Shown here: positions 1 through 64,000 of the stretch, piece after piece
Layout of the letters: every line of letters starts with the position of its first letter
Numbering within the stretch: the first letter of the stretch is position 1
Origin: Patescibacteria group bacterium
Lineage (GTDB): Bacteria; Patescibacteriota; Patescibacteriia; UBA1558; GWA2-36-10
Assembly: GCA_041665545.1 (NCBI GenBank)
Contig: JBAYIQ010000002.1
Coordinates: 66,369 to 130,368, forward strand
Direction: 5' to 3'
DNA length: 64,000 nt
Notes under the pieces: model-generated
Told to the model about the DNA's origin: nothing
Databases searched by the model: none
What the model saw: only the letters and a program-made list of their open reading frames with translations
Translations under genes and position numbers: made by a program

Positions 1-2304
1 AAAGGGACCCATGAACATAATGTACAAACGCAAAGAGTCAGCGCCATATTTTTTTATATAGTCATCCGGATTGACGACATTACCGCGTGACTTGGACATT
101 TTGACATTGCCCTCACCCAAAATCATGCCATGAGCTGTCCGTTTTTTGTAGGGCTCATCGCCAAGCTCTTTGGGAATGACGCCAATATCATACAAAAATT
201 TAAAAATAAAACGGGAATACAAAAGATGTAGGGTAGTGTGTTCATTGCCACCATTGTACCAGTCCACTGGCAACCAATATTTTATTTTTTTGGGGTCGGC
301 AAGTTGCTTATTATTTTTAGGATCAGTGTAGCGGATAAAATACCAATTTGACCCTGCCCAGTTAGGCATGGTATCAGTTTCTCTTTTGGCTTTTCCCCCA
401 CACTTAGGACACTTAGTGTTGACCCAGTTATCAACTTTAGCCAAAGGTGACTGCCCGTTTAAGCCGGGCTTGAAATCTTTGATATCGGGCAAAACAACTG
501 GCAAATCTTTTTCCGCCACTGCTTGCCAACCACATTTGGCACAATATACCATGGGAATCGGCTCACCCCAGTATCTTTGTCTAGAAAAAATCCAGTCATG
601 CAAGCGATAATTTACTGTGGTCTTGGCTTTGATGTCTTTGATAATGGCCTTAGCACCAGCTTCTATGCTTAAGCCATTATATTTTCCGGAATTATAAAGC
701 ACGCCGTCCCCAGAATAGGCCTGGTCTTCATTTTGATTCAGACGCTCAAACCAAGTATCAAGCTCGGCGCAAGTAAAATTATCATGATTTATATTTTTGG
801 GATCCAGCCAAACAACTTCGTGCTTAGCCAACTCTTCAGCGCTTACTTTTTCCCTTTCTCCACTCTGAAGTTCAAACAAAATCGCATTGGTGTAGGCAAT
901 TCTATTTTCATTTTTATGGGCCGCGTAATATTCTCCTCGAACTTTGTCTCCCAAAATTTTTATTAATTTTATTTTTTTATAGCCCGTTTCTTCCAACACT
1001 TCTCGGCGAGCGGCTTCAACTATATCCTCACCTTGATCAACACCGCCAACCACAAAACCAGTCCAAGGATGCTCTTTCCACTTCAAGCATAATACTTGAC
1101 CAGTTTTTGGATCACGAACAATGGCGTGAATAGTATCGCGAGTTACGGTTTTTTTACCAGGTTGTGGTGGATTTTTTTTATCCACCCAGTTTGGAATAAT
1201 TACCGTTCTAATCGGCAACTTAAATTTCTTGGCAAACTCCCAATCTCGCTCATCATGAGCTGGAACGGCCATAATAGCTCCAGTGCCATAGCCAGTGGTT
1301 ACATAGTCAGCCACAAAAATTGGAATAGCTTCATTGTTGCTTGGATTGATGGCTTTCAGGCCCTTTATTTCCACGCCGGTTTTTTCACGAGTAGCATCTG
1401 ATCTTTCTAAATCTGATTTCTTACGGCTAGCTTCAATGTATTTTTTTACCTCAGCTAAATTTTCAATCTTATTTTCAAGATCGTGAATCAAAGAATGCTC
1501 CGGCGCTATAACCATAAAAGTCGCCCCAAATAAAGTGTCAGGTCTAGTCGTAAAAACTAATAACTCACTATCTACTTTTAACTTTAAACTTTTAACTTTA
1601 AACTTTATCTCCGCTCCCTCACTGCGTCCAATCCAATTTTTCTGCTGTGTTTTGATTTGCTCCAAAAAATCCACTCTATCCAAATCCTCAATCAAACGAT
1701 CAGCATACTTAGTAATCCTGAGTAACCATTGTTCTTTTTCTTTTTTTTCAACCAAAGTGCCACAACGTTCGCAAGTGCCGTTTGTTACTTCTTCATTGGC
1801 TAAGCCAATCTGGCAAGAGGGACACCAATTAATATTTTCCTTGGCTTTGTAGGCCAAACCCTTTTTCCAAAGCTGAACAAAAATCCACTGTGTCCAGCGA
1901 TAATATTCTGGATCAGTGGTGGACAAAAATCTAGACCAGTCAAAACTAAAACCAGACGCTTGTAATTGACGGATGTAGTTAGCGATATTTTTTTTGGTAG
2001 TCTCCTGAGGGGGGATATTTTTTTTGACGGCATAATTTTCGGCTGGCAAGCCAAAAGCATCCATGCCCATGGGAAATAAAACATTTTTTCCTTGTAGTCT
2101 TTGATAGCGGCAAACAACATCAAGAGCCGTAAAGGGACGCAAGTGTCCGGCATGCAAACCCTCGCCTGAGGGGTAGGGAAATTCCACCAGACCAAAAAAT
2201 TTTTCTTGGCCGCTATCTTTGGCTAAAAAAGTATTATTGTACTGCCAATATTTTTGCCATCGGCTTTCAATATTTTTGAACTGATATTTTGAAAATTTAC
2301 CCAT
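1..2304 (-). CDS. leuS: Leucyl-tRNA synthetase, N-terminal about 768 aa (runs off the window start). It carries an inserted Nudix hydrolase domain of about 140 aa.
   Basis: Reverse-strand translation from ATG (complement 2302-2304) reads MGKFSKYQ...[16 protein letters not shown] (HIGH-type motif), TTRPDT...[13 protein letters not shown] (CP1 editing domain) and [19 protein letters not shown]...VKMSKSRGN (KMSKS). Between AVPAHD...KLPIRTVI and YNSGKYNGL lies a perfect Nudix box [23 protein letters not shown]. The six-frame track does not list this gene because the ORF is open at the window edge. Confidence 0.9.
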
Positions 2305-2479
2305 AATTAAACTAAAATTATAAAACAATTCTACCATTTAGAGCACCAAAAATCAACTTTTTTAATCCTGGATGCTCTCGACAAAAAAACCAAATTATGA
2401 TATATTTGCCAATACTAATAGAGCTTTATAAGTAAGTTATAACATTATTAGTATCTTATTTAAAAAAATACTGACCAGA

Positions 2480-3811
2480 TTGGCTATTAATATAGCTGAT
2501 TTTTTGATTTGGCTGAAAAAGCGCCTGCCTTTTATATTTGGGCCATTATTTAAACTTGTCTCATTGATCTTGAAAATACTTTTTTTGCCCTTGGTTTTGT
2601 TGGTCTACAAAAATATTGTTTTGCTAAAAATAAAAATAAAAAATCACCAATTCAAAAGTCAAAGCATTGTTTTGTTTATAAAAAAATATCTAGCTGGAAC
2701 AGTCATTAGCTTGATCATTGTCGGCACTACAGCCAGTAACATTTTTGCCCAAAGCTTCAACACTGATGAATATGCTCAGCGCACACTACTTTCTACTTTG
2801 ATAAGCAACGACGAATCCACTTGGAGCGAGATCATTGAGGAAAAAGCCCCCATCAATAGACAAGCACCAGCTTTGAGCTACGTTTCCAATCAAGACACCT
2901 TACAAGAGCCACTGACCAACAACAACGATGGTAGTACTGGTGGAGAAATAATCGGCCTATCACCTGATGCTACTAGCTTGGTAATGCTCAATTCTGATGA
3001 AAACAGCTTGGAAATGCCAGCACCAACGCGTTCAGAAAATGTTGACTATCTTGTGCAGGCCGGTGATACCTTGAGCGGCATTGCCGAAAAATTTGATATC
3101 ACAGTGAACACAATACTTTGGGCTAATAATCTTACCTGGAATAGTACTATCAAGCCGGGTGCTAAATTAACTATTTTGCCAACCTCGGGTATTGACTATG
3201 ATATTGTCAAAGGTGATAACCTGACAGCGATTGCCAAAAAATACCAAGCTAATGTTGATAAGATAATTGCCTACAATAATCTGTCTGGCATATCCGACAT
3301 CAAAGCCGGCGACATGATTTTTATTCCTGAGGGTATCAAACCAACAAAAGTCGTTTCTTCTTACAAAGCGCCTACTGTGACCAGCAAGCCAAAAACTGAC
3401 GCTGGAGTTTATAGAGATGATGATCTACCACCAGCTAGCGACTTGTCTGTCAACACCAAATTTTTATGGCCAGTTTTGAGTCACCGTACTACCCAGTATT
3501 TTAGCTGGCGCCACACGGGATTGGATATTGGCGACAAAGTAGGCAACCCAATTTATGCGGCTGAAGATGGCAAAGTCGAACGCTCTGGCTGGTCAACTGG
3601 CTACGGCTATAATGTGATTATCAATCATGGCAACGGCCTAGAAACACTATATGGCCACGCCAGTCAACTCTTGGTCAAAGCTGGGGAGACAGTCAGTCGC
3701 GGTCAGGTCATAGCGCTGGTTGGCAATACTGGCTGGTCCACTGGCCCGCACTTGCATCTTGAAGTGCGAGTCAATGGTGTCAGAAAAAATCCTATTAACT
3801 ATATAAAATAA
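2480..3811 (+). CDS. Membrane-anchored cell-wall hydrolase with two LysM domains and a C-terminal M23 (LytM-type) peptidase domain
   Basis: N-terminal hydrophobic segment. Two LysM-like repeats (DYLVQAGDTLSGIAEKFDITVNTILWANNL and DYDIVKGDNLTAIAKKYQANVDKIIAYNNL). M23 signature HTGLDIG...HGNGLETLYGHAS...GPHLHLEVR. Confidence 0.8.
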   Translation: MAINIADFLIWLKKRLPFIFGPLFKLVSLILKILFLPLVLLVYKNIVLLKIKIKNHQFKSQSIVLFIKKYLAGTVISLIIVGTTASNIFAQSFNTDEYAQRTLLSTLISNDESTWSEIIEEKAPINRQAPALSYVSNQDTLQEPLTNNNDGSTGGEIIGLSPDATSLVMLNSDENSLEMPAPTRSENVDYLVQAGDTLSGIAEKFDITVNTILWANNLTWNSTIKPGAKLTILPTSGIDYDIVKGDNLTAIAKKYQANVDKIIAYNNLSGISDIKAGDMIFIPEGIKPTKVVSSYKAPTVTSKPKTDAGVYRDDDLPPASDLSVNTKFLWPVLSHRTTQYFSWRHTGLDIGDKVGNPIYAAEDGKVERSGWSTGYGYNVIINHGNGLETLYGHASQLLVKAGETVSRGQVIALVGNTGWSTGPHLHLEVRVNGVRKNPINYIK

Positions 3812-3915
3812 CCCTAAATAAAAAACCACTGATCCCTTTGTCATCCCGCACTTGTTGCGGGATCTGACTAGATTCCTGCCTTCGCAGGAATGACGGTGTG
3901 AGTCAGTGGTTTTTT
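3812..3915. repeat. Composite nested palindromic element. Outer arms are aaaaaccactga / tcagtggttttt. Inner hairpins are gtcatcccgcacttgttgcgggat and attcctgccttcgcaggaatgac plus ggtgtgag. It probably acts as a bidirectional terminator and belongs to the dispersed hairpin-repeat family.
   Basis: Inverted repeats read directly in the sequence. The same aaaaaccactga arms and gtcattcccgc..gcgggaat cores recur at 33184-33335. Confidence 0.6.
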
Positions 3916-3924
3916 TAATATTTT

Positions 3925-5715
3925 TTATTTGCAAAAACACTTCCAGCGTGCGCCACGATCACTATCATTTTGTCCACAGCTCAGCTGTCCGCCAGCTAAT
4001 CCGCCCGCCTGACAAGTCGCTAGATCAGACCACGCCTCAGTACCAAAACCGGCATAACCACGAGAGGTAATCGCCTTTGTGTCGACACACTGTTTTTTTA
4101 TAGACGCACAATAAGCATTGCAACTATCAAAATTATCTAAACTCACGCAAGCTGACCAGGCACCAATGGTAGATTTTCCTTTACCGAAAATATTATAACC
4201 ATTATAATATTCCGTAAAATCATTGTGACCATCACCATCTGTATCGGCTTTTTTGGGATCAGTGCCCAATAAGTTTTCATTATCATCACTCAGGCCATCA
4301 CCTTCACCATCACCATCAGTATCTTTATTATTTTGCTCTTCGTATTGCTTCATTGTGCGTACTTTCTCCTCCATTATTTTCTTCATGGTATTTTCATAAG
4401 CTTGCTGTACAGTAATAGTTTGCTCTGGTTTGGTAATTGAATAATTATCTTCAATTTCATTTAAAAAATTATAATGGCCGGTTAAAATTATTTTTTCCTC
4501 ACCAAGATTTATGGTGTCGCCGTCAAAAACAATACTGGCACCCTGGATAGCTTTGGTTTTGGTGTTGACCCAGACAAAAATATCCGCATTTTGAACCAAG
4601 CTATCGATTGCTTCAAATTGTTTGGGGTCATCAATTCTATCTTTGGCCATGTCTTTTTCCACCTTGGCCTTAATATCTTGGGTGGTTTTCAGTTCAGTAT
4701 TATTCAAATAAGCACCATCAAAAATAGCCAGCATATTAATCAAATCATCAATTTTTGAAGGCTTAACAATAAGTTGTAACTTTTTTAACTGACCATTACC
4801 GCTGTCTTTTGATTCTTTGGTGTCGGTAATTTTAAAAATATCATAAAGCTTAAAGAGCTTAAAATAATCATCCATTTTCTTTCTTTCTTCCAGCTTTTTT
4901 TCTAGATTAAAATTAACTGGATTGACCATAAGCCCGACATCAGAACTACTTAATTTATCAAGATCATCCCAATTATAGGTTAGCCAGCGATCTTTATTGA
5001 AAAATTCTGACAAATCAATATTCATACCCAGCAAGCCACTCAACAAATCAGTAGTAAAATCCTTGTTAAATTTAAAATAGAAATCCTTGTCGAGCTGTCT
5101 ATAATCAATGCTGTTATTGAAATTGAAAGCACTTCCCGCTCCAATACTTATCTGTACATTACCATCAAAATTTTTACCAACAGTGTGTTGCAATCCTGTC
5201 AAAGAAATTTTGACGTTGTCCATGCTGGGCATAAACATTTCCGCCGGGTTACTACCCAAGTTGCCAATAACCGGGTCTTTTTTTAACCGACCATCCAAGA
5301 TAAAATCAAAATCCGATTTATAATTTTCATAAGGAACATCTAGTTTCAAAACCATCTGTCTAGCAAAAAGCATGGTTTGACCATAAGCATAGTACCAATA
5401 GCCACCAGCTCCCAAAATGACTACTAGCAAACTCATCAAAATAAAGCTCGTAGTCTTTTTGTTTGATTTTTTGGGAGAAATAGGAGAAATATTTTGCTGG
5501 CCAGGTTTTTGCCCTAGGTTAGAATTCACCGAAGCTTGACCAGGCATCATGGGACTCAGCGGTCTTGGCGTTGGCTGACTCACTGCTTGGGCTGGTGTCG
5601 GTGGCGTGGCTGGAATTTTCATACTAGGCGGATTACCACTGGCCGTACCCGGCATGGTCTTGACCTGAATATCATTGATTACAAAATCATCTTTTTTTGT
5701 TTGAGGAGTGTCCAT
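3925..5715 (-). CDS. Membrane-anchored protein with a Pro-rich N-terminus, one TM segment, thrombospondin-type-3-like DxDxDG calcium-binding repeats and a Cys-rich C-terminal domain
   Basis: 596-aa ORF. Hydrophobic segment LMSLLVVILGAGGYWYY. Repeats TDGDGEGDGLSDDNENLLGTDPKKADTDGDGHNDF. C-terminal Cys pattern CVSLDNFDSCNAYC...CQAGG...SCGQ...CFCK. Confidence 0.5.
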   Translation of the reverse strand: MDTPQTKKDDFVINDIQVKTMPGTASGNPPSMKIPATPPTPAQAVSQPTPRPLSPMMPGQASVNSNLGQKPGQQNISPISPKKSNKKTTSFILMSLLVVILGAGGYWYYAYGQTMLFARQMVLKLDVPYENYKSDFDFILDGRLKKDPVIGNLGSNPAEMFMPSMDNVKISLTGLQHTVGKNFDGNVQISIGAGSAFNFNNSIDYRQLDKDFYFKFNKDFTTDLLSGLLGMNIDLSEFFNKDRWLTYNWDDLDKLSSSDVGLMVNPVNFNLEKKLEERKKMDDYFKLFKLYDIFKITDTKESKDSGNGQLKKLQLIVKPSKIDDLINMLAIFDGAYLNNTELKTTQDIKAKVEKDMAKDRIDDPKQFEAIDSLVQNADIFVWVNTKTKAIQGASIVFDGDTINLGEEKIILTGHYNFLNEIEDNYSITKPEQTITVQQAYENTMKKIMEEKVRTMKQYEEQNNKDTDGDGEGDGLSDDNENLLGTDPKKADTDGDGHNDFTEYYNGYNIFGKGKSTIGAWSACVSLDNFDSCNAYCASIKKQCVDTKAITSRGYAGFGTEAWSDLATCQAGGLAGGQLSCGQNDSDRGARWKCFCK

Positions 5716-5761
5716 AAAATTTTTTAAATAATCTATTAGTTATAAATATGTAAATAATCTA

Positions 5762-6178
5762 TTATTGAAACCAAAGGAATAAAATGCCTAACCAGGCAAC
5801 ATTAAATAGCAAGAAGCTAAACCAAGGCTGGGCATTGAATCTTTTATTTATCTTAATAACACTAAAGGACCAAGCAACCAACAAAAATAAAACGCCTAAA
5901 CTATTGGCGCCACGATAAACATATATCTGAGCAAAATTATAAATTACAAAAATGTACAATAAAGTGTTTATTGAGGCAAAAAGAGCGCTGATGAAATAAG
6001 GTTTGCCGGACAAGGTTTTTTTGAGCAGATCCATATTCATTTCCAAAAAAGTGGAAATAAATAAATAATAAAATAAACTAAGCACAATGGCCCAAAGCAC
6101 AAAGTTTAAATAGTCGTGATAACTAAAATAAAAATTTACAAAAGAAATCATAGATTTAATGTAGTTATTATACCACAA
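5762..6178 (-). CDS. Hypothetical integral membrane protein (4 predicted TM segments)
   Basis: 138-aa ORF with strongly hydrophobic composition. No recognisable motif. Confidence 0.4.
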   Translation of the reverse strand: MWYNNYIKSMISFVNFYFSYHDYLNFVLWAIVLSLFYYLFISTFLEMNMDLLKKTLSGKPYFISALFASINTLLYIFVIYNFAQIYVYRGANSLGVLFLLVAWSFSVIKINKRFNAQPWFSFLLFNVAWLGILFLWFQ

Positions 6179-6248
6179 ACCAGAGTTAAAACAAAAACCA
6201 CCCAGTCCTTCGAGAAGGGCTAGGTGGTAATCAAAAAATTAATCACAA

Positions 6249-6710
6249 CTATGGTTTCACGATTGTCCAAAGGTTATTGAAATTGTTGCCTTTGGTGTCA
6301 CCTGGTTTCAAATCCTTGGCATAGAGATACAAGGGTTGTCCAATATAGGTAACCTGCAATGTCTTGTCCGCTCTTTCAAAAGTACCCAGAAGCCCAGTCA
6401 CTGTTTTATCGACTACGCCATTATTTAATTTTATAAATGGCGGCCAAGTTTTGGCGCATTCTCCAGTGCAAGAACTTTTACCGTTCTTATCACTTTTGAA
6501 AGCGTAAAGTGTGCGACCTTGCGCATCTACTAGGTAAGTACCTAATGCTTCCGTACTACTCGTCTTCAAAAAGATGATTTTTGAATTCTGAACTTTATTC
6601 TGATACATTTGGCGACCGTTGGGAGTGATGCTCCACAACAAAAGGGCTGAGCCAATAAATACAAAGAATAAAGTCATTGTTTTCCAAAAATTAAATTTTG
6701 CTTTTGCCAT
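6249..6710 (-). CDS. Secreted protein of the COG4315-like family (Yx(F/W/Y)xxD lipoprotein repeat)
   Basis: N-terminal signal/TM segment. Two repeats of the GxxLYxFxxD type (GRTLYAFKSDKNG...; GQPLYLYAKDLKPGD). CxxxC (CTGEC). Confidence 0.55.
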   Translation of the reverse strand: MAKAKFNFWKTMTLFFVFIGSALLLWSITPNGRQMYQNKVQNSKIIFLKTSSTEALGTYLVDAQGRTLYAFKSDKNGKSSCTGECAKTWPPFIKLNNGVVDKTVTGLLGTFERADKTLQVTYIGQPLYLYAKDLKPGDTKGNNFNNLWTIVKP

Positions 6711-6837
6711 AAATTATTTGTTATTTTGTTATTTATTTTTATAGAAAAGATCGACCTTTAAATGTTGTTAATATTATAACACTTTTTTGAAAATAAAAAA
6801 AGAACAACCCGTCGGGTTGATTGTTAACAATGCATAC

Positions 6838-6890
6838 TCTCGTGTCCCTCGACTTGGTTCGACTTCGCTCACCACAGGTCACTCGGGACA
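6838..6890. repeat. About 50 bp GC-rich repeat (cctcgacttggttcgacttcgctcaccacaggtc...), copy 1. Copy 2 is at 10331-10385. Flanked by permuted ccatgagcga segments and tRNA 3'-end-like sequence.
   Basis: Near-identical strings seen at both loci, with substitutions t/a, g/a, a/g. Both lie immediately on the 3' side of minus-strand tRNA genes. Confidence 0.6.
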
Positions 6891-6978
6891 TTCGACTCCT
6901 TCGAGTGGTCGAAGACCATGAGCGAGCAAAACGAGTCGTTTATGGCGCGCCATAAACCTGAGCGTAGCGAATGATTTA

Positions 6979-7053
6979 TGGTGCCCCCGATAGGAGTCGA
7001 ACCTATACCCCAAGCTCCGGAAGCTTGTATTCTATCCGTTGAACTACGGGAGC
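6979..7053 (-). tRNA. tRNA-Arg (anticodon CCG)
   Basis: Reverse complement gctcccgtagttcaacggatagaatacaagcttccggagcttggggtataggttcgactcctatcgggggcacca. 7-bp acceptor stem, anticodon loop TTCCGGA, TPsiC loop TTCGACT, CCA encoded. Confidence 0.85.
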
Positions 7054-7192
7054 AAATTAAAATCGGACATAAAAACAGTATAACACTTTATATAGTATGT
7101 TCAAATTTTGACCAAAAAGAAACCCCCGCCAGTGGTCCCATTGGACTTAGCGGGGGCGAGCAGACGAATCTGCTTAGTTCTGAAATGTGCGT

Positions 7193-7870
7193 CTAGCAAT
7201 CGGAACTGGGATGATAGTCGATGATCTCGGCCAGGCGGAAGCCAACATGGACTTTCCGGCACCACGGCCACATCCGATCCCAGTACTCGTGACAGAGTTC
7301 GGTCAGGACCTGGCGCTGACGGCGGAGCTTTGCCAGCTCCTCGGGCACTTCGTTGACCTGCTTGGTCAACGCCTCCACCTGAGCTCGCAGGTCATCGTTC
7401 ACACCCTGCAGGCGGACATTGTCCGCGAGCAACTGCTGCCACGACGTACCATCCTGAGGACCCTCATAGCTATCCTCAGGGAGAGGGCGGATACTGCCGA
7501 CCTTGATCTGATGAAAGAGCTCACACAGATCATCGAGGTTCTTGGCGGTCAACTTGATGCACAGGCAATTATTTTTGCCCGAGCTTTCCGGACTCACCTC
7601 CGCCCGAGCGGTCTTGAGCCGGTAGACACCCCACTCACGAGCGTTGTAGACTGGGACAAACTCGATCACACTGATCTCCTCGACGACGCCTTTCAACACT
7701 TTCGGTATCTGATCACCGAGATTGATCTTGGTATACCAGCGGCCATCGTCCAGGTAAAGAGTGATGCCTTGGTCCGGAATACCCCTCTTGGGACTTCCGT
7801 CACCGTTCTTTAGATCCGCGAAGCCTGTCACGTTCTTGACTTCGTCGCTCAAATACACTCGTCCTGACAT
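7193..7870 (-). CDS. Hypothetical protein encoded in a GC-rich (about 58 % GC) islet next to tRNA-Arg, probably horizontally acquired
   Basis: ORF 7193..7888. The likely start is the second Met (MSGRVYLSDEV...), preceded by gaaggag. The C-terminal half is coiled-coil-like (LRAQVEALTKQVNEVPEELAKLRRQRQ). Composition contrasts sharply with the flanking AT-rich DNA. The opposite-strand ORF 7187..7813 is judged to be antisense. Confidence 0.5.
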   Translation of the reverse strand: MSGRVYLSDEVKNVTGFADLKNGDGSPKRGIPDQGITLYLDDGRWYTKINLGDQIPKVLKGVVEEISVIEFVPVYNAREWGVYRLKTARAEVSPESSGKNNCLCIKLTAKNLDDLCELFHQIKVGSIRPLPEDSYEGPQDGTSWQQLLADNVRLQGVNDDLRAQVEALTKQVNEVPEELAKLRRQRQVLTELCHEYWDRMWPWCRKVHVGFRLAEIIDYHPSSDC

Positions 7871-8069
7871 GTCTAACTCCTTCTTCATTGTCGCCCGGAT
7901 TCCGCCTAGCTTACTGGGCCAGTACGTTCCGTGGTCGACTGCTTGGAGCTTCTTGCCACCTTACCAGCATTACTGGCAAAGTATATAATAATAGCATATA
8001 TAATGATTTTTGTCAACAATAAAACAGTCATATTTTACGGCTGTTTTTTACAAAAATTTAACGAAAAAC

Positions 8070-9419
8070 CTACTTATTTAACAAAGTATAAAGCAAACCC
8101 AAGGCCGAAGTGGCCATCAAAACAAAAGTGAACCAGACCAAACTACGCGATAATTTGTTACCACTATAGTCACCTAATATTTTTTTATTGCCATTGATCT
8201 TGGCAATGACAAATATCAAAGGCACAGCCGCAAGGCCATTGAACACGGCGGTGAACACCAAGGCCTTAAATGGATTGATGCCAATAAAATTCATCAGTAA
8301 GCCAACCAAGGTGGCAATAATTATCACGGCATAAAAACCCTTGGCCTGACTCAATTTTCTATACAAACCCTCTTTCCAGCCCAGGGCTTCAGAGAGCGCA
8401 TAGGCCGCGGATCCTGCCAAGACTGGTATGCCCAAAAGACCAAGGCCGATAATACCAATAGCAAAAATATCTTTGGCAATTTGTCCAGAATTGGGAAATG
8501 ACTGCACTAGTGGCTCTAGGGCTTTGGCCGCGTCAGCCGCTGAGTTGATATCGGTAATTCCGTTTTTGAATAAAACCGAAGCCGTGGTAATGATGATAAA
8601 CCACTGAGCTAGTTGGGACCACAACATACCAACAGAAGTATCAACTCTCATATCATGGAGAAATTTTTTCAAGCCATGCGGTGTGCCACCTTTTTGTGGT
8701 AAATTGTGATGAGCAATCTCCTCCTCCACTTCTTCCGAGGCCTGCCAAAAAAACATGTAAGGCGTAATGGTGGTACCAAAAACACCGGTGATGATAAATA
8801 AATATTCAAAATCAAATTTTATACTTGGTATAAATGTGGCTTTGATAATCTCTCCCCAAGAATGATCGACAATCAAAGCCGTAAAAATATAGGCCACCAA
8901 AACCAAGGCCAGCCACTTCAAAAATTTGACATATTTTTTGTAACTCACAAAAACTTCTAAAGCCACAATCAAAATCGCAAAAGCAATAGCGTAAAAGGCA
9001 AAAGGTAAATTCCAAACCAGTTCCGCGGCACTAGCTATGGCGCCAATATCTGCTCCGATGTTTATGGTGTTGGCAATGACTACTAAAAAAACTACCACCA
9101 ACAATACTTTTTTGGAAAAATTTTCTTTGACCACGCCCGCCAAGCCCTTGCCAGTGACTGCACCAATACGCGCGCAAGTTTCCTGAATAGCAATCAAAAG
9201 TGGAATCTGATAAAAAGCCGTCCAGAGCATGCCAAAGCCAAATTGGGCACCAGTCTGCGAGTAAGTGGCAATGCCCGAAGGATCATCATCAGCCGCGCCA
9301 GTAATCAAACCCGGGCCTAAAATGCGAAAAAAACGATTGAGCTTGTTTGGCTTTTTGCTTGATAAATTTTTATTTATTTTTTTATCTTCAATCATAAAAA
9401 TAATCTTTATTATACACAA
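8070..9419 (-). CDS. mntH: NRAMP-family divalent metal (Mn2+/Fe2+) transporter
   Basis: GPGLITGAADDDPSGIATYSQTGAQFGFGMLW motif typical of Nramp/MntH. About 11 TM segments. 449 aa. Confidence 0.8.
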   Translation of the reverse strand: MCIIKIIFMIEDKKINKNLSSKKPNKLNRFFRILGPGLITGAADDDPSGIATYSQTGAQFGFGMLWTAFYQIPLLIAIQETCARIGAVTGKGLAGVVKENFSKKVLLVVVFLVVIANTINIGADIGAIASAAELVWNLPFAFYAIAFAILIVALEVFVSYKKYVKFLKWLALVLVAYIFTALIVDHSWGEIIKATFIPSIKFDFEYLFIITGVFGTTITPYMFFWQASEEVEEEIAHHNLPQKGGTPHGLKKFLHDMRVDTSVGMLWSQLAQWFIIITTASVLFKNGITDINSAADAAKALEPLVQSFPNSGQIAKDIFAIGIIGLGLLGIPVLAGSAAYALSEALGWKEGLYRKLSQAKGFYAVIIIATLVGLLMNFIGINPFKALVFTAVFNGLAAVPLIFVIAKINGNKKILGDYSGNKLSRSLVWFTFVLMATSALGLLYTLLNK

Positions 9420-9483
9420 ATAGTACCATAATAAGGAAAATTTGTGAAAATAAAAAATCAGCCCTTAGGACTGTTTTTTATCT

Positions 9484-9573
9484 TGGCGGTGGGAGGAGGA
9501 TTCGAACCCCCGATACCCTTGCGAGTATACCGCATTTCGAGTGCGGCGCCTTCAACCACTCAGCCATCCCACC
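9484..9573 (-). tRNA. tRNA-Ser (anticodon CGA), class II with long variable arm
   Basis: Reverse complement ggtgggatggctgagtggttgaaggcgccgcactcgaaatgcggtatactcgcaagggtatcgggggttcgaatcctcctcccaccgcca. Anticodon loop CTCGAAA. Long extra arm. CCA encoded. Confidence 0.8.
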
Positions 9574-9719
9574 AAGGAACTTTAATCTAAATTATCTTAA
9601 GAATATTGAATTTTGCTTGTAAAGTCAAATACTATACCCTATAATAACCCCAGTGGACTGTCTTTGCTTTAAACACTCACCAGACAGTCTTTGTACCAAC
9701 GCAACCTTAAGGAGAAGGT

Positions 9720-10190
9720 ATGCTACTGCGCGTGACTACCCACGGCCAACGCGTCATCTATCATGTTGTGAGTGCCACCCCATCCTATGAGGAGACCCGA
9801 ATCACTCTGCCGGCAGGCACCTACAATTTCCGAGATCACCCCAATCCTCTAAGATCGGATTGGGGCAAATGGCTGGTACTCGATGAATCAGAGCTACCGA
9901 AGCTAGGACTTGACTCTGATGCCATTGTTGGCATGAGTCACGAAGCCTTGATGTTCTGTGGTAGCCCTGCTTGTATCTCTAGCATGGCGATGGATATCGA
10001 AGACATCACACCGGTCATGGCTACTGTTCAGTCGGTGGTCACTGCCGAAGTGAAGACAGCGAAAATCATCCCCCTACCCGTTCGTCGCTATCCCGAGTTC
10101 ACGCGGAATGACCAGCCAAGAGGTCTCTACTGTGCCAGTCGCCACAGAAGATTCCTCAATCCAGCGGCTCGCCGCGAATGCCACGGCTGA
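9720..10190 (+). CDS. Hypothetical protein in a GC-rich islet (about 55 % GC) downstream of tRNA-Ser
   Basis: 156-aa ORF preceded by ttaaggagaaggt-ATG (strong SD). Followed by a canonical intrinsic terminator. No recognisable domain. Confidence 0.5.
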   Translation: MLLRVTTHGQRVIYHVVSATPSYEETRITLPAGTYNFRDHPNPLRSDWGKWLVLDESELPKLGLDSDAIVGMSHEALMFCGSPACISSMAMDIEDITPVMATVQSVVTAEVKTAKIIPLPVRRYPEFTRNDQPRGLYCASRHRRFLNPAARRECHG

Positions 10191-10216
10191 AAAGCCAACC
10201 TCCTTCTCCTGTCCAT

Positions 10217-10256
10217 GGCCACCGAAGACTTTAATCGGTGGCCTTTCTTTTTTTTA
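10217..10256 (+). terminator. Rho-independent terminator (ggccaccga-loop-tcggtggcc followed by a T-run)
   Basis: 9-bp perfect stem followed by tttctttttttt, immediately after the stop of the 9720..10190 ORF. Confidence 0.75.
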
Positions 10257-10330
10257 ACAAAAAAAATAGCCCGCCTGACTATAATAAAATTTTACCAAAT
10301 GGCCGAAGGCCATGAGCGAAGTTTTATGCC

Positions 10331-10385
10331 CCTCGACTTGGTTCGACTACGCTCACCACAAGTCGCTCAGGGCACTCGATTCATT
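10331..10385. repeat. Copy 2 of the about 50 bp cctcgacttggttcgact.cgctcaccaca repeat (see 6838-6890)
   Basis: Direct sequence comparison. Confidence 0.6.
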
Positions 10386-10460
10386 TACAGAAAATGGTCA
10401 AAGGGTTGATAAGCACCGGAGACCACGAGTGAGTCTTTTGCTTTGCAAAAGACGAATCGA

Positions 10461-10605
10461 GTGGTGCCGAAGGGGAGATTTGCCACCGCCCGCAGGCGGG
10501 GTCCCGCCCGTGGCGGGAAACTCCCATAAAATTTTATTGGTGCCGAAGAGAGGATTTGCCACCGCCTACGGCGGGGTCCCGCTTCGCGGGAAACCAATTT
10601 TTGTT
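10461..10605. repeat. Two tandem units, each a 20-nt copy of the tRNA-Leu 3' end (tggtgccgaagggg/agagagatttg) fused to a GC hairpin repeat (ccaccgcc-N-ggcggggtcccgcc-N-gcgggaaac). They abut the genuine tRNA-Leu 3' end.
   Basis: tggtgccgaagg..gatttg occurs at 10461, 10538 and 10606. Only the last continues into a full tRNA. The first two continue into gccaccgcc..ggcggggtcccgc..gcgggaaac. Confidence 0.7.
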
Positions 10606-10693
10606 TGGTGCCGAAGGGGAGATTTGAACTCCCACGATCTTGCGATCACATGGCTCTGAACCATGCGTGTCTACCAAGTTTCACCACTTCGGC
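10606..10693 (-). tRNA. tRNA-Leu (anticodon CAG), class II
   Basis: Reverse complement gccgaagtggtgaaacttggtagacacgcatggttcagagccatgtgatcgcaagatcgtgggagttcaaatctccccttcggcacca. Anticodon loop TTCAGAG, long variable arm, CCA encoded. Confidence 0.8.
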
Positions 10694-10735
10694 CTAAATA
10701 ATTAAAAATAATACCACTTTTAAATACAATTGGTG

Positions 10736-10762
10736 GACCGTGTCCCGCGACGCGGGACGACC
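10736..10762. repeat. GC hairpin gtcccgcgacgcgggac just 3' of tRNA-Ala (terminator-like, member of the cccgc-N4-gcggg family)
   Basis: Perfect 7-bp palindrome with a 3-4 nt loop. Confidence 0.5.
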
Positions 10763-10798
10763 TCCTATGAAAATGCCTGACACTCTCCTAATTTTGTT

Positions 10799-10872
10799 TG
10801 GTGGAGATGCGGGGAATTGAACCCCGAATTGGTCAATGCGAATGACCTGTTATACCGTTTAACTACATCCCC
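10799..10872 (-). tRNA. tRNA-Ala (anticodon CGC)
   Basis: Reverse complement ggggatgtagttaaacggtataacaggtcattcgcattgaccaattcggggttcaattccccgcatctccacca. G3:U70 pair in the acceptor stem (Ala identity). Anticodon loop TTCGCAT. CCA encoded. Confidence 0.8.
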
Positions 10873-11040
10873 CTAAATTTTGCCAACTGCTTGCCCTCCG
10901 AAGTCCGAAGGACGTAGGAGGGAGCTAACGGCCCTGAACTATTCGTCGCTTCGCTCCTAGAGTTTCGGGGCCTAAGCCCCATAACTTTCAAGCGAGCAAA
11001 ATAATTATAACTGGCTGCGTCAACCGAAGCTCCGAAGGAG

Positions 11041-11110
11041 CGAAGGTTGGTCGGGGTGGCGGGACTTGCCACCGCCTATGGCGGGGTCCCGCCCGCGGCG
11101 GGAAACCCAC
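11041..11110. repeat. Hairpin repeat unit (gacttgccaccgcctatggcggggtcccgcccgcggcgggaaaccc) preceded by a duplicated tRNA-Pro 3'-end fragment (ggtcggggtg)
   Basis: Same architecture as the units at 10461-10605. ggtcggggtg recurs at the real tRNA-Pro 3' end at 11151. Confidence 0.6.
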
Positions 11111-11149
11111 CAAAACTTTAACTAAATTTATTACTTTTATTTTGAAGAA

Positions 11150-11225
11150 TGGTCGGGGTGATCAGACTCGAACTGACGACCTCGGCGTCCCGAACGCCGC
11201 GCGCTACCAACTGCGCCACACCCCG
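11150..11225 (-). tRNA. tRNA-Pro (anticodon CGG)
   Basis: Reverse complement cggggtgtggcgcagttggtagcgcgcggcgttcgggacgccgaggtcgtcagttcgagtctgatcaccccgacca. Anticodon loop TTCGGGA. CCA encoded. Confidence 0.8.
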
Positions 11226-11479
11226 CCTACGCCAAGGCTTCGGCGGGCTTATAGCCCGTTAGCATTGACATACTTTATATTCAAACTTCTTGTCCTCCAA
11301 AGCTTTAGCGACGGAGGACATCACACTACTCCTCCTCGCTTCACTCGTCGTCGAGTTCACGGCACTGCCGTTTAGATAATTCTAGCAAATCCGACGGTTT
11401 TACTCAATAAAAAATCACCTTATAAGTGACGCTGTATAATACAATAAATAAACAATTTTGTAAATAAATATCTCCGACT

Positions 11480-11941
11480 TTATTTATTCAGAAAAAAATT
11501 AGCTAACAAATGAAAAGTAACAATTTTTGACATAAACAAAGCACCCAGCACAATTAACACTGCACCAAAAGCCGCGCTCCAAGTAAATTTTTCACCTAAA
11601 AAAATTATGGCCAAAACAAAAACAAAAACAATGCTCAGGCGATCAATGGCTGAGGCAGTCGAAGCTTGACCTTTTTGAATAGCATAAAAATAAAACAACC
11701 AAGACAGAGCTCCGGCAATACCACTCAAAAAAATAAAGAGTAGTGCTTTACCTTCTATGGTGTGTAGCAATGATGTTTTTTTCAAAGATAAAGAAACCAA
11801 AACCAAAAAGACAGCCATAATCACTGACCGCACTGTTGTAGCCAAAGTGCTATCAATATTTTTTAAGCCGATTTTACCAAAAATCGCAACTAGGGCTGCA
11901 AAGACGGCTGATAATAAAGCATAAATTATCCAAAGTGGCAT
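11480..11941 (-). CDS. Small DMT-superfamily (EamA-like) membrane transporter, half-size (4-5 TM)
   Basis: 153 aa, very hydrophobic. EamA-like segment FGKIGLKNIDSTLATTVRSVIMAVFLVL, and the C-terminal half repeats the pattern. Confidence 0.45.
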   Translation of the reverse strand: MPLWIIYALLSAVFAALVAIFGKIGLKNIDSTLATTVRSVIMAVFLVLVSLSLKKTSLLHTIEGKALLFIFLSGIAGALSWLFYFYAIQKGQASTASAIDRLSIVFVFVLAIIFLGEKFTWSAAFGAVLIVLGALFMSKIVTFHLLANFFLNK

Positions 11942-11959
11942 ATTTATTTTTTTAATTAA

Positions 11960-11998
11960 TTATTGGAGCAGGTGATCCCGCCGTTGGCGGGACGATCT
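11960..11998. repeat. GC hairpin gatcccgccgttggcgggacgatc (hairpin-repeat family), upstream of the EamA-like gene
   Basis: cccgcc-gttg-gcggg palindrome with extended gatc arms. Confidence 0.5.
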
Positions 11999-12045
11999 CT
12001 TGCCCCGCCTTGCCGAAGCCAATGCTCTTATTTAACATAATAATG

Positions 12046-12121
12046 TGGAGCGAGAGACGGGACTCGAACCCGCGATCTCTTCCTTGGGAAGGAAGCATTC
12101 TACCAGCTGAACTACTCTCGC
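12046..12121 (-). tRNA. tRNA-Gly (anticodon CCC)
   Basis: Reverse complement gcgagagtagttcagctggtagaatgcttccttcccaaggaagagatcgcgggttcgagtcccgtctctcgctcca. Anticodon loop TTCCCAA, discriminator U, CCA encoded. Confidence 0.8.
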
Positions 12122-12149
12122 ACAACCTTAAGTATTTTTAATTTTTAAT

Positions 12150-12197
12150 ACTGCCACGGCGAGGCAGGTTGGGAAGCAAGCATTCTACCAACTGAAC
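12150..12197 (-). pseudogene. Truncated tRNA-Gly-like fragment (acceptor 5' strand, D arm, anticodon 5' stem and loop only)
   Basis: Reverse complement gcgggcatagttcagttggtagaatgcttgcttcccaac matches the 5' half of the adjacent tRNA-Gly. The downstream sequence cannot complete the anticodon stem or T arm. Confidence 0.55.
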
Positions 12198-12209
12198 TAT
12201 GCCCGCCAA

Positions 12210-14798
12210 TTAATGACTAGCCGTCACTATCTTTTTACCAGAATGCGCCGCTATATCAAAATCGTATTTTTTATAAAATATCCTTTTACCAATTTCTACA
12301 AAGACAAAATATACCAGCACAATCAAGACAATAGCCATGACCATGGCCAGGGGTGGTCTCCCAAATTGAAAGTATCTACCTACCGCCGTAAATGGTATTA
12401 TCCAACCCAAAGTCACGCAAGTCAAGGTACTAAACAATAAATATTTACTGGGCCGACTCTGGATAAATGGTAATTTCTTAGTCCTGATGAAATGAATAAC
12501 CAAAGTCTGAGTGGCTAGGGATTCCATAAACCAACCAGCTTGAAATACGGATTGGCTAGCGTGAAAAACACTGTACAAAACATAAAAAGTCAAAAAGTCA
12601 AAAATTGAACTAATGGGTCCAATCCACAACATGAAGCGTTTGATAAATTGCATGTTCCAACGACGCGGTTTCTGCAGCCAATCTTGGTCAACGTTGTCAG
12701 TCGGTATGGTCACCTGCGAAAAATCATAAATAAAATTATTCAACAAAATTTGAATTGGCAACATCGGCAAAAAAGGCACAAAAAATACCACCAAACTCAT
12801 GCTAAACATATTGCCAAAATTGGAACTCAAACCCATCATGATGTATTTCATGGTATTGCCAAAGGCCTTCCGACCTTCCAACAAACCATCTTTCAAAATC
12901 TCCAAATTTTTGTGCGTCAAAACAATATCCGCTGACTCTTTGGCCACATCCACCGCGTTGTTGACGGAAATGCCAACATCAGCGGCTTTGAGCGATGGCG
13001 CGTCATTGATGCCGTCACCCAAATAGCCAACCACGTGGCCATTGGCCCGCAAAGCAGTGATCACTCTGTTTTTTTGCTCTGGAGAAAATCTGGCAAAAAT
13101 GGTTGTTTTCTCAACTATGGCTCCCAAAGCATCATCATTCAAATGCTCCATTTCACTGCCCATGATAGTGCCATGTACGGTCAAACCGACTTCACGACAA
13201 ATTTTGCTAGCCACCAATTCATTGTCCCCAGTAATAACTTTGACGCGCACTCCCACATTGCGCAATTCTTCCAAAACTTGCTTCAAGCCCCGACGTGGCG
13301 GATCAAGAAAAGCCACAAAACCGCAGAGCTCCAAATCATTTTCGTCTTGCTTGCTGTATGACTTTTTTTTATTATCAAATTTTTTGATAGCCACAGCCAA
13401 AACACGATAGCCATCTTTACTCAAATTTTCATAATACTCATGGGCCTTCTTTTGCCAAACTTTCCCAAAATGTATGGCTTTTTTCCCTTGCTGAAAAGTC
13501 TGGCATTTTTTAAAAATTTCTTCGGGCGCACCCTTGGTGATTAATAGTCTACCCTCTTCCCCTTCAACCACCACGCTCATCAAACGCCTGTTAAAATCAA
13601 AAGGTATTTCATCAATTTTTTTATACTTGGTAGTTGCTATTTTTTTGAAATTAACAATAGCTTCATCAAGCGGATTTTTGACTCCGGTTTGGAAATAGCC
13701 GTTGAGATAAGTGTATTTCAAAACCTGCTCGTTATTTTCACCAGCCAAATTTGTGTAAGTCACCAAAACAATTTTGTCCTCCGTCAAAGTGCCAGTTTTG
13801 TCAGTGCACAAAATATCCATGCTACCAAAATTTGGAATGGCCGTTAATTTTTTGACAATTACTCCTTTCTTAGACATCTTCAAGGAGCCACGAGCCATAG
13901 TGATAGACATGATCATGGGCAACAACTCTGGTGTCACACCCACAGCTACTGCAATAGCAAACATGAATGATTCCAAGATACGGTGGTTGATCAGGGAGTT
14001 AAACAAAAAAATAAAGAGCACCAAAAAAATGATTATCTTCATTATGAAATAACCAAATTTTGTGACCCCAATTTCAAATTCACTCTTCTCTTCTTTTTTG
14101 GCTAATTTGTCGGCTATTTGTCCAAATTCAGTTTGGTTACCAATTTTGACCACCACGGCTGTGGCCGAACCACTGACTACACTAGTACCGGCAAAAATTA
14201 TATTATTCAAATCTACCAAAGATAAATTCTGACCACGCAAAATCTTTTTGTCTTTGCCATTGGGGTAGGACTCTCCAGTCAAAGACGACTGATTCACATA
14301 AAGATCTTTGGAGTCAATGATGCGCGCGTCAGCCGGCACTAATTTTCCAGCGCTGACACAAACGATATCACCAATACATATTTGAGAGGCCTTAACTTCT
14401 TTTTTCTGACCATCACGAATGACTGTAGCCATGGTGCGCACTTTTTCTTTTAGACGCTTGGCAGCTTGTCCGGCATTTCGCTCCTCAAAAAAATCCAAAA
14501 TCACACTCAGTAGTATCATAACCGCCACAATGACAGCATTTTTTATTTCACCCAAATAGGCCGAGATAGCTGATACTATCAACAAAATGATTATCAGCGG
14601 ACTTTTGAAATACGAAAGAAACTCCAAAACAACATTGCGCTCTTTTCTTTCTTCAATGGTGTTGTAACCACAGGTGGCATGGCGTTTCAGAGTTGTACTT
14701 TCTGACAATCCCTTTTCACTGCTGTCTACCAAGGACAAAACTTCAGGCGCCTCAAGCGTGGCAAAATATTCTAGTTTTTTATCTAAGACGTCTTTCAT
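12210..14798 (-). CDS. mgtA: P-type cation-transporting ATPase, MgtA-like (probable Mg2+ importer)
   Basis: 862 aa. DKTGTLT phosphorylation motif, TGES, GDGINDAPSLKAADVGISV hinge motif, 10 TM segments. The overall layout resembles Mg2+-ATPases, but ion specificity is an inference. Confidence 0.8.
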   Translation of the reverse strand: MKDVLDKKLEYFATLEAPEVLSLVDSSEKGLSESTTLKRHATCGYNTIEERKERNVVLEFLSYFKSPLIIILLIVSAISAYLGEIKNAVIVAVMILLSVILDFFEERNAGQAAKRLKEKVRTMATVIRDGQKKEVKASQICIGDIVCVSAGKLVPADARIIDSKDLYVNQSSLTGESYPNGKDKKILRGQNLSLVDLNNIIFAGTSVVSGSATAVVVKIGNQTEFGQIADKLAKKEEKSEFEIGVTKFGYFIMKIIIFLVLFIFLFNSLINHRILESFMFAIAVAVGVTPELLPMIMSITMARGSLKMSKKGVIVKKLTAIPNFGSMDILCTDKTGTLTEDKIVLVTYTNLAGENNEQVLKYTYLNGYFQTGVKNPLDEAIVNFKKIATTKYKKIDEIPFDFNRRLMSVVVEGEEGRLLITKGAPEEIFKKCQTFQQGKKAIHFGKVWQKKAHEYYENLSKDGYRVLAVAIKKFDNKKKSYSKQDENDLELCGFVAFLDPPRRGLKQVLEELRNVGVRVKVITGDNELVASKICREVGLTVHGTIMGSEMEHLNDDALGAIVEKTTIFARFSPEQKNRVITALRANGHVVGYLGDGINDAPSLKAADVGISVNNAVDVAKESADIVLTHKNLEILKDGLLEGRKAFGNTMKYIMMGLSSNFGNMFSMSLVVFFVPFLPMLPIQILLNNFIYDFSQVTIPTDNVDQDWLQKPRRWNMQFIKRFMLWIGPISSIFDFLTFYVLYSVFHASQSVFQAGWFMESLATQTLVIHFIRTKKLPFIQSRPSKYLLFSTLTCVTLGWIIPFTAVGRYFQFGRPPLAMVMAIVLIVLVYFVFVEIGKRIFYKKYDFDIAAHSGKKIVTASH

Positions 14799-14835
14799 GG
14801 CTGGCTTAATTTTAGCATATTCACTTAAAAATAAA

Positions 14836-14963
14836 AAACCGCCGACACTTTTGGGTCATGATCCACACAATACTTTAATTTCATACTACGGTGTGGATTC
14901 CCGCCTACGCCCGCTTCGCCGCGAGGCGAGCGGGAATGACAATAAAAAAGTCGGCGGTTTTTT
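14836..14963. repeat. Nested palindromic element. Outer arms are aaaaaaccgccgac / gtcggcggtttttt, middle arms ccacac / gtgtgg, inner arms attcccgcctacgcccgcttcgccgcgaggcgagcgggaat. It lies between the ATPase and the glycosyltransferase.
   Basis: Inverted repeats read directly. Same gtgtgg-attcccgc...gcgggaat-gac family as at 3845, 33300, 37783 and 39487. Confidence 0.6.
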
Positions 14964-14989
14964 CCAAAAAAGAAAGCGAGGTTTTTTAT

Positions 14990-15781
14990 TTACTTAAATA
15001 TTGTCTCTAACAATTTAGCAGTGAGTTTTAAGGGATAATATAAAATATTATTTTTATAATGTTTATCTAAAACATAGCCATATGAGGTGAACATATAACG
15101 ATTGCGGCTGGAAGATGGCAGACCGACATGCAAAACCTTAATAGCTGGGTCGTACATTACTTTTGCTTTATTTTGTCTGGCTCTTAAACATAGCTCTAAT
15201 TCTTCATAGTATAAAAATATTTTATCATCAAAGCCGTGTAATTCATCAAAAATATTTCTTTCGATTAAAAAAACGGCTCCCGACACCCAAGCCGCCTCAA
15301 TCACTTTATTTTGCGGTCTCCAAAAAGATATTCCAATCGATCCAAGCAAGCGAGCTAATAGACTATGCAATTCGCCATAATCCCAAGCTTGTTGTCGCCC
15401 ATTTTTATTAACTAATTTTGGACCGACAATTTTTACTGAGCTATCTGACAAAAAACAATCCAGCATTCTGCTGATTGTTTTTTCTTCGATAAACAAAATA
15501 TCAGGATTAAGAATCAATAAATATTTAGCATCAATCTTTTTGGCTAAAATATTGTGTCCACCACCAAAACCAACATTTTTGTTATTTTTATAAAATTCAA
15601 TTTGATTATGTTGTTTGTATTTTAATTGCAAATCGCCCAAATCGTCAGATGAGTCATTATCTAAAATCAATATTTTATAGGATATATTTGAATTTTTTAG
15701 ATCTTTCAAAATAGAATCCAAACATCCGACCAAATATTTTTTGGTATTATAGTTTACTATTTGAATGGATAAATCAAACAT
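14990..15781 (-). CDS. Family 2 glycosyltransferase (GT-A fold)
   Basis: MFDLSIQIVNYNTKKYLVGCLDSIL...ILILDNDSSDD...ILNPDILF (DxD-type motifs). The track ORF extends upstream through a GC-rich repeat. The start is placed at the Met of MFDLSIQIV (complement 15779-15781). Confidence 0.7.
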   Translation of the reverse strand: MFDLSIQIVNYNTKKYLVGCLDSILKDLKNSNISYKILILDNDSSDDLGDLQLKYKQHNQIEFYKNNKNVGFGGGHNILAKKIDAKYLLILNPDILFIEEKTISRMLDCFLSDSSVKIVGPKLVNKNGRQQAWDYGELHSLLARLLGSIGISFWRPQNKVIEAAWVSGAVFLIERNIFDELHGFDDKIFLYYEELELCLRARQNKAKVMYDPAIKVLHVGLPSSSRNRYMFTSYGYVLDKHYKNNILYYPLKLTAKLLETIFK

Positions 15782-15789
15782 AATTGAAT

Positions 15790-15890
15790 TAATTGGTCGT
15801 CCCGCTGGGACTCGCCACCGCCTCCCATTCGGGCCTGAGCCCTCAGGGCCGAAGGCTGGCGGGGTCCCGCCCACGGCGGGAAACCCGTCA
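15790..15890. repeat. Hairpin-repeat unit carrying an internal insertion (gactcgccaccgcc-tcccattcgggcctgagccctcagggccgaagg-ctggcggggtcccgcccacggcgggaaaccc)
   Basis: Same ccaccgcc ... ggcggggtcccgcc..ggcgggaaac cores as 10478-10527 and 11063-11109. The extra inner hairpin is gggcctgag-ccc-tcagggcc. Confidence 0.6.
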
Positions 15891-15946
15891 CACCCCCACT
15901 TTACCTGCCCGCCGAACTAAGCACTAAAATTATTTTATTAAAAAGT

Positions 15947-16030
15947 ATGGTGGGTATACCTGGACTTGAACCAGGGACCCCGACTTTATCCTCCTGCGCC
16001 TCGCTACTCTCGGCTACGGAGGACAGGTAA
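15947..16030 (-). pseudogene. Partial duplicate of tRNA-Ile: anticodon stem through the 3' end, with a 38-nt insertion in the anticodon loop. It lacks the acceptor 5' strand and D arm.
   Basis: Reverse complement cgactctta[cctgtcctccgtagccgagagtagcgaggcgcaggagga]taaagtcggggtccctggttcaagtccaggtatacccacca parallels the 3' two-thirds of the neighbouring tRNA-Ile. No 5' half is present upstream. Confidence 0.5.
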
Positions 16031-16056
16031 GAGTCGTGTTTATATGTATCCGCCGC

Positions 16057-16133
16057 TGGTGGGCATAGATGGACTTGAACCATCGACCCCGACTTTATAA
16101 GAGTCGTGCTCTAACCGACTGAGCTATATGCCC
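16057..16133 (-). tRNA. tRNA-Ile with genomic anticodon UAU (TAT)
   Basis: Reverse complement gggcatatagctcagtcggttagagcacgactcttataaagtcggggtcgatggttcaagtccatctatgcccacca. Anticodon stem cgact/agtcg, loop CTTATAA, discriminator A, CCA encoded. Confidence 0.75.
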
Positions 16134-16212
16134 CCCAGCGACAGACAATATTAAAAAATTAAAATGCTTGATGCAGATATTATAATTAAAGTTTGCTGTT
16201 TTGTGAAGCGCC

Positions 16213-17322
16213 TTAATTGTGCCCCAACAATTTTATGGCTTCCGATATTCTAGTAACCAAAAGTTCTTTGGATTTTTCTAAAGGATAATCAATGGTTAAT
16301 TTGACTAAATTCTTGCTACCCTGCGGGCTCAAATCCCTAAGCAAATCAAAAGCATTTATATTTTCCGTAGAATAAATCCAGGCCTCGGTTTTTTCCAATT
16401 CTAATTGGTAAAATATTATAGCCACCTGAGTTTGGGGTGTAGATAAAATAAGGTCTTTGACCAACTCTTGAAAATCCTGTGGCAAGGTATCCATATCCGC
16501 ATGCTCTAGATAGGAAAATATTATTCTCCCCCGTTGTTTCAAGCGGGATAAGATACGACCCCAATTTTTCAATGTCGCAATATCCTTGGTGCGATAAAGC
16601 TCTTCAATTATTTTTTGTCTAGTTGCTCCTTTGACTATCAGCTGACTAGCAATCTCCAAAAGCGCTGGCGTCACTAATGGTGACTGAAAACTATTGGTAG
16701 CGCTAATAATGCCGGCCAAAAGACAAGTAGCCATGTCTTTGCTTATATTGTCTTGAAAAAAATAATAACTTATCTCCGCAAGCGAAGAAGAGCTTAACTC
16801 CACCACATTCAATTGACCAAAATTTTCATTCAAGATAGAGCGATCAATATTGATAATGTCGGTATTATTAAAAAAATCTCGGTGTTCAGAAAAAGTACTG
16901 CCCAGTGCTTCAAATCCACCAGCCCCCAAAGTAATGACTAAATCATAAACTAAATCGCCTCTTTCGGTTTTGACATTGCGACTTTCAAAATTACCATTCT
17001 CTGGCAAAATATTTATTCGCAATTCATCACCAGCTAGATCGTAGCTAAACTGTTTTACTTTTACTTGGGACACATCCAAAATTATCTGAAACTTATTGGC
17101 CTCATCTAGATTATTTTTTATAGCCAAAGTACTGGGCAAGAAATTCCAAGATTGATATTTGCCAATCAAACAAATATCGGCCTGTTTATTTTGTTCATGC
17201 AAAAAAATCTGCCAAGCGCAGGCCGTGGCCACAATATCGACAGAAGGATCTTGCGGTCCAGTAATCAAAATATTATTAGCTTTTGACAACAAATTATTTA
17301 ATTCTTTAACGGGAATTTCCAT
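16213..17322 (-). CDS. DHH-family phosphoesterase-like protein (degenerate NrnA-like paralog)
   Basis: N-terminus ILITGPQDPSVDIVATACA resembles the NrnA motif ILITGHxxPDGDAxGS, but the Asp/His residues are replaced. No GGGH DHHA1 signature. 369 aa. Divergent to infB. Confidence 0.4.
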   Translation of the reverse strand: MEIPVKELNNLLSKANNILITGPQDPSVDIVATACAWQIFLHEQNKQADICLIGKYQSWNFLPSTLAIKNNLDEANKFQIILDVSQVKVKQFSYDLAGDELRINILPENGNFESRNVKTERGDLVYDLVITLGAGGFEALGSTFSEHRDFFNNTDIINIDRSILNENFGQLNVVELSSSSLAEISYYFFQDNISKDMATCLLAGIISATNSFQSPLVTPALLEIASQLIVKGATRQKIIEELYRTKDIATLKNWGRILSRLKQRGRIIFSYLEHADMDTLPQDFQELVKDLILSTPQTQVAIIFYQLELEKTEAWIYSTENINAFDLLRDLSPQGSKNLVKLTIDYPLEKSKELLVTRISEAIKLLGHN

Positions 17323-17476
17323 TTTTATCTTGTTTTTAACTACTAAATTTATATCAACTTTGGATAAATGTCAATGTTTACGAGATATGCACCATAAAAT
17401 ATATAAAATTAGCCATACTGTTTTCCTTGACTTTTTTTTTAAAATATAGTAAATTATGGGCTAATATAACAGAAAA

Positions 17477-19453
17477 ATGAATACTAGTGTCCTAGCTAGA
17501 CAATTGAAAGTAACCACCAGCGAGCTCCTAGAAAAACTACCAGAGCTTGGTTTTGATATTGGTGGCAAGGCGCTAAAAATCAATGATCATCTTGTTCCAA
17601 AAATAATTGAAGCTTGGAAAAAAGACGAAAAGAAAAGAGCTTTCAAGGAAAGCCAATCTCAAATTACTGAAATACGTGCCAAAGACAAAACAGCTCCCCT
17701 TGAACAAAAAGAAATTATTGTTGGTGACACTATCGTGGTCAAAGATCTGGCGGAAATTATGAAACTTCCCATCGCTCGTCTCATGGGCGAACTAATGAAA
17801 AATGGCATTATGGTTTCGCTGAACGAAAAAGTTGATTTTGACACAGCTACTATTATTGCCGAAGACCTTGGTTTCAAAGTAAACAAGAGTGAGCAGACAA
17901 GTGTAGAAGAAACTAGCCATAAAGAAAAATTAACTCAGCTTTTATCAACTCGCGCTATTGGCGATACCAAAGCACCAGTGGTAGTGGTCATGGGTCATGT
18001 TGACCATGGCAAAACAAAATTATTGGACGCTATCCGCTCGACCAATGTAGTTGACCAAGAAGCTGGCGGCATTACCCAACACATCGGCGCTTACCAAGTA
18101 GAAACTCACGGTCGACCCATTACTTTTTTGGATACTCCTGGACACGAGGCGTTCAAAGCCATGCGCTCTCGTGGCGGACAGGTGGCTGACATCGCTATTT
18201 TGGTGGTGGCCGCTGATGATGGCCTGCAACCGCAAACTTTGGAAAGTATTGCTGTCATCCAAAAAGAAAATTTACCCTTTGTTATCGCCATTAACAAAAT
18301 TGACAAGCCAGGTGCTGACATTGACCGCCTAAAACAACAATTAGTAGAAATAAATTTGATGCCCGAAGACTGGGGTGGTAAAGTAATTTGCCAGCCGATT
18401 TCCGCTTTGAAAAAAGAAGGTATTTCTGAGTTACTAGACATGATATTACTGGTGGCTGACATGGAAAATTTCAAAGCCGATGTCGCAGGATCAGCTGTTG
18501 GTACTATTATTGAGTCCCACCTAGACCCGGGCGAAGGTCCAGTGGCTACAGTCTTGGTGCAAGCCGGCACTTTGCAAGTTGGCGATATGATTATTGTCGG
18601 TCAGGTGCCAGGAAAAATAAAAATGCTCAAAAACTGGAAAGGCCAAAACCAAACTTCAGCTGGCCCAGCTACGCCTGTAAAAATTTTGGGCTTAAAACAA
18701 TTACCGCAAATTGGAGAAATTTTGGAAGTAATCACTGACAAAAAAGACTACAAAAACAAACTCAAAAATATTGATAATAATTTCCGGCCCTCAAGTATCA
18801 ATAATAGTAGCAATAGCAATGGCAACAAAAAAGAAGAAGGTGATGAAAATGCCACTACCTTGCGCTTGATCATCAAATCCGATGTTTTGGGCTCAGCCGA
18901 AGCCATCGAAGAGTCTCTAAGAAAAATCGCTGTCTCTGGCGCTAGAATTCAAGTCATTAAAAAAGGCCTAGGCCTTTTCAATGAAACTGATGTGCTCAAT
19001 GCTGCCGCTCAGCAAAGCATCTTAGTTGGCTTTCATATCAAAGAAAATAAAAATATTATCAATCTGGCTCAAGAAAAAGGTGTTACTGTCCTCTACTTTG
19101 ATATTATTTATAAACTGCTGGAAGACATTGAAAAACGCTTGATAAATATCAAGGCCAAAAAAACCATCCACAAAATTATTGGCAAGATGCAAGTCTTGGC
19201 TATCTTCAAATCACAAAAAAATAGCATGATTGTTGGTGGCAAAATTATTGACGGCCTGATCACCAAAAAATGTAATGTTAAAGTAATGAAAAATGGTGAG
19301 ATGGAAGCTATTGGTAAAATAATCAGCTTGCAATCAGCCAAACAAGAAATGAATGAAGTGGTGGCTGGCAATGAAGCTGGTATTGAGTACCAAGGCGACC
19401 CTATAATCGCTGTGGGTGATACTTTGGAATTTTTTGAAGAAAGCTATGAGTAA
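17477..19453 (+). CDS. infB: Translation initiation factor IF-2
   Basis: G-domain motifs VVVVMGHVDHGKTKLLD, DTPGHEAF and NKID. C-terminal beta-barrel domains. 658 aa. Confidence 0.95.
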   Translation: MNTSVLARQLKVTTSELLEKLPELGFDIGGKALKINDHLVPKIIEAWKKDEKKRAFKESQSQITEIRAKDKTAPLEQKEIIVGDTIVVKDLAEIMKLPIARLMGELMKNGIMVSLNEKVDFDTATIIAEDLGFKVNKSEQTSVEETSHKEKLTQLLSTRAIGDTKAPVVVVMGHVDHGKTKLLDAIRSTNVVDQEAGGITQHIGAYQVETHGRPITFLDTPGHEAFKAMRSRGGQVADIAILVVAADDGLQPQTLESIAVIQKENLPFVIAINKIDKPGADIDRLKQQLVEINLMPEDWGGKVICQPISALKKEGISELLDMILLVADMENFKADVAGSAVGTIIESHLDPGEGPVATVLVQAGTLQVGDMIIVGQVPGKIKMLKNWKGQNQTSAGPATPVKILGLKQLPQIGEILEVITDKKDYKNKLKNIDNNFRPSSINNSSNSNGNKKEEGDENATTLRLIIKSDVLGSAEAIEESLRKIAVSGARIQVIKKGLGLFNETDVLNAAAQQSILVGFHIKENKNIINLAQEKGVTVLYFDIIYKLLEDIEKRLINIKAKKTIHKIIGKMQVLAIFKSQKNSMIVGGKIIDGLITKKCNVKVMKNGEMEAIGKIISLQSAKQEMNEVVAGNEAGIEYQGDPIIAVGDTLEFFEESYE

Positions 19454-19772
19454 GCGTCCGGCCCAAGTAGGAGAATATTTACGCCAGCAAATCAACAATA
19501 TAATTTTGCGTGATTTTGAGCCACCCATGGGCACGCTCATTAGCGTCACTGAAGTCACTATTTCGCCAGACCTCAAAAATGCTACAGCTTATGTCAGTAT
19601 CATCCCCCAAAATCACTTGGGTTCAGGACTGACGGCCATCAAAAAATTTGCTGGTCATATTCAAAAAGAAATTGGTCGCAACTTGACTATGCGCGGGACG
19701 CCTCATTTGAATTTTGAGCTTGATGAACGTGATATAAAATACGGACGCATTGATGAGGCATTGAAAAAATAG
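19446..19772 (+). CDS. rbfA: Ribosome-binding factor A
   Basis: MSKRPAQVGEYLRQQINNIILRDFE...TLISVTEVTISPDLKNATAYVS matches the RbfA KH-like fold. The start ATG overlaps the infB stop (ATGAGTAA). The track gives a longer upstream-extended ORF from 19416. Confidence 0.85.
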   Translation: MSKRPAQVGEYLRQQINNIILRDFEPPMGTLISVTEVTISPDLKNATAYVSIIPQNHLGSGLTAIKKFAGHIQKEIGRNLTMRGTPHLNFELDERDIKYGRIDEALKK

Positions 19773-19782
19773 ATTAAAATAA

Positions 19783-19812
19783 AAAACACTCGAGAAAATT
19801 TGAGTGTTTTTT
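19783..19812 (+). terminator. Intrinsic terminator after infB-rbfA (aacactcgag-loop-tgagtgtt followed by a T-run)
   Basis: Hairpin plus tttttt read directly. Confidence 0.65.
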
Positions 19813-19843
19813 GATTATAATATATTTTATTTAGTATATAAAG

Positions 19844-20539
19844 TTAATCAGTGGTACTGATAGATTTGCATCCGTCTATATAACGATCTCCCCCTCTTAC
19901 ATTTTTAAATAAATCACAATAATCATCGTTTTTCATTATAATTTTATAACGATAGATGCAGTCATATGATACATTTAAATCCAGTGGCATTTCAAGTGAT
20001 TTTGCTACACTTAGACAACCCTCTATATCTCTTGTCGAGTAAAGAAATTTTTCAAAACATTTTGTTAGCATGGAATGTTTTTCCTGGCTATTTGTTAATT
20101 GCACACTTAGTTGTTTGCAATCTTCATAATTTTTAGCTTCTTGTAAAGATTTGTTTGTTATTTCTCCAACTATTTTACTGCGCGCATCTCGTTCATTGAT
20201 TTGTTTATTTATATTGTATTCCTCCCAACAAATAGGGGTATAAATTATAACACCAATAGCCACAAAAATGGAAGATGACACTATAAACAATTGCCTGTCG
20301 TTGTGTTTTTTTGCTGACGGAAGAATAATGTTGACCACTAGCCCAAAAATAGTTGAGCCAAATAATCCAGGTATAATAATACCAAGCCCCCAAATTCCTG
20401 CCTCCGATTTTAAGAAATATAATAAATAAACAAACGCAATTACCCAGACGGCGTTTGATAAAATGAATAATATCCAGAATAATTTTTTAGATATTATTTT
20501 GTTAGAATTAGAGTTTATTTGATTATTTTTTGAGAGCAT
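19844..20539 (-). CDS. Hypothetical membrane protein (3 TM) with a Cys-rich C-terminal domain
   Basis: 231-aa ORF. Hydrophobic N-terminal half. C-terminal region with 8 Cys (CKQ...CFEK...CLS...C..YDC...CDL...CKS). Confidence 0.4.
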   Translation of the reverse strand: MLSKNNQINSNSNKIISKKLFWILFILSNAVWVIAFVYLLYFLKSEAGIWGLGIIIPGLFGSTIFGLVVNIILPSAKKHNDRQLFIVSSSIFVAIGVIIYTPICWEEYNINKQINERDARSKIVGEITNKSLQEAKNYEDCKQLSVQLTNSQEKHSMLTKCFEKFLYSTRDIEGCLSVAKSLEMPLDLNVSYDCIYRYKIIMKNDDYCDLFKNVRGGDRYIDGCKSISTTD

Positions 20540-20667
20540 AAATGATTTTAATATTATGTTATCATTATACTATAAATAATCTTAACCTCCTATAGCCCCC
20601 ACTCAAAAATTACCACCCGCCTCGCCAAAGTATTTGCGCTAGTTTCTTGAACTCGCCTTTTATAGCA

Positions 20668-20696
20668 TTGACTCTATAGCCAAGTTCCGCTATAAT
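20668..20696 (+). promoter_or_regulatory. Sigma-70-type promoter TTGACT-17-TATAAT, giving a (near-)leaderless nrnA transcript
   Basis: ttgact(20668-20673)-ctatagccaagttccgc-tataat(20691-20696). The ATG is at 20705, only about 8 nt past the -10 element. Confidence 0.55.
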
Positions 20697-20704
20697 ATTT
20701 TGTT

Positions 20705-21670
20705 ATGTTAAATCACCAACACTTAAGTCAGGCCATACTGCAGGAAATCAAGCAGGCCGAAAATATATTAATCATCTCCCACCAGCGCCCCGATGGCGAT
20801 ACTTTGGGTTCAAATTTAGCTTTGCGTAAATATTTATCTAGTTTAGGCAAAAATGTACACTCTTTTTGCGATAGCTTGATACCGGATTATCTGACTTTTT
20901 TGCCAGACAGTCATCTTATAAAACAAGACCATTTGTTATTCACCAAAAAGTTCGACTTGGTAATCACTGTGGATTCGGCGACTTTAGAGCTTACTGGCGC
21001 TCAGCATCTTTTGGAAATATTACCCCAGCCCTATCGGCTAATAAATATTGACCACCACAACTCCAACCCCAAATACGCTGACATCAACCTAGTGCTCTCT
21101 GAGGCCTGCTCCACAGCCGAAATAATCTACCGCCTATTTGCTGATTGGAAAATAACTTTGGACCAAGACATTGCTACCAATCTGGCCTGTGGCTTGATCA
21201 CTGACACTAGCGGTTTCAAAAACCCAGCTACTAGCTACCAGTCACTAAATATTGCTGCCGAATTATTCAACCAAGGCGCCAATTTACACCAATTATTAAA
21301 AATAACCAACCGCAGTAAAAATATTGACAATCTGATTCTCTGGGGCCGAGCTTTGGAGCGCTTGGAAAAAATCGAAAAAAATAATATAGTTTTTACCTTC
21401 CTGACGCAGAGTGATTTACTGGAGACAAATACTGACGAATCAGCCATTGAAGGCATTGCTAATTTTTTGCATATCCTAAAAGAAGGCAAAATAATTTTGG
21501 TTTTAGTGGAAACCAGTGCTAATATGATAAAGGGCTCGCTACGCACTACTTCGGAAATAGATGTTTCCGAAATTGCCAAGCTCTTTGGCGGTGGCGGACA
21601 CAAAAAAGCCGCGGGCTTCACCTTGCCAGGTAAATTGGATTATGTTAAAAATAGAATAAGGATTATTTAA
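20705..21670 (+). CDS. nrnA: Bifunctional oligoribonuclease / pAp phosphatase NrnA (DHH-DHHA1)
   Basis: ILIISHQRPDGDTLGSNLAL (DHH motif I), DHHNSNP (DHH), GGGGHKKAAG (DHHA1 GGGH motif). 321 aa. Confidence 0.85.
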   Translation: MLNHQHLSQAILQEIKQAENILIISHQRPDGDTLGSNLALRKYLSSLGKNVHSFCDSLIPDYLTFLPDSHLIKQDHLLFTKKFDLVITVDSATLELTGAQHLLEILPQPYRLINIDHHNSNPKYADINLVLSEACSTAEIIYRLFADWKITLDQDIATNLACGLITDTSGFKNPATSYQSLNIAAELFNQGANLHQLLKITNRSKNIDNLILWGRALERLEKIEKNNIVFTFLTQSDLLETNTDESAIEGIANFLHILKEGKIILVLVETSANMIKGSLRTTSEIDVSEIAKLFGGGGHKKAAGFTLPGKLDYVKNRIRII

Positions 21671-21675
21671 TTTAC

Positions 21676-21712
21676 TTTACCGCCCAGAGGGCGGTCGCCC
21701 TATGGGCGGTAC
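21676..21712 (+). terminator. Tandem GC hairpins (ccgccc-agag-ggcgg; cgccc-tat-gggcg) after nrnA. Terminator-like, of the hairpin-repeat family.
   Basis: Palindromes read directly. No strong T-run follows, so function as a terminator is uncertain. Confidence 0.4.
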
Positions 21713-21741
21713 TTTCAACTTTAAACTTTTAACTACATTAT

Positions 21742-22314
21742 ATGCTTATACCCACAGTAATAGAAAAAAGCCAAGGTGGCGAAAGAGCTTATGACATCTA
21801 CTCTCGCCTACTCAAAGACCGTATAATTTTTTTGGGTGACGCGATTGATGATCACATCGCCAACCTAGTCATTGCTCAATTGCTTTTTTTGGATGCTCAA
21901 GACAATACTAGGCCAATCAAAATGTATATCAATTCACCGGGTGGTTCAGTGACCGATGGTTTGGCAATATATGACACCATGCAACACGTCAAAAGTCCGG
22001 TCTCCACTATTGCTGTTGGCTTAGCCGCTTCGATGGGCGCCTTGTTGCTGTCGGCTGGCACCAAGGGCCAGAGATTTGCTTTACCCAACGCCGAAATTCT
22101 CCTGCACCAAGTAATGGGCGGCGCCCAAGGCCAAGCATCAGACATCAAAATAAAAGCCGAGCAGATTTTGAAGCTCAAAGATCGTCTCAATCAGATACTG
22201 CACAAGCACACTGGACAAGCTTTAAAAAAAATAGAAGTTGATACTGATCGCGACTACTATATGAATCCCGAAGAAGCCAAAACTTATGGCTTGATCGATA
22301 AAATCATAAAATAA
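21742..22314 (+). CDS. clpP: ATP-dependent Clp protease proteolytic subunit
   Basis: [11 protein letters not shown]...[18 protein letters not shown]...[11 protein letters not shown] (catalytic Ser)...LHQ (His). 190 aa. Confidence 0.95.
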
Positions 22315-22414
22315 TTTATCCACAACAAAAAGATTGTTCACTTTTGAAAAGATTTGTGCTATTATATTTTCCAAGGTGAGTCTTGAGGATCTAAACCATC
22401 CTCATTTCTAAATT

Positions 22415-22500
22415 CTCATCCCTAAGACCATCGGTGCACAGCACCATTCATAGCCGAAAGACTTTGGATAATGCTGTGCTCAAGCCGATGGTCTTTGTTT
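22415..22500 (+). other. Long imperfect hairpin (aagaccatcggtgcacagcacc...ggtgctgtgctcaagccgatggtctt) ending in tgtttt. Structured RNA or strong terminator downstream of clpP. Its 3' arm plus the following hairpin module is duplicated at 22957-23030.
   Basis: About 20-bp complementary arms around a ccgaaag-containing loop, seen in the sequence. ctcaagccgatggtctttgtttt followed by aaaga..gaccc/gagtccatc hairpin modules occurs twice, about 490 bp apart. Confidence 0.4.
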
Positions 22501-22594
22501 TAAAGTAAAAGAAAAAGACCCAATGGGATTCTGTACCCATTAGGTCTTTCCACACGACTGATGTGTCGCGAATCCTCTGTCGAGGTGTACTCTC

Positions 22595-22852
22595 TCAACC
22601 ACTGAGAATATTATACCAGAACAGCTGGGGATTGATGATCCAGTCGGCTATCGCCAATCCAGTGAAACCGATACTTGCAAAGAACCAGGAATAGAAGAAC
22701 ATGTGTTCATCACGACGTGAATGACAAATGGCCTCATCTGACGCTCTGCCAGAGACGGCGTTAGGAACATCCCTTCTGGCTAAGATAGTCGCGATGATAC
22801 CGCTTACGAAGAGAATCAACACCAAAAGTTTGGCTTCAAGATCTGGGTTCAT
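22595..22852 (-). CDS. Small membrane protein (2 TM) in a GC-rich island
   Basis: 85-aa ORF. RBS-like ggaaggggtgaagac upstream of the ATG. Hydrophobic segments LLVLILFVSGIIATILA and FFASIGFTGLAIADWII. Local GC is much higher than the genome background. Confidence 0.45.
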   Translation of the reverse strand: MNPDLEAKLLVLILFVSGIIATILARRDVPNAVSGRASDEAICHSRRDEHMFFYSWFFASIGFTGLAIADWIINPQLFWYNILSG

Positions 22853-23060
22853 GTCTTCACCCCTTCCAATATCAAGGCCACTATTACCACCACCCGCTTA
22901 CGCTAATAACTTATATAATATTAAAAAGATTGTCAAATATAATTATGGCCCACTACTATTAGGCTCAAGCCGATGGTCTTTGTTTTTTTGTAAAAGAAAG
23001 AGTCCATCGCGGCTTGATGGACTCTGGCCCAAAAGAGTGTGGGCAAGCAAAGGAGATGAA

Positions 23061-23393
23061 TCACGACTCCGGTGGCAAATGATGCTTGGCACGAAATTCC
23101 GCCTCCAAACGCGTCAGTGTTCCTTCACTAACCAAGCGAATGGCTGCCGGATTACACCCGCTGGCTGGGTATAGTATCGCGCCAATTTCTCGTAGATGAT
23201 ATCTACTGGCAAGAAGACGCAGTCTTTTCATTCGAGGGTCATTTTCTAATGCCCTCAAAGACGCCTCGAACTGATCCGGACCATCATCTGAAAAAACCCC
23301 GGACACCAAGATGATACCTTCGGCCGTGCCATAAATCCCCGTAGGTCTCATGATACACACTCCTTTATTGACAATAGTGGCGATGAACATACC
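23061..23393 (-). CDS. Hypothetical protein in the GC-rich island (start taken at the internal Met MFIATIVNKG...)
   Basis: The track ORF is 203 aa, but its N-terminal 90 aa is R/S-rich and not protein-like. gaagg lies 6 nt before the internal ATG at complement 23393. Confidence 0.35.
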   Translation of the reverse strand, partial: GMFIATIVNKGVCIMRPTGIYGTAEGIILVSGVFSDDGPDQFEASLRALENDPRMKRLRLLASRYHLREIGAILYPASGCNPAAIRLVSEGTLTRLEAEFRAKHHLPPES

Positions 23394-23508
23394 TTCAAAA
23401 TTATTGTAATTTATTTTTAATATTAAAGCAATTTGAGTAAAAAAAGAAGAGACCAACTTACCCTGGTCTCTAATGGGTTGGGTCCGAAGACCCTGATGGA
23501 ACAGTCGA

Positions 23509-23739
23509 CTAGCCGCCGATCCTGCCGAGGTGGATCTTCGCGAGCATATCATCGATCGACTCGAGTCTTTTCTTGAGAATCGTATTCTGACGAACGGTTT
23601 CGTAATCGATCGACACGAGCTCGAAATACAGTGCCATGAACGCGAGAAAAGCAACTGCCTGAATCTTGCCATTCCCCGTCAGAACAAGCAATGCCGCGAT
23701 CATGAAGAGAAAGCCGAGAATAAAAGCGATAATCCTCAT
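23509..23739 (-). CDS. Small membrane protein (2 TM) in the GC-rich island
   Basis: 76 aa. Strong SD aaggagcacggaa-ATG. Hydrophobic N-terminal two-thirds. Confidence 0.5.
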   Translation of the reverse strand: MRIIAFILGFLFMIAALLVLTGNGKIQAVAFLAFMALYFELVSIDYETVRQNTILKKRLESIDDMLAKIHLGRIGG

Positions 23740-23785
23740 TTCCGTGCTCCTTGTTCAGGTACAGAACCATTGGCCCTGAGACGCC

Positions 23786-24139
23786 TCAGAGTGTAGCCCT
23801 GCTATCTGCGGGTGTTCTGCTCGGCCGTCTCCACTTGAGCAACTGAATCACGTAGAAACTCGCCGAGAAACTGACAACCGACGAGCTAATGACAAGCATG
23901 TTTCTGCTTATCAAGAGAATGGTCGCCAGAATGATGACGCATGTGCAGATCAGGTGGATACCCACCACATGCCGCCACTTCTCACAACGCAGGGTGGATC
24001 CGAGAAATATGCCCGCAAAGATACTCATGAAGATGGCCTTTACGAAATAGACACCCTGGGGATTCGAGACTTGCTGAACGGCCACTATTAGCATAGCCGC
24101 ACACACCAAGTCCAGCAGAATAATGGCTAGGGTTCTCAT
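23786..24139 (-). CDS. Small membrane protein (3-4 TM) in the GC-rich island (start at MRTLAIILL)
   Basis: aaaggatgtctc-ATG upstream. Very hydrophobic. The track lists a longer variant from 24166. Confidence 0.45.
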   Translation of the reverse strand: MRTLAIILLDLVCAAMLIVAVQQVSNPQGVYFVKAIFMSIFAGIFLGSTLRCEKWRHVVGIHLICTCVIILATILLISRNMLVISSSVVSFSASFYVIQLLKWRRPSRTPADSRATL

Positions 24140-24245
24140 GAGACATCCTTTCATTTTGAGGTACAAACCATGACCTGAAATGGCCTATTTTTGGTTTATA
24201 ACATAATATATAATAAACAATGAATTGTGTCAATACAAAACTAAG

Positions 24246-24274
24246 TTGACTTTTTACCTAATATTAGGTATAAT
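24246..24274 (+). promoter_or_regulatory. Perfect-consensus sigma-70 promoter TTGACT-17-TATAAT, about 225 nt upstream of rny
   Basis: ttgact(24246-24251), 17-nt spacer, tataat(24269-24274). The leader contains hairpins gagagtaataactctc and tctagacgctctaga. Confidence 0.6.
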
Positions 24275-24497
24275 GGCTAGGAGAGTAATAACTCTCATCT
24301 AATTTAAAACCGTTTTATTAATAATTTACTGTTTTGAAGTCTGTATCTAGACGCTCTAGATCATATTGAACCGACAAGTGCTTATTTCCCATGGAATTAA
24401 AATTCTCTGATAACAATTTAATATCAATTATCAACCTAAATCACTTGTTTAGGTCTATTGTCTTCTCAAAAAAGCAGTAAACTGGAAAGTTTAACTT

Positions 24498-26009
24498 ATG
24501 TATATTTGGCTATTGGCCGCGCTAGTTGCTGGTGCATTTTTTGGCTATCTAATAAAAAAATTATTTAGCAGCCAAAACATCAACTCGGCCGAAAGAAAGG
24601 CAGAAGCCATCCTAGCTGACGCCAAACAAAAACAAAAAGATCTCCTCTTGGAAGCCAAGGACAAAGCCATGGCAGTCATTGAGGAATCCAAAATTGAAGA
24701 GCGTGATCGCCGTCGACAGCTACAAGAATTGGAAAATCGCTTGGGCAAGCGCGAAAGCTTGTTTGACCGCAAAATCATGGAATTTGAGGAAAGCAAACAG
24801 CGCCTCGACAATTCCCAGCTACAATTAGAAAAAACTCGCGAGGAAATAAAAACCATCAAAGTAGAGCAACTTTCAAAATTGGAAAAAATAGCTCAACTCA
24901 ACCAAGATGAAGCTCGCGAAGTTTTGCTCAACAACACTGAGACGCGCATGAAGGACGAACTGCTTCATCGTATCCGCAAATTGGAAGAAGAAGCTCAGGA
25001 TGAATTGGAAGAGCGCGCCAAAAAAATATTAACCACAGTGATTGAGCGCGTGGCCGCTCCCCATACTGTGGAAACCACCACCACTTCCGTCAACCTGCCC
25101 AACGAAGAAATGAAAGGCCGTATCATTGGCCGTGAAGGTCGCAATATAAAAACCATTGAGCAATTGACTGGCGCTGAAATCATTATTGACGATACCCCGG
25201 AAACTATTTTGATTTCCGCTTTCAATCCTATCCGCCGACAATTAGCCAAACGCACTCTAGAAAAATTAATGGCTGATGGTCGTATTCATCCGGGTCGTAT
25301 CGAAGAAACTGTCACTCAAGCCAAAAAAGATCTGGCCTTGGACATCAAAAAAGCCGGCGAAGAAGCTGCTTATCAAGCGGGCATAGTCGGACTAGACAGC
25401 AAACTGCTCCAAATTTTGGGTCGTTTGAAATACCGCACTAGTTACGGCCAAAACCAATTACAGCATGCTTTGGAAGTTTCGGCTTTGGCTGGCACCTTGG
25501 CTGCGGAATTGGGCGCTGATGTCAATGTCTGCAAAAAAGGCGGACTACTGCACGATATTGGCAAAGCACTAGATCACGAAATACAAGGCGGTCACCCCGA
25601 GATCGGCTATGACCTATTGAAAAAGTTTGGTTTGCCAGAAGAGGTGGCCTATATGTCCACTGCTCACCATGAAGATCAGCCCAAGTCAATCGAAGGCGTG
25701 ATAGTCAAAATTGCTGATGCTATTTCTGGCTCCCGTCCTGGCGCTCGTCGCGATTCTTTTGAAAACTATATCCAACGTTTGACCGAGCTGGAAGACACAG
25801 CCAAGACTTTCCCGGGTGTAGAAAAAGTCTATGCCATCCAAGCTGGCCGTGAGATCAGAGTCTTTGTGTCACCAGATGAAATTGATGACTACAAAGCCAC
25901 TACTTTGGCTCGAGATATAGCCAACAAAATTGAATCCGAGCTCAAGTACCCAGGCGAGATCCGGGTGACTGTAATCAGAGAAAAAAGAGTCATAGAATAT
26001 GCCAGATAA
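24498..26009 (+). CDS. rny: Ribonuclease Y
   Basis: N-terminal TM (MYIWLLAALVAGAFFGYLI), long coiled-coil, KH domain (GRIIGREGRNIKTIEQLTG), HD domain (LLHDIGKA...HHEDQ). 503 aa. Confidence 0.95.
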   Translation: MYIWLLAALVAGAFFGYLIKKLFSSQNINSAERKAEAILADAKQKQKDLLLEAKDKAMAVIEESKIEERDRRRQLQELENRLGKRESLFDRKIMEFEESKQRLDNSQLQLEKTREEIKTIKVEQLSKLEKIAQLNQDEAREVLLNNTETRMKDELLHRIRKLEEEAQDELEERAKKILTTVIERVAAPHTVETTTTSVNLPNEEMKGRIIGREGRNIKTIEQLTGAEIIIDDTPETILISAFNPIRRQLAKRTLEKLMADGRIHPGRIEETVTQAKKDLALDIKKAGEEAAYQAGIVGLDSKLLQILGRLKYRTSYGQNQLQHALEVSALAGTLAAELGADVNVCKKGGLLHDIGKALDHEIQGGHPEIGYDLLKKFGLPEEVAYMSTAHHEDQPKSIEGVIVKIADAISGSRPGARRDSFENYIQRLTELEDTAKTFPGVEKVYAIQAGREIRVFVSPDEIDDYKATTLARDIANKIESELKYPGEIRVTVIREKRVIEYAR

Positions 26010-26787
26010 AATAACCATACTATTTTTTGGTGACGTTGTCGGCGCCATTGGACGCCAAGGCGTAAAAAATATTTTGCCAATCTGGCAAAAAAAATATAAG
26101 CCCGATTTAGTAATTGCCAATATTGAAAATTTAGCTCATGGTTCAGGCCTGACCACAAAAACAGTGGCCGATATCCAAACCACTGGCATCCAATTGTACA
26201 CTGGTGGCAACCATACTTGGCGTAAAGAAGACTTGACTAATTTTATTGACCTAAAAATTGCCACACCCATCAATGATGTCCGCACTATTCCTGAACACCG
26301 CTATCAAGAAATTGAAATAAAAAAGACCAAGATTGCGGTGGTTAGTGTTTTGGGTGAGGGTATGATGAAAGACGAGGCGATTTCCAATCCTTTTTTAGCA
26401 ATTCGCGATATGTTGCCAGAGATTCATGACCATATTATTTTGGTTGATATGCACGCCGAACTGACCAGTGAAAAAAAAGCCATGGGATTTTTCTTGGATG
26501 GTAAAGTAGCGGTTGTCATGGGTACTCATACCCATGTGCCAACCGCCGATGCTCAAATTTTGCCCGGTGGCACTGGCTACATCACTGATGTGGGCATGGT
26601 TGGTGCCTATCCATCAGTCATCGGCATAGACAAAGAAGTAATAATTGAAAAATTTTTGACTGACTCACCGGTCAATCACGAAATACCAGTGGCTAGCCAA
26701 ATCGAAATAAATGCTTTATTATTAGAGGTAGATATCAAGAGTAAGAAAACTATTAAGATAAAACATCTAAGAGAAATCATAAATTAA
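25999..26787 (+). CDS. ymdB: YmdB-family metallophosphoesterase (2',3'-cyclic-nucleotide phosphodiesterase-like)
   Basis: ILFFGDVVGAIGRQ...DLVIANIENLAHGSGLT...GGNHTW...VDMHAE...GTHTHVPT. Conserved rny-ymdB gene pairing. Confidence 0.85.
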   Translation: MPDKITILFFGDVVGAIGRQGVKNILPIWQKKYKPDLVIANIENLAHGSGLTTKTVADIQTTGIQLYTGGNHTWRKEDLTNFIDLKIATPINDVRTIPEHRYQEIEIKKTKIAVVSVLGEGMMKDEAISNPFLAIRDMLPEIHDHIILVDMHAELTSEKKAMGFFLDGKVAVVMGTHTHVPTADAQILPGGTGYITDVGMVGAYPSVIGIDKEVIIEKFLTDSPVNHEIPVASQIEINALLLEVDIKSKKTIKIKHLREIIN

Positions 26788-26793
26788 ACACAT

Positions 26794-27072
26794 ATGAATA
26801 AGGCACAATTAATTGAAAGCGTGGCCATCAAAGCTGGCGTCAGCAAAAAAGAGGCCGATGATGTCCTCAAGGCCTTTGAAGATTTGGTCATGGAGAATCT
26901 AAAAAACGGCAGTGAAATAACACTGACCGGCTTTGGCACTTTTTCTGCCAAAAAACGCTCTTCCCGTCGTGGAGTCAATCCCCAAAAACCATCCGAGATC
27001 ATCACTATCCCAAAAGTGACCGTGCCAAAATTCAAAGCTGGAAAAACTCTCAAAGATTTTTTAAAAAAATAG
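26794..27072 (+). CDS. hup: DNA-binding protein HU
   Basis: MNKAQLIESVA...SKKEADDVLKAF...GFGTFSAKKRSSRRGVNPQ..., 92 aa. Confidence 0.9.
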   Translation: MNKAQLIESVAIKAGVSKKEADDVLKAFEDLVMENLKNGSEITLTGFGTFSAKKRSSRRGVNPQKPSEIITIPKVTVPKFKAGKTLKDFLKK

Positions 27073-27076
27073 CTAA

Positions 27077-27880
27077 TTATTTCAACGCAAACACCAAACC
27101 CACCTTGCCGCCACTAGCGGCATTTTTGTTTTCATCCCAATCAGCCAGGGAATACATCAAATTACTTTGGGTGTAGATAAAATCCGCGCCTAGTCTAGTG
27201 CCGGGATCATTGGTAATAAATTTATCACCAGTAAATCCCTTGATAACCAGCATGTGATAAACTGGACCGCCATTGGTGAAATTAGGATTAGCTAATTTTT
27301 TGCCGTCAGCCGGCACTATCACTGGTCTCCCTTGTCTCAACAAATCTTTTATTTTTTCTACTGTCAAATCACTAACTATTTCTGTTTTTTGATTATAAAT
27401 GGCCAAGGCCAACTCTGCTTCCTTGGCGATTGGCAACTCTGGATGCACGCCCCAAGTCTGTATTTGCCAATCCACCATATCTACCAATATTTTTTCAACA
27501 GCCAGTTTGTCGGGCATTTTTTTATTGGCATAATAATAGTCAACCATCAGTAAACTAGCTTCTTCGCAGGCGTTTTGAAATGGCTCAGACCAATTGGCAG
27601 TCGGCGCCTGAGAAGTAAATGGCACGGCCAAATTGACAGCTATTAAATTTTCAATTGGTTTTACGACTGGTTCCTTGACTGTATTGGTATTATCATTTTT
27701 TATTGGCGTGTTAGTAGGATTTTTATCTGCTACAGCTATGTTTGTATTAGCTTTGATATCCTCATAGGTCTGTGCTTTTGGTAGCTCTATTTTGTCTTCA
27801 AATTTATCACGACTAAAATAATAGTAGGTAAATCCAGCTACTAATACTATTGCTAATAAAATATATATTTTCTTTTTCAT
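27077..27880 (-). CDS. Secreted peptidase-C39-like (papain-fold) domain protein
   Basis: Signal/TM anchor. QAPTANWSEPFQNACEEASLLMV (putative catalytic Cys region), with downstream His- and Asp/Asn-containing segments (YHMLVIKGF..NDPG). Assignment by motif resemblance only. Confidence 0.4.
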   Translation of the reverse strand: MKKKIYILLAIVLVAGFTYYYFSRDKFEDKIELPKAQTYEDIKANTNIAVADKNPTNTPIKNDNTNTVKEPVVKPIENLIAVNLAVPFTSQAPTANWSEPFQNACEEASLLMVDYYYANKKMPDKLAVEKILVDMVDWQIQTWGVHPELPIAKEAELALAIYNQKTEIVSDLTVEKIKDLLRQGRPVIVPADGKKLANPNFTNGGPVYHMLVIKGFTGDKFITNDPGTRLGADFIYTQSNLMYSLADWDENKNAASGGKVGLVFALK

Positions 27881-28490
27881 CCGGTTAGAAATTTAATTAA
27901 TAAAATTTGATTGACTAAAGTCAGTTTATTTATTTATTGGATTTTTTCTATTATAGCTTGTCCGGTAAATTTCTAACCGGAATCATAAACTCATCATAAC
28001 AGCTTTGATGTTTATTTACAATTGATCTAGCCAAATAAACAGAAAAGAACCGAGAGTCTGATGACTTCGGTCCTTCTAGGTGTACTCTAGATTGCCAACC
28101 TTTTTGTAAGGTAGCAAGCTAGAAGTTGGGTGTCGAACTGCCATAATTGGCTAAACCATTGTTCACAACGGTCAGAATTGTAGTGATCACGTTGATCAGC
28201 AGTTCATAAACTCCCGGGGCGAAAATCTTGAATAAGATAAGCAAGAAAACTAGTTGGAAAAAAGCTCCCATTGCTCTAAACATATCATTGCTTATTAGCT
28301 TCAAGGCCTGGGAAGAACTCATTGGACTTGCGACTATTGTCCTTCTTTTGGCCTATGAGCCATTATTCAAGTTCTCTCCAGGCAGTTTTACTGAAAAATT
28401 CATTCAATAAAGCTGGCTGGAGAGAAATTCGCTGTTTGTAAGGTACTTATATCCCCCTTTATATATAAAGACGGCTAAGATTGGCAAAAA

Positions 28491-30005
28491 TTACACTTCG
28501 GTCCAGATTTTATTGCGGTATTGCAATGCCTCCAAAATATGCTCTTCTTCAATATTTTGACTACTAGCTAGATCAGCAATAGTCCGAGCCACTTTCAAAA
28601 TCTTATAATAAGCTCTGGCTGACAATTGCATTTTTTCCGTGGCCGTTAGTAGCAGTCTTTGATTGCTTGACGACAAGGTGCAATATTTTTTTATCAGCTT
28701 TGGTGGTAGATCACTGTTTAATAAATTATTTTGTTGGCGGCCTGTTTGACGCTGTCTAGCTGAAACTACTCGCGCTAAAATTTCTTTAGAACTTTCGGCT
28801 AAATTTTTACCATCAATCAACTCATTACTTTTTACTCTGGCCACATTAAGATGCAAATCTATACGATCAAGCAAAGGACCTGATAATTTTTTTCTGTATT
28901 TGGATATTTCCATTGGCGTACAGTGACACTCATGGCTGGGATCAGTCAAATAGCCACAAGGACAAGGATTGGCTGTAGCCAAAAAAATAAAATCAGCCGG
29001 ATAATCTACTGAACCCTTGATACGCGACACCGTAATTATTTTGTCTTCCAATGGTTGGCGCAGAGCCTCCAGTACTGCTCGAGGAAATTCCAAAATCTCA
29101 TCCAAAAATAATACATTACGATGAGCCAAAGATATTTCTCCGGGTTTGGGGTAAGTGCCACCACCAACAATAGCTGACACTGACGCTGAGTGGTGCGGAC
29201 TGCGCAACAACCTGCTACGCACTAGATAATTGTCTTCAGTCAAAAGGCCAGCTAAGCTATGTATTTTACTGACTGCCAAGGCCTCGTCCAAAGATAGTGG
29301 TGGTAAAATAGACAAAAAACTTTTGGCCAACATAGTCTTGCCCGAGCCCGGAGGTCCTACCAATAGGACATTGTGTCCGCCAACAGCCGCGATTTCCAAA
29401 GCCCGCTTGGCCAGCGTCTGACCTTGGACTTCTTGGAAATCAAAACTTGCTTGACTGGGCTCATTATAAAAAACCACTGGCGCTTGGGGCTCAATTTTTT
29501 GCTGGCCATTCAAGTGCTGTATCAGTTGAGCTAAATTATCAACCGCAAAAATATTGACACCCTCAATCACACTGGCTTCTTTGACGTTTTTTTGCGGGAC
29601 AAATATATTTTGGAAGCCAAATTCTTTTAGCGAGCCGACCATGACCATAACCCCGGGCACGGGCTTGACCGAGCCAGTCAAAGACAGCTCACCAATGAAG
29701 GCCGTGGGTTCAGAAATTGACCTCAACTCACCATTAGCTTGCAAGACACTGACGGCCATAGACAGATCGTAAGCTCCGCCACTTTTTTGCACTTGGGCTG
29801 GTGCCAGATTGATCACCACTTTTTGGCGCGGAAACACAAAACCGCTATTTTCAATAGCGGCCCAGACTCGCTCTCTGGCCTCTTGCACAGCTGTATCAGG
29901 TAAGCCAACAATAATAACCTTAGGCAAATGCCTAGATAAATTAGTCTCTACTTCTACCAAGTTGCTTTTCAAGCCCAAAACGGCAACTGTATAAATATTA
30001 GCCAT
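28491..30005 (-). CDS. comM: YifB/ComM-family Mg-chelatase-like AAA+ ATPase
   Basis: N-terminal Lon-protease-like domain. Walker A VGPPGSGKTMLAKS. DEILEFPR. CPCGY...HECHC zinc-finger-like insert. 504 aa. Confidence 0.85.
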   Translation of the reverse strand: MANIYTVAVLGLKSNLVEVETNLSRHLPKVIIVGLPDTAVQEARERVWAAIENSGFVFPRQKVVINLAPAQVQKSGGAYDLSMAVSVLQANGELRSISEPTAFIGELSLTGSVKPVPGVMVMVGSLKEFGFQNIFVPQKNVKEASVIEGVNIFAVDNLAQLIQHLNGQQKIEPQAPVVFYNEPSQASFDFQEVQGQTLAKRALEIAAVGGHNVLLVGPPGSGKTMLAKSFLSILPPLSLDEALAVSKIHSLAGLLTEDNYLVRSRLLRSPHHSASVSAIVGGGTYPKPGEISLAHRNVLFLDEILEFPRAVLEALRQPLEDKIITVSRIKGSVDYPADFIFLATANPCPCGYLTDPSHECHCTPMEISKYRKKLSGPLLDRIDLHLNVARVKSNELIDGKNLAESSKEILARVVSARQRQTGRQQNNLLNSDLPPKLIKKYCTLSSSNQRLLLTATEKMQLSARAYYKILKVARTIADLASSQNIEEEHILEALQYRNKIWTEV

Positions 30006-30081
30006 AATAAAAATCGCTTTTCTTTTTCTTATGGCTATTTTACTCCCGCTCTGAAATAAAAGTCAAGGTCAGCGAATTTTT

Positions 30082-30558
30082 TTAATTCAACTGCCAAATT
30101 GTATAGTTCAAAAAGCTAGCAAAACTGACCCACAGTAAATAAGGGATCAGCAAACTACCAGCTTTTTTATCAAGCTTGAAAAACCAAATGATCAAAGTCA
30201 AAATCATGAGCCACAAAACAATAATTTCTAAAAAGGCATAAAAAGGATTGCGAAGGCCAAAAAATAAAATCGACCAAAATATATTAAATAGTAAATGAAC
30301 TAAGAAAAATATCGTGGCTCGACGAGCGCTTTTGGAATGACTAGCTTTTTGCCAGACCAAATACAGGGCAATGCCCATCAGGATGAAAAGCGTGGTCCAC
30401 ACCGGCCCAAAAAGCCAAGATGGTGGATTCCAAGTGGGCTTATTGATTGTCTGATACCAACCGGCAATCTGCGGAGTGGTAAAAAATGAGCCAATAAACC
30501 CGGCTCCCAGACAAATAAGCACTGAACTAAATAATTTGATAATACTTTTGTTAGTCAT
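30082..30558 (-). CDS. tspO: TspO/MBR family tryptophan-rich sensory protein
   Basis: GWYQTINKPTWNPPSWLFGPVWTTLFILMGIALY matches the TspO signature. Start taken at MTNKS. The longer track ORF overlaps lspA in another frame. Confidence 0.75.
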   Translation of the reverse strand: MTNKSIIKLFSSVLICLGAGFIGSFFTTPQIAGWYQTINKPTWNPPSWLFGPVWTTLFILMGIALYLVWQKASHSKSARRATIFFLVHLLFNIFWSILFFGLRNPFYAFLEIIVLWLMILTLIIWFFKLDKKAGSLLIPYLLWVSFASFLNYTIWQLN

Positions 30559-30968
30559 ATTTTTGTTTTTTTTAATTGTCTTACTAAAAAATAGCACACT
30601 CCCAGGAAAATATAAACATCGCTCAAATTTAGGACAGTAAAATATGGCACATTGAAGTAGTCCACTACTCCGCCATACATAAGGCGATCCCAAATATTGC
30701 TGGCCGCCCCAATTATTATCAAAGCATAGGGCCAAAGATATTTTTTAGCTCCCTGCCAGTCTTTAAACCATAACCAAAGCAACAAAAAAAATATTATGGC
30801 TAGGATTGGATACAACACAGCCAGGGGCAAGGGCAAGGAAAAGGCAATATTTTTATTGATATACAAAGCAAAAACACTGCCACCTTCAGACAGTGTTTTT
30901 ACAAAAAATATTTTTAAGAATCTATCCAGGATTATTAAGCTCAAACATCCTAAATAGTATTTACGCAT
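30555..30968 (-). CDS. lspA: Lipoprotein signal peptidase (signal peptidase II)
   Basis: NIWDRLMYGGVVDYFNV...FNLSDVYIFLGV conserved LspA boxes. Start taken at MRKYYLG, just after the dksA-like stop. Confidence 0.75.
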   Translation of the reverse strand: MRKYYLGCLSLIILDRFLKIFFVKTLSEGGSVFALYINKNIAFSLPLPLAVLYPILAIIFFLLLWLWFKDWQGAKKYLWPYALIIIGAASNIWDRLMYGGVVDYFNVPYFTVLNLSDVYIFLGVCYFLVRQLKKTKI

Positions 30969-30972
30969 AATT

Positions 30973-31335
30973 TTACAAAGATTTTTTCTTGCAATCCATG
31001 CAAGCCGTGGCTGAAGGAAATGCTTCCAAGCGCTTGGGGTCAATGGGTTTGGAGCAAACTTCACACAAGCCATAATTCCCCTCATCTATTTTTTTCAAGG
31101 CCTTGTTAACATTATATAGGGAAATCTCCAAGGTTTTTTCTAGAGACAAATTCTTTTCAAAGTCAGCTACTTCGGCCGCATTTTCATCTTCTTTGTCCCC
31201 GTAATCCTCAAACTTGGCGCTAAAATCATTGCCCTCTACTTGGACCGTGTCTACGTTTAATTCGCGCAATATTTCTTCGCGTCTTTTTTCTAATTCGCTT
31301 TTTCTGTTTTCCAAAAATTTAGTGTCAACTGTCAT
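30973..31335 (-). CDS. DksA/TraR-family C4-type zinc-finger protein
   Basis: Coiled-coil N-terminus and CEVCSKPI...ATACMDCKK zinc finger. 120 aa. Confidence 0.7.
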   Translation of the reverse strand: MTVDTKFLENRKSELEKRREEILRELNVDTVQVEGNDFSAKFEDYGDKEDENAAEVADFEKNLSLEKTLEISLYNVNKALKKIDEGNYGLCEVCSKPIDPKRLEAFPSATACMDCKKKSL

Positions 31336-32273
31336 GGTTTAGGTTTTAATTACCGTAAAATAATAACAAATATTAGGCAATTTGGCAAGAATGCCCTGCT
31401 TGGCTAAGATTTTTGTTCGAGTAAGGTTGAGCACAGCGAAACCGCATCGAGAACTATCTATTTAAACTTCTCGACTTCGCTCGAAGAAATAAGTAAATTT
31501 CAATTTTTTGACCCCATAACCTCGCCTTTATTTAGATTAGGATAAATAGGTCGCTCAGTACGGGGCAAGATGTGGCATTTTACAACAGCTTAAATAATAA
31601 AAAATACCGATATTTTAAAGAATGCTTGATAATTTTTTGACAAAACAAACAGGACGCATCCGAGCACCCCTAATAGCGTTAGCTTTGTGGGCCGTAAGTG
31701 CGCCCCGTAGCGTCTTCACGATAGCTTGTGACGCATTTGTTGCGTCTGTAAGTTCAATTGGCTTGAAACTTTAGCATATGTTGTTGTGAAAACGTCATTG
31801 TGATTCATTCCGACTCAGAATCATTGTAGAACTCCACCATTTAGTGGAAATATCTCGTTGCCTATCCGACAACAGGATTTTCCTTTTTGTATTTTGTTTT
31901 TGTTTTTGCTTTTTTCAAGCGTCGGTGGCTTGATAAATCAAAACAGTGAAGCTCTTAGAGCTAGACACTACTTTATCACAAGTAATGTGCAGTTCTAAAA
32001 TATTGTTCAAGGTACTTATTTATCAACAATATAAGTATATCATATTTTTACTTTTGTGTCAAAGCTAATACTTGGCTAAAATTAGCAAAAATAATTAGAT
32101 ATTTTTCTGATTGTTGACAACTTTGTCAAAACAATCCACAACTATCAACAAGTTATCCACACGCCTTCGCTCACCTAGTGAGCTTCGGCGATGCAGGCAC
32201 CTATTTTTGAGCAATTTATAGCCATTTTTTAAGTTCTAGGCCTGTGTAGAAGATAATAAAATAATTTTTGATA

Positions 32274-32302
32274 TTGACATAATCAATATATTATGATATA
32301 TT
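32274..32302 (+). promoter_or_regulatory. Sigma-70-type promoter TTGACA-17-TATATT driving the small-protein cassette
   Basis: ttgaca(32274-32279), 17-nt spacer, tatatt(32297-32302). Confidence 0.5.
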
Positions 32303-32320
32303 AGCTTGAAAACCGAAAAA

Positions 32321-32342
32321 TGATCTGTCGCTTGACAGATCA
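32321..32342 (+). promoter_or_regulatory. Perfect 22-bp palindrome TGATCTGTC-GCTT-GACAGATCA between the promoter and the first small ORF (operator-like)
   Basis: Exact 9-bp inverted arms with a 4-bp spacer, positioned about +12 to +34 relative to the predicted transcription start. Confidence 0.5.
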
Positions 32343-32381
32343 TCCCATTGGTCCCGCACCTCAAACCGTGGAGGAAAAGTC

Positions 32382-32558
32382 ATGAAATTGGAATTTTTTC
32401 GTGAGGACCTGCGTCCGGAGTATCGCGAAACTCCCACCAGCCAGGTCTCTTTCAAGCACCTCAACCAGCAAGCGCAGGAAGCCCTGCGTATCGTAAAGCA
32501 CGGCACCTTCTTCAACGAAAACAGGGACTCCTACAACGTGATTTACGTCCCGCGATAA
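32382..32558 (+). CDS. Small hypothetical protein (58 aa), first gene of the GC-rich cassette
   Basis: Strong SD ggaggaaaagtc-ATG. Translation MKLEFFREDLRPEYRETPTSQVSFKHLNQQAQEALRIVKHGTFFNENRDSYNVIYVPR. Below the 60-aa cutoff, so absent from the track. GC-rich. Confidence 0.5.
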   Translation: MKLEFFREDLRPEYRETPTSQVSFKHLNQQAQEALRIVKHGTFFNENRDSYNVIYVPR

Positions 32559-32620
32559 GCCCACCTACCCAGAGTCGGGCGCATCCGACTAACCCGTTTT
32601 TCATCAAGGGGGGTGAAATC

Positions 32621-32818
32621 ATGAAACAGGTCAAGATCTTCATGGCTGGTTCGTGTGACAAACACTTTGAAGCCGAAGTCAACAAATGGCTGTCAGCGCA
32701 ACCTCCGGATATCGAGATCATATCCCTTCACTCAGATTCCTCTGCAACAAGCGTAGGGGGCGGCACCGTTTTCGTTTACACCATCGTGATTCTCTACCAC
32801 ATCCAGAAGTTCTCCTGA
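32621..32818 (+). CDS. Small protein (65 aa), Cse60/YteV-like, paralog 1
   Basis: SD aaggggggtgaaatc-ATG. MKQVKIFMAGS...FEAEVNKWLSAQPPDIEIISLHS...TVFVYTIVILYH resembles the roughly 60-aa Cse60 family pattern (VKxF...E.EVN.(F/W)L...IIxI...hydrophobic...IxY). Assigned from memory of that family. Confidence 0.55.
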   Translation: MKQVKIFMAGSCDKHFEAEVNKWLSAQPPDIEIISLHSDSSATSVGGGTVFVYTIVILYHIQKFS

Positions 32819-32883
32819 ACCAACGTCGCCGTGGAGTCCGAGCGCATCAACTAACCTGTTTTTCACCAAAGGGAGGTGAAATT

Positions 32884-33090
32884 ATGGAGCATGTCAAAGT
32901 ATTCGTGGGCAATTCACTTACGGGTATCCAAATTATGATAGATGAAGTGAATGCGTGGCTTGCAGCAACGGAGAATAAAGATATCGAGGTGTTGCAACGT
33001 CATGTTTTCTGCCCTACCGAGGTCAATCATGATGGCACAAGCATCACCACTTGCATCATCGTGATCTTCTACCGCCACAGAGAGGTGTAG
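32884..33090 (+). CDS. Small protein (68 aa), Cse60/YteV-like, paralog 2
   Basis: SD aagggaggtgaaatt-ATG. MEHVKVFVGNS...IDEVNAWLAATENKDIEVLQRHV...TTCIIVIFYRH. Paralogous to the 32621 protein, with an almost identical 50-nt leader (cg.gcgcatc..actaacc.gtttttca.caa.gg.aggtgaaat). The track shows an upstream-extended 134-aa version from 32686. Confidence 0.55.
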   Translation: MEHVKVFVGNSLTGIQIMIDEVNAWLAATENKDIEVLQRHVFCPTEVNHDGTSITTCIIVIFYRHREV

Positions 33091-33183
33091 ACCCACCTTC
33101 CTGGAGCCAAACACAACGGCTCCCGCACGCAACCCATTCGATACACATCGAAGCGTCAGGGTTGCTTTCTTTTACGCAAAAAT

Positions 33184-33400
33184 AAAAACCACTGAATATG
33201 GTCATTGCGAGCCCCGCCGCGTCAGACGCGGCGGGGCGTGGCAATCTACAAGCGTGGATTGCTTCGCTACGCTCGCAATGACAAAAAACCACTGACTTTC
33301 TATGCCGTCATTCCCGCGAAAGCGGGAATCCACACGGATATTATAAATATTAAATTATCATGTCATCATCGGGTCAAGCCCGATGATGACATGATAGAAT
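33184..33400. repeat. Cluster of stacked palindromes after the cassette: aaaaaccactga direct repeats, tggtcattgcgagc/gctcgcaatgaca arms around cccgccgcgtcagacgcggcgggg, gtcattcccgcgaaagcgggaatccacac, and the perfect palindrome atcatgtcatcatcgggtcaagcccgatgatgacatgat
   Basis: All read directly. Shares arms with the 3812-3915 element and cores with the dispersed hairpin family. Confidence 0.6.
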
Positions 33401-33405
33401 CATCT

Positions 33406-34767
33406 TTAACGAAAACAAGCCCTAAAACCAATCTGCTGGTTATTTTCGTAAGAAAATACTGTCAAATTATTTATTTTTTTATCTAGCAAGGCTTTTTTTA
33501 TAGTTTCATCTTTAATTTTGGCACTATTTACTTGCACCAAATCAATGATTTGATAGTCCCCGGCCAACTGGCACTGGCCCAAATAACTCTGCATATCATA
33601 CTTACTGACCAAAGTGGCCTGAATAATTGATTCACTGTTTGACAAATAGTAGCTGGAGTCAATTTGCGCGCCATAAAGCTCGCCAAAATACCAATAATCC
33701 TTGGCCTGGTAGCTCAATTTTTCTATGACTGCTTCTTGACCGCTAATATATTCGGTGTAGACCGTGCCATCGGGCAGGCGATTTTTGGTTTCCTGCAAAT
33801 TAAGATTTGGTACCCAATCATTTATCCTTGACTGCCAATCCTCAGAACCCACCATCAGCCATTTATCATTGGCCAGATAAATATAATTATTTTTGAGAAT
33901 TTGCTCCTCTATTTTTTTGGCTGACAGTCGATAATATGGCAATTCGCCAAATAAGGGCTGTAAAATACTTTGGCTGACTACTGCTTGCCACTTATCTGGA
34001 GCATGTTCACCAAAACCAAATACCAAATCAGCGCCTAGTGGGAAATTGGCCTTGTTTGGCCAGACATCAGTACTACTAGCATTGATTACTTGTCTCAATT
34101 TCACCTGCCAAACATGAATATTTAATTGCCCGTCTTTTTGTTGGTAGATATTGGCGTAAATATTTGGCAAACCAGTATCTAGTTTCAGCCATTCGGTCAA
34201 AGCCGACAGAAACTCGGGCGCATTTTTTTTGGACCAAAAAATATTGATTCCTAAAGAGATGTTATTACTAGCCACTTCCATTCTTGACTGCTCATTATAG
34301 TGATTTGTCAGCCAAGGATCAGCACTGACTAACAAAATATCATTATCAATTAATAGATAACTATACTCTGGCCTATTTGTTGCCAGCCATTTGGTCACTT
34401 GCTTGGCATTATCTAGGCGTAGTAGAAAATTATCATCACTCAAAGATTCAGTTTTGAACCAAACTATTTCTTTGGCGCTAAAAAAACCATCCAACAGTAA
34501 CTTTTTTAGTTCCTCAATCTTAGTGGTCGGCTCGGTAGTGTCTATAATAGCCAATTTACTAATATCTAAACTTTTGTAAGTTGCCAGGTCAGACCAGTGA
34601 TAATAAAAAGTAGTATTTTGGGGCAAATACATCAGCAATGGCTGGCTGGATTTCTTAGGTGCTAGCAACATGACCGCTATTCCCAAAATCACCACACCCA
34701 AAAAAAGCCACCAAGCTTTACTTGGCAATAAAGTAAATTTTATGGTTGGCTTTTTTTCAGTGACCAC
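33406..34767 (-). CDS. Hypothetical membrane-anchored (N-terminal TM) extracytoplasmic protein
   Basis: 453-aa ORF. One N-terminal TM (WWLFLGVVILGIAVMLLA). Rich in W/Y/N. No known motif recognised. Confidence 0.45.
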   Translation of the reverse strand: MVTEKKPTIKFTLLPSKAWWLFLGVVILGIAVMLLAPKKSSQPLLMYLPQNTTFYYHWSDLATYKSLDISKLAIIDTTEPTTKIEELKKLLLDGFFSAKEIVWFKTESLSDDNFLLRLDNAKQVTKWLATNRPEYSYLLIDNDILLVSADPWLTNHYNEQSRMEVASNNISLGINIFWSKKNAPEFLSALTEWLKLDTGLPNIYANIYQQKDGQLNIHVWQVKLRQVINASSTDVWPNKANFPLGADLVFGFGEHAPDKWQAVVSQSILQPLFGELPYYRLSAKKIEEQILKNNYIYLANDKWLMVGSEDWQSRINDWVPNLNLQETKNRLPDGTVYTEYISGQEAVIEKLSYQAKDYWYFGELYGAQIDSSYYLSNSESIIQATLVSKYDMQSYLGQCQLAGDYQIIDLVQVNSAKIKDETIKKALLDKKINNLTVFSYENNQQIGFRACFR

Positions 34768-34769
34768 TT

Positions 34770-36974
34770 TTATTTTTTAAAAAATGGTTTTTTATTAAAT
34801 GGTTTTTTAAATACTGGTCGATCCACATAGCCCTCGGGTCTGGGTAGTAAGTCTTTGATAGACAAGCTAATTTTGTTGTTGGCTGTGTCAACGTCAACTA
34901 CTTTGACTTTGACCTGGTCGCCAACTTTCAAGACATCGCTGACTTTCTCAATGCGGTTGTAGGCAATCTGAGAAATGTGCACCATGCCATCTTTACCGGG
35001 TAATAATTCCACAATGGCACCAATCTCACTACCACTATTCCTGTCTTTGATGATTTGAATTACTTGACCATCATAGATCTCGCCAATCACAATGTCTCGG
35101 ACAATATTTTCCACCCACTCTTTGGCTTTTTGCGCGCCATCTTGGTCAGTGGAGGTGATCAAGACCAAACCACTCTGCTCAATATCAATCTGCACATTAC
35201 ATTTGGCAATAATTTCATTGATAATCTTACCGCCAGTGCCAATGACGTCTCTGATCTTGTCCGGATTGATCTGTAGAGTAATAATTCTCGGCGCATATTG
35301 TGATAATTCTGCTCGGGGTGTGGCAATGACTTTTTTCATGACTTCCAAAATTTTCATTCTGGCTTCACGAGCCCTACCCAAAGTTTCTTTGACTATTTTG
35401 TAGCTAATACCACCTAATTTTATATCAAGCTGTAAGGCCGTAATGCCTTTTTCCGTGCCAGCTACTTTGAAATCCATGTGTCCAGAGTGATCTTCTATGC
35501 CTTGGATGTCGGTCAATATCTCATAGCGATTTTTGTCTTTTTCGTCCAGCACCAAACCCATGGCAATACCAGCCACTGGAGCAGAAATTGGCACTCCCGC
35601 GTCCATCAAGGAAAGTGTGGAGCCACAAATTGAAGCTTGAGAGGAAGAGCCGTTTGATTCCAAGACTTCTGACACCACTCTGATGGTATAGGGAAAATCT
35701 TCGTCCTTTGGTAATACTGGCAACAAAGCTTTTTCCGCCAAAGCACCATGGCCAATTTCTCGGCGACCTGGACCTCTGAGGGGTTTGACTTCGCCAACCG
35801 AAAATCCGGGAAAATTATAATGGTGCATGTATTTTTTGGCGCCGGATTCTTCCATGCTGTCCAAGGTCTGCTCATCACCCGGGGCACCCAAAGTAACAAT
35901 TGATAATACTTGCGTTTCACCGCGACTAAATAAACCACTACCATGCGTGCGTGGCAAGATAGCCACCTCGGCTGACAAAGATCTAATCTCATCCATTTTG
36001 CGGCCATCGGGTCTTTGCTTTTTTTCCAAAACCAAAGATATAAATGCTTTTTCCAAACTCGTGTCAAACATGGTCATACCAATAGCGCGAGCATCTTTGG
36101 AAACTTCATTGTCATCCTTCAAGGCCTGATCCAGCTCGGCTTTGACCTCTTCAATCATTTGCTTGGTTTTTGATTTGTCAGCGTGAAAACAAGAGCCCAA
36201 ATCTCTGCCTTGGAAAAAATTACTTACTTTTTCTGCTACTAATTTTTGCAAAGCTTGCTTTTCTTCATCAATTACTGCTTCGTGCTTGGCCACTCCGATT
36301 TCTTTGATAATATCTTCGATAAAAGGTATTAATTTTCTAATGTGTTTGCCGGCAAACTCAACGGCTTCAACTATAATATCTTCTTTGACTTGCTTGGCGC
36401 CGGATTCAATCATTACTACTTCATCTATAGTTCCTACCACAAACAAATCTAAGTCACTTTTTTGCCGAGCTTCAACTGTGGGGTTGATAACCAGCTCATC
36501 ATTGATGCGACCTATTTTTATAGCAGCCACTGGACCACTCCAAGGTATGGGTGAAATGCCCAAAGCAACTGAGGCGGCAATCAAACTAGGAAATTCCGGA
36601 TCATTGATGCCGTCATAAGACAAAACTGTCAAAACCACCTGCACATCAGTGCGCTCAGTTTCTTTGAATAGTGGTCTGATAGAGCGATCAATCAAACGCG
36701 AGGTCAAAATGGCCTCGTCAGTTGCTCGACCTTCTCTTTTTATAAAACGCGAGCCCTTGATTTTGCCCGCGGCATACAAACGCTCTTCATAGTCAACTAG
36801 CAAAGGAAAATAATCCACTCCTTCGCGCGCTTGTCGTGACATAACAGCCGTAGCCAAAACTACTGTCTCCCCATAAGAAACAGTACAAGACCCTTGAGCT
36901 TGTTTTGCTAGCTTGCCGATTTCTATTTTGAGATCACGGCCAGCTATTTCGGTAGTAAATTGTTTACTAGCCAT
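34770..36974 (-). CDS. pnp: Polyribonucleotide nucleotidyltransferase (PNPase)
   Basis: Two RNase PH domains, KH (GGKIINEIIAKCNVQIDI) and S1 (GEIYDGQVIQII...) domains. 734 aa. Downstream of rpsO as usual. Confidence 0.95.
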   Translation of the reverse strand: MASKQFTTEIAGRDLKIEIGKLAKQAQGSCTVSYGETVVLATAVMSRQAREGVDYFPLLVDYEERLYAAGKIKGSRFIKREGRATDEAILTSRLIDRSIRPLFKETERTDVQVVLTVLSYDGINDPEFPSLIAASVALGISPIPWSGPVAAIKIGRINDELVINPTVEARQKSDLDLFVVGTIDEVVMIESGAKQVKEDIIVEAVEFAGKHIRKLIPFIEDIIKEIGVAKHEAVIDEEKQALQKLVAEKVSNFFQGRDLGSCFHADKSKTKQMIEEVKAELDQALKDDNEVSKDARAIGMTMFDTSLEKAFISLVLEKKQRPDGRKMDEIRSLSAEVAILPRTHGSGLFSRGETQVLSIVTLGAPGDEQTLDSMEESGAKKYMHHYNFPGFSVGEVKPLRGPGRREIGHGALAEKALLPVLPKDEDFPYTIRVVSEVLESNGSSSQASICGSTLSLMDAGVPISAPVAGIAMGLVLDEKDKNRYEILTDIQGIEDHSGHMDFKVAGTEKGITALQLDIKLGGISYKIVKETLGRAREARMKILEVMKKVIATPRAELSQYAPRIITLQINPDKIRDVIGTGGKIINEIIAKCNVQIDIEQSGLVLITSTDQDGAQKAKEWVENIVRDIVIGEIYDGQVIQIIKDRNSGSEIGAIVELLPGKDGMVHISQIAYNRIEKVSDVLKVGDQVKVKVVDVDTANNKISLSIKDLLPRPEGYVDRPVFKKPFNKKPFFKK

Positions 36975-37146
36975 AAAATTAACTTTCCTGGCAAAATGGC
37001 TAGTACTAGTTGATGTGACAAATTGCAGGCAAGCTAAATAGAGCGTGACTATAATCTGCCAACCAACCTTCGGCTAGCTTCATTTTACCTTAATTATTTT
37101 TACACAAGAGCCCTTGTATTATACAAGGGCTTGGCTTGCGATTTTT

Positions 37147-37503
37147 TTATTCTTTTTCAACTTTTTCTTCGCTTTTGACCTCTTCCGGAGCGCCCAAGAC
37201 AATCTCATCTTTGAGTATGTCTAGCTTTTCTTTACGATTGAACTTGAGACCCAAAACATTGATCAGTTTGGAAAAGCGTTTTTCATCTTCACGCTCCAAA
37301 TAGCGCAATAGCTTGTGGCGCAAAGACACTTTGGCTATCAAACCACGGCGAGAAGAAAAATCTTTCTTATTTTCCTTCAAGTGCCTGGTCAGCTCTTTGA
37401 CTTCCTCGGTGAGAATTGCAATCTGTACTTCTGGTGAACCAGTGTCATTTTTGTGTGTCTTAAATTTTTCAATCAGTTTAAGCTTTTTTTTCTTGTCCAA
37501 CAT
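37147..37503 (-). CDS. rpsO: 30S ribosomal protein S15 with a roughly 30-aa acidic/lysine-rich C-terminal extension
   Basis: MLDKKKKLKLIEKFKTHKNDTGSPEVQIAILTEEVKELTRHLKENKKDFSSRRGL...LRYLERED matches S15. Start taken at MLDKKK. The track ORF starts 13 codons upstream. Confidence 0.85.
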   Translation of the reverse strand: MLDKKKKLKLIEKFKTHKNDTGSPEVQIAILTEEVKELTRHLKENKKDFSSRRGLIAKVSLRHKLLRYLEREDEKRFSKLINVLGLKFNRKEKLDILKDEIVLGAPEEVKSEEKVEKE

Positions 37504-37600
37504 TTTTTTGCCCTTATTACCATTGACTGAGCCAGACCTCAATAGTCAAAATCACTGTCAGGTCAAACCAAGCCAAAAGTATCAATAATTAAGTGCTTGG

Positions 37601-37629
37601 ATATTAACATTTTTGCTATAATAAGTCAA
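37601..37629 (-). promoter_or_regulatory. Sigma-70-type promoter for rpsO-pnp on the minus strand (TTGACT-17-TAATAT)
   Basis: Reverse complement of 37601-37629 gives ttgact-tattatagcaaaaatgt-taatat. Confidence 0.45.
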
Positions 37630-37670
37630 TTCCGTAAGATCTGAAATATACGCTAATTATTAAGCCCACT

Positions 37671-37810
37671 GGCGCACCAGAATGTCATCCCGGACTCCCG
37701 CCCGACACGCCTGACCGGCGGTCATGGCGGGCGGGTGATCCGGGATCTACCATTGATTTGCCATTGGTATGATTATGGTAGATTCCCGCCTTCGCGGGAA
37801 TGACAGCTGA
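37671..37810. repeat. Left terminal inverted repeat of the element (composite of hairpins gtcatcccggac..gatccgggat, ctaccat..atggtag, attcccgccttcgcgggaat)
   Basis: See the mobile-element entry. Followed by the 22-nt motif gcgctagtttcttgaactcgcc, which recurs at 20636. Confidence 0.6.
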
Positions 37811-37931
37811 TGGTGCGCTAGTTTCTTGAACTCGCCTACCTAAAACTTGCTAAAAAACCAATAATATTCTAACATATTGTTTTCCTCGCCATCATGAACA
37901 TTCCCAAAACGTCCGGCCAACAAGGAGGCCA

Positions 37932-38150
37932 GTGATGATTTCGTTGATTTTTTTGTGGTTCGGCTGGCTTTTTTTCTTCGCCAGCATAATACTGTCCGCG
38001 ACCAAGCCGATGGCAAGCGGAGTAAGCAACCTCCCGGCCGCCAGCTACCTTATGCTCCTGGCCATCTTTTTTTACGTCGCGTCCCACGACACCAGGAAAA
38101 AGGTCGTCATTGCCCCGACCAACAGCGCTCCAACCAACGGTCAGGGCTAG
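37932..38150 (+). CDS. Small membrane protein (72 aa, 2 TM), cargo of the element
   Basis: SD caaggaggccagtg-ATG. Hydrophobic (LIFLWFGWLFFFASIIL; LMLLAIFFYVA). Followed by hairpin cccgccacttccaccatcacatggattcaagtggcggg + cttttatttt. GC-rich. Confidence 0.45.
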   Translation: MMISLIFLWFGWLFFFASIILSATKPMASGVSNLPAASYLMLLAIFFYVASHDTRKKVVIAPTNSAPTNGQG

Positions 38151-38313
38151 CATCTCACCACCCCGCTCTTTCCACGGCCCGCCACTTCCACCATCACATG
38201 GATTCAAGTGGCGGGCTTTTATTTTACTTAAAAACTTGCCTTTGGCAATAAAATTAATTACAATGCCTATGAACGCCTGTTCATCCATCACATTACATAA
38301 AGGAGCAAGTGCC

Positions 38314-38553
38314 ATGGAACCGAGCGAAGACTACGGAAGGGTTGGCGACCACAGAGTGCTGTCAGAATTCTTTGGCGAAGAAGAGTCAGACGAAAGCGAA
38401 GCCGAGGTCTTTGCTAGACTCACCGATGAAAGAAACCCCGGTGTACGAGCATTGAATAGTAGTCTAAGGATAGCCCATTTGATTGGGATTGGCGCCTTGC
38501 TACCATCAGCATTCGGCAACCCCTCTGGCTTTCGACTGGCCGAACCACTATAG
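38314..38553 (+). CDS. Small acidic hypothetical protein (79 aa), cargo of the element
   Basis: SD aaaggagcaagtgcc-ATG at the internal Met of track ORF 38110..38553 (MEPSEDYGRVGDHRVLSEFFGEEESDESEAEV...). Followed by terminator gcccgtccctcgaccatacctggggcgggc + ttttattttt. Confidence 0.4.
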   Translation: MEPSEDYGRVGDHRVLSEFFGEEESDESEAEVFARLTDERNPGVRALNSSLRIAHLIGIGALLPSAFGNPSGFRLAEPL

Positions 38554-38656
38554 ACGACTATCCGCCAACTTGCTTGCTTCTGGCCCGTCCCTCGACCATA
38601 CCTGGGGCGGGCTTTTATTTTTGTTATTTTGTGTCGTTTTATGCTAAGATATAATC

Positions 38657-39475
38657 ATGGACAAAACCTCGCTAAACAAATATCGACTATATCTAAAAAG
38701 TAAGGAGCTAAAAAATAGCACTGTCAAAAATTATTGCTGGCATGTACAACAGTTTTTACTATGGAGTGAAAATAAATCCGCCAGAGGCGGACCCGCCTTT
38801 GGCGGGAAAATTACTACCCTTATTTTAAAAAAATATAATGATTTTTTGCTAGCTAAACAAAAAAATATTGGTAGCATTAATCTGCGTTTTGTTATTCTCA
38901 ACAATTATTTAAGTTTTTTAAATATAAAATATTCCTTTACCCTACTTTCCCAAGAAAAAAATAGATTAAAAGCCATGGATCCAGTGCAACTGCAAAACTT
39001 TTTGGATCAGCCCTTGAAGAAAAAAAATTTATTGGGCTTCCGTGACAAGGCCTTGCTGGAAATATTGTATGTCAGTGGCTTGAAGGTCAGTGATTTGGTG
39101 AATATAAAAAAAGAACAAGTGGATTTTTTGAGCCGTGAGATTATTCTTAAAAATAAACACCTAAATCTACCACCTTATACTCTGCACTATTTAGAAAAAT
39201 ACTTAAATTTTCGCCGTGACAAAAATCCTTATTTATTTATCAACTTTGATCGCAGTAAAAAAGCGGGTGATACTCATTTGTCAGTCCGCTCTGTAGAACG
39301 CCTCATTGAAAAATACGCTTATGTCTTACGTCCACGGCTAAAAGTGACTCCCCAAATCTTACGCAACACCTTGGCTTACCAGCTCAAAATGCAAGGCACT
39401 AAAAATTTAGGAATTAAAGAGGCACTACATTTTAAAACAAAGGTAGCGGCTACTAATTATTTTAATAGATTATAA
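38657..39475 (+). CDS. Tyrosine recombinase / phage-integrase-family protein (XerC/XerD-like, possibly degenerate active site)
   Basis: N-terminal SAM-like core-binding domain (KNYCWHVQQFLLW...). C-terminal catalytic-domain pattern GLKVSDLVNIK...(R)...LRNTLAYQLKMQG..ALHF...ATNYF, compared with box II HxLRHTFAT..LL..G.DL..IQ.LLGH....TT.IYTHV. Here the His of HxxR is not conserved. A 30-nt GC hairpin of the dispersed family (ggcggacccgcctttggcgggaaa) is embedded in-frame at codons around SARGGPAFGGKIT. Confidence 0.6.
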   Translation: MDKTSLNKYRLYLKSKELKNSTVKNYCWHVQQFLLWSENKSARGGPAFGGKITTLILKKYNDFLLAKQKNIGSINLRFVILNNYLSFLNIKYSFTLLSQEKNRLKAMDPVQLQNFLDQPLKKKNLLGFRDKALLEILYVSGLKVSDLVNIKKEQVDFLSREIILKNKHLNLPPYTLHYLEKYLNFRRDKNPYLFINFDRSKKAGDTHLSVRSVERLIEKYAYVLRPRLKVTPQILRNTLAYQLKMQGTKNLGIKEALHFKTKVAATNYFNRL

Positions 39476-39489
39476 AAAATCGTTCCCTT

Positions 39490-39640
39490 TATCCTGTCAT
39501 TCCCGCGAAAGCGGGAATCTACCATTGTCACACCAATGGCAAATTAATGGTAGATCCCGGATCTCCTCGAGTCTGAGCGACGAGGTCGCTAGACCTCGGA
39601 GTCGATGACAAGTCCGGGATGACATTACTGGGAGCGATTT
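39490..39640. repeat. Right terminal inverted repeat of the element
   Basis: cctgtcattcccgcgaaagcgggaatctaccattgtcacaccaatggcaaattaatggtagatcccggatc ... agtccgggatgacatt. Reverse complement matches the left TIR. Confidence 0.6.
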
Positions 39641-39646
39641 TTTTAG

Positions 39647-40075
39647 TTATTTCAAATCTCCAATATAAAATTCAGGCAACTTCTCTTTGGACTGCTTCAA
39701 ATGTATAGTATTGAAAAACTCGGTCATATCCTTACCGCAACCCTGCAAAATCTTCTCGCCACCGGGATGCTGTGGGATAAAAGTGGTCACATTGTAGACC
39801 TTGGTGTTAGCTACTAGCCAGCAATCACTGGCTTGGTTGTGCGTTGCCACATCGGCCAAGGAATAAACTGCCGCTGTTGGTAATTCTGGCTGTGGTTCTG
39901 TGCCAGGAACTTGTATATTGCCACTCTGTCCGTTCGCAGAATCATTCTGATTGTTGGTGTTCATATTTATATTATTTTGATTAGTGTTTTGTGGTATGGA
40001 TATTTGTTTATTACTGGCAGTGGTGCAACCACTAAGAACAAAAACCATAGCCATAAAAAATATATATTTGCGCAT
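39647..40075 (-). CDS. Lipoprotein with a cytochrome b5-like heme/steroid-binding domain
   Basis: Lipobox LSGCTT. Asn/Gln-rich linker. C-terminal LADVATHNQASDCWLVANTKVYNVTTFIPQHPGGEKIL...FYIGDL (HPGG motif of cyt b5-like domains). Confidence 0.6.
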   Translation of the reverse strand: MRKYIFFMAMVFVLSGCTTASNKQISIPQNTNQNNINMNTNNQNDSANGQSGNIQVPGTEPQPELPTAAVYSLADVATHNQASDCWLVANTKVYNVTTFIPQHPGGEKILQGCGKDMTEFFNTIHLKQSKEKLPEFYIGDLK

Positions 40076-40165
40076 ATTATTTATATTAATTATTAATAAT
40101 TTTTATTATAACACAATGCTTTTTATAACCAAAATCCACCCCTCACGGGGCGGATTTATATTTGG

Positions 40166-42991
40166 TTATTTCCTAATCTTTATTCCTTTGACATCCTTGA
40201 TCAGTCCCAAAGTATTAAGCTGTTCAATGGACACATTCTTTAATAGTTCTAGCTTATAAGTAGTTGGATTGACATAAAATAATGCACCACTTGGCACCAC
40301 GATCAGGATGCGACCTGATAAGCGTTTGGCTAAATTCTTGTCCAGCTTGGCTTTGGGGGTGTTCTTGGTGGGGCTATAAAAATTTTCTATTTCTAATCCA
40401 TCGGCATAACCATCGCCATCACTATCTTTATTGTTGGGGTCAGTACCAATCAATTTTTCAAGCTCATCTGGCACCTGATCGCCATCACTATCTGAACCAT
40501 TATAATTTAATGACACTTGCAATTTCGCCAAGGTGGCCACAGAAATACCCAAGGCCTGCTTAGCCAAGACCTGAACCATATTGTTATTATCAATGGCTAT
40601 TGCCTTGCCATTATAAGTGACGTAAGCGCTAGTGCCATCACTAAGTTGGGCAAAACGACCAGTTAGCAACTTTAATTTAGCTGCTTCCGTCTTGGTGTTG
40701 TTTATTTTTGTAATCAAGCTACTATTAGTTGGGAGTACGCTAGTAGTTGGCAGTTGAGTAATTTTTTGTATGGCTGTAGCGTCGTTCGGTAAGGGCAATG
40801 AATACTCGGCAAAACAAGCTGCCTGATCATTATTTATGCTTAGTCTGGAAATTGTGACCGTATCAGTCAAATTGATTGCACCGTCATTATTTATATCAAA
40901 AATATTGGAATAATGAGCTGCGCCAGTAGTTGAATTAAGGCCTTCTTGCAAACCATGCATCAGGCCATTACACCAATCAATATTTAAATAATTAGTGTTA
41001 TTATAAGTATTGATAAACCTAGCTTGGCAGGCACTATCATTATTTGCCCCATAATACCTGGTGGCCAAAACTATATCGGAATTATTAATTGCTCCATCAT
41101 TATTTATATCAGCCACACGATTGTAGGTCTGCGAATTCACAGCGGCCGTGACAATACCCAATAAAGAACTGCACCAAGGTGAAAAATTATCATCTTGATT
41201 TGTATTATTGGCTATAGTCGCCTGTGCCTGATTAGAATAACCAGACATATTGCTGGCAGCATCAATAGCCCTAACTACATAGTAATAAGTGGTTCCTGGG
41301 ATCAGACCAGTATTTATATATGAATTGGTGTTTGTACTGGCAATCTGGGTGTAGCTACTACCACTAATAGTTGATCTAAAAACATTGTAGGTAGTCACTT
41401 CAATATTGCCGCTGCCGGCCGAAGCTGTCCAAGCTAGGGCAATCTGGGTGCCTGAAGTTGTGGCAGTAAGATTGGTAGGCGCTGATGGGCCCTGGGTGTT
41501 TATTGGAGGGACGTTGACCGGCACAGTAGCCTGCGCTTGATTAGAGTTGGCTGACATATTGCTGGCAGCATCAATGGCCCTGACTCTATAATAATAAGTA
41601 GTGCCTGGAGTCAGGCCAGTATTTATATATGAATTGGTATTGGTGCTGGCGATCTGGATATAGCCACTACCGCTAGTAGTTGACCTAAAAACATTGTAGG
41701 TAGTCACCGCGACATTGTCAGTTGAAGCTGACCAGCTAAGAGATATTTGCGTACTAGTGGCCGTAGCATTTAGATTGGTCGGCGCGCTAGGGGCTTGCGT
41801 ATCGTTGGCCGGTGGAGTAACCGGAGGAATAGTGGTGCCAGCAATGGTGATTGCATAAGGCTGGCTGGCCACATTATTAGCATCCACCAAATAAACATAG
41901 GCGCTTTGCCCATTATTTAAGGCACCTTGGTTCACCCTGACTGTCACTTGACTATTTGACCAGGTAGAAGCAACCTGTACTTCACACTTGCCTTTGTTTG
42001 CCCAAGTAGCATTGGGGCAGATTTCCACTCTGGCTGGAGTAGTGTCGACATACAACTCGTCCCACCAAGTCTCCATCTGTGGTTGCGGAGTTCCTGTGTC
42101 AGTGGCAAAATAAAAACCTAGCCACATATTATGAAAACGACAACCGGATGGATCAAACACACCATTCATATTCATCCAAGGCTGGCCATCCAACCAGATG
42201 CGGGCATGCCCGTTATTCTGACCAAGTGTCCCTTGTGTCAACCAAATTTCATAACGATGCCAACCACCCGTCTTAAGGTCGCCATTCATACCATAATACA
42301 TATTACAATTAGCGGAGGTGTATCCGGGCATCCCAACTTCATCATCACAAAGCGAACAGGGAACTCCATTTGGACAGCTATTAGCTACATACATGTGCCC
42401 TGAATTTGTACTTGGGTAGGCATCTTGACGAAACTCCCAACTAGCCTCATCAAGATCACCCTGACGAAATTGTATCCATTTAAAATTACGACTAGGAGCT
42501 CCAGAAGAAGTTCGGTAAAACCACCCCGATAAATAAACATTGCCATCAAATAATCCCTGTAAACTAATTTCACTATTATAATTACCGCCAGTAAAATTTT
42601 GATAAGCGGATAATGTACCCGGCAGACGAACATGTGTATTGCTATAGCGCGGCTCTTTGCCAGCTTGGTTTGCCCCGGTAGTCCAACCACCGTTTGCCTG
42701 ACTAGGTAAACGCGCACCAAGTGTACCACTATCAAAATCATCCCACCTTAATGGCGCTGCCTGCGACTTAGCGCCAAAACCACTACCAGTTATAGTAATA
42801 GCTGAACCATCGCTAATGGTGCCCGATACCGAGCTGATAGCTGGTCCTACTTGTTGGGCCATAGAAATGGGTGTGGATACCTTGGCCACAGCTATTGTGA
42901 ACAAAGAAACCAAACTAATAAAAAGCGCCAAAATCGCTTTTTCGCCTAAATTTTTAGCAAAATACGGATGAATACTTTGAGAGAGATGCAT
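40166..42991 (-). CDS. Large secreted/surface protein (941 aa) with an N-terminal ConA-like/glycoside-hydrolase-like beta-sandwich region, two fibronectin type III repeats, two dockerin-like (EF-hand-type) repeat pairs and C-terminal thrombospondin-type-3-like Asp-rich repeats
   Basis: Signal peptide. FN3 repeats (PSAPTNL.A...TQI.L.W.AS......TTYNVFRST.SGS.Y.QIASTNTNSYINTGL.PGTTYYY.VRAIDAASNMS). DINNDGAIN repeats (ADINNDGAINNSDIVLATRYYG; FDINNDGAINLTDTVTIS). DSDGDQVPDELE...DPNNKDSDGDGYADGLE. Confidence 0.55.
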   Translation of the reverse strand: MHLSQSIHPYFAKNLGEKAILALFISLVSLFTIAVAKVSTPISMAQQVGPAISSVSGTISDGSAITITGSGFGAKSQAAPLRWDDFDSGTLGARLPSQANGGWTTGANQAGKEPRYSNTHVRLPGTLSAYQNFTGGNYNSEISLQGLFDGNVYLSGWFYRTSSGAPSRNFKWIQFRQGDLDEASWEFRQDAYPSTNSGHMYVANSCPNGVPCSLCDDEVGMPGYTSANCNMYYGMNGDLKTGGWHRYEIWLTQGTLGQNNGHARIWLDGQPWMNMNGVFDPSGCRFHNMWLGFYFATDTGTPQPQMETWWDELYVDTTPARVEICPNATWANKGKCEVQVASTWSNSQVTVRVNQGALNNGQSAYVYLVDANNVASQPYAITIAGTTIPPVTPPANDTQAPSAPTNLNATATSTQISLSWSASTDNVAVTTYNVFRSTTSGSGYIQIASTNTNSYINTGLTPGTTYYYRVRAIDAASNMSANSNQAQATVPVNVPPINTQGPSAPTNLTATTSGTQIALAWTASAGSGNIEVTTYNVFRSTISGSSYTQIASTNTNSYINTGLIPGTTYYYVVRAIDAASNMSGYSNQAQATIANNTNQDDNFSPWCSSLLGIVTAAVNSQTYNRVADINNDGAINNSDIVLATRYYGANNDSACQARFINTYNNTNYLNIDWCNGLMHGLQEGLNSTTGAAHYSNIFDINNDGAINLTDTVTISRLSINNDQAACFAEYSLPLPNDATAIQKITQLPTTSVLPTNSSLITKINNTKTEAAKLKLLTGRFAQLSDGTSAYVTYNGKAIAIDNNNMVQVLAKQALGISVATLAKLQVSLNYNGSDSDGDQVPDELEKLIGTDPNNKDSDGDGYADGLEIENFYSPTKNTPKAKLDKNLAKRLSGRILIVVPSGALFYVNPTTYKLELLKNVSIEQLNTLGLIKDVKGIKIRK

Positions 42992-43138
42992 ATTTTTATT
43001 TTTAATATTTATTATATTTTTTAGTTAGCTTATATTAAACAAAAAATTGACCAAAACAACATTTGCTTTTATGGCCAATTTTTAAACTTACAATATAATT
43101 GTAGCACAAAAATTACAAAAAGTCAATCGCAATTTCGT

Positions 43139-44428
43139 TTAACTATCTCTCAAATAACCCCAAGTATTGAGCTTGTCACTATCTTCATACCAGCGATCGC
43201 CGATGTCGGTACGATAATACATATTGGGGATCATCAAATTACTGACCCTATTGTAGACATGTTTCTGGGCTTGCTTCATGGTCAGACCACTACCGGTGAT
43301 AGTAAGCACTACACCAGCTTCGCCAGCTACTAGCCACTCGCCCTTTTCCATTTTGGCATCCTCAAAATGCACTCCATCATAGTTTGGCTTATGAAAAAGA
43401 ATAACCGCGTTTTTGGAAAACGATTCAAAGGTCTCTGGGTCATCAAAAGGATAGGGCGGCACTATGATACGCACACCGATTTGAAAACCTTTCTTGGTTT
43501 TGATCACAAAGTTTTCTCCGGCAGCCATTTTGTAAAAAAATTCACCCATGGGCATAGCCATACCTTCCTGCTGAATAAAAATAGTTGGGTAACCAAAACG
43601 AGAGGTGAACTCCAAGGGGTAGATACCATTACCATTGACTATACAGTTGATGTCAATGTAGCCAGCAAAATGCTCTTCGGCCAGTTTGGCTTCCAATTTT
43701 TTCAAAGTAGCATTAAAAATCTTGTTGGGCTGGCTCCAAAACATACTGGTACCCATTTCACCGGTTGAAGGGCCAATATTACCGGGAAATAATTTTTTAT
43801 GCTCAAAATTAACATTGATAGGATTCAAAAATTCATGGCCATTGAAAAAACCACCAATGGCTACCTCTACGCCCACCACTCTTTTTTGCAACTGAATTTC
43901 TGCAACTTTATCAGAAAAAACTTTTTTATAGGCCTCTAGGATATGCAAAACATCCTGTCCATCGTCTTCTTCACCGATAAATAAAAAAGCTTTAGACACA
44001 TGTGATTCACCGCTAGATTTTATCACATAGCGTCCAGGATTTTTCTTCACAAAATCAATGGCCTGGTCAAAAGAAGTAAAAATTTGGTAAGGAATGATGG
44101 AAATACCATGACTCTTCATCTCCTCCTGACCAAAACTACGATCATCTTCCAAGCGATCAGTGTATCTAGTACCACCGATGACTAGCTTACCTTTTTTCCT
44201 CAAATCCTCAGCCATAGCTCCGTGCCCCAAGGTATCGTCAAAAACAATGACATCAGCCCAATCGACCCAATCCTCCCAAGCATCCACGCGCTCTACAAAA
44301 CCTATACCAATATCGTCAGCACTTTTGTCGCTAATGTAAACTTTTACTTGATTACCCTCGCGGCTTATAACCCAAGCAATGTCAGACAACAAGCCCTCGA
44401 TACTGATAAACAAAAATTTCTTTTCCAT
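43139..44428 (-). CDS. ATP-grasp enzyme, phosphoribosylamine-glycine ligase (PurD)-like
   Basis: 429 aa. PreATP-grasp N-domain (KFLFISIEGLLSDIAWVI...VKVYISD), central ATP-grasp segment (VIKSSGESHVSKAF), C-terminal domain. Whether it acts in purine biosynthesis is uncertain. Confidence 0.45.
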   Translation of the reverse strand: MEKKFLFISIEGLLSDIAWVISREGNQVKVYISDKSADDIGIGFVERVDAWEDWVDWADVIVFDDTLGHGAMAEDLRKKGKLVIGGTRYTDRLEDDRSFGQEEMKSHGISIIPYQIFTSFDQAIDFVKKNPGRYVIKSSGESHVSKAFLFIGEEDDGQDVLHILEAYKKVFSDKVAEIQLQKRVVGVEVAIGGFFNGHEFLNPINVNFEHKKLFPGNIGPSTGEMGTSMFWSQPNKIFNATLKKLEAKLAEEHFAGYIDINCIVNGNGIYPLEFTSRFGYPTIFIQQEGMAMPMGEFFYKMAAGENFVIKTKKGFQIGVRIIVPPYPFDDPETFESFSKNAVILFHKPNYDGVHFEDAKMEKGEWLVAGEAGVVLTITGSGLTMKQAQKHVYNRVSNLMIPNMYYRTDIGDRWYEDSDKLNTWGYLRDS

Positions 44429-44492
44429 AAATTATCCTAATAATCAGATAGGTAAATTATAACACTTTTTTTAAAAAAAAGAATAGTTTTAA

Positions 44493-44523
44493 CAAAAAAA
44501 CACCCCATTTTTGGATAGGGTGT
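44493..44523 (-). terminator. Intrinsic terminator for the 44538..45047 gene (acaccc...gggtgt hairpin plus T-run on the minus strand)
   Basis: Reverse complement gacaccctatccaaaaatggggtgttttttt. Confidence 0.55.
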
Positions 44524-44537
44524 CTTTTGGGAAAATT

Positions 44538-45047
44538 TTAACCGCAAAAATTAGTTATCATATTGCTGGGAAAACCCATTTTTTCCAATGCTGGACAATC
44601 AGCCGCGCCATTGCCGTCATATACTAGTCCCCAAACACCATCCTGCTTGATGGCTATAAACATTCCGCCCTCAATCTGATCTCCGGTGCCGATACCGACG
44701 GCTCCCACAGCGTGAGTATCGTCGCTTTGGGAAACCGCTACCACTACTTCACTCGGATCTTTCTTGTACTTATCGACCAACAAACCCTTAATTGTCTCTT
44801 CAATACTCAGCTCGCATTTTTCTTCGCCGGCTTTGATGCATTTTTCACTCAAATCACACCAAGTATAACCCTTGTTTATAATGCAACCATGCGCATCAAT
44901 TTCATCTTTTTGCGCTTCTTGCATTTTTTGTTTTAAACTGGCTAGCTCTCCCTTGACGCTTCTCAAATCGCGATCAAGGTAAAGAAATAAACCACCTAAG
45001 ACAAAAAATACTAGCAAAAAAATAATAATTGTTTTCAAACTTTTCAT
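44538..45047 (-). CDS. Hypothetical protein with an N-terminal TM anchor, coiled-coil and a Cys-containing extracytoplasmic domain
   Basis: 169-aa ORF. TM IIIFLLVFFVLGGLFLYL. Coiled-coil LASLKQKMQEAQKDE. 6 Cys. Confidence 0.4.
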   Translation of the reverse strand: MKSLKTIIIFLLVFFVLGGLFLYLDRDLRSVKGELASLKQKMQEAQKDEIDAHGCIINKGYTWCDLSEKCIKAGEEKCELSIEETIKGLLVDKYKKDPSEVVVAVSQSDDTHAVGAVGIGTGDQIEGGMFIAIKQDGVWGLVYDGNGAADCPALEKMGFPSNMITNFCG

Positions 45048-45105
45048 ATTATTTATATTATTTTTATTTTTTTCTCTGACAAATTAATTTGTTTCTTTAT
45101 TATAG

Positions 45106-45133
45106 CAAAAAATCGCCTATCTGGCGATCTTTT
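45106..45133 (-). terminator. Intrinsic terminator downstream of the ABC exporter gene (atcgcc-agatag-gcgat plus T-run on the minus strand)
   Basis: Reverse complement gatcgccagataggcgattttttgc. Confidence 0.55.
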
Positions 45134-45142
45134 GCTTCTAAT

Positions 45143-46912
45143 TTATGAAATAAAGCCACCAACCTGCTTGGACCACAATCTTTGATAAAAACCATTTTGT
45201 TTTTTCAAAAGCTCAGCATGACTGCCCTGCTCCACTATTTGACCCTGATCCACAACCACTATTCTATCCATCTTCATGATAGTAGACAAACGATGAGCAA
45301 TGACAATCACTGTTTTATTCTTCATCAGATTGGCCAGAGCTTTTTGGATCAACTCCTCAGACTCCGAGTCCAAGCTACTAGTTGCTTCATCTAAGACCAG
45401 AATCGGCGCGTTTTTTATAATAGCTCTAGCCATAGCCACGCGCTGACGCTCGCCACCGGACAAGCGCATCCCCCGCTCGCCCACAAAGGTATCATACCCT
45501 TCGGTAAAGCCCTTGATAAACTCGTGACAGTGAGCCATCTTGGCGGCTTTGACTACTTGTTCTTGACTTGAGCCCCATAGGCCATAAGAAATATTTTCGC
45601 TCAAGGAGCGATGAAACAAAATTGGATCTTGATTGACCAAACCAATATTGGACCACAGACTTTCTTGACTGACCTGACTGATATTTTGGCCGTCAATAAT
45701 TATCTTTCCATCAGTCAAGTCATGCTGACGCAGTAAAATACTAGCAATGGTTGATTTACCACCACCCGAGGGACCGACTATGGCTACTTTTTCTTTGGGC
45801 TGAATAACTAAGTTCAATTTCTTAATAATCTGCCTAGTTTGATTGTAGCTAAAATCAACGTTAATAAACTCTATTTTACCTTCACTCACTTTCAGCTGTT
45901 TAGCTTTTGGTATGTCAACAATTTCATGGGGCTTTTCCAAGATTTCGGTCATTTCTTGAGCATCGGCCATGGCCTCATAATAATATCTGATGATGCGACC
46001 AAAATCCCACAAGCGATCAAACATATTTATCAGATAGGTCTGGATCAAGACAAAATCGCCAATGGTGACCAAACCCTCTCGCCACAAATGCAGGGCATAA
46101 AACATCAGCCCGATTTCCAACCCAACCATCATTAGTGTCTGGACAGCGTCAAAATAATTGGTCAAGTTCCAAGTAAAATTGCGCATGGCTTGCAGTTGCC
46201 CAGTAATTTTCCGAAAAGCATTATTTTCCCGGCTGTAACCGTTAAACAATTTTATATTCAGCTGATTAGTAATAGTGTCAGCCAAAGCGCCACTGACCTT
46301 GGAATCAAGGGCGCTACGCTTAACATCATATTTTAATTTGTAGCGACTGAAAACAAAATTAATGGTGCAAAATAATATCACCCAGACCAAAACAGCCATG
46401 CCCACCCAAATATTGCGTCGTGACAAAACATAAACAATCAGAGCAACATTGACGAGACTGGGTATTAAGCTCCAGACAAAAACATCCATGATCGAGGCAA
46501 AGGAATAGACAAAGCGATTTACTTTTTTGACTAGCGAACCAGTAAAATTATTATTAAAAAAAGAAACCGAATGCTTGTGCAAGTAAGCAAAGCTAGAATT
46601 GAATAAATCCGACATGACATGAGTCTGGAAATGACTAGCCGTAAAGCTTAAAATCCGCCAACACACCCAAGCAAACAAATCAATGGCCAAAATTGTTAAC
46701 AATATTTTGGAAAACTGAGACATGGCGGCCATCTCGCCGGTCTTGGTCAACAAATCAAAAAATTTCTTGTAATAAACCGGCATCAACACTCGCGCCCCCG
46801 AAGCCAAAACAATAAAAATCAAAATAACAAAAAAAGACACGCGGTATTTCAAAACGTGTTTAAAATAATAAGCAAATGTTTGCTTGGTAAGATTATTATT
46901 TGATTCTATCAT
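45143..46912 (-). CDS. ABC transporter, fused permease/ATP-binding exporter (MsbA/type I exporter-like)
   Basis: 6 N-terminal TM segments. Walker A GPSGGGKST. ABC signature LSGGERQRVAMARA. Walker B ILVLDEATSSLD. 589 aa. Confidence 0.85.
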   Translation of the reverse strand: MIESNNNLTKQTFAYYFKHVLKYRVSFFVILIFIVLASGARVLMPVYYKKFFDLLTKTGEMAAMSQFSKILLTILAIDLFAWVCWRILSFTASHFQTHVMSDLFNSSFAYLHKHSVSFFNNNFTGSLVKKVNRFVYSFASIMDVFVWSLIPSLVNVALIVYVLSRRNIWVGMAVLVWVILFCTINFVFSRYKLKYDVKRSALDSKVSGALADTITNQLNIKLFNGYSRENNAFRKITGQLQAMRNFTWNLTNYFDAVQTLMMVGLEIGLMFYALHLWREGLVTIGDFVLIQTYLINMFDRLWDFGRIIRYYYEAMADAQEMTEILEKPHEIVDIPKAKQLKVSEGKIEFINVDFSYNQTRQIIKKLNLVIQPKEKVAIVGPSGGGKSTIASILLRQHDLTDGKIIIDGQNISQVSQESLWSNIGLVNQDPILFHRSLSENISYGLWGSSQEQVVKAAKMAHCHEFIKGFTEGYDTFVGERGMRLSGGERQRVAMARAIIKNAPILVLDEATSSLDSESEELIQKALANLMKNKTVIVIAHRLSTIMKMDRIVVVDQGQIVEQGSHAELLKKQNGFYQRLWSKQVGGFIS

Positions 46913-47005
46913 ACCTATATAGACGAAAAACCGGCTCTTTTATTACAGTTTGCCTATTATTTGCCCAATATTAAACAAAGATTAACTAGAATATTTTTAT
47001 AATTA

Positions 47006-47632
47006 TTATTTAATAATATTTACACTAGTTGGTAGTTTTTCCTGGATAATACCCAAGTCTAGTTCGGAATAATTGTTGCCCGAAATATTCAAGGTTTTAA
47101 GATTTTTCAAATTGCCCATTTCATAAGGCAGGCCAGTTAGCTTATTGTTAGATAAATTTAATGTTTGTAAATTTTGTAATTGGCCCACTTCGGCTGGCAC
47201 ACCAGTCATGATGTTATTATGAGCATCTAATATTTTTAGCTTGCTCATCTTACGAATTTCTCCTGGCAAAGAGCCCCCTAATTGATTGTTATCCAAATAC
47301 AACTCCTCCAGATTAGTTAGCTGACCAATTTCTGACGGCAAGTTTTTTAAATTGTTATTAGATAATATAAGTCTGTGAGTATTGGTTTTTGATAAAATGT
47401 CTTTGGGAAAAGTGTCCAGGCCCTTATTGCTAAGATCAATGGTATTTGAATTATTTGTATTCAAATCTATTGTGTTGGAATTATTCGTATTAGAGTCGTT
47501 TTGCCCATTGGCATTGTTTGAATTGGTAATGGGTCTATTAGTTGTATTATTGGTAAAATCAAGACTGCAACCGCCGATTACAAACATACTTATAGTTAAA
47601 AACGAAATAATGCTATATTTTTTTATATTCAT
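47006..47632 (-). CDS. Leucine-rich-repeat (LRR) lipoprotein
   Basis: Lipobox VIGGCS. Asn-rich linker with internal tandem duplication (NTNNSNTIDL x2). Then six or more LRRs (LxxLxLxxNxLxxLPxEIGQLxNL). Confidence 0.65.
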   Translation of the reverse strand: MNIKKYSIISFLTISMFVIGGCSLDFTNNTTNRPITNSNNANGQNDSNTNNSNTIDLNTNNSNTIDLSNKGLDTFPKDILSKTNTHRLILSNNNLKNLPSEIGQLTNLEELYLDNNQLGGSLPGEIRKMSKLKILDAHNNIMTGVPAEVGQLQNLQTLNLSNNKLTGLPYEMGNLKNLKTLNISGNNYSELDLGIIQEKLPTSVNIIK

Positions 47633-47694
47633 AAAATTGTCTTAATGATTATATATTCAATATAGCACGAGCTAGAAAATATTAGTAGCTTCGA

Positions 47695-48345
47695 TTATTT
47701 TACAAAAAGTTTTGCAACATCCATCCAAGCACTTAGCTCAGATTGCTTTTGCACATAGCCCAATAAGGCCACTTGCTCGCCATAGTGAATGCCCAAATGT
47801 AAATGTTTTCTCTCGCCGTCTGTCTCAGTGCTGTACTCTTTACCCAAAATACCAAGCTGATCACCAGCTTTTAATTCTTGATTTACTTTGGCACTGATAC
47901 TAGCTAGTTGCAGATGACCATAAATTACTGTCACGGTTTTTTTGTTTATCTCACAAGACTGGACTGCTACCCCACCATAGCCGGTGGCGTATTTTTTAAG
48001 CACCAGCGGACCGGAACAAATAGCATAAATCGGCACATCAATATTTTGTTCTGCTTCCGTGGTCTCAAAATCCACGCCTGTATGGTAACCACTAAAACGC
48101 TCTGGTTGTACTGGCGAATCTTTTATAGAAATTTTTATGCCAAATGGCTTTTTAGTGACCCTAGAAAGAGCTTGAGCAATTGGTTCGACAGTTTCATTTA
48201 TTTTAATTGGCGTGGAGGTGACTATTTGATTATTGTTTGTTTGCCCAGAAGGCAGGGTCGGGGCAATAGCTTTTTTATGAAATAATAAATACAAAACTGA
48301 ACTGAGTAGTAAGACTAAAACAATAACAAAAAATATTTTACGCAT
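47695..48345 (-). CDS. Secreted M23-family (LytM-like) peptidase
   Basis: Signal peptide. GYHTGVDFE...IYAICSGP...YGHL...HLHLGIH motifs. Confidence 0.7.
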   Translation of the reverse strand: MRKIFFVIVLVLLLSSVLYLLFHKKAIAPTLPSGQTNNNQIVTSTPIKINETVEPIAQALSRVTKKPFGIKISIKDSPVQPERFSGYHTGVDFETTEAEQNIDVPIYAICSGPLVLKKYATGYGGVAVQSCEINKKTVTVIYGHLQLASISAKVNQELKAGDQLGILGKEYSTETDGERKHLHLGIHYGEQVALLGYVQKQSELSAWMDVAKLFVK

Positions 48346-48348
48346 AAA

Positions 48349-48708
48349 TTATTTACTGAACGCTAAACCGACCAAGGCCAAAAGGATAAATAAAAACAAA
48401 TAAGCTAATTTGTAAAATAAAAGTTTCACGGCTTCTTTTTTTTGTCCATCCAAATACCAAACGATTGTCCGTCCAAAAATAGTCAGACCCATAAAAGCTG
48501 CCGAAAATACCAGTAATAACAAAAAGGTCACGGGGCTAAACATGTTGTCCTCTGATCCAAATAGTTTTTCGGCATTTCTAAGAAATAAACCAATCAAAAA
48601 TACATACAAAACTGCTACTAAGACCTCGGCCAAAGCGTAACGCAAAATACTTTTTTTACTCATATTTTTATGGTTAATAATATTGAATCTATATATTAAT
48701 AATAACAA
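48349..48708 (-). CDS. Small integral membrane protein (3-4 TM)
   Basis: 119 aa. Hydrophobic. No motif. Confidence 0.4.
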   Translation of the reverse strand: MLLLIYRFNIINHKNMSKKSILRYALAEVLVAVLYVFLIGLFLRNAEKLFGSEDNMFSPVTFLLLLVFSAAFMGLTIFGRTIVWYLDGQKKEAVKLLFYKLAYLFLFILLALVGLAFSK

Positions 48709-48742
48709 AAAATCGCCCCGAGCGTAAGTCGAGGGACGATTT
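48703..48742. repeat. Terminator-like hairpin atcgccccgagcgtaagtcgagggacgatttt. It is a near-identical inverted copy of 52988-53027.
   Basis: The reverse complement of 52990-53025 is aaaatcgccccgagcgtaagtcgaggggcggttt. The two copies bracket the lipoprotein and MacAB-like locus. Confidence 0.55.
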
Positions 48743-48749
48743 TTCTAAA

Positions 48750-49175
48750 TTACTGTTTTGGTACTTCTGGGTTATTGGGTAAAGCCGGACTGAGCTGGAT
48801 GCTCTTGGCACTCAGACTACCATCCGAGTTACTGGTGCCAGTTACCATGACATTACTGCCACTACTCAAATCTTCCAGTGAACCCGCAGTCATTTTACTA
48901 ACTGTAGTAGAGGCCGAAAGTAAAACTATTTTAGAGCCACCATCGCGTAACTTGATGGTGATACTCTGATCATCTTTACTAAGAATCTCGCCATTGGTAA
49001 AGCCACTATCAACCTGCCGATTGCCCATATTTTGCCCACTAAAATTTGCTCGATCAAAATTTCCCGGACCACGTAAATTGCTGTTTTTACTAACACCATA
49101 GGTCATACCTCCATAAAACGCTAAACCAGCTACAAAAATTACAAGCGCAAAGGTAATTAACAAATTTTTTTTCAT
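48750..49175 (-). CDS. Secreted hypothetical protein (signal peptide, Ser/Gly-rich)
   Basis: 141 aa. N-terminal TM/signal, then a low-complexity S/G/N-rich region. Confidence 0.4.
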   Translation of the reverse strand: MKKNLLITFALVIFVAGLAFYGGMTYGVSKNSNLRGPGNFDRANFSGQNMGNRQVDSGFTNGEILSKDDQSITIKLRDGGSKIVLLSASTTVSKMTAGSLEDLSSGSNVMVTGTSNSDGSLSAKSIQLSPALPNNPEVPKQ

Positions 49176-49202
49176 ATTATTTATTAAATTAATTTTTAAA
49201 TA

Positions 49203-50426
49203 TTATTCAAAACGCAAAGCATCAATAGGATTAAAGCCGGCGGCTCGCTTGGCTGGATAATAACCAAAGGCAATGCCAATAAAAGCTGAGACTCCAAAAG
49301 CCAGCAGAATAGATAGGCCTGATATTTTGGTAGCCAAACCGCCCAGTTGGGAAGCCAGCAATGCCGCCAGCCAACCAAGTAGCACACCCAAAATGCCACC
49401 GATAAAAGTCAGGGTAATAGCTTCTACTAAAAATTGTCGGCTAATATCCTTGCGCTTAGCACCTATGGCTTTGCGTAAACCAATCTCTCTGGTTCTTTCT
49501 GTCACATTAGTCAGCATCATATTCATGATACCAATACCACCGACCAACAAAGATATAGCCGCCACTGAGCCGAGTAAAATAGTAAAAGTATTGGCTACCG
49601 AAGAAGCAGTCTCAACAATATCAGCTTGATTCAAAGTACTAAAATCAGCAGACGCGCTATCAGCGATGTTGTGTCTTTCTAGCAATAGGGTAGTAATCTG
49701 TTCTTGCAGTGGCTCCATAGATTTTTGATCTTGCGCTTGGACGCTGATGGTGCTAACTTTGTCGCTACCTGATAAAAATTGCTGGGCTGTAGAAATAGGC
49801 ACGAAAATCATATCGTCTTGATTACTAAAGCCAGTACCACCCTTGGCCTTGGTCACCCCAATGACTTTAAATTCTATTTGTTTGATTCTGATAGTCTGAC
49901 CGACGGGATTGACGCCTTCACCAAAAATATCGTCCCGAACAGTGGGCCCTAAGACCACTACTTTTGATTTATTTTTTACATGTTGCTCCGTAACAAAAGA
50001 TCCCGAATCAACCTCGACATTTCTGATGCCGGTATAATTGGAATTTGTGCCCATCACCGAAGTATTAGTGTTGGTCCCCTTGGCTGTCACTTGATAACGA
50101 CCGGATAGCTCTGGAGCCACAGCCGCAGCCAAGCTAATTTCTTCAGCAATAGCATCAGCATCACCTTGCGTCAAAGTCTGAGCCGAACCTCTGCCCTGAC
50201 TCACCTGCGTGCCAGCTCCTCTCTGAGTACCGGGCATGACCAAAACTAAATTGGAACCCAAAGACTGAATGCTGGACTGAATATTATTTTGCGATCCCTG
50301 CCCAATGGCAATCATAGCAATCACTGAAGCAATACCGATAACTATGCCCAAAATAGTTAAGCTTGATCTAGCTTTGTTGGCTAATAGAGCTAAATATGTT
50401 TCTTCAAATAAATCGTGAGCTGTCAT
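49203..50426 (-). CDS. ABC transporter permease, MacB/FtsX-like
   Basis: N-terminal TM, large periplasmic domain, C-terminal three TM with the FtsX-like pattern (GIGIMNMML..V.ERTREIG..KAIGA). 407 aa. Confidence 0.8.
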   Translation of the reverse strand: MTAHDLFEETYLALLANKARSSLTILGIVIGIASVIAMIAIGQGSQNNIQSSIQSLGSNLVLVMPGTQRGAGTQVSQGRGSAQTLTQGDADAIAEEISLAAAVAPELSGRYQVTAKGTNTNTSVMGTNSNYTGIRNVEVDSGSFVTEQHVKNKSKVVVLGPTVRDDIFGEGVNPVGQTIRIKQIEFKVIGVTKAKGGTGFSNQDDMIFVPISTAQQFLSGSDKVSTISVQAQDQKSMEPLQEQITTLLLERHNIADSASADFSTLNQADIVETASSVANTFTILLGSVAAISLLVGGIGIMNMMLTNVTERTREIGLRKAIGAKRKDISRQFLVEAITLTFIGGILGVLLGWLAALLASQLGGLATKISGLSILLAFGVSAFIGIAFGYYPAKRAAGFNPIDALRFE

Positions 50427-50429
50427 AAA

Positions 50430-51128
50430 TTAAAATTTACGAGGATTTAAATTTTTTTTGTCCTCCACTATCAAGCCATCGCGAATATGAATAATGCGAT
50501 CAGCGCAATCAGCCACATCATGCTCATGAGTAATCAAAATAATTGTCCGCTTTTGTATTTTGTTTAAAGACTGGAAGGTGCCCAAAACTATTTCGCCAGT
50601 CTTGGTGTCCAAATTTCCCGTCGGCTCATCAGCCAAAATCAAACTAGGGTTATTAACCAAGGCCCGAGCTATGGCTACGCGTTGCATCTGTCCACCAGAT
50701 AACTGATTTGAACGATGATAAAAATGCGACTCATCTAGGCCAGCATTTTTTAAAGCTTCCTTGGCTTGATCTACTCTTTTTTCTCTAGGCACACCAGCAT
50801 AAACCAAGGGTAACATGACATTACGCAAAACTGTCGCGCGAGGCAAAAGATTAAAACTTTGAAAAACAAAACCAATTTTATGTTTACGAATATCAGCTAG
50901 TTCATCCTCTGATAATTCTGAAACTTTTTGACCAGCCAAAAAATAATCACCAGAACTGGCTGTATCCAATGCTCCTAAAATATGCATCAAGGTAGATTTT
51001 CCTGAGCCAGAGGGGCCAATAATAGCTACAAACTCGCCATCGGCAATATTAAAAGTTACTCCTTTCAAAACCGTAGTTTCATCATGAGCGCTCTGATAAA
51101 TTTTAGTAATATTTTTACACTCTATCAT
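50430..51128 (-). CDS. ABC transporter ATP-binding protein (MacB/LolD-type)
   Basis: Walker [17 protein letters not shown]-loop. Signature [15 protein letters not shown]. Walker [12 protein letters not shown]. 232 aa. Confidence 0.9.
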
Positions 51129-51133
51129 AAATA

Positions 51134-52909
51134 TTATCTGGGCATGAACCCGCCAGCCGGAGCACCGCCACTAGCGCCAGAATTTTGCAGTATGCTCTTG
51201 CCGTTGGTACTAGTGGTTTTATCACTAGCCATGCTGGTTTTTACTATAACTACATCGCCTTCGTTTAAACCACTGTCGATTTCCGTCACACTGTCATCAC
51301 TCAAACCAACGGTGACTGATTTTTGAGTTGGTTGATTTTTTAAAGTCACAGCCATGCCAGAACTAATGACATCGTCCGCAATAGTCTCAGCTGGCACTTC
51401 AACATAATAATTATTAGCAACTGACTTCACGGCAGAATTATCAACTAACAAAGCATCAGATTTTAAATCAGTGATAATAGAAGCCGAGGCGGTCATACCG
51501 GGCTTTACTCTGTCGTCTTGAGTATCAAGAGCAATTTTAGCAGTATAGGTCACTACACCCTGACTAACTGTGCCTAAGGCATCCATTTCGGCTACTACAC
51601 CACTGATAGTCAACTCTTCTATGGCATCAAAAGTTAAGGTAGCTTTTTGTCCAATTTTCACGCTAGCGGCATCTACTTCATTCAAGGAAACTTCGACGAT
51701 GCTCTGTGTAGTAATTAATGTAGCCACTACTGTAGCGGTAGAAACTGCCTCACCTTTTTTGACAGCCACATCGGCAATGACACCGTCAAATGGTGCGCGA
51801 ATAGTATAGTCGGCTAGCTTTTCTCTCAGATCCGATAGGGCATTTTGTTTTTGCTGTACTGCTAGCTCTTGTGATTGCAAGTCCAAAGCATCGGTGCCAG
51901 CTTGCAAATTGGCTAGGGTTTCTTTTTTTTCTTCTGTGCTGCGTTCCGCTGTCACAATCGCATCTTTATCTGACTTTATACTGGCGCTAGCATTAAGCAA
52001 GCTAATCAGGTGCGTGTTGGTGGTGCCTGTATAGCCATCCAAACTGCTCAAATGAGTATTGGATATAGCCGACACATTCACATTGTGTTCGTTGGACTTG
52101 TCTTGATAAAACTGAACCAAGTTATTAGCATTTTTGATGGCTTCGGCAATATTTTTTGTTGTGTCATAAGTCTGCAAAATCAAGGACTCAATAGTGGCCT
52201 CGTCAGAAAAACGACTAGTGGCTTTATAGGAAGCAAAATTTTTATCGTAGAGAGAGCGCGCTTTTCGATAAGCATCACTTGCGTCATCCCGATACTGCTC
52301 AACCGACGAATCGTAATATTTAGTGTTATCAGTATAATAATCAATATTGTCTTGATTAACAGTTATTTCATTATCATACAAAACATTCTCTACTCCGGAA
52401 ATAATTTCTGGTAGAACCAAAAAAGCATTGGCTACATTATTAAAGCCATCTTCATAAGTTTTGGCCAAATCCTCTTCGGCCTTGAGCTTTGACTCTTGAG
52501 CAGTGGTTAGAGAATTTTCCGCCTGCATCAAGGACAAGGCCTCGCTTGGTTGTTGTAATTTTTGTAGAGATAACTTAGCACTAGCCAAATTAACTTCGGC
52601 ATCGCGTAAGCTTTTATAAACATCCGAGGCATCTACCTGGGCTATGACCTCACCACTCTTTACTATTTGGCCTTGAACCGCTGATAATCTTACTATCTCC
52701 CCACTGGCTTTTGGCACCAAGTCCACCTGGCTAGAGGCCGAAACTTGACCGCTACCAGAAACTGTTTTGATCAAAGAACCCTTGGTGACTTTGGCTAAAG
52801 TATAAGTAGCGATTACTTGCTTACTGGCTACTTTTTGCCAGACAAAATAAACAATTATTAATAAAATGACCAGAATGATCGCTCCCCCAATTTTTTTCTT
52901 TTTAGACAT
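51134..52909 (-). CDS. Periplasmic adaptor (membrane-fusion protein, HlyD/MacA-like) with a very long coiled-coil
   Basis: N-terminal TM. Biotinyl-lipoyl-like segments flanking about 250 aa of coiled-coil. C-terminal beta-barrel domains. Glycine-rich tail. 591 aa. Forms an operon with the two ABC genes. Confidence 0.75.
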   Translation of the reverse strand: MSKKKKIGGAIILVILLIIVYFVWQKVASKQVIATYTLAKVTKGSLIKTVSGSGQVSASSQVDLVPKASGEIVRLSAVQGQIVKSGEVIAQVDASDVYKSLRDAEVNLASAKLSLQKLQQPSEALSLMQAENSLTTAQESKLKAEEDLAKTYEDGFNNVANAFLVLPEIISGVENVLYDNEITVNQDNIDYYTDNTKYYDSSVEQYRDDASDAYRKARSLYDKNFASYKATSRFSDEATIESLILQTYDTTKNIAEAIKNANNLVQFYQDKSNEHNVNVSAISNTHLSSLDGYTGTTNTHLISLLNASASIKSDKDAIVTAERSTEEKKETLANLQAGTDALDLQSQELAVQQKQNALSDLREKLADYTIRAPFDGVIADVAVKKGEAVSTATVVATLITTQSIVEVSLNEVDAASVKIGQKATLTFDAIEELTISGVVAEMDALGTVSQGVVTYTAKIALDTQDDRVKPGMTASASIITDLKSDALLVDNSAVKSVANNYYVEVPAETIADDVISSGMAVTLKNQPTQKSVTVGLSDDSVTEIDSGLNEGDVVIVKTSMASDKTTSTNGKSILQNSGASGGAPAGGFMPR

Positions 52910-52987
52910 AAAATATATAAAAACTGATTTAAAACTAAAAATGGGTGTCTTATTACTAATACGCTAAAAAGCTAAAAATTATTTCAA

Positions 52988-53027
52988 AATAAAACCGCCC
53001 CTCGACTTACGCTCGGGGCGATTTTAT
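52988..53027. repeat. Terminator-like hairpin aaaccgcccctcgacttacgctcggggcgatttt, inverted partner of 48703-48742
   Basis: See 48703-48742. Confidence 0.55.
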
Positions 53028-53046
53028 AAGGTGAATAGTGAAAAAA

Positions 53047-53475
53047 TTATTTAGCTTGATTCTCAGTATTAACTGCTGGCGCGCCTGCTCCTCTGGGTCC
53101 CATACCGCGGCCACCCATATGACCATTACCCATTGGACCAAACATACCTAGTTCATCAAAAATTGCTTTGGCTTCGTCAATCTTGCCAGCTTGCATCAAC
53201 TGATGAGCTTGAGACAATTTATTAAAGGTATCTTGATTGATCTTGGCTTCCAAGTCAGTGGCTTGCTGACGCATTTCAGTCACTCTAGTAGTCATGGCTG
53301 TCTGCCAAGCGCCATAATCATTATTGGTAATCGCTTGCTGCATTTGTTCACGATCATCGTTGATTTTGACATTTGTATCAGACTTACCACCAAAGGCGAA
53401 ACTGGTAGAAGCCACTACGGCTGTAGTTACCAATAGACCCAAGAAAGCTGCTAATAAATATTGTTTTTTCTCCAT
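53047..53475 (-). CDS. Secreted periplasmic protein, Spy/CpxP/ZraP-like (LTxxQ-type helical protein with a Gly/Met/His-rich tail)
   Basis: Signal peptide. Helical region with LSQAHQLMQAG. C-terminal MFGPMGNGHMGGRGMGPRGAG. Assigned by motif resemblance only. Confidence 0.35.
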   Translation of the reverse strand: MEKKQYLLAAFLGLLVTTAVVASTSFAFGGKSDTNVKINDDREQMQQAITNNDYGAWQTAMTTRVTEMRQQATDLEAKINQDTFNKLSQAHQLMQAGKIDEAKAIFDELGMFGPMGNGHMGGRGMGPRGAGAPAVNTENQAK

Positions 53476-53568
53476 AATTTATTTATTTAATAATTAATTG
53501 GGAATCGGCCTAACTCCTCTTGCACTAGACTATACGCACATCTTCAAAAAATTATTTCAAAAATAAAA

Positions 53569-54276
53569 TTAAGGCTGAAAAAACATTGGTGGTGGCGGTG
53601 GACCAGGATTCTTTAACCAGGGCTTAATACTCTCACAAATAAAATTATTGCCATCTTCCACCCTGCCAATCAACATCACTCTCTGACCAACTTGAAATTC
53701 AGCAGTACTGGTGCTAATAGTCCATGATCGACCCCTAAAATCTTCTATGGTTATAAAATCTGAATTCATGGAAATAATGACGCCAACCAGATGGCCTTTG
53801 TCGGGCTCTACTAGCATACGACCGCCCTGTCGAAACATTTGTTTATATAATGGTACCCGTCTAAAAAATGTATCTTCTAATTTTTGGCCCAAGCCCAAAG
53901 AATACATAGCCACACCCAAAGCGATGCTCAACACAACACTCCATGACACTATAATCAAAGGATGGTATTTGTAGCCACGCTTAGTATTTTTAAAATCATA
54001 CCAAGCTAAAAAACAAAATAGTAACAAGCTCAACAACCAAAACAAGGGCAAGTTTACCCACAGTCTCTTCAAGGGGCTGAAACCAGGAGCCATCTCCACC
54101 CAGGTAACGTGTTTAAAAACAAAAATAGTAGCCGAAGAAGCCAAGCCGCCTAAAATAATGGCTAAAGCAAAGGCCAACCATAAAAAATAATTTTTAAACA
54201 AAAATTCCCAGCGTTTTTTGGGCTGTATTTTTTGCTCTTTTATCTTATCCAAAATTTCTTGACCAGAATGTTCCAT
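53569..54276 (-). CDS. Membrane protein (4 TM) downstream of an ECF sigma factor, putative anti-sigma / regulator
   Basis: 235 aa. Cytoplasmic N-terminus, 4 TM, C-terminal domain. Translationally coupled to the sigma gene (4-nt gap). No conserved anti-sigma motif recognised. Confidence 0.35.
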   Translation of the reverse strand: MEHSGQEILDKIKEQKIQPKKRWEFLFKNYFLWLAFALAIILGGLASSATIFVFKHVTWVEMAPGFSPLKRLWVNLPLFWLLSLLLFCFLAWYDFKNTKRGYKYHPLIIVSWSVVLSIALGVAMYSLGLGQKLEDTFFRRVPLYKQMFRQGGRMLVEPDKGHLVGVIISMNSDFITIEDFRGRSWTISTSTAEFQVGQRVMLIGRVEDGNNFICESIKPWLKNPGPPPPPMFFQP

Positions 54277-54280
54277 ATAT

Positions 54281-54850
54281 TTATTGTCTAAATTCTTTTT
54301 GTAATTCTATTTTACCGCGACGCAACAAAGTACCAACCGTGCTAACTGGTTTTTTGATAATATCAGAAATTTCTTCATAAGATCTATCCTCCAGGTATTT
54401 CAAAATTACCACTTCTCGATACTTACTATCTAGCTTGGCCAAAATTTTAGCCATTTTTTCTCTCAGCAGGGCTTGATCAAGATTTTGATTAATATCAAAA
54501 TCGCTAACTAATTGTTCACAGCTCTCTAAATCAAAATCAAATAAAGATGTTTGTGGACGGCTTTTATTTTTACGATAATTGCTAATCACCTGATTGCGAG
54601 TAATGCGATAAAGCCAAGAAGAAAATTTTAAACTTTTATCAAAATCATTCAAATTTTGGTAGACCTTGATAAAAACTTCCTGTAGCAAATCCTGGGCGTC
54701 ATCATGATTTAAGCCAGATATTCTTTGGATAAAACGGAGCAATTTTTTTTCATAGCGATTCATTAAATACAAAAAATTCTCTTGATCCAACAAGGTAAGG
54801 TTTACCAGCTCCAAGTCGCTTTTGTCTGCTAAATCATCATTAAGCACCAT
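54281..54850 (-). CDS. RNA polymerase ECF-type sigma-70 factor
   Basis: Region 2 (DLLQEVFIKVYQNLNDFD...FSSWLYRITRNQVISNYR) and region 4 HTH (REVVILKYLEDRSYEEISDIIKKPVSTVGTLLRRGK). Confidence 0.8.
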   Translation of the reverse strand: MVLNDDLADKSDLELVNLTLLDQENFLYLMNRYEKKLLRFIQRISGLNHDDAQDLLQEVFIKVYQNLNDFDKSLKFSSWLYRITRNQVISNYRKNKSRPQTSLFDFDLESCEQLVSDFDINQNLDQALLREKMAKILAKLDSKYREVVILKYLEDRSYEEISDIIKKPVSTVGTLLRRGKIELQKEFRQ

Positions 54851-55037
54851 ATATATTACTACGCCAATATTAAACTATTTATTTCAAAAATCTTTATAAG
54901 CATAACAAAAATAAAGACTAATGCAAAATAAGCTTATTGGTTGACAAAATCCATAAATTAAAGTTAGATAGGGACGAAAGTCCAAGATGGGAAAATCAGG
55001 GGCACCTGTCCTTCACAATCATCTAGGAGGCACTGTC

Positions 55038-56105
55038 ATGGCTAAGTCCGAACAAATCATGCTGTTTTGTGGTCGTGGTGATACCAATCACTTGGCTGCA
55101 GACATCATCAATGTGGTCAACAACCGTCGCATTGGTGAATCTCGACTAGAGCTCGATCACACTGACTTTGAACACTTTCCCGATGGTGAGCCGGATTTCG
55201 CTTTTGAAAAATGGCACAAAATTCGCGGCAAAGACGCTGTCCTCTTCGTCAGCACCCACAGCCTGGAACTGGTCTTGGAGGCCTTGATTCTCATTTACGC
55301 TATCAAGAAAAGGTACGGGGCCAAGAGCTTGACCGTAGTCCAACCCTTCATGGCCTTTCGACGCCAAGATCATCCGGAAATCAATGAAGAGTTTCACCTG
55401 AACTACTGGTTTATCTATAACCTAAAGGCCAATGGTGCGGATCGTCTGATACTCTGCGACGTTCACTCCGAAGAGACACGGCAAAACTGCGAATTGGTCG
55501 GCCTGGAATATCATCATGTCAAGCCGACGCCGCTCTATGCTGCGGCTCTGCGAGAACCGATCGCTCAGGCTAGCGAACTCGGCAAGCAAACCAAGGTCCT
55601 GTCGGCAGACATGGGCTCCCTGCTCCGCACCATTGCTCTGGCCAAGATCTTGAAATTGCCGGTACTTTTGTCCTTGAAAAAAAGGAAGGAAACTGGCAAC
55701 ATTGTCACCAATGTTCCGCCCACACCTGCCCATCTGGAAATGATCACCAAGATGGAAGCGGAGCACGACATCAAGATCGAACTTATGAGCGAAGAGGCCG
55801 TCAAGGATGTCTATATCATCATCCGTGAGGACGAACTCGACACCGCTGGCACGGCCTCTGACACCTGCCGTGACCTCTTGCAAGCTCACGCTTACCGAGT
55901 CGATCTAGTAGTGACGCACATGAAGTGCTCACCCGGCTGGAAACGCAAAGCCGGCCGTCGGAAAAACTGCCCCTTCACCCAAGTCATAGCTGGTGACACC
56001 ATCTACCGTGGCAGCTACGAAAACCGCACTGGCGGCATAATCCAACACGTCAGTGTGGCCCCGGTCATCGCCGAGAAGCTGACTGAAATCCTAGACGCTC
56101 TGTGA
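55038..56105 (+). CDS. Ribose-phosphate pyrophosphokinase (PRPP synthetase) family protein, highly divergent and GC-rich
   Basis: Aligns to Prs landmarks: FPDGE (FSDGE), VVQPFMAFRRQDH (PYxGYARQDR), LILCDVHS (DLHA), ELDTAGT (DTAGT), HVSVAPVIAE (LSVAPLLAE). SD ctaggaggcactgtc-ATG at 55038. About 52 % GC versus about 37 % in the flanks. The track ORF starts 17 codons upstream. Confidence 0.6.
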   Translation: MAKSEQIMLFCGRGDTNHLAADIINVVNNRRIGESRLELDHTDFEHFPDGEPDFAFEKWHKIRGKDAVLFVSTHSLELVLEALILIYAIKKRYGAKSLTVVQPFMAFRRQDHPEINEEFHLNYWFIYNLKANGADRLILCDVHSEETRQNCELVGLEYHHVKPTPLYAAALREPIAQASELGKQTKVLSADMGSLLRTIALAKILKLPVLLSLKKRKETGNIVTNVPPTPAHLEMITKMEAEHDIKIELMSEEAVKDVYIIIREDELDTAGTASDTCRDLLQAHAYRVDLVVTHMKCSPGWKRKAGRRKNCPFTQVIAGDTIYRGSYENRTGGIIQHVSVAPVIAEKLTEILDAL

Positions 56106-56125
56106 CCTCAATGGTCACAACACAA

Positions 56126-56155
56126 AACCCCCAGCGAGCAAGCTCGCTGGGGGTT
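56126..56155 (+). terminator. Perfect hairpin aacccccagcgagc-aa-gctcgctgggggtt after the Prs-like gene
   Basis: 14-bp perfect stem. Weak T-run. Confidence 0.5.
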
Positions 56156-56183
56156 AAATATTTGGAAATATTATAAGCAAAAA

Positions 56184-57113
56184 CTACAACCAATTTTTTT
56201 TATAAAAAACAAACATAAAAATACCAACCGCAATAAAAGATATACCCAAAACATAAACAAAGGCTAGCGGGTGAGTGGCAAAAGGCAAAGTCACGTTCAT
56301 GCCAAACAAACTAGCAACAATGGTGGGGATAGTCATGATAATAGTAAAAGCAGTCAAAAATTGAATAGTTCTGTTTAATTTATTGGTAAACAAAATTTGG
56401 TAAGAATCGCGCAAACTCTTGATGCTCTTCAAATTGACTTGGCAAATCTCAGCTGACTGTCTAATACTGATAATCATGTCATTCAGCAAATCATTGTCCT
56501 CTTCTTCCAAGTGAAAATAATTGCCAGCCACAATGTTTTCAAAAACACCGCGCACTGGAAGCAGGGCAGAAATATATTGGTTTAACAAATCTTCATATTT
56601 AATGAGTTCATTAATATCGGAGTCTTTGATGTTTTCTATTTTTTTCTTTTGGGAAGCAACCAGGTTATTGACTTCGCGAACTCTCAAAGTAAAGCGCTGA
56701 GAAATTTTTAAAAAAATATAAATTAACAACTTAGCTTTTTGGGTAGTAGCAATGGCTAAACTATTTTTCAAAATATCCTTGATAACTTTATCTTCAAATA
56801 AAGCCAAGCTGATAAAATATTTTTCTGTGACAATAAAAGTCAATGGCGTAGTGTGAATTATTTCTTTGTCATCAATCTGCTCTCTGGGAATCCGCACAAA
56901 AAATAACAAGGTCTTTTCTTGCCTTTCAATACGCGGTAATTCATGCAAATCCAAAACGTCCTGCAAATCCAACAAATCCAAATCCGTCATGCTGGCTAAT
57001 TTTTCTAAGTCGTCATGCTCCAAATGGCTAGCATTAATCCAGACACCATCTCTGACTTGGTCTATATTCTCTAGACGATTGCCCTTTTCATTTTTAAAAT
57101 AAATATTTAACAT
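56184..57113 (-). CDS. corA: CorA-family magnesium/cobalt transporter
   Basis: C-terminal two TM with the FGMNV (GMN) motif. 309 aa. Confidence 0.85.
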   Translation of the reverse strand: MLNIYFKNEKGNRLENIDQVRDGVWINASHLEHDDLEKLASMTDLDLLDLQDVLDLHELPRIERQEKTLLFFVRIPREQIDDKEIIHTTPLTFIVTEKYFISLALFEDKVIKDILKNSLAIATTQKAKLLIYIFLKISQRFTLRVREVNNLVASQKKKIENIKDSDINELIKYEDLLNQYISALLPVRGVFENIVAGNYFHLEEEDNDLLNDMIISIRQSAEICQVNLKSIKSLRDSYQILFTNKLNRTIQFLTAFTIIMTIPTIVASLFGMNVTLPFATHPLAFVYVLGISFIAVGIFMFVFYKKNWL

Positions 57114-57148
57114 AAAAGCATTATAGCAAAAAATATCTCACAATGATA

Positions 57149-58690
57149 TTAAAATTTAAAAATTGTCTGCTCCCTGTCAGGACCGACCGAAATAATATCT
57201 ATTTTTCCGCCAGTGTACTGCTCGACAAACTCAACTATCGTTTTGATGGCTTGGGGTAAATCATTATAATCCTCTATTTTGGAAATAGCTGTCTGCCAGC
57301 CGTCAAACTCTTTATAAATCGGCTCACAATTATACAAAATTTCTGAAAAACGCGGGAAAAAATCTATTTCTTGATTAGTTTTTAATTCACTACCGGCATA
57401 AAAAATATTTGGTCCAATATATTTGTAAGCCACAGCTAATTTAATTTTTTTGAACTTGTCCAAAACATCAACCTTGGTCAAGGTTAAACTGCCACCATTA
57501 TACTGCATAGCATATTTTAAAGCTACCAAATCCAGCCAGCCATTACGGCGAGTGCGACCAGTAGTGGCTCCGTATTCATCGCCTAGCAAGCGTACAGCAA
57601 TTCCTAAATTAAACTGATCGTCAGCCTGTAAATATTCATCAACCTTACTAGCATGCTCAGCTTTTTCTTGCTCACGAGTTATGCCTTGTTCGCAATATTT
57701 TTCACTCTGCAAGCCACCAAACTCCGTAGGGAAAGGTCCATGGCCGACTCTGGTCATATAAAAAGCTTTGGCAATACCAAAAACATGATCCACCCGAGCT
57801 TCTTTCAAACCAGCTCCCTTGGCTAGACCAGCTATAGTGCAGTCAGAAGAAGTCTGATATTTGGTGGTGCCATGATCAATGCTCAGCAGTGTGCCCTGAG
57901 CACCTTCTAATAGAATCTTTTTCTTAGCAACAAATGCTTCTCGAACAAAACTTTCTAAATCTATAATATAGGGCTTTAGCTTGTTGGCAAAATCGCCAGT
58001 GTATTTGGCCACAATGGCTTCGACATCCAAAATTGTTTCTGGACTAAAATATATCCCCCCACCCAAATGCGGATGAGCCAAAACTTCTTTAGCCACATCT
58101 TTATCTAAACCAGCTAAAATATTTTTTTTGCCTTCTAAATATTTAATCAATTTTTCTCTAAACAAATCTTTATTAAAAATATCATTGAGAAATAAAGAGT
58201 GCCGAGCAGTATAGTCAGTATAGAGCGGACCTATGCCTCGACCAGTGGTGCCAATCTGTTGTGATTTGTCGCTAATCCTGTCTATCAAAATATGATAAGG
58301 CAAAACTAGCGGAGCTTGGTGGCTGATTTTAAAATTTTTGACATCAATTCCGGCAACATGCAAAATGTCCAATTCATCAATGACCGCTTGCGGATCAAAA
58401 GCCACACCTCGACCAATAACATTTATCTTGCCGTCTACATCATGCAAAATACCAGAAGGCAAAAGATGAAAAATGTGTTTTTGGTCTTTGACTACTATGG
58501 TGTGCCCGGCATTGGCGCCACCAGTGCCACGGATAATAATATCCGCCCAGGTGGAAAGCAGGTCAACAAATTTGCCTTTGCCCGTATCACCCCACTGATT
58601 GCAAACCACGGCTACGCATTGTTTGTCTTGCAAAAATCTGTCTAATAAATCTTGACGCATATTTTTATAAAAATTATGACTTAAAAACAA
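57149..58690 (-). CDS. purA: Adenylosuccinate synthetase (long form, about 500 aa, with insertions)
   Basis: GDTGKGKFVDLLS (P-loop GDEGKGK), GGANAGHTIV, GTTGRGIGP, later KxDVLD-type segments. The true start is possibly MRQDLL (complement 58660). Confidence 0.8.
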   Translation of the reverse strand: MFLSHNFYKNMRQDLLDRFLQDKQCVAVVCNQWGDTGKGKFVDLLSTWADIIIRGTGGANAGHTIVVKDQKHIFHLLPSGILHDVDGKINVIGRGVAFDPQAVIDELDILHVAGIDVKNFKISHQAPLVLPYHILIDRISDKSQQIGTTGRGIGPLYTDYTARHSLFLNDIFNKDLFREKLIKYLEGKKNILAGLDKDVAKEVLAHPHLGGGIYFSPETILDVEAIVAKYTGDFANKLKPYIIDLESFVREAFVAKKKILLEGAQGTLLSIDHGTTKYQTSSDCTIAGLAKGAGLKEARVDHVFGIAKAFYMTRVGHGPFPTEFGGLQSEKYCEQGITREQEKAEHASKVDEYLQADDQFNLGIAVRLLGDEYGATTGRTRRNGWLDLVALKYAMQYNGGSLTLTKVDVLDKFKKIKLAVAYKYIGPNIFYAGSELKTNQEIDFFPRFSEILYNCEPIYKEFDGWQTAISKIEDYNDLPQAIKTIVEFVEQYTGGKIDIISVGPDREQTIFKF

Positions 58691-59069
58691 AGTCCAACAA
58701 AATGCCAGCGATCAAGGCCAGACCAGATAGAATAAAAATAAAATAATTATTCCATTTTTCTTTGGAAGACACTAAGGTGTCCAAAATATAAGCCAAGGCC
58801 TTGTGATCAGCTTCATTTAATTTTTCCGGCTGATCCAATTTTTCACGTAATCTATGTTCTATAATAACCCGCGAACGTTTTTTTGATATATCAAAACGAT
58901 GAATATAATAAACTATAAAGCCAATAGTACCAATATACCAAGATATCTTGACCCAAGTATTGCTATAAAAATTCAGCACAATAATAACCCGATAAGCAAA
59001 AGTAGCGATAATACCCACCCAAAAATAAAACAAACGAATTGACTTAGAGTGAACTTTTATATCTTCCAT
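58674..59069 (-). CDS. Small membrane protein (3 TM)
   Basis: 131 aa. Hydrophobic. Overlaps the purA start by about 17 nt. Confidence 0.35.
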   Translation of the reverse strand: MEDIKVHSKSIRLFYFWVGIIATFAYRVIIVLNFYSNTWVKISWYIGTIGFIVYYIHRFDISKKRSRVIIEHRLREKLDQPEKLNEADHKALAYILDTLVSSKEKWNNYFIFILSGLALIAGILLDFVFKS

Positions 59070-59104
59070 ATTTTTTATTCAATAATAATCACCCAATCAG
59101 TATA

Positions 59105-59128
59105 ACAAAAAATCGCCAAATCGGCGAT
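59105..59128 (-). terminator. Hairpin aatcgcc-gattt-ggcgatt plus T-run (minus strand)
   Basis: Reverse complement ctagaatcgccgatttggcgattttttg. Confidence 0.4.
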
Positions 59129-59355
59129 TCTAGTCTAAAAAATAATCATTTGATTGACGAAAAAATTATAGCTAACCTTTTCTATGCCTTTTGGCGGCTT
59201 TGGCCTCGAGCATTAGTCTTTTTATCTCCAATCTTTTTGGGGTTTTCTTGGAGCGTGATTTTTGCCTATCTGTTCCCACAGCAATTCTATGTGCCATATA
59301 AGTTATTTTTATAAATTATAAATATCAGCTATTATAGCTGTTTATCAGAATAAAA

Positions 59356-60168
59356 TCAATCCCTTTGTTCGGATTCAGAGGAGTTATTTTTATAGTTTGA
59401 TTCATTATTGGAATTTATCCTATCTTGACCACTTTCTGATCTATTTTCTTTATTATTTTTATTTACCGGTTTAATCGTTTCTTCTTTGTCACCGTCATCT
59501 TCATCCAATTGTTCATTATATTTATCAATAGCTTTTTTGGCTTCTCTGATCTTATCCATCACCTCTTCATCCTGATTCTCCTGAGCAATATTTCCAATAT
59601 TATCTAGATATTGCATAATATCTTTATTTTTTTTCTTGATAGACTCCTTGGCTTTTTTAGCATTTTTTGTGTTAACTATTTTTTGCGAAGTCTTGATGGC
59701 TGAGTCAACATTATCAACCGCCTCGCTGATTGTTTGCTTGATGTTGTTGCTAACAACCGCATTTTCATCAGTAGTGTGCCCTTTGGAATCTTCCTGGGAT
59801 AAATTTAACGCTTCTTTAAGCCGTCTTTCTGAAAATTTACCCAGAGTATCAACCTGAGAGGTTTTGGTAAGAGAAAGTTGTTGTTCAACATTTTCAATGG
59901 TCTTTTTTAACGGGTAAAAACTATGCCCCGGCGTGATATTATCATTATTGACCGCATAAACTACCGTGCTACCCAAAACCACAAAGACCAGCAAGGCAAC
60001 AAGTGAAACCTTAGTCATCAAAGAATGCGGGTGAAAAAATGTCTGACCAAATTTTTGTAAATTTTTAGTAAAAATAAATAGACGGATTTTAAACTTTATT
60101 TTAAAATCAGCTGTTTTGCTAAGCTCAGATTTTGGTAATCTGGATAATTGTTTTTCTAAATCTTCCAT
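59356..60168 (-). CDS. Putative anti-sigma factor: cytoplasmic N-terminus, one TM, extracytoplasmic coiled-coil domain and a Lys/Asp/Asn-rich tail
   Basis: 270 aa. TM VSLVALLVFVVLGSTVVYAV. Located immediately downstream of the ECF sigma gene 60273..60815. Confidence 0.35.
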   Translation of the reverse strand: MEDLEKQLSRLPKSELSKTADFKIKFKIRLFIFTKNLQKFGQTFFHPHSLMTKVSLVALLVFVVLGSTVVYAVNNDNITPGHSFYPLKKTIENVEQQLSLTKTSQVDTLGKFSERRLKEALNLSQEDSKGHTTDENAVVSNNIKQTISEAVDNVDSAIKTSQKIVNTKNAKKAKESIKKKNKDIMQYLDNIGNIAQENQDEEVMDKIREAKKAIDKYNEQLDEDDGDKEETIKPVNKNNKENRSESGQDRINSNNESNYKNNSSESEQRD

Positions 60169-60272
60169 ATTATTTAGCCCGTTAGAAATTTAATATATAT
60201 TTTATACACATTTTGCGAATAAATTTGTTCACTAATTTTATTCTCCCCACAGACCCAAGCTATAATCAATTT

Positions 60273-60815
60273 CTAACTGGGCTTGTCTAATATTTCTCTT
60301 AATTTGGCCAGTGCCCGACTCATCTTGGTGCGAATTGCTCCCTCATCTTTTTCCAGTAAACTAGCAATTTCTGAATTGGACAGCTCATCCACAAAGCGTA
60401 AAAGTAATATCTCCCTGTCACTATCAATCATTTTTTTTATGGCCCCAAGCACTCGCTCCAATTCTTGTTTTTGGTCTATTCGATCCAATTCGTGTTGGGT
60501 CACAAATTGATTTTCCAGTAGTTCAGTTTCTCGGTTGGCTACTCGATAGTGATTCACTAAATGATTGTGAGCAATAGCATAAATCCATGATTGGAATGAT
60601 CTTGTTTGTTCAAAGGTGTCAAAATTTTTCAAGGCCTTCAAGAAAACCTCAGAGGTCAGATCCTCAGCCACCGCGCGGTTAAAATTAACCCGATACAAAA
60701 AATAGACAAAAATCTTATTTTTATATTGTTCATAATAGCCAATAAAGCTATTTTGCGGCTCTCCCATAAATATTATACAAATAAATAGACAAAATGTATC
60801 ACTATTCAAAAACAT
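60273..60815 (-). CDS. RNA polymerase ECF-type sigma-70 factor (second copy)
   Basis: Region 2 (DLTSEVFLKALKNFDTFEQTRSFQSWIYAIAHNHLVNHYR) and region 4 (DREILLLRFVDELSNSEIASLLEKDEGAIRTKMSRALAKL). The probable start is the internal Met MGEPQNSF. Confidence 0.75.
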   Translation of the reverse strand: MFLNSDTFCLFICIIFMGEPQNSFIGYYEQYKNKIFVYFLYRVNFNRAVAEDLTSEVFLKALKNFDTFEQTRSFQSWIYAIAHNHLVNHYRVANRETELLENQFVTQHELDRIDQKQELERVLGAIKKMIDSDREILLLRFVDELSNSEIASLLEKDEGAIRTKMSRALAKLREILDKPS

Positions 60816-60909
60816 TACAACAAACCCCTTACTTTGTCTATACGGTGTAACAAAACTTTAATGGCTTTGTATTAATTTATATAGCGCTAATTATTAAACA
60901 AAAAAACTT

Positions 60910-62211
60910 ATGAAAAGAATACTAAGTATGCTAGCGATATTAGTAGTCGTAATCTGGACTGCCTCCTTGGCTAACACTGCTGAGGCCACAAACTACACCC
61001 TAGCCCAAGTGCAAACTCACAATACCAGCACTGACTGCTGGACAATAGTAAATAATAAAGTCTACAACTTGACGAGCTACATAGCTCTACATCCCGGTGG
61101 ATCAAGTGCTATCATAGCTTTGTGTGGCACCAATGGAACAACTGGCTTTACAACACAACACTCCAGCAGTACCAATCCCAACAACACACTAGCCAGCTAC
61201 TACATCGGCGATTTGACTGTTTTGGACACTAGCGCACCTACTATACCAACTAATCTGACAACCGCCACTATCTCACCTACTCAAATAAACCTAGCTTGGA
61301 CAGCGGCTACTGACAATGTCACTGTGACTGGTTATGCTATTTTTAGAGACGGCAGTGAGCTAGCCACAACCACCAATACTACTTTCCACAATACCGGACT
61401 CACGGCCTCAACTACCTATAGCTATCTGGTCAAAGCATTTGATGCTGCCGGAAATAGATCCGCTAGTTCCACAATAGCTTCCGCTACTACCTTGGCCACC
61501 TCTACTGACAGCACAACGCCATCAGTACCCACGAATTTGAGTGCCAATGTGATCTCGGCTACCCAAATAAACCTGAACTGGTCTACTTCTACAGACAATA
61601 TTGCAGTAACCGGCTACGCCATATTTAGAAACGGCACGGAAATTGCCAATGTACCAAATAATAACTTCAGTAATGTTGGCCTGACTGCCTCCACAAGCTA
61701 CAGCTATGTTGTCCAGGCCTATGATGCCGCTGGTAATCGATCGGCTAATTCTAATGTTGTGTCAGCCACCACCTTAGCCACATCCACTGACACTGTCAGC
61801 CCTAGCGCACCAAAAAAATTAAAAGCTCACCTTATTTCCTACAAACACATCAACCTAGAATGGAAAAAATCTAAAGATAATAAGAAAGTAGCTGGCTATA
61901 AAATCTACCGAAACGGCATTGAAATAGCGACGGTCAAAAATAACCACTACAATGACATTGGTTTGACTGCCTCAACCACCTATACCTACACTGTCAAGGC
62001 ATACGACAAGGCCGGAAATCTATCAGCTGCCTCCAATACCCTGACTGTCACTACTCGGGCAAAAAAAATCAAAGAATTTAAGCCAGTGAATCAAGATAAA
62101 CATGAAAATGAAGATAAGATTAACAAGAAAGATGATGATAAATTATCCAAGATTGAACAACTTAAAGATAAGATCAGTGCTAAAATAGAAAAAATCAAAA
62201 ATAAGAAATAA
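60910..62211 (+). CDS. Secreted protein with an N-terminal cytochrome b5-like heme-binding domain, three fibronectin type III repeats and a Lys-rich coiled C-terminus
   Basis: Signal peptide. LAQVQTHNTSTDCWTIVNNKVYNLTSYIALHPGGSSAI...YYIGDL (HPGG). Three repeats of the PT.PTNL.A......QINL.W..STDN..VTGYAIFRNG.E....N..F.N.GLTASTSYSY.V.A.DAAGNRS type. Confidence 0.6.
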   Translation: MKRILSMLAILVVVIWTASLANTAEATNYTLAQVQTHNTSTDCWTIVNNKVYNLTSYIALHPGGSSAIIALCGTNGTTGFTTQHSSSTNPNNTLASYYIGDLTVLDTSAPTIPTNLTTATISPTQINLAWTAATDNVTVTGYAIFRDGSELATTTNTTFHNTGLTASTTYSYLVKAFDAAGNRSASSTIASATTLATSTDSTTPSVPTNLSANVISATQINLNWSTSTDNIAVTGYAIFRNGTEIANVPNNNFSNVGLTASTSYSYVVQAYDAAGNRSANSNVVSATTLATSTDTVSPSAPKKLKAHLISYKHINLEWKKSKDNKKVAGYKIYRNGIEIATVKNNHYNDIGLTASTTYTYTVKAYDKAGNLSAASNTLTVTTRAKKIKEFKPVNQDKHENEDKINKKDDDKLSKIEQLKDKISAKIEKIKNKK

Positions 62212-62240
62212 AAACAAAGCTTGGCCACAATTTACTTACA

Positions 62241-62278
62241 AAAAACAACCCCTCGACTATGCTTGGGGTTGTTTTTTA
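62241..62278 (+). terminator. Intrinsic terminator (aacaacccc-tcgactatgct-tggggttgtt + ttttt)
   Basis: 9-bp stem followed by tttttt, just after the stop of 60910..62211. Confidence 0.7.
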
Positions 62279-62290
62279 TAGCGTTCAAAT

Positions 62291-62464
62291 CTACATTCCT
62301 AAAAACTCCATCAGCTTGTAGACTAAAAATGCTGGCCAGACCAAGGCTTTTAAAAAACCAAGTAATCCCAGCCAAAAAGTGCTGGCATGCTGAATGTAAT
62401 AAACTAAGGTGCCCAAAAAAGCTAGGCCATAAACTCCGCTAGAAACTCCACTGCTTTTGCCCAT
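62291..62464 (-). CDS. Possible small membrane protein (57 aa, 2 TM), below the track cutoff
   Basis: Reverse translation MGKSSGVSSGVYGLAFLGTLVYYIQHASTFWLGLLGFLKALVWPAFLVYKLMEFLGM. No clear SD. Overlaps the terminator hairpin of the upstream gene. Confidence 0.25.
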   Translation of the reverse strand: MGKSSGVSSGVYGLAFLGTLVYYIQHASTFWLGLLGFLKALVWPAFLVYKLMEFLGM

Positions 62465-62496
62465 ATTTTTTATTTAATAATTTTAATTTAATGATA

Positions 62497-62742
62497 TCAA
62501 AACCAACCACTAGAATCAGCGCCTCTTTTGTAAACCCAATAAGTATCGTCTTTTTTGTACAATAAAGTATAGTTGTGCCCTTTGCCGTCTTCAAATGGAG
62601 CTGAGCCCTTTGCTTTAGCTTGCTCAAAAAATACTCTGCATTCTTCGATTTGAATATTGTATTCCAAATAATTAACCCCGTCCTTGGCATCCTCTTCACT
62701 ATATACCTTGTGGCCATGAACGTCTCTGGTATGAACTGACAT
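62497..62742 (-). CDS. Small hypothetical protein (81 aa)
   Basis: ORF MSVHTRDVHGHKVYSEEDAKDG...YTLLYKKDDTYWVYKRGADSSGWF. A competing overlapping ORF 62439..62717 is less protein-like. Confidence 0.35.
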   Translation of the reverse strand: MSVHTRDVHGHKVYSEEDAKDGVNYLEYNIQIEECRVFFEQAKAKGSAPFEDGKGHNYTLLYKKDDTYWVYKRGADSSGWF

Positions 62743-62866
62743 AATATTAATAATTTAATAATATTAATTTAAGTATATCAAAAAACCATTCCGATTGGAA
62801 TGATTTTATTGAATCAAGCTTATTTCAATGAGACGCCTAGACGAATCATATATTCATCTATTTCCC

Positions 62867-63790
62867 TCATTCTTTATTGCTTAATTGCCCTAGTTCAAAA
62901 TCAAATTTTGTGCCCCTAATGGTCGTGGTTGCTGTCTTACCATTGGGATCAATATCTATCACAAAGCCCCCGCCTTTTTGTATGTTGAGATAATCTTCAG
63001 CGCTAGCAACCTGCCCTGTTTTTGACACTTCTACTTTGAAAAACGGGCCCATATTATCTCGGTGCGATACTACCCAGACAAGTACTCTCTTGCCCGGATG
63101 TTTTTCGTGCCAGGATCTTAAACCATTGGCCAAAACAGCTAAGTACCCATCTACTCTTTCAGCAATTTGTTCTGGCCCCTCGGCATTTAATTCTTGCCTT
63201 TTCTCTTCCTCCAACATTTCCTCAAAAGCAATCCAAAACATACGGCCTGTTCCGTATTTATCTCGAAGAAAATCAGCAAACTCTGGTGAATCTTTTAAAA
63301 ACTTCAGATCTTGTAGCCGAGAGATCTCAAATGGTTTACGATGACCATCTTTTTTATTTGGTTTATTCATTAGCTGATCTTCACTCAGACCATATTTCTG
63401 CAAAGCTAGCTCAGCCTCCGCCAAAACAATCTCCGCCGATTCTACACCTCTTTTTCTGTCACTCTGCAAGCCGGTTTCTGTCAGCAACCTAGTGCTGGCG
63501 CCTATGACCATGATTACTGTGCCCAGACGCTCTTCCTCCGGAACCATAGCTAGTGTTTCCTCGAAAAATTTTCTAGCAATCTCCTGCTCCTGTGTTCTTG
63601 CCTCAGGAGTGAGAGCGCCTACTTCTACGAGCCCCGTATCCTCCCCGCGATAATCCGGTACATTGCACTGCAAGACCATGGCCGTACCCTCGACTTTGGG
63701 GACAACAGGCCCAATGTCGGCTGGGGCGATCTCTCTGATTATCACTCCTGACTCGGCACCAGAATTAAATTTTTGTGAAATTTCGTTCAT
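62867..63790 (-). CDS. Hypothetical protein (307 aa)
   Basis: ORF with mixed composition. Segment VLVWVVSHRDNMGPF vaguely recalls a histidine-phosphatase-type SH motif, but no N-terminal RHG was found. Left unassigned. Confidence 0.4.
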   Translation of the reverse strand: MNEISQKFNSGAESGVIIREIAPADIGPVVPKVEGTAMVLQCNVPDYRGEDTGLVEVGALTPEARTQEQEIARKFFEETLAMVPEEERLGTVIMVIGASTRLLTETGLQSDRKRGVESAEIVLAEAELALQKYGLSEDQLMNKPNKKDGHRKPFEISRLQDLKFLKDSPEFADFLRDKYGTGRMFWIAFEEMLEEEKRQELNAEGPEQIAERVDGYLAVLANGLRSWHEKHPGKRVLVWVVSHRDNMGPFFKVEVSKTGQVASAEDYLNIQKGGGFVIDIDPNGKTATTTIRGTKFDFELGQLSNKE

Positions 63791-63792
63791 AA

Positions 63793-64000
63793 TTAAAATT
63801 TTATTTTTGTGGGTTTTATCAGGCCCTTCTTTTTTAATCCGCTATATTGTTCTCTTATCTCATCCGCTCGATCGAGCATAGCTTGTTTATCCCAAATATA
63901 CGGATCATAATCCGGACCATGGACAACACGATCAATTTCGGCTGGTGGCTTCATAAAACTCTGGGTAATGACTTTGAATTTTTCACCTTTTTCATTTATG
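63793..64000 (-). CDS. C-terminal part of an unidentified protein (ORF continues past the window end)
   Basis: Reverse frame open from the window edge: ...INEKGEKFKVITQSFMKPPAEIDRVVHGPDYDPYIWDKQAMLDRADEIREQYSGLKKKGLIKPTKIKF, stop at complement 63793-63795. Confidence 0.35.
   Translation of the reverse strand, partial: INEKGEKFKVITQSFMKPPAEIDRVVHGPDYDPYIWDKQAMLDRADEIREQYSGLKKKGLIKPTKIKF

Follow-up and report, generated by a model that had tools for sequence, protein, structure and literature searches.

A Nudix domain nested in the editing domain of a patescibacterial leucyl-tRNA synthetase and its presence/absence among near relatives

Few enzymes are as strongly conserved as the aminoacyl-tRNA synthetases, and to our knowledge extra catalytic domains are rare in their bacterial members. 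At one end of a 64-kb stretch of DNA from the Patescibacteria group bacterium GCA_041665545.1 (contig JBAYIQ010000002.1, positions 66,369-130,368; hereafter the window), a gene for leucyl-tRNA synthetase (LeuRS) appears to carry a Nudix hydrolase domain within its own reading frame, which raises the questions of where exactly this domain sits, how it came to be there and what it might hydrolyse. The features discussed below are the following, with coordinates counted in the window:

1-2304, minus strand: leuS, partial, 768 codons from the ATG at 2304 (TIGR00396, Foldseek, homologue P0001)
1642-2304, minus strand: catalytic (Rossmann) core, N-terminal half, aa 1-221 (PF00133 at aa 14-225)
1198-1641, minus strand: CP1 editing domain, N-terminal part, aa 222-369 (PF13603 at aa 222-375)
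724-1197, minus strand: nested Nudix module, aa 370-527 (Pfam, alignments, AlphaFold, Foldseek, dN/dS)
979-1047, minus strand: Nudix box G420-Y442, 23 residues (pattern Gx5Ex7REUxEExGU)
901-930, minus strand: subfamily signature, aa 459-468 (aromatic pair and HK-x2-NR, a motif also found in free-standing homologues)
607-723, minus strand: CP1 editing domain, C-terminal part, aa 528-566 (alignment with Thermus thermophilus LeuRS; present in insert-less relatives)
1-606, minus strand: catalytic core, C-terminal half, aa 567-768 (RQRYWG and KMSKS)
610-1224, minus strand: presence/absence cassette, aa ~361-565 (sliding-window protein identity, DNA alignments)

On the minus strand, positions 1-2304 form a single unbroken frame of 768 codons that starts at the ATG at 2304 and is open at the window edge, with a stop-to-stop frame of 1-2337. 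Approximately 196 C-terminal residues, including the anticodon-binding and C-terminal tRNA-binding domains, lie past the window edge, judging by the homologue P0001 (92% identical), which is 964 aa long; this full-length homologue has these domains (PF08264). The bacterial LeuRS model TIGR00396 (leuS_bact) matches the frame in two stretches (E 1.3e-241, 804 bits), exceeding its equivalog cut-off of 548.4 although the frame is both truncated and interrupted. In the N-terminal half of the core, the HIGH motif reads HAGH (aa 51-54, nt 2143-2154) and is accompanied by a CxxC...CxxC zinc knuckle, and residues H51, G53, H54, C161, C178 and C181 are invariant in 121 LeuRS sequences. In the editing domain, PF13603 (E 2e-61) ends at profile position 146 of 185, which corresponds to aa 375; the T-rich motif TTRPDT occupies aa 252-257 (nt 1534-1551), and the catalytic aspartate is D354 (nt 1243-1245), which we take to be the equivalent of D345 in E. 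coli LeuRS. Residues T253, R254, D256, T257, D351 and D354 are invariant in the same 121 sequences, with or without the insert, while HIGH and KMSKS (the latter at aa 735-739, nt 88-102) are invariant or nearly so whether the homologue bears the insert or not. Judged by these motifs, the host protein is a normal LeuRS of bacterial type with both its synthetic and its CP1 editing sites intact.

The Nudix domain interrupts the editing domain. Pfam PF00293 matches aa 389-505 (nt 790-1140) with an E-value of 1.7e-14 and scores 54.4 bits where its gathering threshold is 21.1, so that the original prediction of a Nudix domain nested in frame within LeuRS holds on the family models, on the single frame (which contains every protein string it had quoted) and on the fold of the predicted model. 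Alignment with T. thermophilus LeuRS pairs its residues 2-362 with query residues 5-369 and its residues 370-593 with query residues 523-744, which delimits the insertion between Thermus residues 362 and 370. Between the anchors PIRTVI and YNSG there are 167 residues here and 18 in insert-less close relatives, in which a loop of ~8 residues (EGGDLEVE) stands in place of the Nudix module. Beyond the module, aa 528-566 are native LeuRS sequence as far as the return strand and align with T. thermophilus RAYEEPGIMVNSG. The prediction had placed about 140 extra residues after the exit from the editing domain; the size was close to the ~149 measured, but the position was not, as the insertion lies inside the editing domain. 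It is also distinct from the leucine-specific domain, which the Thermus alignment shows to be absent in this LeuRS.

The Nudix box was found with the strict pattern at aa 420-442 and occurs once among all six-frame open reading frames of at least 50 aa in the window, in agreement with the prediction that the insert has a canonical box. An HMM built from the insert matches only the leuS frame in the same 64 kb, and the window contains neither a second Nudix domain nor a second synthetase. The strict box is kept by 104 of the 107 homologues that carry the insert; 117 sequences show no variation at R20, G52, R65, E66, E69, E70, G72, K95 or W130 (insert numbering), while E57 is retained in 99% of them. 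Downstream, an aromatic pair 17-18 residues past the box is followed by HK-x2-NR, giving the signature [FY][FY]AAHK[DN]ENR, in which, besides the invariant K95, R99 is conserved in 99%, N98 in 97% and H94 in 88% of the 117 sequences. The box is complete for metal-binding and catalytic residues, and the domain is apparently active. Comparison of the window with L085 gives a dN/dS of 0.022 for the insert but 0.077 for the core, demonstrating that purifying selection is stronger on the Nudix insert than on the synthetase that surrounds it.

An AlphaFold model of the insert has a pLDDT of 95 and a pTM of 0.88, with the N- and C-terminal strands forming a stalk, and the model of the whole protein (pLDDT 90.4, pTM 0.83) reaches 93-97 in the insert region and 89-97 through both insert junctions. 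Foldseek returned 475 PDB matches for the insert at E of 0.001 or less, and the best 50 listed are all Nudix proteins; the matches include 2azw, RppH, NUDT15, MutT1 and Ap4A hydrolase, and the insert thus shows the alpha/beta/alpha fold of the Nudix superfamily. The LeuRS scaffold matches bacterial LeuRS structures at TMq 0.70-0.72. According to these models, the Nudix module is an autonomous lobe on a two-stranded stalk, hosted by a surface beta-hairpin of CP1 that has been opened to admit it.

How the module came to be there is best seen in syntenic relatives. In comparisons of the window with L084 and of L086 with L087, the DNA is syntenic and 87-95% identical, and homology collapses only at aa ~361-565, a segment comprising the Nudix domain and the adjoining C-terminal piece of CP1 (its last ~40 residues). 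The insert is absent in relatives whose flanking LeuRS sequence is 89-100% identical, and in a tree of the LeuRS core Nudix+ and Nudix- alleles are intermixed. These patterns show that the Nudix domain travels as a recombination cassette that has been gained or lost, and its presence or absence between syntenic near relatives makes it an accessory domain and argues that it takes no part in leucine proofreading. In this clade the divergent segment aa 528-565 goes along with the cassette, and co-adaptation of the Nudix domain with the following CP1 helix was considered and rejected, because more distant Nudix+ LeuRSs such as P0009 retain the 'KWLGKNKLG' of Nudix- alleles; given this long 'KWLGKNKLG' in P0009, the cassette boundary is read as a recombination tract and not as proof of an interface. 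The suggestion of an inserted mobile domain thus stands as regards a cassette present or absent between syntenic genomes, but not as regards an intein or endonuclease: a Pfam search of the whole frame found synthetase and NUDIX families only, with no Hint motif or homing endonuclease, and the residues at the insert junctions are ordinary LeuRS sequence. A recent foreign origin was likewise not adopted on the basis of composition: insert and core have GC contents of 0.399 and 0.406, and their GC3 values of 0.31 and 0.40 differ modestly.

The same arrangement is widespread, being carried by hundreds of lineages of uncultured Patescibacteria. A Nudix insert is found at the same LeuRS site in 107 of the 120 best homologues and at the identical site in at least 42 species-representative genomes with GC contents of 27-60%, almost all of them labelled Patescibacteria or candidate phyla within Patescibacteria. 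Some LeuRS homologues have 2-4 Nudix copies, and some carry a serine hydrolase or HAD domain in the same protein. Nudix-bearing LeuRSs are often down-ranked by annotation pipelines to 'class I tRNA ligase family protein'. Among the 149 closest 50%-identity cluster representatives, 104 are LeuRS and one is a prolyl-tRNA synthetase (ProRS) with the same Nudix subfamily. Five such ProRS proteins were found (P0240 and P0279-P0282); the named ProRS sequences nearest to them bear the labels Nanoarchaeota/Woesearchaeota (DPANN). In this ProRS group the Nudix domain is 36% identical to the LeuRS insert and carries the signature FYAVHKDVNR, while the host is a class II archaeal-type enzyme, the Nudix domain lies between the anticodon-binding and C-terminal domains, and the box is partly degenerate in four of the five.

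Other members of the subfamily stand outside any synthetase. Free-standing Nudix proteins of ~160 aa from metagenome contigs and MAGs (P0122, P0147, L014 and L018) are 35-49% identical to the insert and share its N-terminal strand, box and signature; P0122, a separate gene of 160 aa, is 48% identical, and L014, L018 and P0147 have the same N-terminal 'IPxFxD..NP..K..VER' stretch together with HK-x2-NR. The free-standing members differ in having no C-terminal helix (AELDxWxxR), which is found in most LeuRS-embedded copies, and some have degenerate Nudix boxes. By sequence, the LeuRS Nudix domain descends from this free-standing family. The L014 gene is clustered with genes for CYTH, HAD and LMW-phosphatase proteins, and this company of generic phosphohydrolases fits general housecleaning better than a synthetase-specific role. 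Adjacency of leuS and a Nudix gene was also considered as a 'Rosetta stone' in the three MAGs L056, L067 and L069, where the order is insert-less leuS, nusB, Nudix, rnc, rpsP; the leuS-adjacent Nudix proteins are of the 'W-TIPKGH' type, 23-27% identical and without HK-x2-NR, and thus give no evidence of a LeuRS link.

In comparison with known systems, both halves of the protein are familiar and their combination is not. The protein shares with bacterial LeuRS the class I core, HIGH, KMSKS, the zinc knuckle, and the CP1 T-rich motif and catalytic Asp; its identity with T. thermophilus LeuRS is 38% (1H3N/2BTE; TMq ~0.7; the E. coli structures are 4AQ7/4ARC), an enzyme from which it differs in having a Nudix domain of ~150 aa in place of loop 363-369 and in its missing leucine-specific domain. 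With free-standing Nudix proteins (2AZW, E. coli RppH, Aquifex 3I7U, AvrM14) the insert has the fold, the box and an X-loop aromatic in common, but it is only 16-23% identical to them and has its own signature, the invariant R20 and W130, and its nested position. An analogous case is the family NF040702 ('isoleucine--tRNA ligase, N-acetyltransferase domain-containing'), likewise an Ile/Leu/Val-type class I synthetase with an extra enzyme domain that modifies small molecules, which differs in that the host is IleRS and the guest a GNAT domain; the leuS frame scores 61 bits against its cut-off of 1999, reflecting the shared core only. The literature searched contained no published description of a Nudix domain nested in LeuRS, in line with the view that the architecture is not standard, and a review of the Nudix clan makes no mention of tRNA or synthetases (PMC5389931). 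As far as found, a complete second enzyme nested in the CP1 proofreading domain is undescribed.

As to function, we lean, with slightly better than even confidence, towards a bifunctional LeuRS whose Nudix domain is a hydrolase in its own right, acting on nucleotides with a polyphosphate chain and independently of amino-acid proofreading. The most likely substrates would be dinucleoside polyphosphates (ApnA) such as Ap4A, or NTP-type 'housecleaning' substrates. Ap4A is made by aminoacyl-tRNA synthetases from aminoacyl-AMP and ATP and would be a candidate substrate, as had been proposed, although LeuRS is not known as one of the stronger producers of Ap4A; tethering to an abundant and constitutively expressed translation enzyme would supply the hydrolase activity in a tiny genome. 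It has been described that a conserved X-loop Tyr downstream of the Nudix box, Y87 in human NUDT2, marks ApnA hydrolases (PMC5389931). The pair Y459/Y460 lies at this position and aligns with HYWY of Aquifex Ap4A hydrolase, a single aromatic being non-diagnostic. A further hint at such substrates is the conservation of the basic residues R389, K410, K464 and R468. Profile comparisons with Ap4A hydrolases (1f3y, E 4e-7; CT771, 8e-6; 3i7u, 4e-5) show weak similarity and are no better than those with ADP-ribose pyrophosphatase, NudB or Dcp2, and RNA 5'-end enzymes (RppH, Dcp2, AvrM14) are as prominent as ApnA hydrolases among the closest neighbours by structure and by profile. For none of the curated Nudix subfamily models does the insert reach the cut-off: RppH (PRK00714) reaches 28.5 against 116 bits, in the box region only, NudI 29 against 95, NudB 26 against 103 and ADPRase 15 against 248, and the insert is far below the curated cut-off of the MutT/8-oxo-dGTPase equivalog. 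Assignment to a subfamily was accordingly rejected, the NCBIfam, PDB sequence and profile, and Foldseek matches all being generic. Hydrolysis of Ap4A by the nested domain is compatible with these data.

The main rival on substrate, possible but rather unlikely, is an RppH-like activity in which the Nudix domain would strip pyrophosphate or a nucleotide cap (ppp-, Np4-, NAD-) from RNA 5' ends, serving 5'-end-dependent decay or RNA processing with LeuRS as an RNA-proximal carrier. E. coli RppH structures (6vck, 6vcr, 4s2w) are among the best Foldseek matches (E ~2e-7 to 4e-7, TM 0.59-0.63), the best PDB profile matches are AvrM14-A/B (E 1.6e-8), joined by Dcp2, and there are weak NCBIfam matches to RNA pyrophosphohydrolase models; AvrM14 decaps mRNA in vitro, and the window encodes RNase Y and PNPase and no other Nudix protein. 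Against this, the RppH matches are generic (16-19% identity), no better than those to NUDT15 or MutT1, and fall as far below the family cut-off as given above. The net charge of the domain is acidic (mean -5.3), so that an extensive surface for RNA binding is not to be expected; moreover, mature tRNA has a 5' monophosphate, and no finding brings the Nudix cleft close to the 5' end of the tRNA. It is quite unlikely that the cassette serves conflict or repair, destroying a toxic nucleotide or repairing a modified tRNA end at the domain where CCA docks. Its candidate substrates would be (p)ppApp or ApnN produced by a toxin, an antibiotic precursor that mimics an aminoacyl-adenylate, or a tRNA 3' end that has been pyrophosphorylated or ADP-ribosylated. 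The strain-level presence/absence on near-identical LeuRS backgrounds with mosaic recombination, the multiple copies in some LeuRSs, the independent capture of the same subfamily by the unrelated class II ProRS with DPANN relatives, and the seating of the module on the CCA-binding editing domain would fit such a role, but a dispensable housekeeping function explains the polymorphism equally, the flanks of leuS in the window and the syntenic loci are without toxin or defence genes, and the chemistry is purely hypothetical. In PADLOC-DB the insert matched only PDC-S07 (15.4 bits, E 0.0026, not significant) and the whole protein matched nothing.

A non-catalytic nucleotide sensor, or a structural or interaction lobe that modulates LeuRS in the manner of NrtR-type regulators, is improbable: LeuRS-embedded copies show no change at the catalytic Glu and Arg residues though the inserts are only 35-50% identical, the low dN/dS of the insert speaks for constraint, and near relatives work without the lobe. 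Box residues are nevertheless lost in some free-standing and ProRS-embedded relatives, and Nudix folds with non-enzymatic roles are known (PMC5389931). More doubtful still is the proposal, made in the original prediction, that the Nudix domain hydrolyses mis-activated aminoacyl-adenylates in pre-transfer editing, for which its location in the editing domain is the sole point in favour. Conservation of the canonical post-transfer editing site is complete in LeuRSs both with and without the insert, relatives whose flanking LeuRS is 89-100% identical dispense with the insert, and homologous enzymes stand free of any synthetase. Aminoacyl-AMP contains one phosphate, in a mixed anhydride, and does not belong to the nucleoside diphosphate-X compounds; its hydrolysis is unlikely because it has no pyrophosphate bond of the type that Nudix enzymes cleave. 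Finally, an artefact, whether a frameshift, a separate gene that overlaps leuS, a chimeric assembly or a Nudix-like string arisen by chance in an ordinary LeuRS loop, can be set aside with near certainty, given one open reading frame, the same junctions in the 107 homologues from independent assemblies and 42 species-representative genomes, confidently modelled junctions, the strength of the Pfam match and an insert GC close to that of the core.

The recurrence of the subfamily in LeuRS and ProRS, in LeuRS sometimes in several copies, points to a functional or economic link between synthetases and the hydrolysis of nucleotide pyrophosphates in ultra-small, host-dependent cells. An unlikely but more far-reaching possibility is that the cassette serves detoxification or repair while tethered to translation, being placed on the tRNA-CCA-binding domain and directed against synthetase- or toxin-derived nucleotides or modified tRNA ends. 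If this were true, the strain-level polymorphism, the 2-4 copies and the independent capture by LeuRS in CPR bacteria (Patescibacteria) and by the ProRS clade with DPANN relatives would be signs of ongoing conflict or niche-specific selection in ultra-small episymbionts, and synthetases with such cassettes would form a new, 'armed' class. The CP1 hairpin is a natural permissive site for domain insertion into LeuRS. Since nature offers Nudix+ and Nudix- alleles in LeuRSs that are otherwise almost identical, the system is directly testable as to what a Nudix domain tethered to a synthetase does, and as to whether Ap4A-type by-products of aminoacylation require disposal on the spot.

The open reading frame running from nucleotide 2304 to 1 of the window (minus strand) comprises 768 unbroken codons, with an ATG start and no stop before the window edge, and is a bacterial-type leucyl-tRNA synthetase (LeuRS) by NCBIfam TIGR00396 (804 bits, cut-off 548), the match being split into two stretches. 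Pfam recovers the class I core together with the following two domains, and thereby bears out the original prediction of a Nudix domain within one unbroken LeuRS frame:

amino acids 222-375, minus strand: LeuRS editing domain (Pfam; profile positions 1-146 of 185 only)
amino acids 389-505, minus strand: NUDIX domain (Pfam PF00293; E 1.7e-14, 54 bits against a gathering score of 21)

When aligned to solved structures, residues 2-362 of Thermus thermophilus LeuRS correspond to query residues 5-369 and residues 370-593 to query residues 523-744, and therefore about 150 query residues stand in place of a seven-residue loop. This loop sits within the CP1 editing domain, not downstream of it, and native CP1 resumes directly after the insert (corresponding Thermus sequence, RAYEEPGIMVNSG); the extra segment that had been predicted is thus present, at about 150 residues instead of about 140, but inside CP1 and not after the exit from the editing domain. 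The query is without the leucine-specific domain that both Thermus and E. coli LeuRS have, which rules out that the Nudix box is part of a normal leucine-specific domain. Within the window, the strict box pattern occurs once in the six-frame translation of all 64 kb, an HMM made from the insert matches this frame alone, and no further synthetase or Nudix gene was found.

The window comes from a bacterial chromosome, has a low GC content (40%) and otherwise encodes common housekeeping proteins (IF-2, PNPase, RNase Y, PurA, P-type ATPase). A LysM and peptidase M23 gene (2480-3811, plus strand) is divergent from leuS, an arrangement kept in four of four related contigs (L084, L085, L086 and L087). 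Beyond it lies an ORF of 596 aa (3925-5715, minus strand) for which Pfam gives no match at E<=1e-5. Its N-terminus is rich in proline and its C-terminus in Cys, and it has a predicted membrane segment as well as Asp-rich DTDGDG repeats of a thrombospondin type 3-like kind; in L084 and L086 this position is occupied by a gene with weak or faint TSP3_bac matches. Seven tRNA genes occupy about 9 kb (6979-16133, minus strand), six of them with C at the wobble position (Arg-CCG, Ser-CGA, Leu-CAG, Ala-CGC, Pro-CGG and Gly-CCC) and the seventh a tRNA-Ile with anticodon UAU, which is unusual in that bacteria normally decode AUA by a lysidine-modified CAU tRNA. The adenylosuccinate synthetase ORF (57149-58690, minus strand; 513 aa) matches a 416-position Pfam profile over residues 28-510, and this span, roughly 70 residues longer than the profile, suggests that this enzyme also carries an insertion.

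Structure prediction agrees with an autonomous Nudix lobe. The AlphaFold model of aa 370-536, built with 117 aligned sequences (mean pLDDT 95, pTM 0.88), has the Nudix-type strand-helix-strand order, with the terminal residues at both ends predicted to be short strands that form a stalk, and in the model of all 768 aa (pLDDT 90.4, pTM 0.83) the insert stays at 93-97 throughout without a drop at the junctions. Foldseek against the PDB returns Nudix proteins exclusively for the insert, at 15-24% identity (2azw, E. coli RppH, NUDT15, MutT1, ADP-ribose pyrophosphatase and Ap4A hydrolases), and bacterial LeuRS structures for the whole model (TM 0.70-0.72). Across 121 LeuRS homologues, insert present or absent, no variation occurs in the HIGH and KMSKS regions, the cysteines of the zinc knuckle, the TTRPDT T-rich editing motif or the editing Asp D354, and the strict Nudix box is kept in 104 of 107 insert-bearing homologues. 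Across 117 sequences including free-standing relatives, R20, G52, R65, E66, E69, E70, G72, K95 and W130 of the insert (numbered within the insert; protein positions are 369 higher) do not vary, E57, N98, R99, E122, W45 and further positions reach at least 90% conservation, and a subfamily-specific signature, [FY][FY]AAHK[DN]ENR, lies downstream of the box. Compared with the closest relative L085, which encodes the homologue P0001, the insert differs by 35 synonymous and 4 non-synonymous changes (dN/dS 0.022, against 0.077 for the LeuRS core), which points to a conserved insert under strong selection. The combined picture is of an intact folded Nudix domain inside an intact LeuRS, with two full active sites' worth of conserved residues in one polypeptide.

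A survey of LeuRS orthologues located a segment of 158-168 residues at exactly the same site in 107 of the 120 best homologues. In a scan of a sample with one genome per GTDB species, where counts are lower bounds, a Nudix box was found inside a LeuRS ORF in at least 42 genomes (GC 27-60%); in 39 of the 42 listed it lies about 80-90 residues past PxHDxxD and ahead of RQRYWG (where found, usually about 140 residues on), in two it occupies a second site ahead of the editing domain, and one LeuRS ORF (L046, 1020-4166) has four boxes. By record label nearly all of these genomes are Patescibacteria, Parcubacteria, Paceibacterota or 'Saccharibacteria', a few being labelled Woesearchaeota, Pacearchaeota, Bacilli, Clostridium or Gammaproteobacteria, here taken as recorded; named protein matches include Komeilibacteria, Moraniibacteria and Vogelbacteria. 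Three records labelled Woesearchaeota or Pacearchaeota archaeon (L023, L031, L033) encode a bacterial-type LeuRS with nested Nudix, which is explained either by bins carrying the wrong label or by transfer between CPR bacteria and DPANN archaea.

Some longer LeuRS homologues contain two or three Nudix copies, all from this subfamily (P0008, P0013, P0016, P0044, P0117, P0130 and P0132), the second site being at the boundary of the catalytic core and CP1. Nudix-bearing LeuRSs can also hold hydrolase domains of other kinds, such as a serine-hydrolase/alpha-beta-hydrolase domain at the start of CP1 in P0040 (aa 252-413) and a HAD phosphatase domain within the latter half of the core in P0035 (aa 654-808), with further cases in P0043, P0055, P0068 and P0112. 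When 1.84 billion cluster representatives were searched exhaustively with HMMER, 415 matched at E<=1e-3 and 199 at E<=1e-10. The best 149 comprise 104 LeuRSs or LeuRS fragments, 36 short proteins (84-251 aa) without LeuRS similarity, most of which appear free-standing while the shortest may be fragments, and nine others: six more LeuRS fragments or unassigned, two tandem Nudix proteins without LeuRS (P0209, P0224) and one prolyl-tRNA synthetase (ProRS). The last, P0240, a class II ProRS of archaeal type, carries a Nudix domain of the same subfamily at aa 398-515, between the anticodon-binding and C-terminal domains (36% identical to the insert, signature FYAVHKDVNR); five such ProRSs were found (P0240, P0279-P0282) among relatives bearing the label Nanoarchaeota or Woesearchaeota, and in four of them the box is partly degenerate. 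This Nudix subfamily is thus preferentially associated with synthetases. A different arrangement occurs in MAGs labelled Saccharibacteria, Saccharimonadales or Patescibacteria, where an insert-less leuS is followed by nusB and a translationally coupled Nudix gene of another subfamily (L067, 303-5230; L056, 107-3600; L069, 7-4723), then by rnc (RNase III) in L067 and L069 and by rpsP in L067, the L056 contig ending past the Nudix gene; leuS-nusB-Nudix-rnc is an RNA-processing operon containing a Nudix.

The same subfamily also exists as free-standing proteins of about 160 aa, such as P0122 (48% identical to the insert; a separate gene flanked by unrelated genes), P0147 and P0154 (48-49%) and those of L014 and L018 (35-37% in alignment, 41-44% over the tblastn match), the L014 gene being the last in a series of small phosphohydrolase genes on one strand (669-3433: CYTH, an unassigned ORF, HAD_2 and a low-molecular-weight phosphatase). 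These proteins share an N-terminal 'IPxFxD..NP..K..VER', a linker-like stretch in LeuRS, and therefore an entire Nudix protein was inserted; the LeuRS lobe descended from a free-standing enzyme. Four free-standing members (P0154, P0213, P0262 and P0263; 154-190 aa) have lost key box residues (Gx5E to Q, RE to ME or AE) and partly retain the signature (PK/LT-x2-NR instead of HK-x2-NR), and this subgroup may be non-catalytic.

In a neighbour-joining tree from the LeuRS core, with the insert left out, the query clade has 17 members, whose cores are 74-93% identical to that of the query, and five Nudix-bearing alleles are interleaved in it with twelve Nudix-less ones: the Nudix-less P0005, at 89% identity in the core, is the sister of the query plus P0001, and the Nudix-bearing P0003 nests among the Nudix-less P0014, P0015 and P0017. 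Core and insert identities are discordant (65%/71% for P0006, 74%/42% for P0009). When P0003 is compared with P0014 in sliding windows, protein identity is 92-100% over aa 1-255, 83-97% over aa 251-355 and for the most part 87-100% past aa 575, but, besides the presence or absence of Nudix, drops to 26% over aa 526-555; the query and P0005 follow this pattern. The syntenic loci share the order LysM/M23 peptidase, leuS, sua5/yciO-family, MFS transporter and 16S rRNA adenine dimethyltransferase (RrnaAD-family) genes, with DNA identity on both sides of the cassette mostly 75-100% per sliding window (about 87-90% overall), and homology breaks down solely at leuS nucleotides ~1080 to ~1680. Nudix-less alleles have a homologous short loop in common (EGGDLEVEAYPALNG) and hence did not arise from a Nudix allele by simple deletion; the exchange unit is therefore the Nudix domain plus the last ~40 CP1 residues. 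Transfer of the cassette between leuS alleles would most simply be explained by homologous recombination. The earlier suggestion of a mobile domain is partly borne out by this presence/absence cassette, with the amendment that CP1 residues travel with it. The Nudix lobe is autonomous and, in this lineage, dispensable for LeuRS function.

The Nudix lobe would act as an independent pyrophosphohydrolase and not as a proofreading device, because Nudix enzymes cleave a pyrophosphate bond that aminoacyl-AMP does not contain, the insert leaves the canonical editing site intact and relatives manage without the lobe; the proposed hydrolysis of mis-activated aminoacyl-adenylates is disfavoured on the same grounds. 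None of the curated NCBIfam Nudix subfamily models comes near its cut-off for the insert. Synthetases form dinucleoside polyphosphates from aminoacyl-AMP and ATP, and the features of the insert lean towards these or NTP-like small molecules as substrate, because it has an aromatic pair at the X-loop position, four conserved basic residues outside the box, a net acidic surface (mean net charge -5.3) and weak similarity to Ap4A hydrolases. The X-loop position is that which holds the specificity Tyr of ApnA hydrolases (PMC5389931). An RppH-like enzyme acting on RNA 5' ends is the main rival to this small-molecule reading, because RppH, Dcp2 and AvrM14 are equally close neighbours of the insert. 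A role of the cassette in conflict or repair is also kept open, in line with the strain-level presence/absence polymorphism, the copy-number amplification in LeuRSs and the parallel capture of the subfamily by ProRS, but has no direct support.

LeuRS-Nudix sequences are already public, and their precomputed Pfam strings show PF00293. The usual source name is 'class I tRNA ligase family protein', presumably a result of the insert disturbing family-model scoring, and more rarely 'leucine--tRNA ligase' or 'leucyl-tRNA synthetase' (window 1-2304; homologues P0004, P0006, P0011, P0019 and P0049). Full-text literature searches brought up no account of a Nudix domain joined to LeuRS or to any other synthetase, and a comprehensive review of the Nudix clan does not mention tRNA or synthetases (PMC5389931). 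By analogy with the known GNAT-containing IleRS (NCBIfam NF040702), LeuRS-Nudix would be a comparable case in principle, a synthetase with an embedded accessory enzyme.

Follow-up and report, generated by a model that had tools for sequence, protein, structure and literature searches.

Displaced tRNA gene copies split by a GC-rich double-hairpin element in a Patescibacteria tRNA cluster

Introduction

Phages T4 and T6 carry SegB, a free-standing GIY-YIG homing endonuclease encoded within the phage tRNA gene cluster. SegB recognises the segment from GGTTCRANTCC through to the CCA and cuts near the CCA end, leading to preferential inheritance and replacement of the tRNA region and to recombination-dependent tandem amplification of tRNA segments (PMC2330249, PMC13096335). 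Bacterial Slx1-like nucleases were formerly seen as vertically inherited housekeeping proteins (PMC1564403). Here we describe a double hairpin, element E, that splits displaced tRNA gene copies and in other genomes accompanies a GIY-YIG gene; phage SegB is the closest known system to this unit. The literature searched contained no prior description in Patescibacteria/CPR, which by itself does not prove absence.

REP/REPIN-RAYT, the IS200/IS605-derived palindromic elements (PATEs) and Rickettsia palindromic elements are non-coding hairpin repeats that lack terminal inverted repeats and target duplications and are mobilised in trans by a small enzyme of nuclease type. Rickettsia palindromic elements also insert in frame in genes. 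The double-hairpin elements of mitochondria, the GC clusters of yeast and the hairpin-forming repeats of sponges, with one or two hairpins, spread through their genomes; as reported by Paquin and colleagues in 2000, such elements insert in intergenic regions, at times within genes, and nest in one another.

Results

The tRNA cluster and its displaced pieces

The window, that is, the whole 64-kb stretch analysed, comes from an AT-rich Patescibacteria chromosome. Separating full from partial tRNAs with ARAGORN and Rfam, a check of the kind proposed in an earlier note on this sequence, gave seven intact tRNAs; every one lies on the minus strand and has its CCA encoded (7/7 in each case). Among them are tRNA-Leu(CAG) (10606-10693; Rfam tRNA score 51.2 bits), tRNA-Ala(CGC) (10799-10872), which differs in allele type from its counterparts in relatives, tRNA-Pro(CGG) (11150-11225), tRNA-Gly(CCC) (12046-12121) and tRNA-Ile(UAU) (16057-16133). 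The cluster tRNAs are of the C34 or UAU type, and such isoacceptors are partly dispensable. Flanking ORFs encode a Lipoprotein_15 secreted-repeat protein, EamA, a glycosyltransferase and two proteins without a Pfam match, and further ones were read as an NRAMP transporter and an Mg-ATPase. At the Rfam 15 gathering threshold, the window and 15 further loci matched only tRNAs and RNase P, leaving element E without a match.

Partial tRNA copies adjoin tRNA-Leu (two copies), tRNA-Pro and tRNA-Ile, and the T-loop of each is split by E. The window pieces and units given below lie on the minus strand. As the earlier note had seen, the last 21 nt of tRNA-Leu recur twice. The distal piece (10462-10482) is identical to the gene 3′ end (21/21; blastn-short E-value 1e-6). 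The proximal piece (10538-10558), made up of the T-loop 3′ half, the T-stem 3′ half (CCTCT), the acceptor 3′ strand and the CCA, matches at 18/21 positions by eye and at 11/11 toward the CCA; its T-stem variant is that of the live tRNA-Leu in relative L017. Both copies run on, again as noted earlier, into the core ccaccgcc..ggcggggtcccgc..gcgggaaac, which occurs four times on one strand against 0.33 expected on both.

These cores belong to E, a double hairpin of 33-67 nt with the form TCCCGCC-n-GGCGGGA CCCCGCC-n-GGCGGTGG. The window copies have the two adjacent 7-bp GC hairpins that define the family, TCCCGCC-n3-5-GGCGGGA and CCCCGCC-n3-38-GGCGG(T)GG, and each of the four interrupts a T-loop at GTT^C(A/G)A(A/G)T. 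Thus, the association of fragments with hairpins in the earlier note was right, whereas the position assigned to the hairpins, the fragment end, was not: E sits inside the T-loop, exactly between T55 and C56. A T-stem 5′ half lies across E from the 3′ piece, giving GGGAG..CTCCC and GTGGG..CCCGC. With a covariance model built from 38 copies, the window's two Leu copies among them, the four window copies score about 47-58 bits (E-values 2e-11 to 1e-7).

The proximal Leu copy of E (10559-10591), at GTT^CAAAT, scores 47.2 bits (E-value 8e-9) and the distal copy (10483-10518) 54.8 bits. The distal copy is followed by GTT and the T-stem 5′ half GGGAG (10519-10525), complementary to CTCCC across E, and as DNA the distal unit is predicted to fold into two hairpins closed by the T stem (−18 kcal/mol). 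Together with GC-rich hairpin modules, it forms a 242-nt block (10295-10536) that has the direct repeat TAAAATTTTA at its two boundaries (10285-10294 and 10527-10536).

The displaced tRNA-Pro piece (11048-11068) shares its acceptor 3′ strand and CCA with the gene, and its T arm (GTGGG/CCCGC, loop ..CAAGT) is the one carried by tRNA-Pro in relative L155, a different allele. The tRNA-Pro 3′-end duplicate claimed earlier amounts to 11 nt (11048-11058); this is not significant alone (E-value 0.8), so the case rests on its context, the same E hairpins directly beyond. The Pro copy of E (11069-11103) scores 58.5 bits (E-value 2e-11). GTT and the T-stem 5′ half follow, and then a 38-nt AT-rich spacer (11104-11149 in all) homologous to the Pro-unit spacer in relative L159.

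A fourth unit (15794-15890), missed by the earlier note, lies within a decayed tRNA-Ile copy (15794-15925) whose 3′ end (15794-15814) shares 96% identity with the tRNA-Ile(UAU) that is live in relative L016. Its T-loop holds E (15815-15881; 46.7 bits), itself with a nested 35-nt hairpin. The tRNA-Ile 3′ part noted earlier is also real (15948-15989, 37/42) and belongs to a second pseudo tRNA-Ile (15948-16052) that lacks a D arm and has an unrelated CCTCC..GGAGG hairpin in its anticodon loop.

Other displaced pieces, from tRNA-Ala, tRNA-Gly and tRNA-Ile, bear different hairpins. Two had gone unnoticed: a tRNA-Ala 3′ piece (10731-10765; ..GGAGGTC[hairpin]ACGGTCCACCA; a covariance-model half-match), with a single hairpin (10742-10758) in place of the T arm and of the allele type of L159 and L016, and a tRNA-Gly 3′ piece (11964-12009; covariance model), where a single E-type hairpin (11976-11992) replaces the T arm. 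The tRNA-Gly 5′ half reported earlier was recovered (12169-12199, 29/31); with its adjoining hairpin it spans 12151-12207, and the half itself (12170-12207) ends in the anticodon loop. With the live tRNA-Gly of L017 it shares 97% identity, with the window's live gene only 87%. The supposed tRNA-Arg 3′-end duplicate near 6975 dissolved into chance 10-mers. A reading of the pieces as split or permuted tRNAs, or as T-loop introns, was rejected: no partner halves exist for the fragments, and an intact gene always adjoins.

Element E across genomes

The E family comprises >130 copies across public genomes and metagenomes. Their flanks define the target KTT^CRA, usually a loop in a tRNA gene copy: among 132 copies with unique flanks, T stands at −2 in 102 and C at +1 in 110. 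D-loops are targeted as well, and so are the anticodon loops of tRNA-Ser, these on the antisense strand. Nearly always, an intact gene for the tRNA concerned lies next to E. For 39 instances flanked by TT^CRA, the T-stem halves across E pair at 5/5 positions in nine, against 1.0 expected for such perfect pairing, and at 4/5 in three. Removing E in silico gives a callable tRNA in L014 and L019, each adjoined by an intact twin. The displaced fragments have a polarity, with 3′ copies downstream of the gene (20:2) and 5′ copies upstream (19:3), and tandem arrays of [3′ part + spacer + GTT + E] are seen.

No target-site duplication was found at the tRNA sites of E among the 132 copies with unique flanks. 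A candidate 7-nt duplication (16/132 against 1.2 expected) was rejected, since every case falls within a tandem array of heptamers, (CAATTTT)n for example, and the peak is absent at tRNA sites; we take it as a property of the target rather than of insertion. Lacking such duplication at tRNA sites, and with its two hairpins in direct order, E does not conform to a MITE. A role as an intrinsic terminator was rejected: no T tract follows E, and the terminator check did not flag E. A hammerhead-like reading of a conserved 20-nt loop variant (CTCTTTGATGAGAGA..) was dropped for want of helix II and of any Rfam match. The stems of E are nearly invariant in sequence and thus covariation is uninformative as evidence for an RNA. 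A phage origin was also rejected: only two viral contigs matched, both in GC-rich context and without a proper second hairpin.

A GIY-YIG nuclease gene is linked to E

GIY-YIG ORFs of 80-100 aa, of bacterial Slx1-like type, separate E from the intact tRNA at 21 E loci; in ∼17 of the 21, E lies ≤30 nt from the ORF start and the ORF end abuts the intact tRNA, frequencies that are biased since the loci were gathered by searching for E. When GIY-YIG homologues were chosen independently, the same arrangement of E, ORF and tRNA was found in 5/5. Hairpin sequence variants follow the divergence of the nuclease. The ORFs score 61 bits against Pfam GIY-YIG with the catalytic residues invariant, and their closest solved proteins are UPF0213 and SLX1. 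They consist of the catalytic domain only and lack a DNA-binding domain, and so do not share the SegB-like architecture of a catalytic domain with a DNA-binding region at its C-terminal side. By tblastn, no GIY-YIG ORF or remnant was found in the 64-kb window, spacers included. The nuclease link thus holds by family, not by locus, and the window units would be ORF-less relics or miniature copies mobilised in trans.

Presence and absence in relatives

The comparison across related genomes suggested by the earlier note gave a divided answer: units including Pro and distal Leu are polymorphic, whereas the proximal Leu unit is kept in 6/6 relatives examined. The Pro unit is present in the window and in L159/L160 and absent in L016, L017, L153 and L155. 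In L159, the sequence after E is the ancestral tRNA-Pro 3′ end with its ancestral flank. The distal Leu unit and its 242 nt are missing from the closest relative, L153, where the proximal Leu copy of E is nearly identical. L153 also has the series tRNA-Ala, GIY-YIG gene, stub, variant double hairpin and tRNA-Ala fragment. tRNA alleles are replaced between close relatives. An apparent polymorphism among window-identical contigs was discarded; these are 100% identical and merely end at repeats.

Discussion

A proposed homing-type explanation and its rivals

The anatomy of E, its target preference, the fragment polarity, the presence or absence of units in relatives and the association between E and the nuclease gene are established. 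We consider it somewhat more likely than not that the displaced tRNA copies split by E, and the window units with them, are ORF-less relics or satellites of a homing-endonuclease-type element that targets tRNA loops. That E, in other genomes, travels with a minimal GIY-YIG gene inside tRNA genes argues for a homing-type selfish element and against integrase scars. The complete form, in other genomes, would be E plus a GIY-YIG gene of Slx1-like/UPF0213 type within a tRNA gene, laid out as [5′ fragment - E - short stub - nuclease ORF - intact tRNA] or, in mirror image, as [intact tRNA - ORF or short spacer - stub - E - 3′ fragment]. The nuclease may break DNA within tRNA loops or close beside them, or else where E forms its hairpins, and recombinational repair of the break could produce both the duplication and the replacement of tRNA alleles. 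The complete form comes with a long target duplication, covering 28-40 nt of the tRNA, so that one intact tRNA copy is always left, and disrupted copies would persist only if such a copy remains. Counting against the homing model, the intact copy retains an uninterrupted target, which leaves the immunity of filled alleles unexplained. Also against it stand the absence of a nuclease gene from the window, the missing DNA-binding domain of these nucleases along with the former view of them as housekeeping proteins, and the conservation of the proximal Leu unit.

The same layout could also arise, though we think this rather unlikely, from two unrelated processes: partial tandem duplication and allelic replacement of tRNAs, and a REP/MITE-like hairpin with a TT^CRA preference that lands in the spares. 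E would then be found in spare fragments because insertions into live genes are lethal, and the GIY-YIG gene would be another insert favouring the same sites. Partial tandem duplication alone yields the observed fragment polarity, and in L005 and L144 the spacer and unit are duplicated as one; yet the duplication boundary always falls just 5-14 nt past E on the intact-gene side, and the spacers in L006 and L159 are new DNA rather than copies of the tRNA downstream flank. Independence of the hairpin would fit the ∼half of fragments without this E variant and the E copies found elsewhere than at tRNAs: within (CAATTTT)n arrays, inside loops of other hairpins and, in frame, within a gene. It is harder to square with the short distance from E to the ORF start at most nuclease loci, the return of that arrangement in the independent samples and the parallel divergence of hairpins and nucleases. 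Selection for a function is less probable still. The unit would be part of the tRNA transcription unit, for instance as a structured 3′ trailer, a tRNA-end mimic for processing or stability, or a decoy for tRNA-end-binding enzymes or toxins. Units do lie on the same strand, 12-40 nt past the tRNA, and ahead of the terminator in L016 and L017, and the proximal Leu unit, in all six relatives, has a spacer that is homologous throughout, while its stems and its CTTCGGCACCA do not vary. For this one unit, function rather than selfishness could apply. The remaining units, however, are polymorphic, E is found in both orientations and in many settings other than tRNAs, and fragments decay and gain nested insertions (window 15815-15881, L016, L024). 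Stems are kept with a few compensatory changes, but this reflects sequence conservation rather than covariation, and neither an Rfam family nor a terminator signature goes with it.

The earlier note had taken the hairpins for inserted DNA, and this is supported, as is the reading of the tRNA pieces as displaced duplicates. It had ascribed them to repeated integration and excision at tRNA 3′ ends, which the insertion points do not support: they lie in T-loops (GTT^CRA) and also in D-loops and anticodon loops, the latter two on either strand, not at the 3′ end. On that account, tyrosine-integrase elements would have left attL/attR sites with the hairpins as island remains, a reading that is already largely refuted and that we regard as very unlikely. 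Direct repeats of the tRNA 3′ end do adjoin the gene, the downstream copy in L159 and L006 retains the ancestral flank in attR-like fashion, and a Campbell-type single crossover in the 21-nt repeat would formally give the layout. However, the mirror-image 5′ fragments upstream are as common as the 3′ fragments downstream (19 against 20), which recombination at 3′-end att sites does not predict. The repeats bracket 'islands' of only 12-40 nt, and the conserved insert, E, is in the T-loop of the distal repeat rather than between repeats. The window does hold a tyrosine recombinase gene (38657-39475), but it is Xer-like and 27 kb distant; no integrase gene is found among the cluster-adjacent ORFs, and no integrase family among 625 ORFs neighbouring the ∼130 E copies. 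Mis-joining of short repeats in metagenome assembly is hardly credible. Logan contigs that are independent of the window and identical to it break off within E and within tRNA-Pro, where assemblers evidently struggle, but the same arrangements recur in independent NCBI, JGI, ENA and Logan assemblies (L153, L159/L160, L016, L017 and dozens more).

Beyond the homing-type explanation, it is possible, although we hold this only tentatively, that E and its minimal Slx1-like GIY-YIG nuclease form a class of autonomous mobile element that has not been described before, very small at about 300-350 bp and finding its substrate via DNA structure. A nuclease without a DNA-binding domain might recognise extruded E hairpins or tRNA gene loops, invade tRNA genes and have its own damage mended by long target duplication. 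It might drive allelic turnover of tRNA genes in Patescibacteria and beyond, and the ORF-less E units of the window would be shed products. If this were true, it would explain the gene fragments and GC hairpins that litter tRNA loci of streamlined uncultivated bacteria, and the differing alleles of one tRNA in neighbouring strains. It would provide a cellular counterpart of phage SegB and give the widespread uncharacterised bacterial Slx1-like/UPF0213 nucleases a biological role, a selfish one on tRNA genes. It would also define a hairpin that is compact, conserved in sequence, precise in its insertion site and open to testing in vitro. In practice, E units break short-read assemblies and can mislead the annotation of tRNAs and att sites.

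Comparison with known systems

Integrase-type tRNA integration (attL/attR) resembles the present units in that an intact tRNA is regenerated and a displaced 3′-part copy lies downstream; the units differ in having no integrase, an insert of tens of nt, E inside the repeat and mirror-image 5′ duplications. Another nuclease-gene insertion system shares target direct repeats of 30-50 bp and the lack of a transposase or integrase, but its nuclease is of a different class, and here the target is a tRNA gene with the hairpin on one repeat. Mitochondrial double-hairpin elements, yeast GC clusters and sponge repetitive hairpin-forming elements are likewise short GC-rich hairpins in AT-rich compact genomes. 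None of these has a sequence relation to E, which has a bacterial host, a KTT^CRA tRNA-loop target and a linked nuclease gene. From REP/REPIN-RAYT, PATE and Rickettsia palindromic elements, E would differ in having a GIY-YIG nuclease as its partner where those have an HUH/Y1 transposase, and in hairpins that are flush with the insertion point, two in direct order. An in-frame insertion in the window (38778-38807) resembles those of Rickettsia palindromic elements. With SegB, E shares a GIY-YIG gene among tRNA genes, and the segment recognised by SegB is the one duplicated here, its motif being split by E at GTT^C. SegB, however, has 221 aa including a DNA-binding part, whereas the E-linked proteins have 80-100 aa, only a catalytic domain, and belong to the Slx1-like/UPF0213 branch. 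The host is cellular (Patescibacteria) here and a phage there, the window itself lacks a nuclease gene, and the E-linked gene lies inside a duplicated tRNA gene together with a conserved double hairpin.

The tRNA cluster and its displaced pieces

The window is AT-rich chromosomal DNA (GC ~40%) encoding infB, rbfA, clpP, an Mg-ATPase and an NRAMP transporter. The proteins have their matches in Patescibacteria, and ENA contig ERZ27249449 k141_961522 is identical to the window. Seven intact tRNA genes were called by both ARAGORN and Rfam: Arg(CCG), Ser(CGA), Leu(CAG), Ala(CGC), Pro(CGG), Gly(CCC) and Ile(UAU). Every one lies on the minus strand and encodes its CCA. Six carry C34 and the remaining one is UAU. 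Because tRNAs of this sort are generally partly redundant with U34 isoacceptors, the cell could probably survive their disruption.

An earlier note had described partial tRNA copies here. The final 21 nt of tRNA-Leu do recur at 10462-10482 (21/21, E = 1e-6) and, with three changes, at 10538-10558, and a second copy of the final 11 nt of tRNA-Pro lies at 11048-11058. The tRNA-Gly 5' half (12169-12199) and the partial tRNA-Ile copy (15948-15989 plus 16028-16038) are also real, but the tRNA-Arg duplication is absent from its claimed place. Overlooked were a fourth unit (15794-15890) and 3' pieces of tRNA-Ala (10731-10765) and tRNA-Gly (11964-12009).

Other GC-rich sequences lie among the tRNAs. 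Two ORFs adjoining tRNAs (GC ~52%), at 7193-7888 (minus strand, 231 aa) and 9720-10190 (plus strand, 156 aa), gave no significant Pfam family; the latter has a homologue at the same position in the related locus L016 and a broken version in L017. A 59-nt module is present downstream of tRNA-Arg (6843-6901) and of the Leu units (10327-10385) at 85% identity, and its core was found in no other fetched locus. It is adjoined by strings resembling tRNA 3' ends (GGTCTTCGACCA; GGCCTTCGGCCA), and the junction CCA-CTCGAYTCG is also seen in two other loci, L003 and L022. Unrelated hairpin families occupy tRNA spacers (15990-16027, 10890-10925 and 11290-11320; CCTCC..GGAGG, CCCTCC..GGAGGG and TGTCCTCC..GGAGGACA), one such hairpin sitting in the anticodon loop of the pseudo tRNA-Ile.

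A double hairpin splits the T-loop

The hairpins had been thought to be fused to the fragment ends. Instead, the double-hairpin element E (33-67 nt) splits the T-loop, with T55 on one side of it and C56 on the other. In the sense orientation of the tRNA, a unit reads T-stem 5' half - GTT - [TCCCGCC-n-GGCGGGA][CCCCGCC-n-GGCGGTGG] - CRANT - T-stem 3' half - acceptor 3' strand - CCA. The repetition of the hairpin core GGCGGGGTCCCGC was borne out: it occurs four times, always on the same strand, where 0.33 matches would be expected over both. The T-stem halves are complementary across E in the distal Leu unit (10462-10525; GGGAG/CTCCC) and in the Pro unit (from 11048; GTGGG/CCCGC), the latter pairing being unlike the stem of the live tRNA-Pro, and in the predicted single-stranded DNA fold the T stem closes two hairpins. 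No T tract follows E, terminator prediction did not call it and no Rfam family matches it. Units of the form [3' part + spacer + GTT + E] are arrayed in tandem in the window (76 and 68 nt) and in the fetched loci L144 (three 87-nt units) and L005.

A covariance model found exactly four full copies of E in the window, all within the tRNA cluster. Further matches were two single-hairpin relics (10738-10759 and 11976-11994) and one variant (38778-38807). This variant, a 30-nt double hairpin (CCCGCCAAAGGCGGG TCCGCCTCTGGCGGA, minus strand), lies in frame within a tyrosine recombinase gene (38657-39475, plus strand, 272 aa), to which it contributes SARGGPAFGG; the Pfam SAM-like domain match ends at residue 41, the start of the insert. 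A parallel is seen in the palindromic elements that lie in frame in Rickettsia genes. Two independent short-read contigs, 100% identical to the window, stop within tRNA-Pro (11187) and the fourth E copy (15847); the tRNA/E repeats fragment short-read assemblies.

The E family and its target

Scanning one genome per species for the exact pattern gave 27 E loci, mostly in Patescibacteria MAGs (some labelled Gammaproteobacteria), the rest in Binatia and other groups. MAGs labelled 'uncultured Gammaproteobacteria' (L003, L006, L007, L017, L022 and L153; GenBank CAZILH01, CAYVXP01, CAYRIU01) share synteny with the window and encode proteins that match Patescibacteria; the label looks wrong. With flanks unconstrained, a metagenome scan gave at least 120 loci; viral contigs gave just two matches, both doubtful. 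Long-loop variants (L014, L015, L026, L008, L019, L101, L129 and others), which occur in Binatia and other non-Patescibacteria contigs, have conserved loops in the second hairpin, either 20 nt (CTCTTTGATGAGAGA(T/A)AAGT) or 38 nt with an inner CCAAGC-TTCG-GCTTGG hairpin.

Among the matches listed, 132 copies had unique flanks. The 5' flank ends KTT (T at -2 in 102/132) and the 3' flank begins with C (110/132), followed by R R. Besides T-loops, E occupies D-loops (AGTT^CAACGG, AGCT^CAGTTGG), anticodon loops of tRNA-Ser and tRNA-Pro on the antisense strand, loops of other hairpins and (CAATTTT)n arrays. No target duplication was found at tRNA sites, and a 7-nt duplication signal appeared at heptamer arrays only. 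Loci with E inside such tandem arrays include L037, L060, L100, L122, L142 and L145, some as [E + heptamer] x2.

At tRNAs, E occupies a spare copy, and an intact copy of the same tRNA nearly always lies alongside. When E was deleted in silico, L014 and L019 again yielded a tRNA call (Leu and Gly, respectively), and each has an intact twin nearby, at 74 and 25 nt. Around the 113 tRNAs in the collected loci, 3'-end copies lie downstream (20 versus 2 upstream) and 5'-end copies upstream (19 versus 3 downstream). On the intact-gene side of E, the displaced copy retains a stub of only 5-14 nt of tRNA sequence.

A minimal GIY-YIG nuclease gene accompanies E at other loci

Clustering of 625 ORFs located up to 1.5 kb from a copy of E yielded no integrase family and a single strongly recurrent one, an 80-100 aa protein found at 14 loci by clustering and 21 by tblastn. 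Pfam identifies it as a GIY-YIG nuclease (61 bits; cut-off 22.6); residues Y, Y, G, N and E never vary, and R and H are conserved in at least 90% of the sequences. At ~17 of these 21 loci no more than 30 nt separate E from the start of the ORF, whose end touches or overlaps an intact tRNA on the same strand. In L108, positions 1-35 of tRNA-Ser (matching the gene 35/35) are followed by E, AAAGC, 6 nt, the ORF and the intact tRNA-Ser, and a promoter-like TATAAT is seen only upstream of the fragment. L128, L059, L085 and L002 share this layout. Five homologues that were picked regardless of E, and are 54-71% identical to the L108 protein, have this architecture without exception, at tRNA-Ser(GGA) or tRNA-Glu, and variant hairpin sequences accompany the more distant homologues. 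A mirror-image form occurs in L153, the closest relative of the window (intact tRNA-Ala, 22 nt, GIY-YIG gene, GCTCAGTT, variant double hairpin, tRNA-Ala fragment), and L118 reads tRNA-Gly, ORF, 3' fragment.

Replacement of tRNA alleles

Relatives were loci sharing the order Ser-Leu-Ala-Pro-EamA-Gly-ATPase-Ile. Their EamA proteins are 96% (L153), 89% (L159, L160) and 87% (L155-157) identical to that of the window; L016 and L017 have ~80% nucleotide identity. The presence/absence polymorphism looked for by the earlier note holds for two units. The Pro unit is present in the window, L159 and L160 and absent from L016, L017, L153 and L155, and L153 lacks the distal Leu unit and GC-rich modules (242 nt, bounded by TAAAATTTTA). 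It does not hold for the proximal Leu unit (from 10538), which every recovered relative has, with a homologous spacer (ATAAAAT..TCT).

Leu T-stem variants are swapped between gene and fragment: the L017 gene has the stem of the window proximal fragment, and its fragment that of the window gene. In the L159 Pro unit, an L016-type 3' end directly follows E and precedes an L016-type flank (gtataattgtta), so that here incoming DNA ending at E has displaced the ancestral tRNA-Pro 3' end. The acceptor and T stems of live tRNA-Pro, Ile, Gly and Ala vary between close relatives, and displaced pieces in the window match those live alleles: the Gly 5' half that of L017 (97%), the Ile 3' end that of L016 (96%), the Pro T arm that of L155 and the Ala 3' end that of L159/L016. 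In this cluster, then, whole tRNA alleles are undergoing replacement, and the old ones remain as debris.

Interpretation

We lean towards reading the window units as ORF-less members or relics of a selfish element that targets tRNA loops. In its complete form this would comprise E and the minimal GIY-YIG nuclease, and insertion would bring a long tRNA duplication, leaving one copy intact. The nuclease steps of this model are inferred: the position of the cut, recognition of E or else of the uninterrupted loop, the escape of filled alleles from re-cutting and the formation of the duplication. No GIY-YIG ORF or remnant was found in the 64-kb window. The main rival, which we hold to be rather unlikely, is that E is an independent hairpin element landing in fragments left by ordinary partial duplications.

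That a unit is a functional tRNA-trailer or decoy RNA draws support from the conserved proximal Leu unit. The stems of E are nearly invariant across 121 distinct copies, which fits protein recognition or recent spread better than an RNA held by covariation. We judge a functional RNA improbable. The integrase-scar model of the tRNA 3'-end duplicates, which corresponds to the attachment-site reading in the earlier note, failed its defining tests and is very improbable.

Comparison with known systems

A profile search with the nuclease ranked the UPF0213 structures 1zg2 (E = 1e-12) and 1ywl (1e-10) first, then SLX1, a structure-specific endonuclease, and I-TevI weakly. Dunin-Horkawicz et al. placed both UPF0213 structures, 1ywl and 1zg2, among the minimal GIY-YIG domains of the bacterial Slx1-like type, a lineage that they saw as inherited mainly vertically (PMC1564403).

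SegB of phages T4/T6 is a GIY-YIG homing endonuclease whose gene lies within the phage tRNA cluster and which imposes its own tRNA region on progeny inheritance (PMC2330249, PMC13096335). Its 27-bp site begins GGTTCRANTCC and often ends at CCAR, the cut position (PMC2330249), and it leads to recombination-dependent tandem amplification of tRNA-containing segments (motif RAWTSGAAC; PMC13096335). The segment recognized by SegB is the one duplicated in the window units, and E splits the SegB core motif. In the literature searched, neither E nor minimal GIY-YIG genes embedded in tRNAs were found described for Patescibacteria, the nearest described systems being mitochondrial hairpin elements and SegB. 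We group E and its nuclease with homing-endonuclease genes on the one side and hairpin repeats on the other.

Follow-up and report, generated by a model that had tools for sequence, protein, structure and literature searches.

The small protein CprV of B. subtilis, also known as Cse60 or YteV (Pfam family PF10957), contains around 60 residues arranged in a single acidic domain with an Alba-like beta-alpha-beta-beta fold. CprV was reported to resemble Alba1 with a TM-score of 0.65 and to multimerise through residues V4, V6 and N20, and its acidic isoelectric point was argued to mean that it does not bind nucleic acid (PMC13627676). The protein is reported mainly from Bacillales, where it is controlled by sigma-E and belongs to sporulation; the functional study dates from 2026. 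The products of genes 2 and 3 of the block described here share the size, single-domain organization, acidity and predicted fold of Cse60/CprV. Unlike Cse60/CprV, their family scores below the Pfam cut-off, the genes are duplicated members of a mobile array with a predicted sigma-70-type promoter in front of them, and they come from a CPR bacterium, which does not sporulate. The finding would extend the Cse60/CprV-like fold to non-sporulating bacteria.

The arrangement of the locus is in turn reminiscent of the T4-type phage PeSLs, short conserved regulatory motifs that separate small ORFan genes within a hyperplastic part of the genome (Arbiol et al. 2010, PMC2839356; PMC4122927). Close relatives of these phages have had the genes between their motifs replaced, a difference ascribed to motif-motif recombination (PMC2839356; PMC4122927). 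Likewise, three mosaic arrays, that of the block included, have 73-87% identical junctions with the intervening genes replaced, although this is an analogy and not membership. PeSLs are promoter and terminator units found in phage genomes, while the unit here consists of a 3' hairpin and a translation leader within one operon of a bacterial chromosome, with no phage link found.

The block is interpreted here, with a probability of about 0.6, as an accessory operon that was acquired laterally, varies between strains and consists of small-gene cassettes arranged in an array. The genomes of CPR bacteria (Patescibacteria) are tiny, and how they gain and express accessory genes is little understood. 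The island would provide an example of a fixed insertion hot spot with swapped cassettes, which import a predicted promoter and Shine-Dalgarno signals of their own into a genome where such signals are rarely used.

The insert and its predicted transcription unit

The inserted block occupies positions 32257..33405 of the forward strand (1.15 kb) of the window, the 64,000-nucleotide stretch of DNA that was analysed, and was defined by comparison with the island-free relatives L020 and L050. In these two loci no more than ~20 nt lie between a conserved ...GTGTAGAAGATAA motif and the stop codon of a 453-aa gene downstream; in the window 1.15 kb separates the same motif from that stop codon. The insertion site is one chromosomal hot spot, bordered by the promoter region of a structured RNA gene on one side and by the 3' end of the convergent 453-aa gene, which adjoins pnp, on the other. 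The host is known from a Patescibacteria MAG. A chimera is ruled out by independent assemblies, from two JGI samples, two Logan runs and one GTDB MAG, which all place the island within the same flanks.

The GC content of the block is 51% (47-53% in 300-nt windows), somewhat lower than the ~55% originally estimated, versus 40% for the whole window. GC3 reaches 0.70, 0.62 and 0.57 in genes 1, 2 and 3, compared with ~0.40-0.44 in the flanking genes. An upstream GGAGG was found for none of the 57 long ORFs of the window and none of the 19 called host genes; in a strict scan for this motif genes 1 and 3 were positive, and gene 2 has the variant GGGGGGTGA. The elevated GC and GC3 values, together with the rarity of GGAGG sites in the host, are cited for lateral acquisition. 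A phage or plasmid origin of the island was rejected, as blastn against 50,697 phage records and 72,556 plasmids gave no match and nothing usable came from searching viral contigs, in tblastn fashion, for gene 1 and for the 96-aa protein of the related arrays.

A sigma-70-type promoter precedes the genes on the forward strand, with TTGACA at 32274-32279 and TATATT at 32297-32302. It has a 17-nt spacer and a TG extension, agrees with the consensus at 11 of 12 positions and has the joint best score within 31300-33500, confirming the element proposed in the first-pass annotation. The promoter is also present in L007 and L010/L018 and is missing from the island-free relatives; transcription is predicted to start near 32309. 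At the other end, an intrinsic terminator on the same strand (33129..33173) is formed by GCAACCC...GGGTTGC followed by TTTCTTTT. Its fold has a z-score of -3.7, equalled by none of 200 shuffles. A single tricistronic mRNA would run from ~32309 to ~33173. The earlier view of the block as an accessory module, self-contained and of foreign composition, is supported, the module having a predicted promoter and a terminator of its own. The expectation that annotation would overlook it was mistaken, as all three ORFs were called by JGI and bear NCBI locus tags (WCV69_01960/65/70).

Just downstream of the promoter lies a perfect 22-bp palindrome (32321..32342, forward strand), TGATCTGTC-GCTT-GACAGATCA, which is indeed present and unique in the window even with three mismatches allowed, and which was matched in none of 100 shuffles. 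It can be read as a stem-loop of the 5' UTR, where it forms a 10-bp hairpin in the predicted fold (z -2.2), or as a minus-strand intrinsic terminator, as which it also scores. It was originally proposed to be an operator. The comparison of relatives speaks against that proposal: the sequence is replaced in L007 and altered in both arms in L010/L018, and gene 1 is inherited separately from the palindrome, L007 having gene 1 without it and L010 a palindrome without gene 1. Because it is neither conserved nor inherited together with gene 1, the operator/regulator reading fails. The palindrome may instead act at the RNA level, either as a stabilising 5' stem-loop or as an antisense terminator that would shield the neighbouring RNA gene.

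Predicted proteins of the island

The three ORFs, of 58, 65 and 68 aa as first described, all have strong ribosome sites of the GGAGG type, located 5-8 nt upstream of the ATG. Gene 1 (32382..32558, forward strand, GGAGG site) encodes a basic protein of 58 residues with a pI of 8.1, which belongs to no recognised family and is not related to the products of genes 2 and 3. Its sole homolog, P0004, with 76% sequence identity, comes from the syntenic islands L007, L008 and L009, and a word-indexed search found no homologs beyond the clade. The dN/dS of gene 1 is 0.50. The AF2 model contains only one helix and is of low confidence (pLDDT 53); it was too poor for a structure search, and gene 1 was set aside as a candidate DNA-binding regulator.

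Gene 2 (32621..32818, ribosome site GGGGGGTGA) encodes a Cse60/CprV-like protein of 65 residues and pI 6.2, and gene 3 (32884..33090, ribosome site GGGAGGTGA) its divergent paralog of 68 residues and pI 5.4, both on the forward strand. The two proteins show 27% identity in BLASTP (E 8e-7), and their local alignment score of 63 was not reached in any of 2000 shuffles (mean 21.7, sd 4.0). Their coding DNA is 46% identical overall and 42% identical at third positions. Judged by these alignments, the two genes are genuine, though distant, paralogs, in line with the original proposal. An ortholog of gene 2, P0006, is found in L010/L018 with 58% identity.

A word-indexed search revealed no homologs of genes 2 and 3 beyond the clade. 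The family they define has 54 matches at E<=1e-3 in other organisms, of which 53 are small proteins, and is rare; elsewhere its members are single genes adjoining housekeeping genes. The family columns that are near or fully invariant are N21, F7, W23 (invariant), L24 and Y59, and the consensus residues V4 and I/V6 are kept in both genes 2 and 3. V4, I/V6 and N21 correspond to the CprV multimerisation residues V4, V6 and N20 by position only.

The suggested relation to Cse60 stood only in part. Cse60 is the best Pfam lead; it was hit by 4 of the 54 family members, more than any other Pfam family, with a best E-value of 0.009. Genes 2 and 3 themselves gave no match to PF10957 (Spore_Cse60) at E<=10, and the family consensus scored 13.6 bits (E 0.07, positions 1-62 aligned to 1-59 of 60), below the gathering cut-off of 20.7 bits by which Cse60 membership is defined. 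The relation suggested by these scores is at most one of remote homology.

The AF2 model of gene 2 (pLDDT 94) consists of a strand of residues 2-9, a helix of residues 14-26 and two further strands of residues 31-45 and 48-61. Foldseek placed Alba, Ssh10b and Mth10b among its top matches with TM-scores of 0.49-0.61, the E-values alone not being significant. By this confident model, the predicted fold of the gene 2/3 family is Alba-like beta-alpha-beta-beta. No homologs with solved structures were found by sequence. The isoelectric points of both proteins are acidic, as is that of CprV, and by analogy the two may form small oligomers that bind another protein and not nucleic acid. The model for this proposal is CprV of B. 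subtilis, a multimerising protein that the FtsK-family translocase SpoIIIE recruits.

Junction elements, mosaic arrays and alternative explanations

The genes are connected by a common junction on the forward strand, made of a 3' hairpin, GGAGYC-N9-GRCU, and a leader of ~45 nt, ACTAACC-N-GTTTTTC...AAAGGGAGGTGAAAAtcATG. In junction 1 (32559..32620) the hairpin AGTCGG/CCGACT (32572-32590) is followed by the leader ACTAACCcGTTTTTC and by an inverted repeat, TTTCATC/GGTGAAA (32599-32618), that encloses the ribosome site of gene 2. Junction 2 (32819..32883) has the same leader, with the inverted repeat TTTCACC/GGTGAAA (32861-32881) around GGGAGG. A half-junction after gene 3 (33103..33123), the hairpin GGAGCC-N9-GGCTCC, represents the 3' half of the element alone, the leader half being absent. 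On the unrelated contig L011 the same motif, GGAGCCGAGCACACCGGCT, likewise stands after a gene 2/3 family member. The leaders of genes 2 and 3 (~50 nt) are identical at 45 of 55 positions (82%), which bears out the earlier view that the duplicated unit is a leader plus an ORF. Five full leaders are 73-87% identical regardless of the ORF downstream; the leader in junction 1 of L007 carries a deletion.

The inverted repeats first noted around the ribosome sites exist. In the window the leader fold energies are ordinary, with z between -0.3 and +1.2, and the predicted fold lacks the 4-bp cctc/gagg pair of gene 1. All changes in the ribosome-site hairpin are single and wobble-compatible, and none is a double compensation. 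Ribosome-site sequestration or a thermosensor was rejected on account of the ordinary fold energies. The leader was also rejected as a widespread element: an exact-pattern scan yielded no matches in genome contigs or viral contigs and five in metagenome contigs, judged to be chance: three fall inside the pth coding sequence, on the opposite strand, and the remaining pair are unrelated ribosome sites.

The array in the window has the composition [58 aa][65][68], that in L007 is [58'][59][96], and that in L010/L018 is [70-aa membrane protein][65'][96']. The 59- and 65-aa proteins of the related arrays are paralogs of genes 2 and 3, while the 96-aa protein is unrelated. Slots 1 and 3 are thus filled by unrelated genes in sister strains, slot 1 of L010 encoding a 70-aa membrane protein with two helices, which indicates that the genes behave as independent cassettes. 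L020 and L050 contain no island at the site, L017 has no genes there but only repeats (its PNPase is 97% identical), and L019 has a different promoter-terminator insert; members of the gene 2/3 family were found in none of the other syntenic loci. As different gene combinations are joined by the same leader in relatives, the block is better described as a swappable cassette array than as a regulator-plus-effector or toxin-antitoxin module.

In this cassette array the leader would be a portable translation-initiation module kept by selection, and it may double as a homology patch for the exchange of cassettes between strains by recombination, a role based on three array variants with breakpoints mapped less finely than a single base. 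Its conservation could also serve translation purely. A bolder and distinctly unlikely extension is that the junction element, with its 3' hairpin and portable ribosome-site leader, is the core of an undescribed CPR cassette-exchange system, in which the Cse60/CprV-like proteins would be mobile oligomeric modulators. If true, the shuffling of small, strongly expressed genes at a fixed hot spot of the chromosome would need no dedicated integrase, and Cse60/CprV-like modulators, possibly of FtsK/SpoIIIE-type translocases, would extend far outside the sporulating Firmicutes.

The rival explanations differ in what they take the cassettes to be. An island for anti-phage defence, anti-defence or host interaction, carrying fast-evolving inhibitors or decoys under diversifying selection in an arms race, agrees with the hot spot, the turnover of its content between strains, the strong predicted expression signals of the cassette genes and the cassette dN/dS of ~0.5, as against 0.02-0.07 in the flanks. 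CPR bacteria moreover live attached to hosts. That dN/dS is nevertheless below 1, PADLOC 2.0 gave no matches for the six cassette proteins at E<=10, the viral contigs, phage records and plasmids contained none either, and the housekeeping neighbourhoods of the single-gene family members elsewhere do not suggest such a role, which makes this reading rather unlikely. The first-pass annotation had offered, as candidates, a regulator with two effectors or an addiction or defence module. In a toxin-antitoxin micro-operon gene 1 would be a DNA-binding antitoxin or repressor, autoregulating via the palindrome, and genes 2 and 3 the effectors. The block resembles type II toxin-antitoxin operons in its compactness, very small genes, strain variability and the perfect palindrome just 3' of the promoter, and the two-helix protein in slot 1 of L010 resembles small membrane toxins. 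Unlike in those operons, the palindrome is not conserved and is inherited apart from gene 1, whose model is a single helix of low confidence, and each slot is exchanged on its own, something that an obligate pair would not tolerate. None of the six cassette proteins matches a toxin-antitoxin or defence family: hits in Pfam, NCBIfam and PHROGs are weak, sub-threshold or partial, with none at the curated cut-offs of Pfam and NCBIfam. A toxin-antitoxin module is accordingly improbable, and the candidates of the first-pass annotation are not supported.

An integron-like array, in which a site-specific recombinase acts on the junction hairpins and the cassettes are expressed from one upstream promoter, is a little less probable still. 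Shared with integron cassettes are the promoterless small ORFs behind a single promoter, an imperfect palindrome at each junction and variation between strains; the half-site after the last cassette suggests a crossover point within the element, and a tyrosine recombinase gene (38657-39475) lies 5.6 kb from the island. However, this 272-aa Xer-like recombinase keeps its position both in island carriers and in island-free relatives such as L020 and L017 and is therefore not island-specific. Unlike integrons, the island has no IntI integrase, attC core sites or attI; its junctions, GGAGYC..GACTAACCnGTTTTTC, when read directly, fit neither the RYYYAAC nor the GTTRRRY attC core, no attI-like site was identified, the arrays comprise just three cassettes, and the junction bears the ribosome site of the next gene. 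The least credible explanation is that the ORFs are untranslated, the block being non-coding or a decaying foreign remnant and the leaders functionless repeats. The lack of homologs of genes 1-3 beyond the clade in the word-indexed search and the high dN/dS would fit it. Against it, the pooled coding comparison gave a pN of 0.16 versus a pS of 0.28 (Fisher p 0.001), so that non-synonymous change is significantly below synonymous, and the cassette orthologs contain no frameshifts or stops across dS 0.25-0.58. The 54-member family of genes 2 and 3, the confidence of the AF2 model and the ribosome site at the correct distance from each ORF also stand against it. By these substitution patterns the island ORFs evolve as proteins, but fast.

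Flanking repeats and the upstream RNA gene

A stack of palindromes at 33184..33400, without assigned strand, had been taken to close the module. It consists of three palindromic elements that belong to dispersed repeat families and are generic repeat DNA. Although part of the insert, they fall beyond the transcription unit, downstream of the strong intrinsic terminator. Of their sequences, AAAAACCACTGA recurs in the window at 3821 and 3903 and TCCCGCGAAAGCGGGA at 37784 and 39501, and the elements fill the gene-free site of L017 in the opposite orientation. They are similar to REP/MITE palindromes in being short GC-rich hairpins, some with inverted AAAAACCACTGA ends, dispersed in intergenic DNA in either orientation and bidirectionally terminator-like by prediction.

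The AT-rich spacer upstream of the island was considered as a replication origin and rejected: it contains only two DnaA-box-like TTATCCACA motifs, with the window background near chance, and neither a GC skew inflection nor a gene-strand switch was found there. This ~1 kb is ORF-free, as originally noted. Within it, on the minus strand (32028-31641), lies a conserved gene of ~390 nt for a structured RNA, supported by covariation, which has no match in Rfam and is a strong candidate for an undescribed class of structured RNA.

The operon and its expression signals

The window is part of a 161.6-kb metagenome contig of Patescibacteria (CPR) origin (JGI Ga0376277_0000727). In it, an operon built of small-gene cassettes, laterally acquired and variable between strains, sits between two minus-strand blocks: housekeeping genes on the left (dksA-like, lspA, TspO and comM) and a lineage-specific 453-aa gene, pnp and rpsO on the right. 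The leaders of the cassettes are conserved and portable, and the operon includes two remote Cse60/CprV-like paralogs, genes 2 and 3. The first-pass annotation predicted that gene calling would miss the module, but all three genes are already called (NCBI tags WCV69_01960/65/70). The sequence features it lists are all there, with some details corrected, and its interpretation is supported in part.

The promoter TTGACA-17-TATATT at 32274-32302 matches at 11/12 positions and has a TG extension. It is followed by a perfect 22-bp palindrome at 32321-32342, present in a single copy in the window, and by ORFs at 32382-32558 (58 aa), 32621-32818 (65 aa) and 32884-33090 (68 aa), each preceded by a GGAGG-type ribosome site; in a strict motif scan, GGAGG is found at genes 1 and 3 and the variant GGGGGGTGA at gene 2. 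The similarity of genes 2 and 3 is significant (BLASTP 27% identity, E 8e-7; alignment score reached by 0/2000 shuffles), and their leaders are 82% identical as opposed to 46% for the coding DNA. The inverted repeats proposed as ribosome-site hairpins exist, although the folding energies of the leaders are ordinary.

The block is enriched in GC over the window (40%), at 51% rather than the 55% claimed, and the GC3 of the island genes is 0.57-0.70 compared with ~0.4 in the flanks. GGAGG is absent upstream of all 57 long ORFs and all 19 called host genes examined. Host upstream regions are A/T-rich and almost free of Shine-Dalgarno sequences, both in the window and in the L001 gene calls, which suggests that the host uses SD-independent initiation. 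Together, the GGAGG sites, GC and GC3 identify the island as an import that brought its own signals.

Comparison of orthologous cassettes reveals no frameshifts or stops, a pooled pN of 0.16 versus a pS of 0.28 (Fisher p 0.001), and a dN/dS of ~0.5 versus 0.02-0.07 in dksA, the 453-aa gene and pnp. The cassette genes are thus real, yet fast-evolving.

Downstream of gene 3, a 6-bp hairpin (33103-33123) is followed by a strong intrinsic terminator (33129-33173, fold z -3.7) and then TTTCTTTT. The palindrome stack at 33184-33400, taken earlier as the closure of the module, sits beyond this terminator, and its members belong to repeat families present elsewhere in the window: AAAAACCACTGA recurs at 3821 and 3903, and TCCCGCGAAAGCGGGA at 37784 and 39501. 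The stack is generic intergenic repeat DNA and is not module-specific. Such dispersed composite elements (33184-33400, 3815-3915, 37720-37810 and 39495-39560) contain AAAAACCACTGA terminal inverted repeats around GC-rich hairpins, e.g., GTCATTCCCGCGAAAGCGGGAATCC and GTCATTGCGAGC...GCTCGCAATGAC, and are inserted in either orientation, as seen in the related locus L017. They look like bidirectional terminators or MITE-like repeats.

Variable cassettes at an insertion hot spot

The single homolog of gene 1 is 76% identical, and its contigs L007, L008 and L009 show synteny with the window. Gene 2 has its closest relative, P0006 (58% identical), on L010, which contains the same island as the GTDB MAG locus L018. 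A PNPase scan yielded 80 syntenic or related loci. In L020 and L050 (PNPase 85-89%) the site is empty, the stop codon of the 453-aa gene coming within ~20 nt after the conserved ...GTGTAGAAGATAA, while in L017 (PNPase 97%) it holds only palindromic repeats. The 58-, 65- and 68-aa order of the window is replaced in L007/8/9 (PNPase 97%) by a 58-aa ortholog, a 59-aa paralog and an unrelated 96-aa protein, and in L010/L018 (PNPase 96%) by an unrelated 70-aa two-helix membrane protein, the 65-aa ortholog and a counterpart of the 96-aa protein. Island genes are found at no other compared locus, nor in the rest of the window. Based on slot content and the empty sites in relatives, 32257-33405 is an insertion at a hot spot, with slots filled independently. 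The island has the same neighbours in several independent assemblies, which rules out an assembly chimera.

At this hot spot, L019 (PNPase 86%) carries another promoter-to-terminator insert of ~300 nt, different from the island. At 1850-2200 of its reverse complement are a promoter-like TTGACC-17-TAATAT, ~220 nt of 50-55% GC and a strong terminator GGGGACATGTGTC..GACATGTGTCCCC with a T-run. With no convincing ORF and no Rfam match, it may represent a small RNA or micro-ORF.

Alignment of all junctions reveals a two-part element. The 3' part, right after each stop codon, reads ..CCCACCT.. then GGAGYC-N9-GRCU(aa)CC and is mostly a hairpin, whose stem covaries (AGUC/GACU in some copies, AGCC/GGCU in others). 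The 5' part, ACTAACC-N-GTTTTTC(A/G)(C/T)C-AAAGGGA-GGTGAAAAtcATG, belongs to the next gene. Gene 3 is followed by the 3' part alone, before the terminator, and in the first junction of L007 the middle of the leader is deleted. The five full leaders are 73-87% identical irrespective of the following ORF. The stem variants CACC, CAUC and CGCC at the ribosome site each pair with GGUG via wobble, which is compatible with an RNA hairpin there but no proof of it. The junction might be kept by selection as a portable translation module, and could double as a homology patch where cassettes are exchanged. The closest precedent is the PeSL-mediated modular shuffling of T4-type phages (PMC2839356).

Shuffling by an integron-like mechanism might be considered, given a tyrosine recombinase nearby, but this is a syntenic Xer-like gene also found in island-free relatives, and the junctions lack attC core sites, which makes such a mechanism unlikely. 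The recombinase is short (272 aa, 38657-39475), occupies the same position in all relatives examined and is flanked by the same dispersed palindromic repeats. A search for a phage or plasmid source of the island found none. The proposed toxin-antitoxin or defence module is without any family support and is at odds with the independent replacement of slots.

The palindrome had been regarded as an operator, with gene 1 as a possible regulator. In L010/L018 the outer TGAT...ATCA is retained and the inner arms are altered on both sides (TGATTCGGCC-GGTT-GGCGGATCA), while L007 has a different hairpin, a weak one, in its place. L007 has gene 1 without the palindrome and L010 a palindrome without gene 1, which speaks against an operator that gene 1 would bind sequence-specifically and favours a role at the RNA level. 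Common to all three versions is an A-run followed by a hairpin, which reads as an intrinsic terminator on the minus strand; on the plus strand it is a stem-loop, with 10 nt between it and the inferred 5' end. The putative role would be mRNA stabilisation or a block on antisense transcription into the neighbouring RNA gene.

Cassette proteins and the Cse60/CprV family

All cassette proteins stay below curated family cut-offs: matches in Pfam and NCBIfam are sub-threshold, PHROGs gives weak partial matches only (best E 0.007, across 24 residues of gene 3) and PADLOC returns none. The gene 1 protein is basic, its AF2 model is poor (pLDDT 53), and no homologs were found outside the clade.

An exhaustive HMM search with a profile of genes 2 and 3 finds 54 proteins at E<=1e-3, all small (55-96 aa) except for a weak local match to a 1291-aa protein. 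The family consensus is MEkVKIFt....F..LE.EVN.WL..N..IEIiSRhv..saGvN..G..FVNCTIVIFY, with N21 nearly invariant; the consensus residues V4 and I/V6 are kept in genes 2 and 3. The suggested link to Cse60 draws on PF10957 being the Pfam family matched by the most members (4/54, best E 0.009). The family consensus aligns to it from end to end at 13.6 bits, short of the cut-off of 20.7 bits, and genes 2 and 3 do not qualify as members by Pfam's criterion. Cse60/YteV was renamed CprV in a 2026 study (PMC13627676). For gene 2, AF2 predicts a beta-alpha-beta-beta topology with confidence (pLDDT 94), and both proteins are acidic (pI 6.2 for gene 2, 5.4 for gene 3). These features make a remote kinship with Cse60/CprV probable for genes 2 and 3, whose products would act as small oligomers that bind another protein. 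They differ from Cse60/CprV in falling below the Pfam cut-off and in residing in a non-sporulating CPR cell.

The six family members whose context was examined are single genes beside housekeeping genes on contigs of 43-56% GC, and two of these exceed their contig in GC content. On the low-GC contigs L098 and L099 the family gene is 10-13 points GC-richer than the contig, with its own promoter and terminator. The junction 3' hairpin GGAGCCGAGCACACCGGCT also occurs, 16/19 identical, after a distant member on the unrelated 56%-GC contig L011, where the motif reads GGAGCC-GAGCACAC-CGGCT (2572-2610). The L011 motif and these GC-rich genes hint at a family that moves as a small, self-contained unit.

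A structured RNA outside the island

The upstream spacer, described as ORF-free AT-rich DNA, holds a minus-strand transcription unit: a promoter TTGACA-17-TATACT with a TG extension (32062-32034), a transcribed region of ~390 nt (32028-31641) and a terminator (31670-31651). A separate dksA promoter lies further along. The RNA element keeps 97% identity between genomes in which the flanking genes have diverged to dS 0.44-0.58, and a DNA profile places it at the syntenic position in 22 loci of other assemblies, including distant Parcubacteria and Komeilibacteria MAGs.

Across 15 diverse copies, the covariation evidence is strong. Compensatory changes affect 35 of the 57 predicted pairs, paired cells make up 95.8%, compared with 38-46% when the partners are slid, and the covariation score is matched by 0/500 shuffles. 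A loop-loop pseudoknot of C(C/U)GAC with GUC(G/A)G is paired in 15/15 copies, with two covarying positions, and a linker AAAACAAAAACAAAA is conserved. Rfam 15 contains no match, and ARAGORN detects no tmRNA. The RNA is probably an undescribed structured class; it merits evaluation of its own.

Upstream of the RNA promoter, the stretch 32063-32160 contains TTGTTGACAACTTTGTCAA and DnaA-box-like motifs ATCCACAACTATCAACAAGTTATCCACA, and is conserved down to relatives at ~70% PNPase identity. There is no GC-skew inflection here, so the stretch probably has a regulatory role and does not serve as an origin. The window also has a 245-bp insertion relative to L007 (31392-31635), placed between the terminator of the RNA and the promoter of dksA; part of it is shared with L018, and it holds hairpin-forming GC-rich segments.
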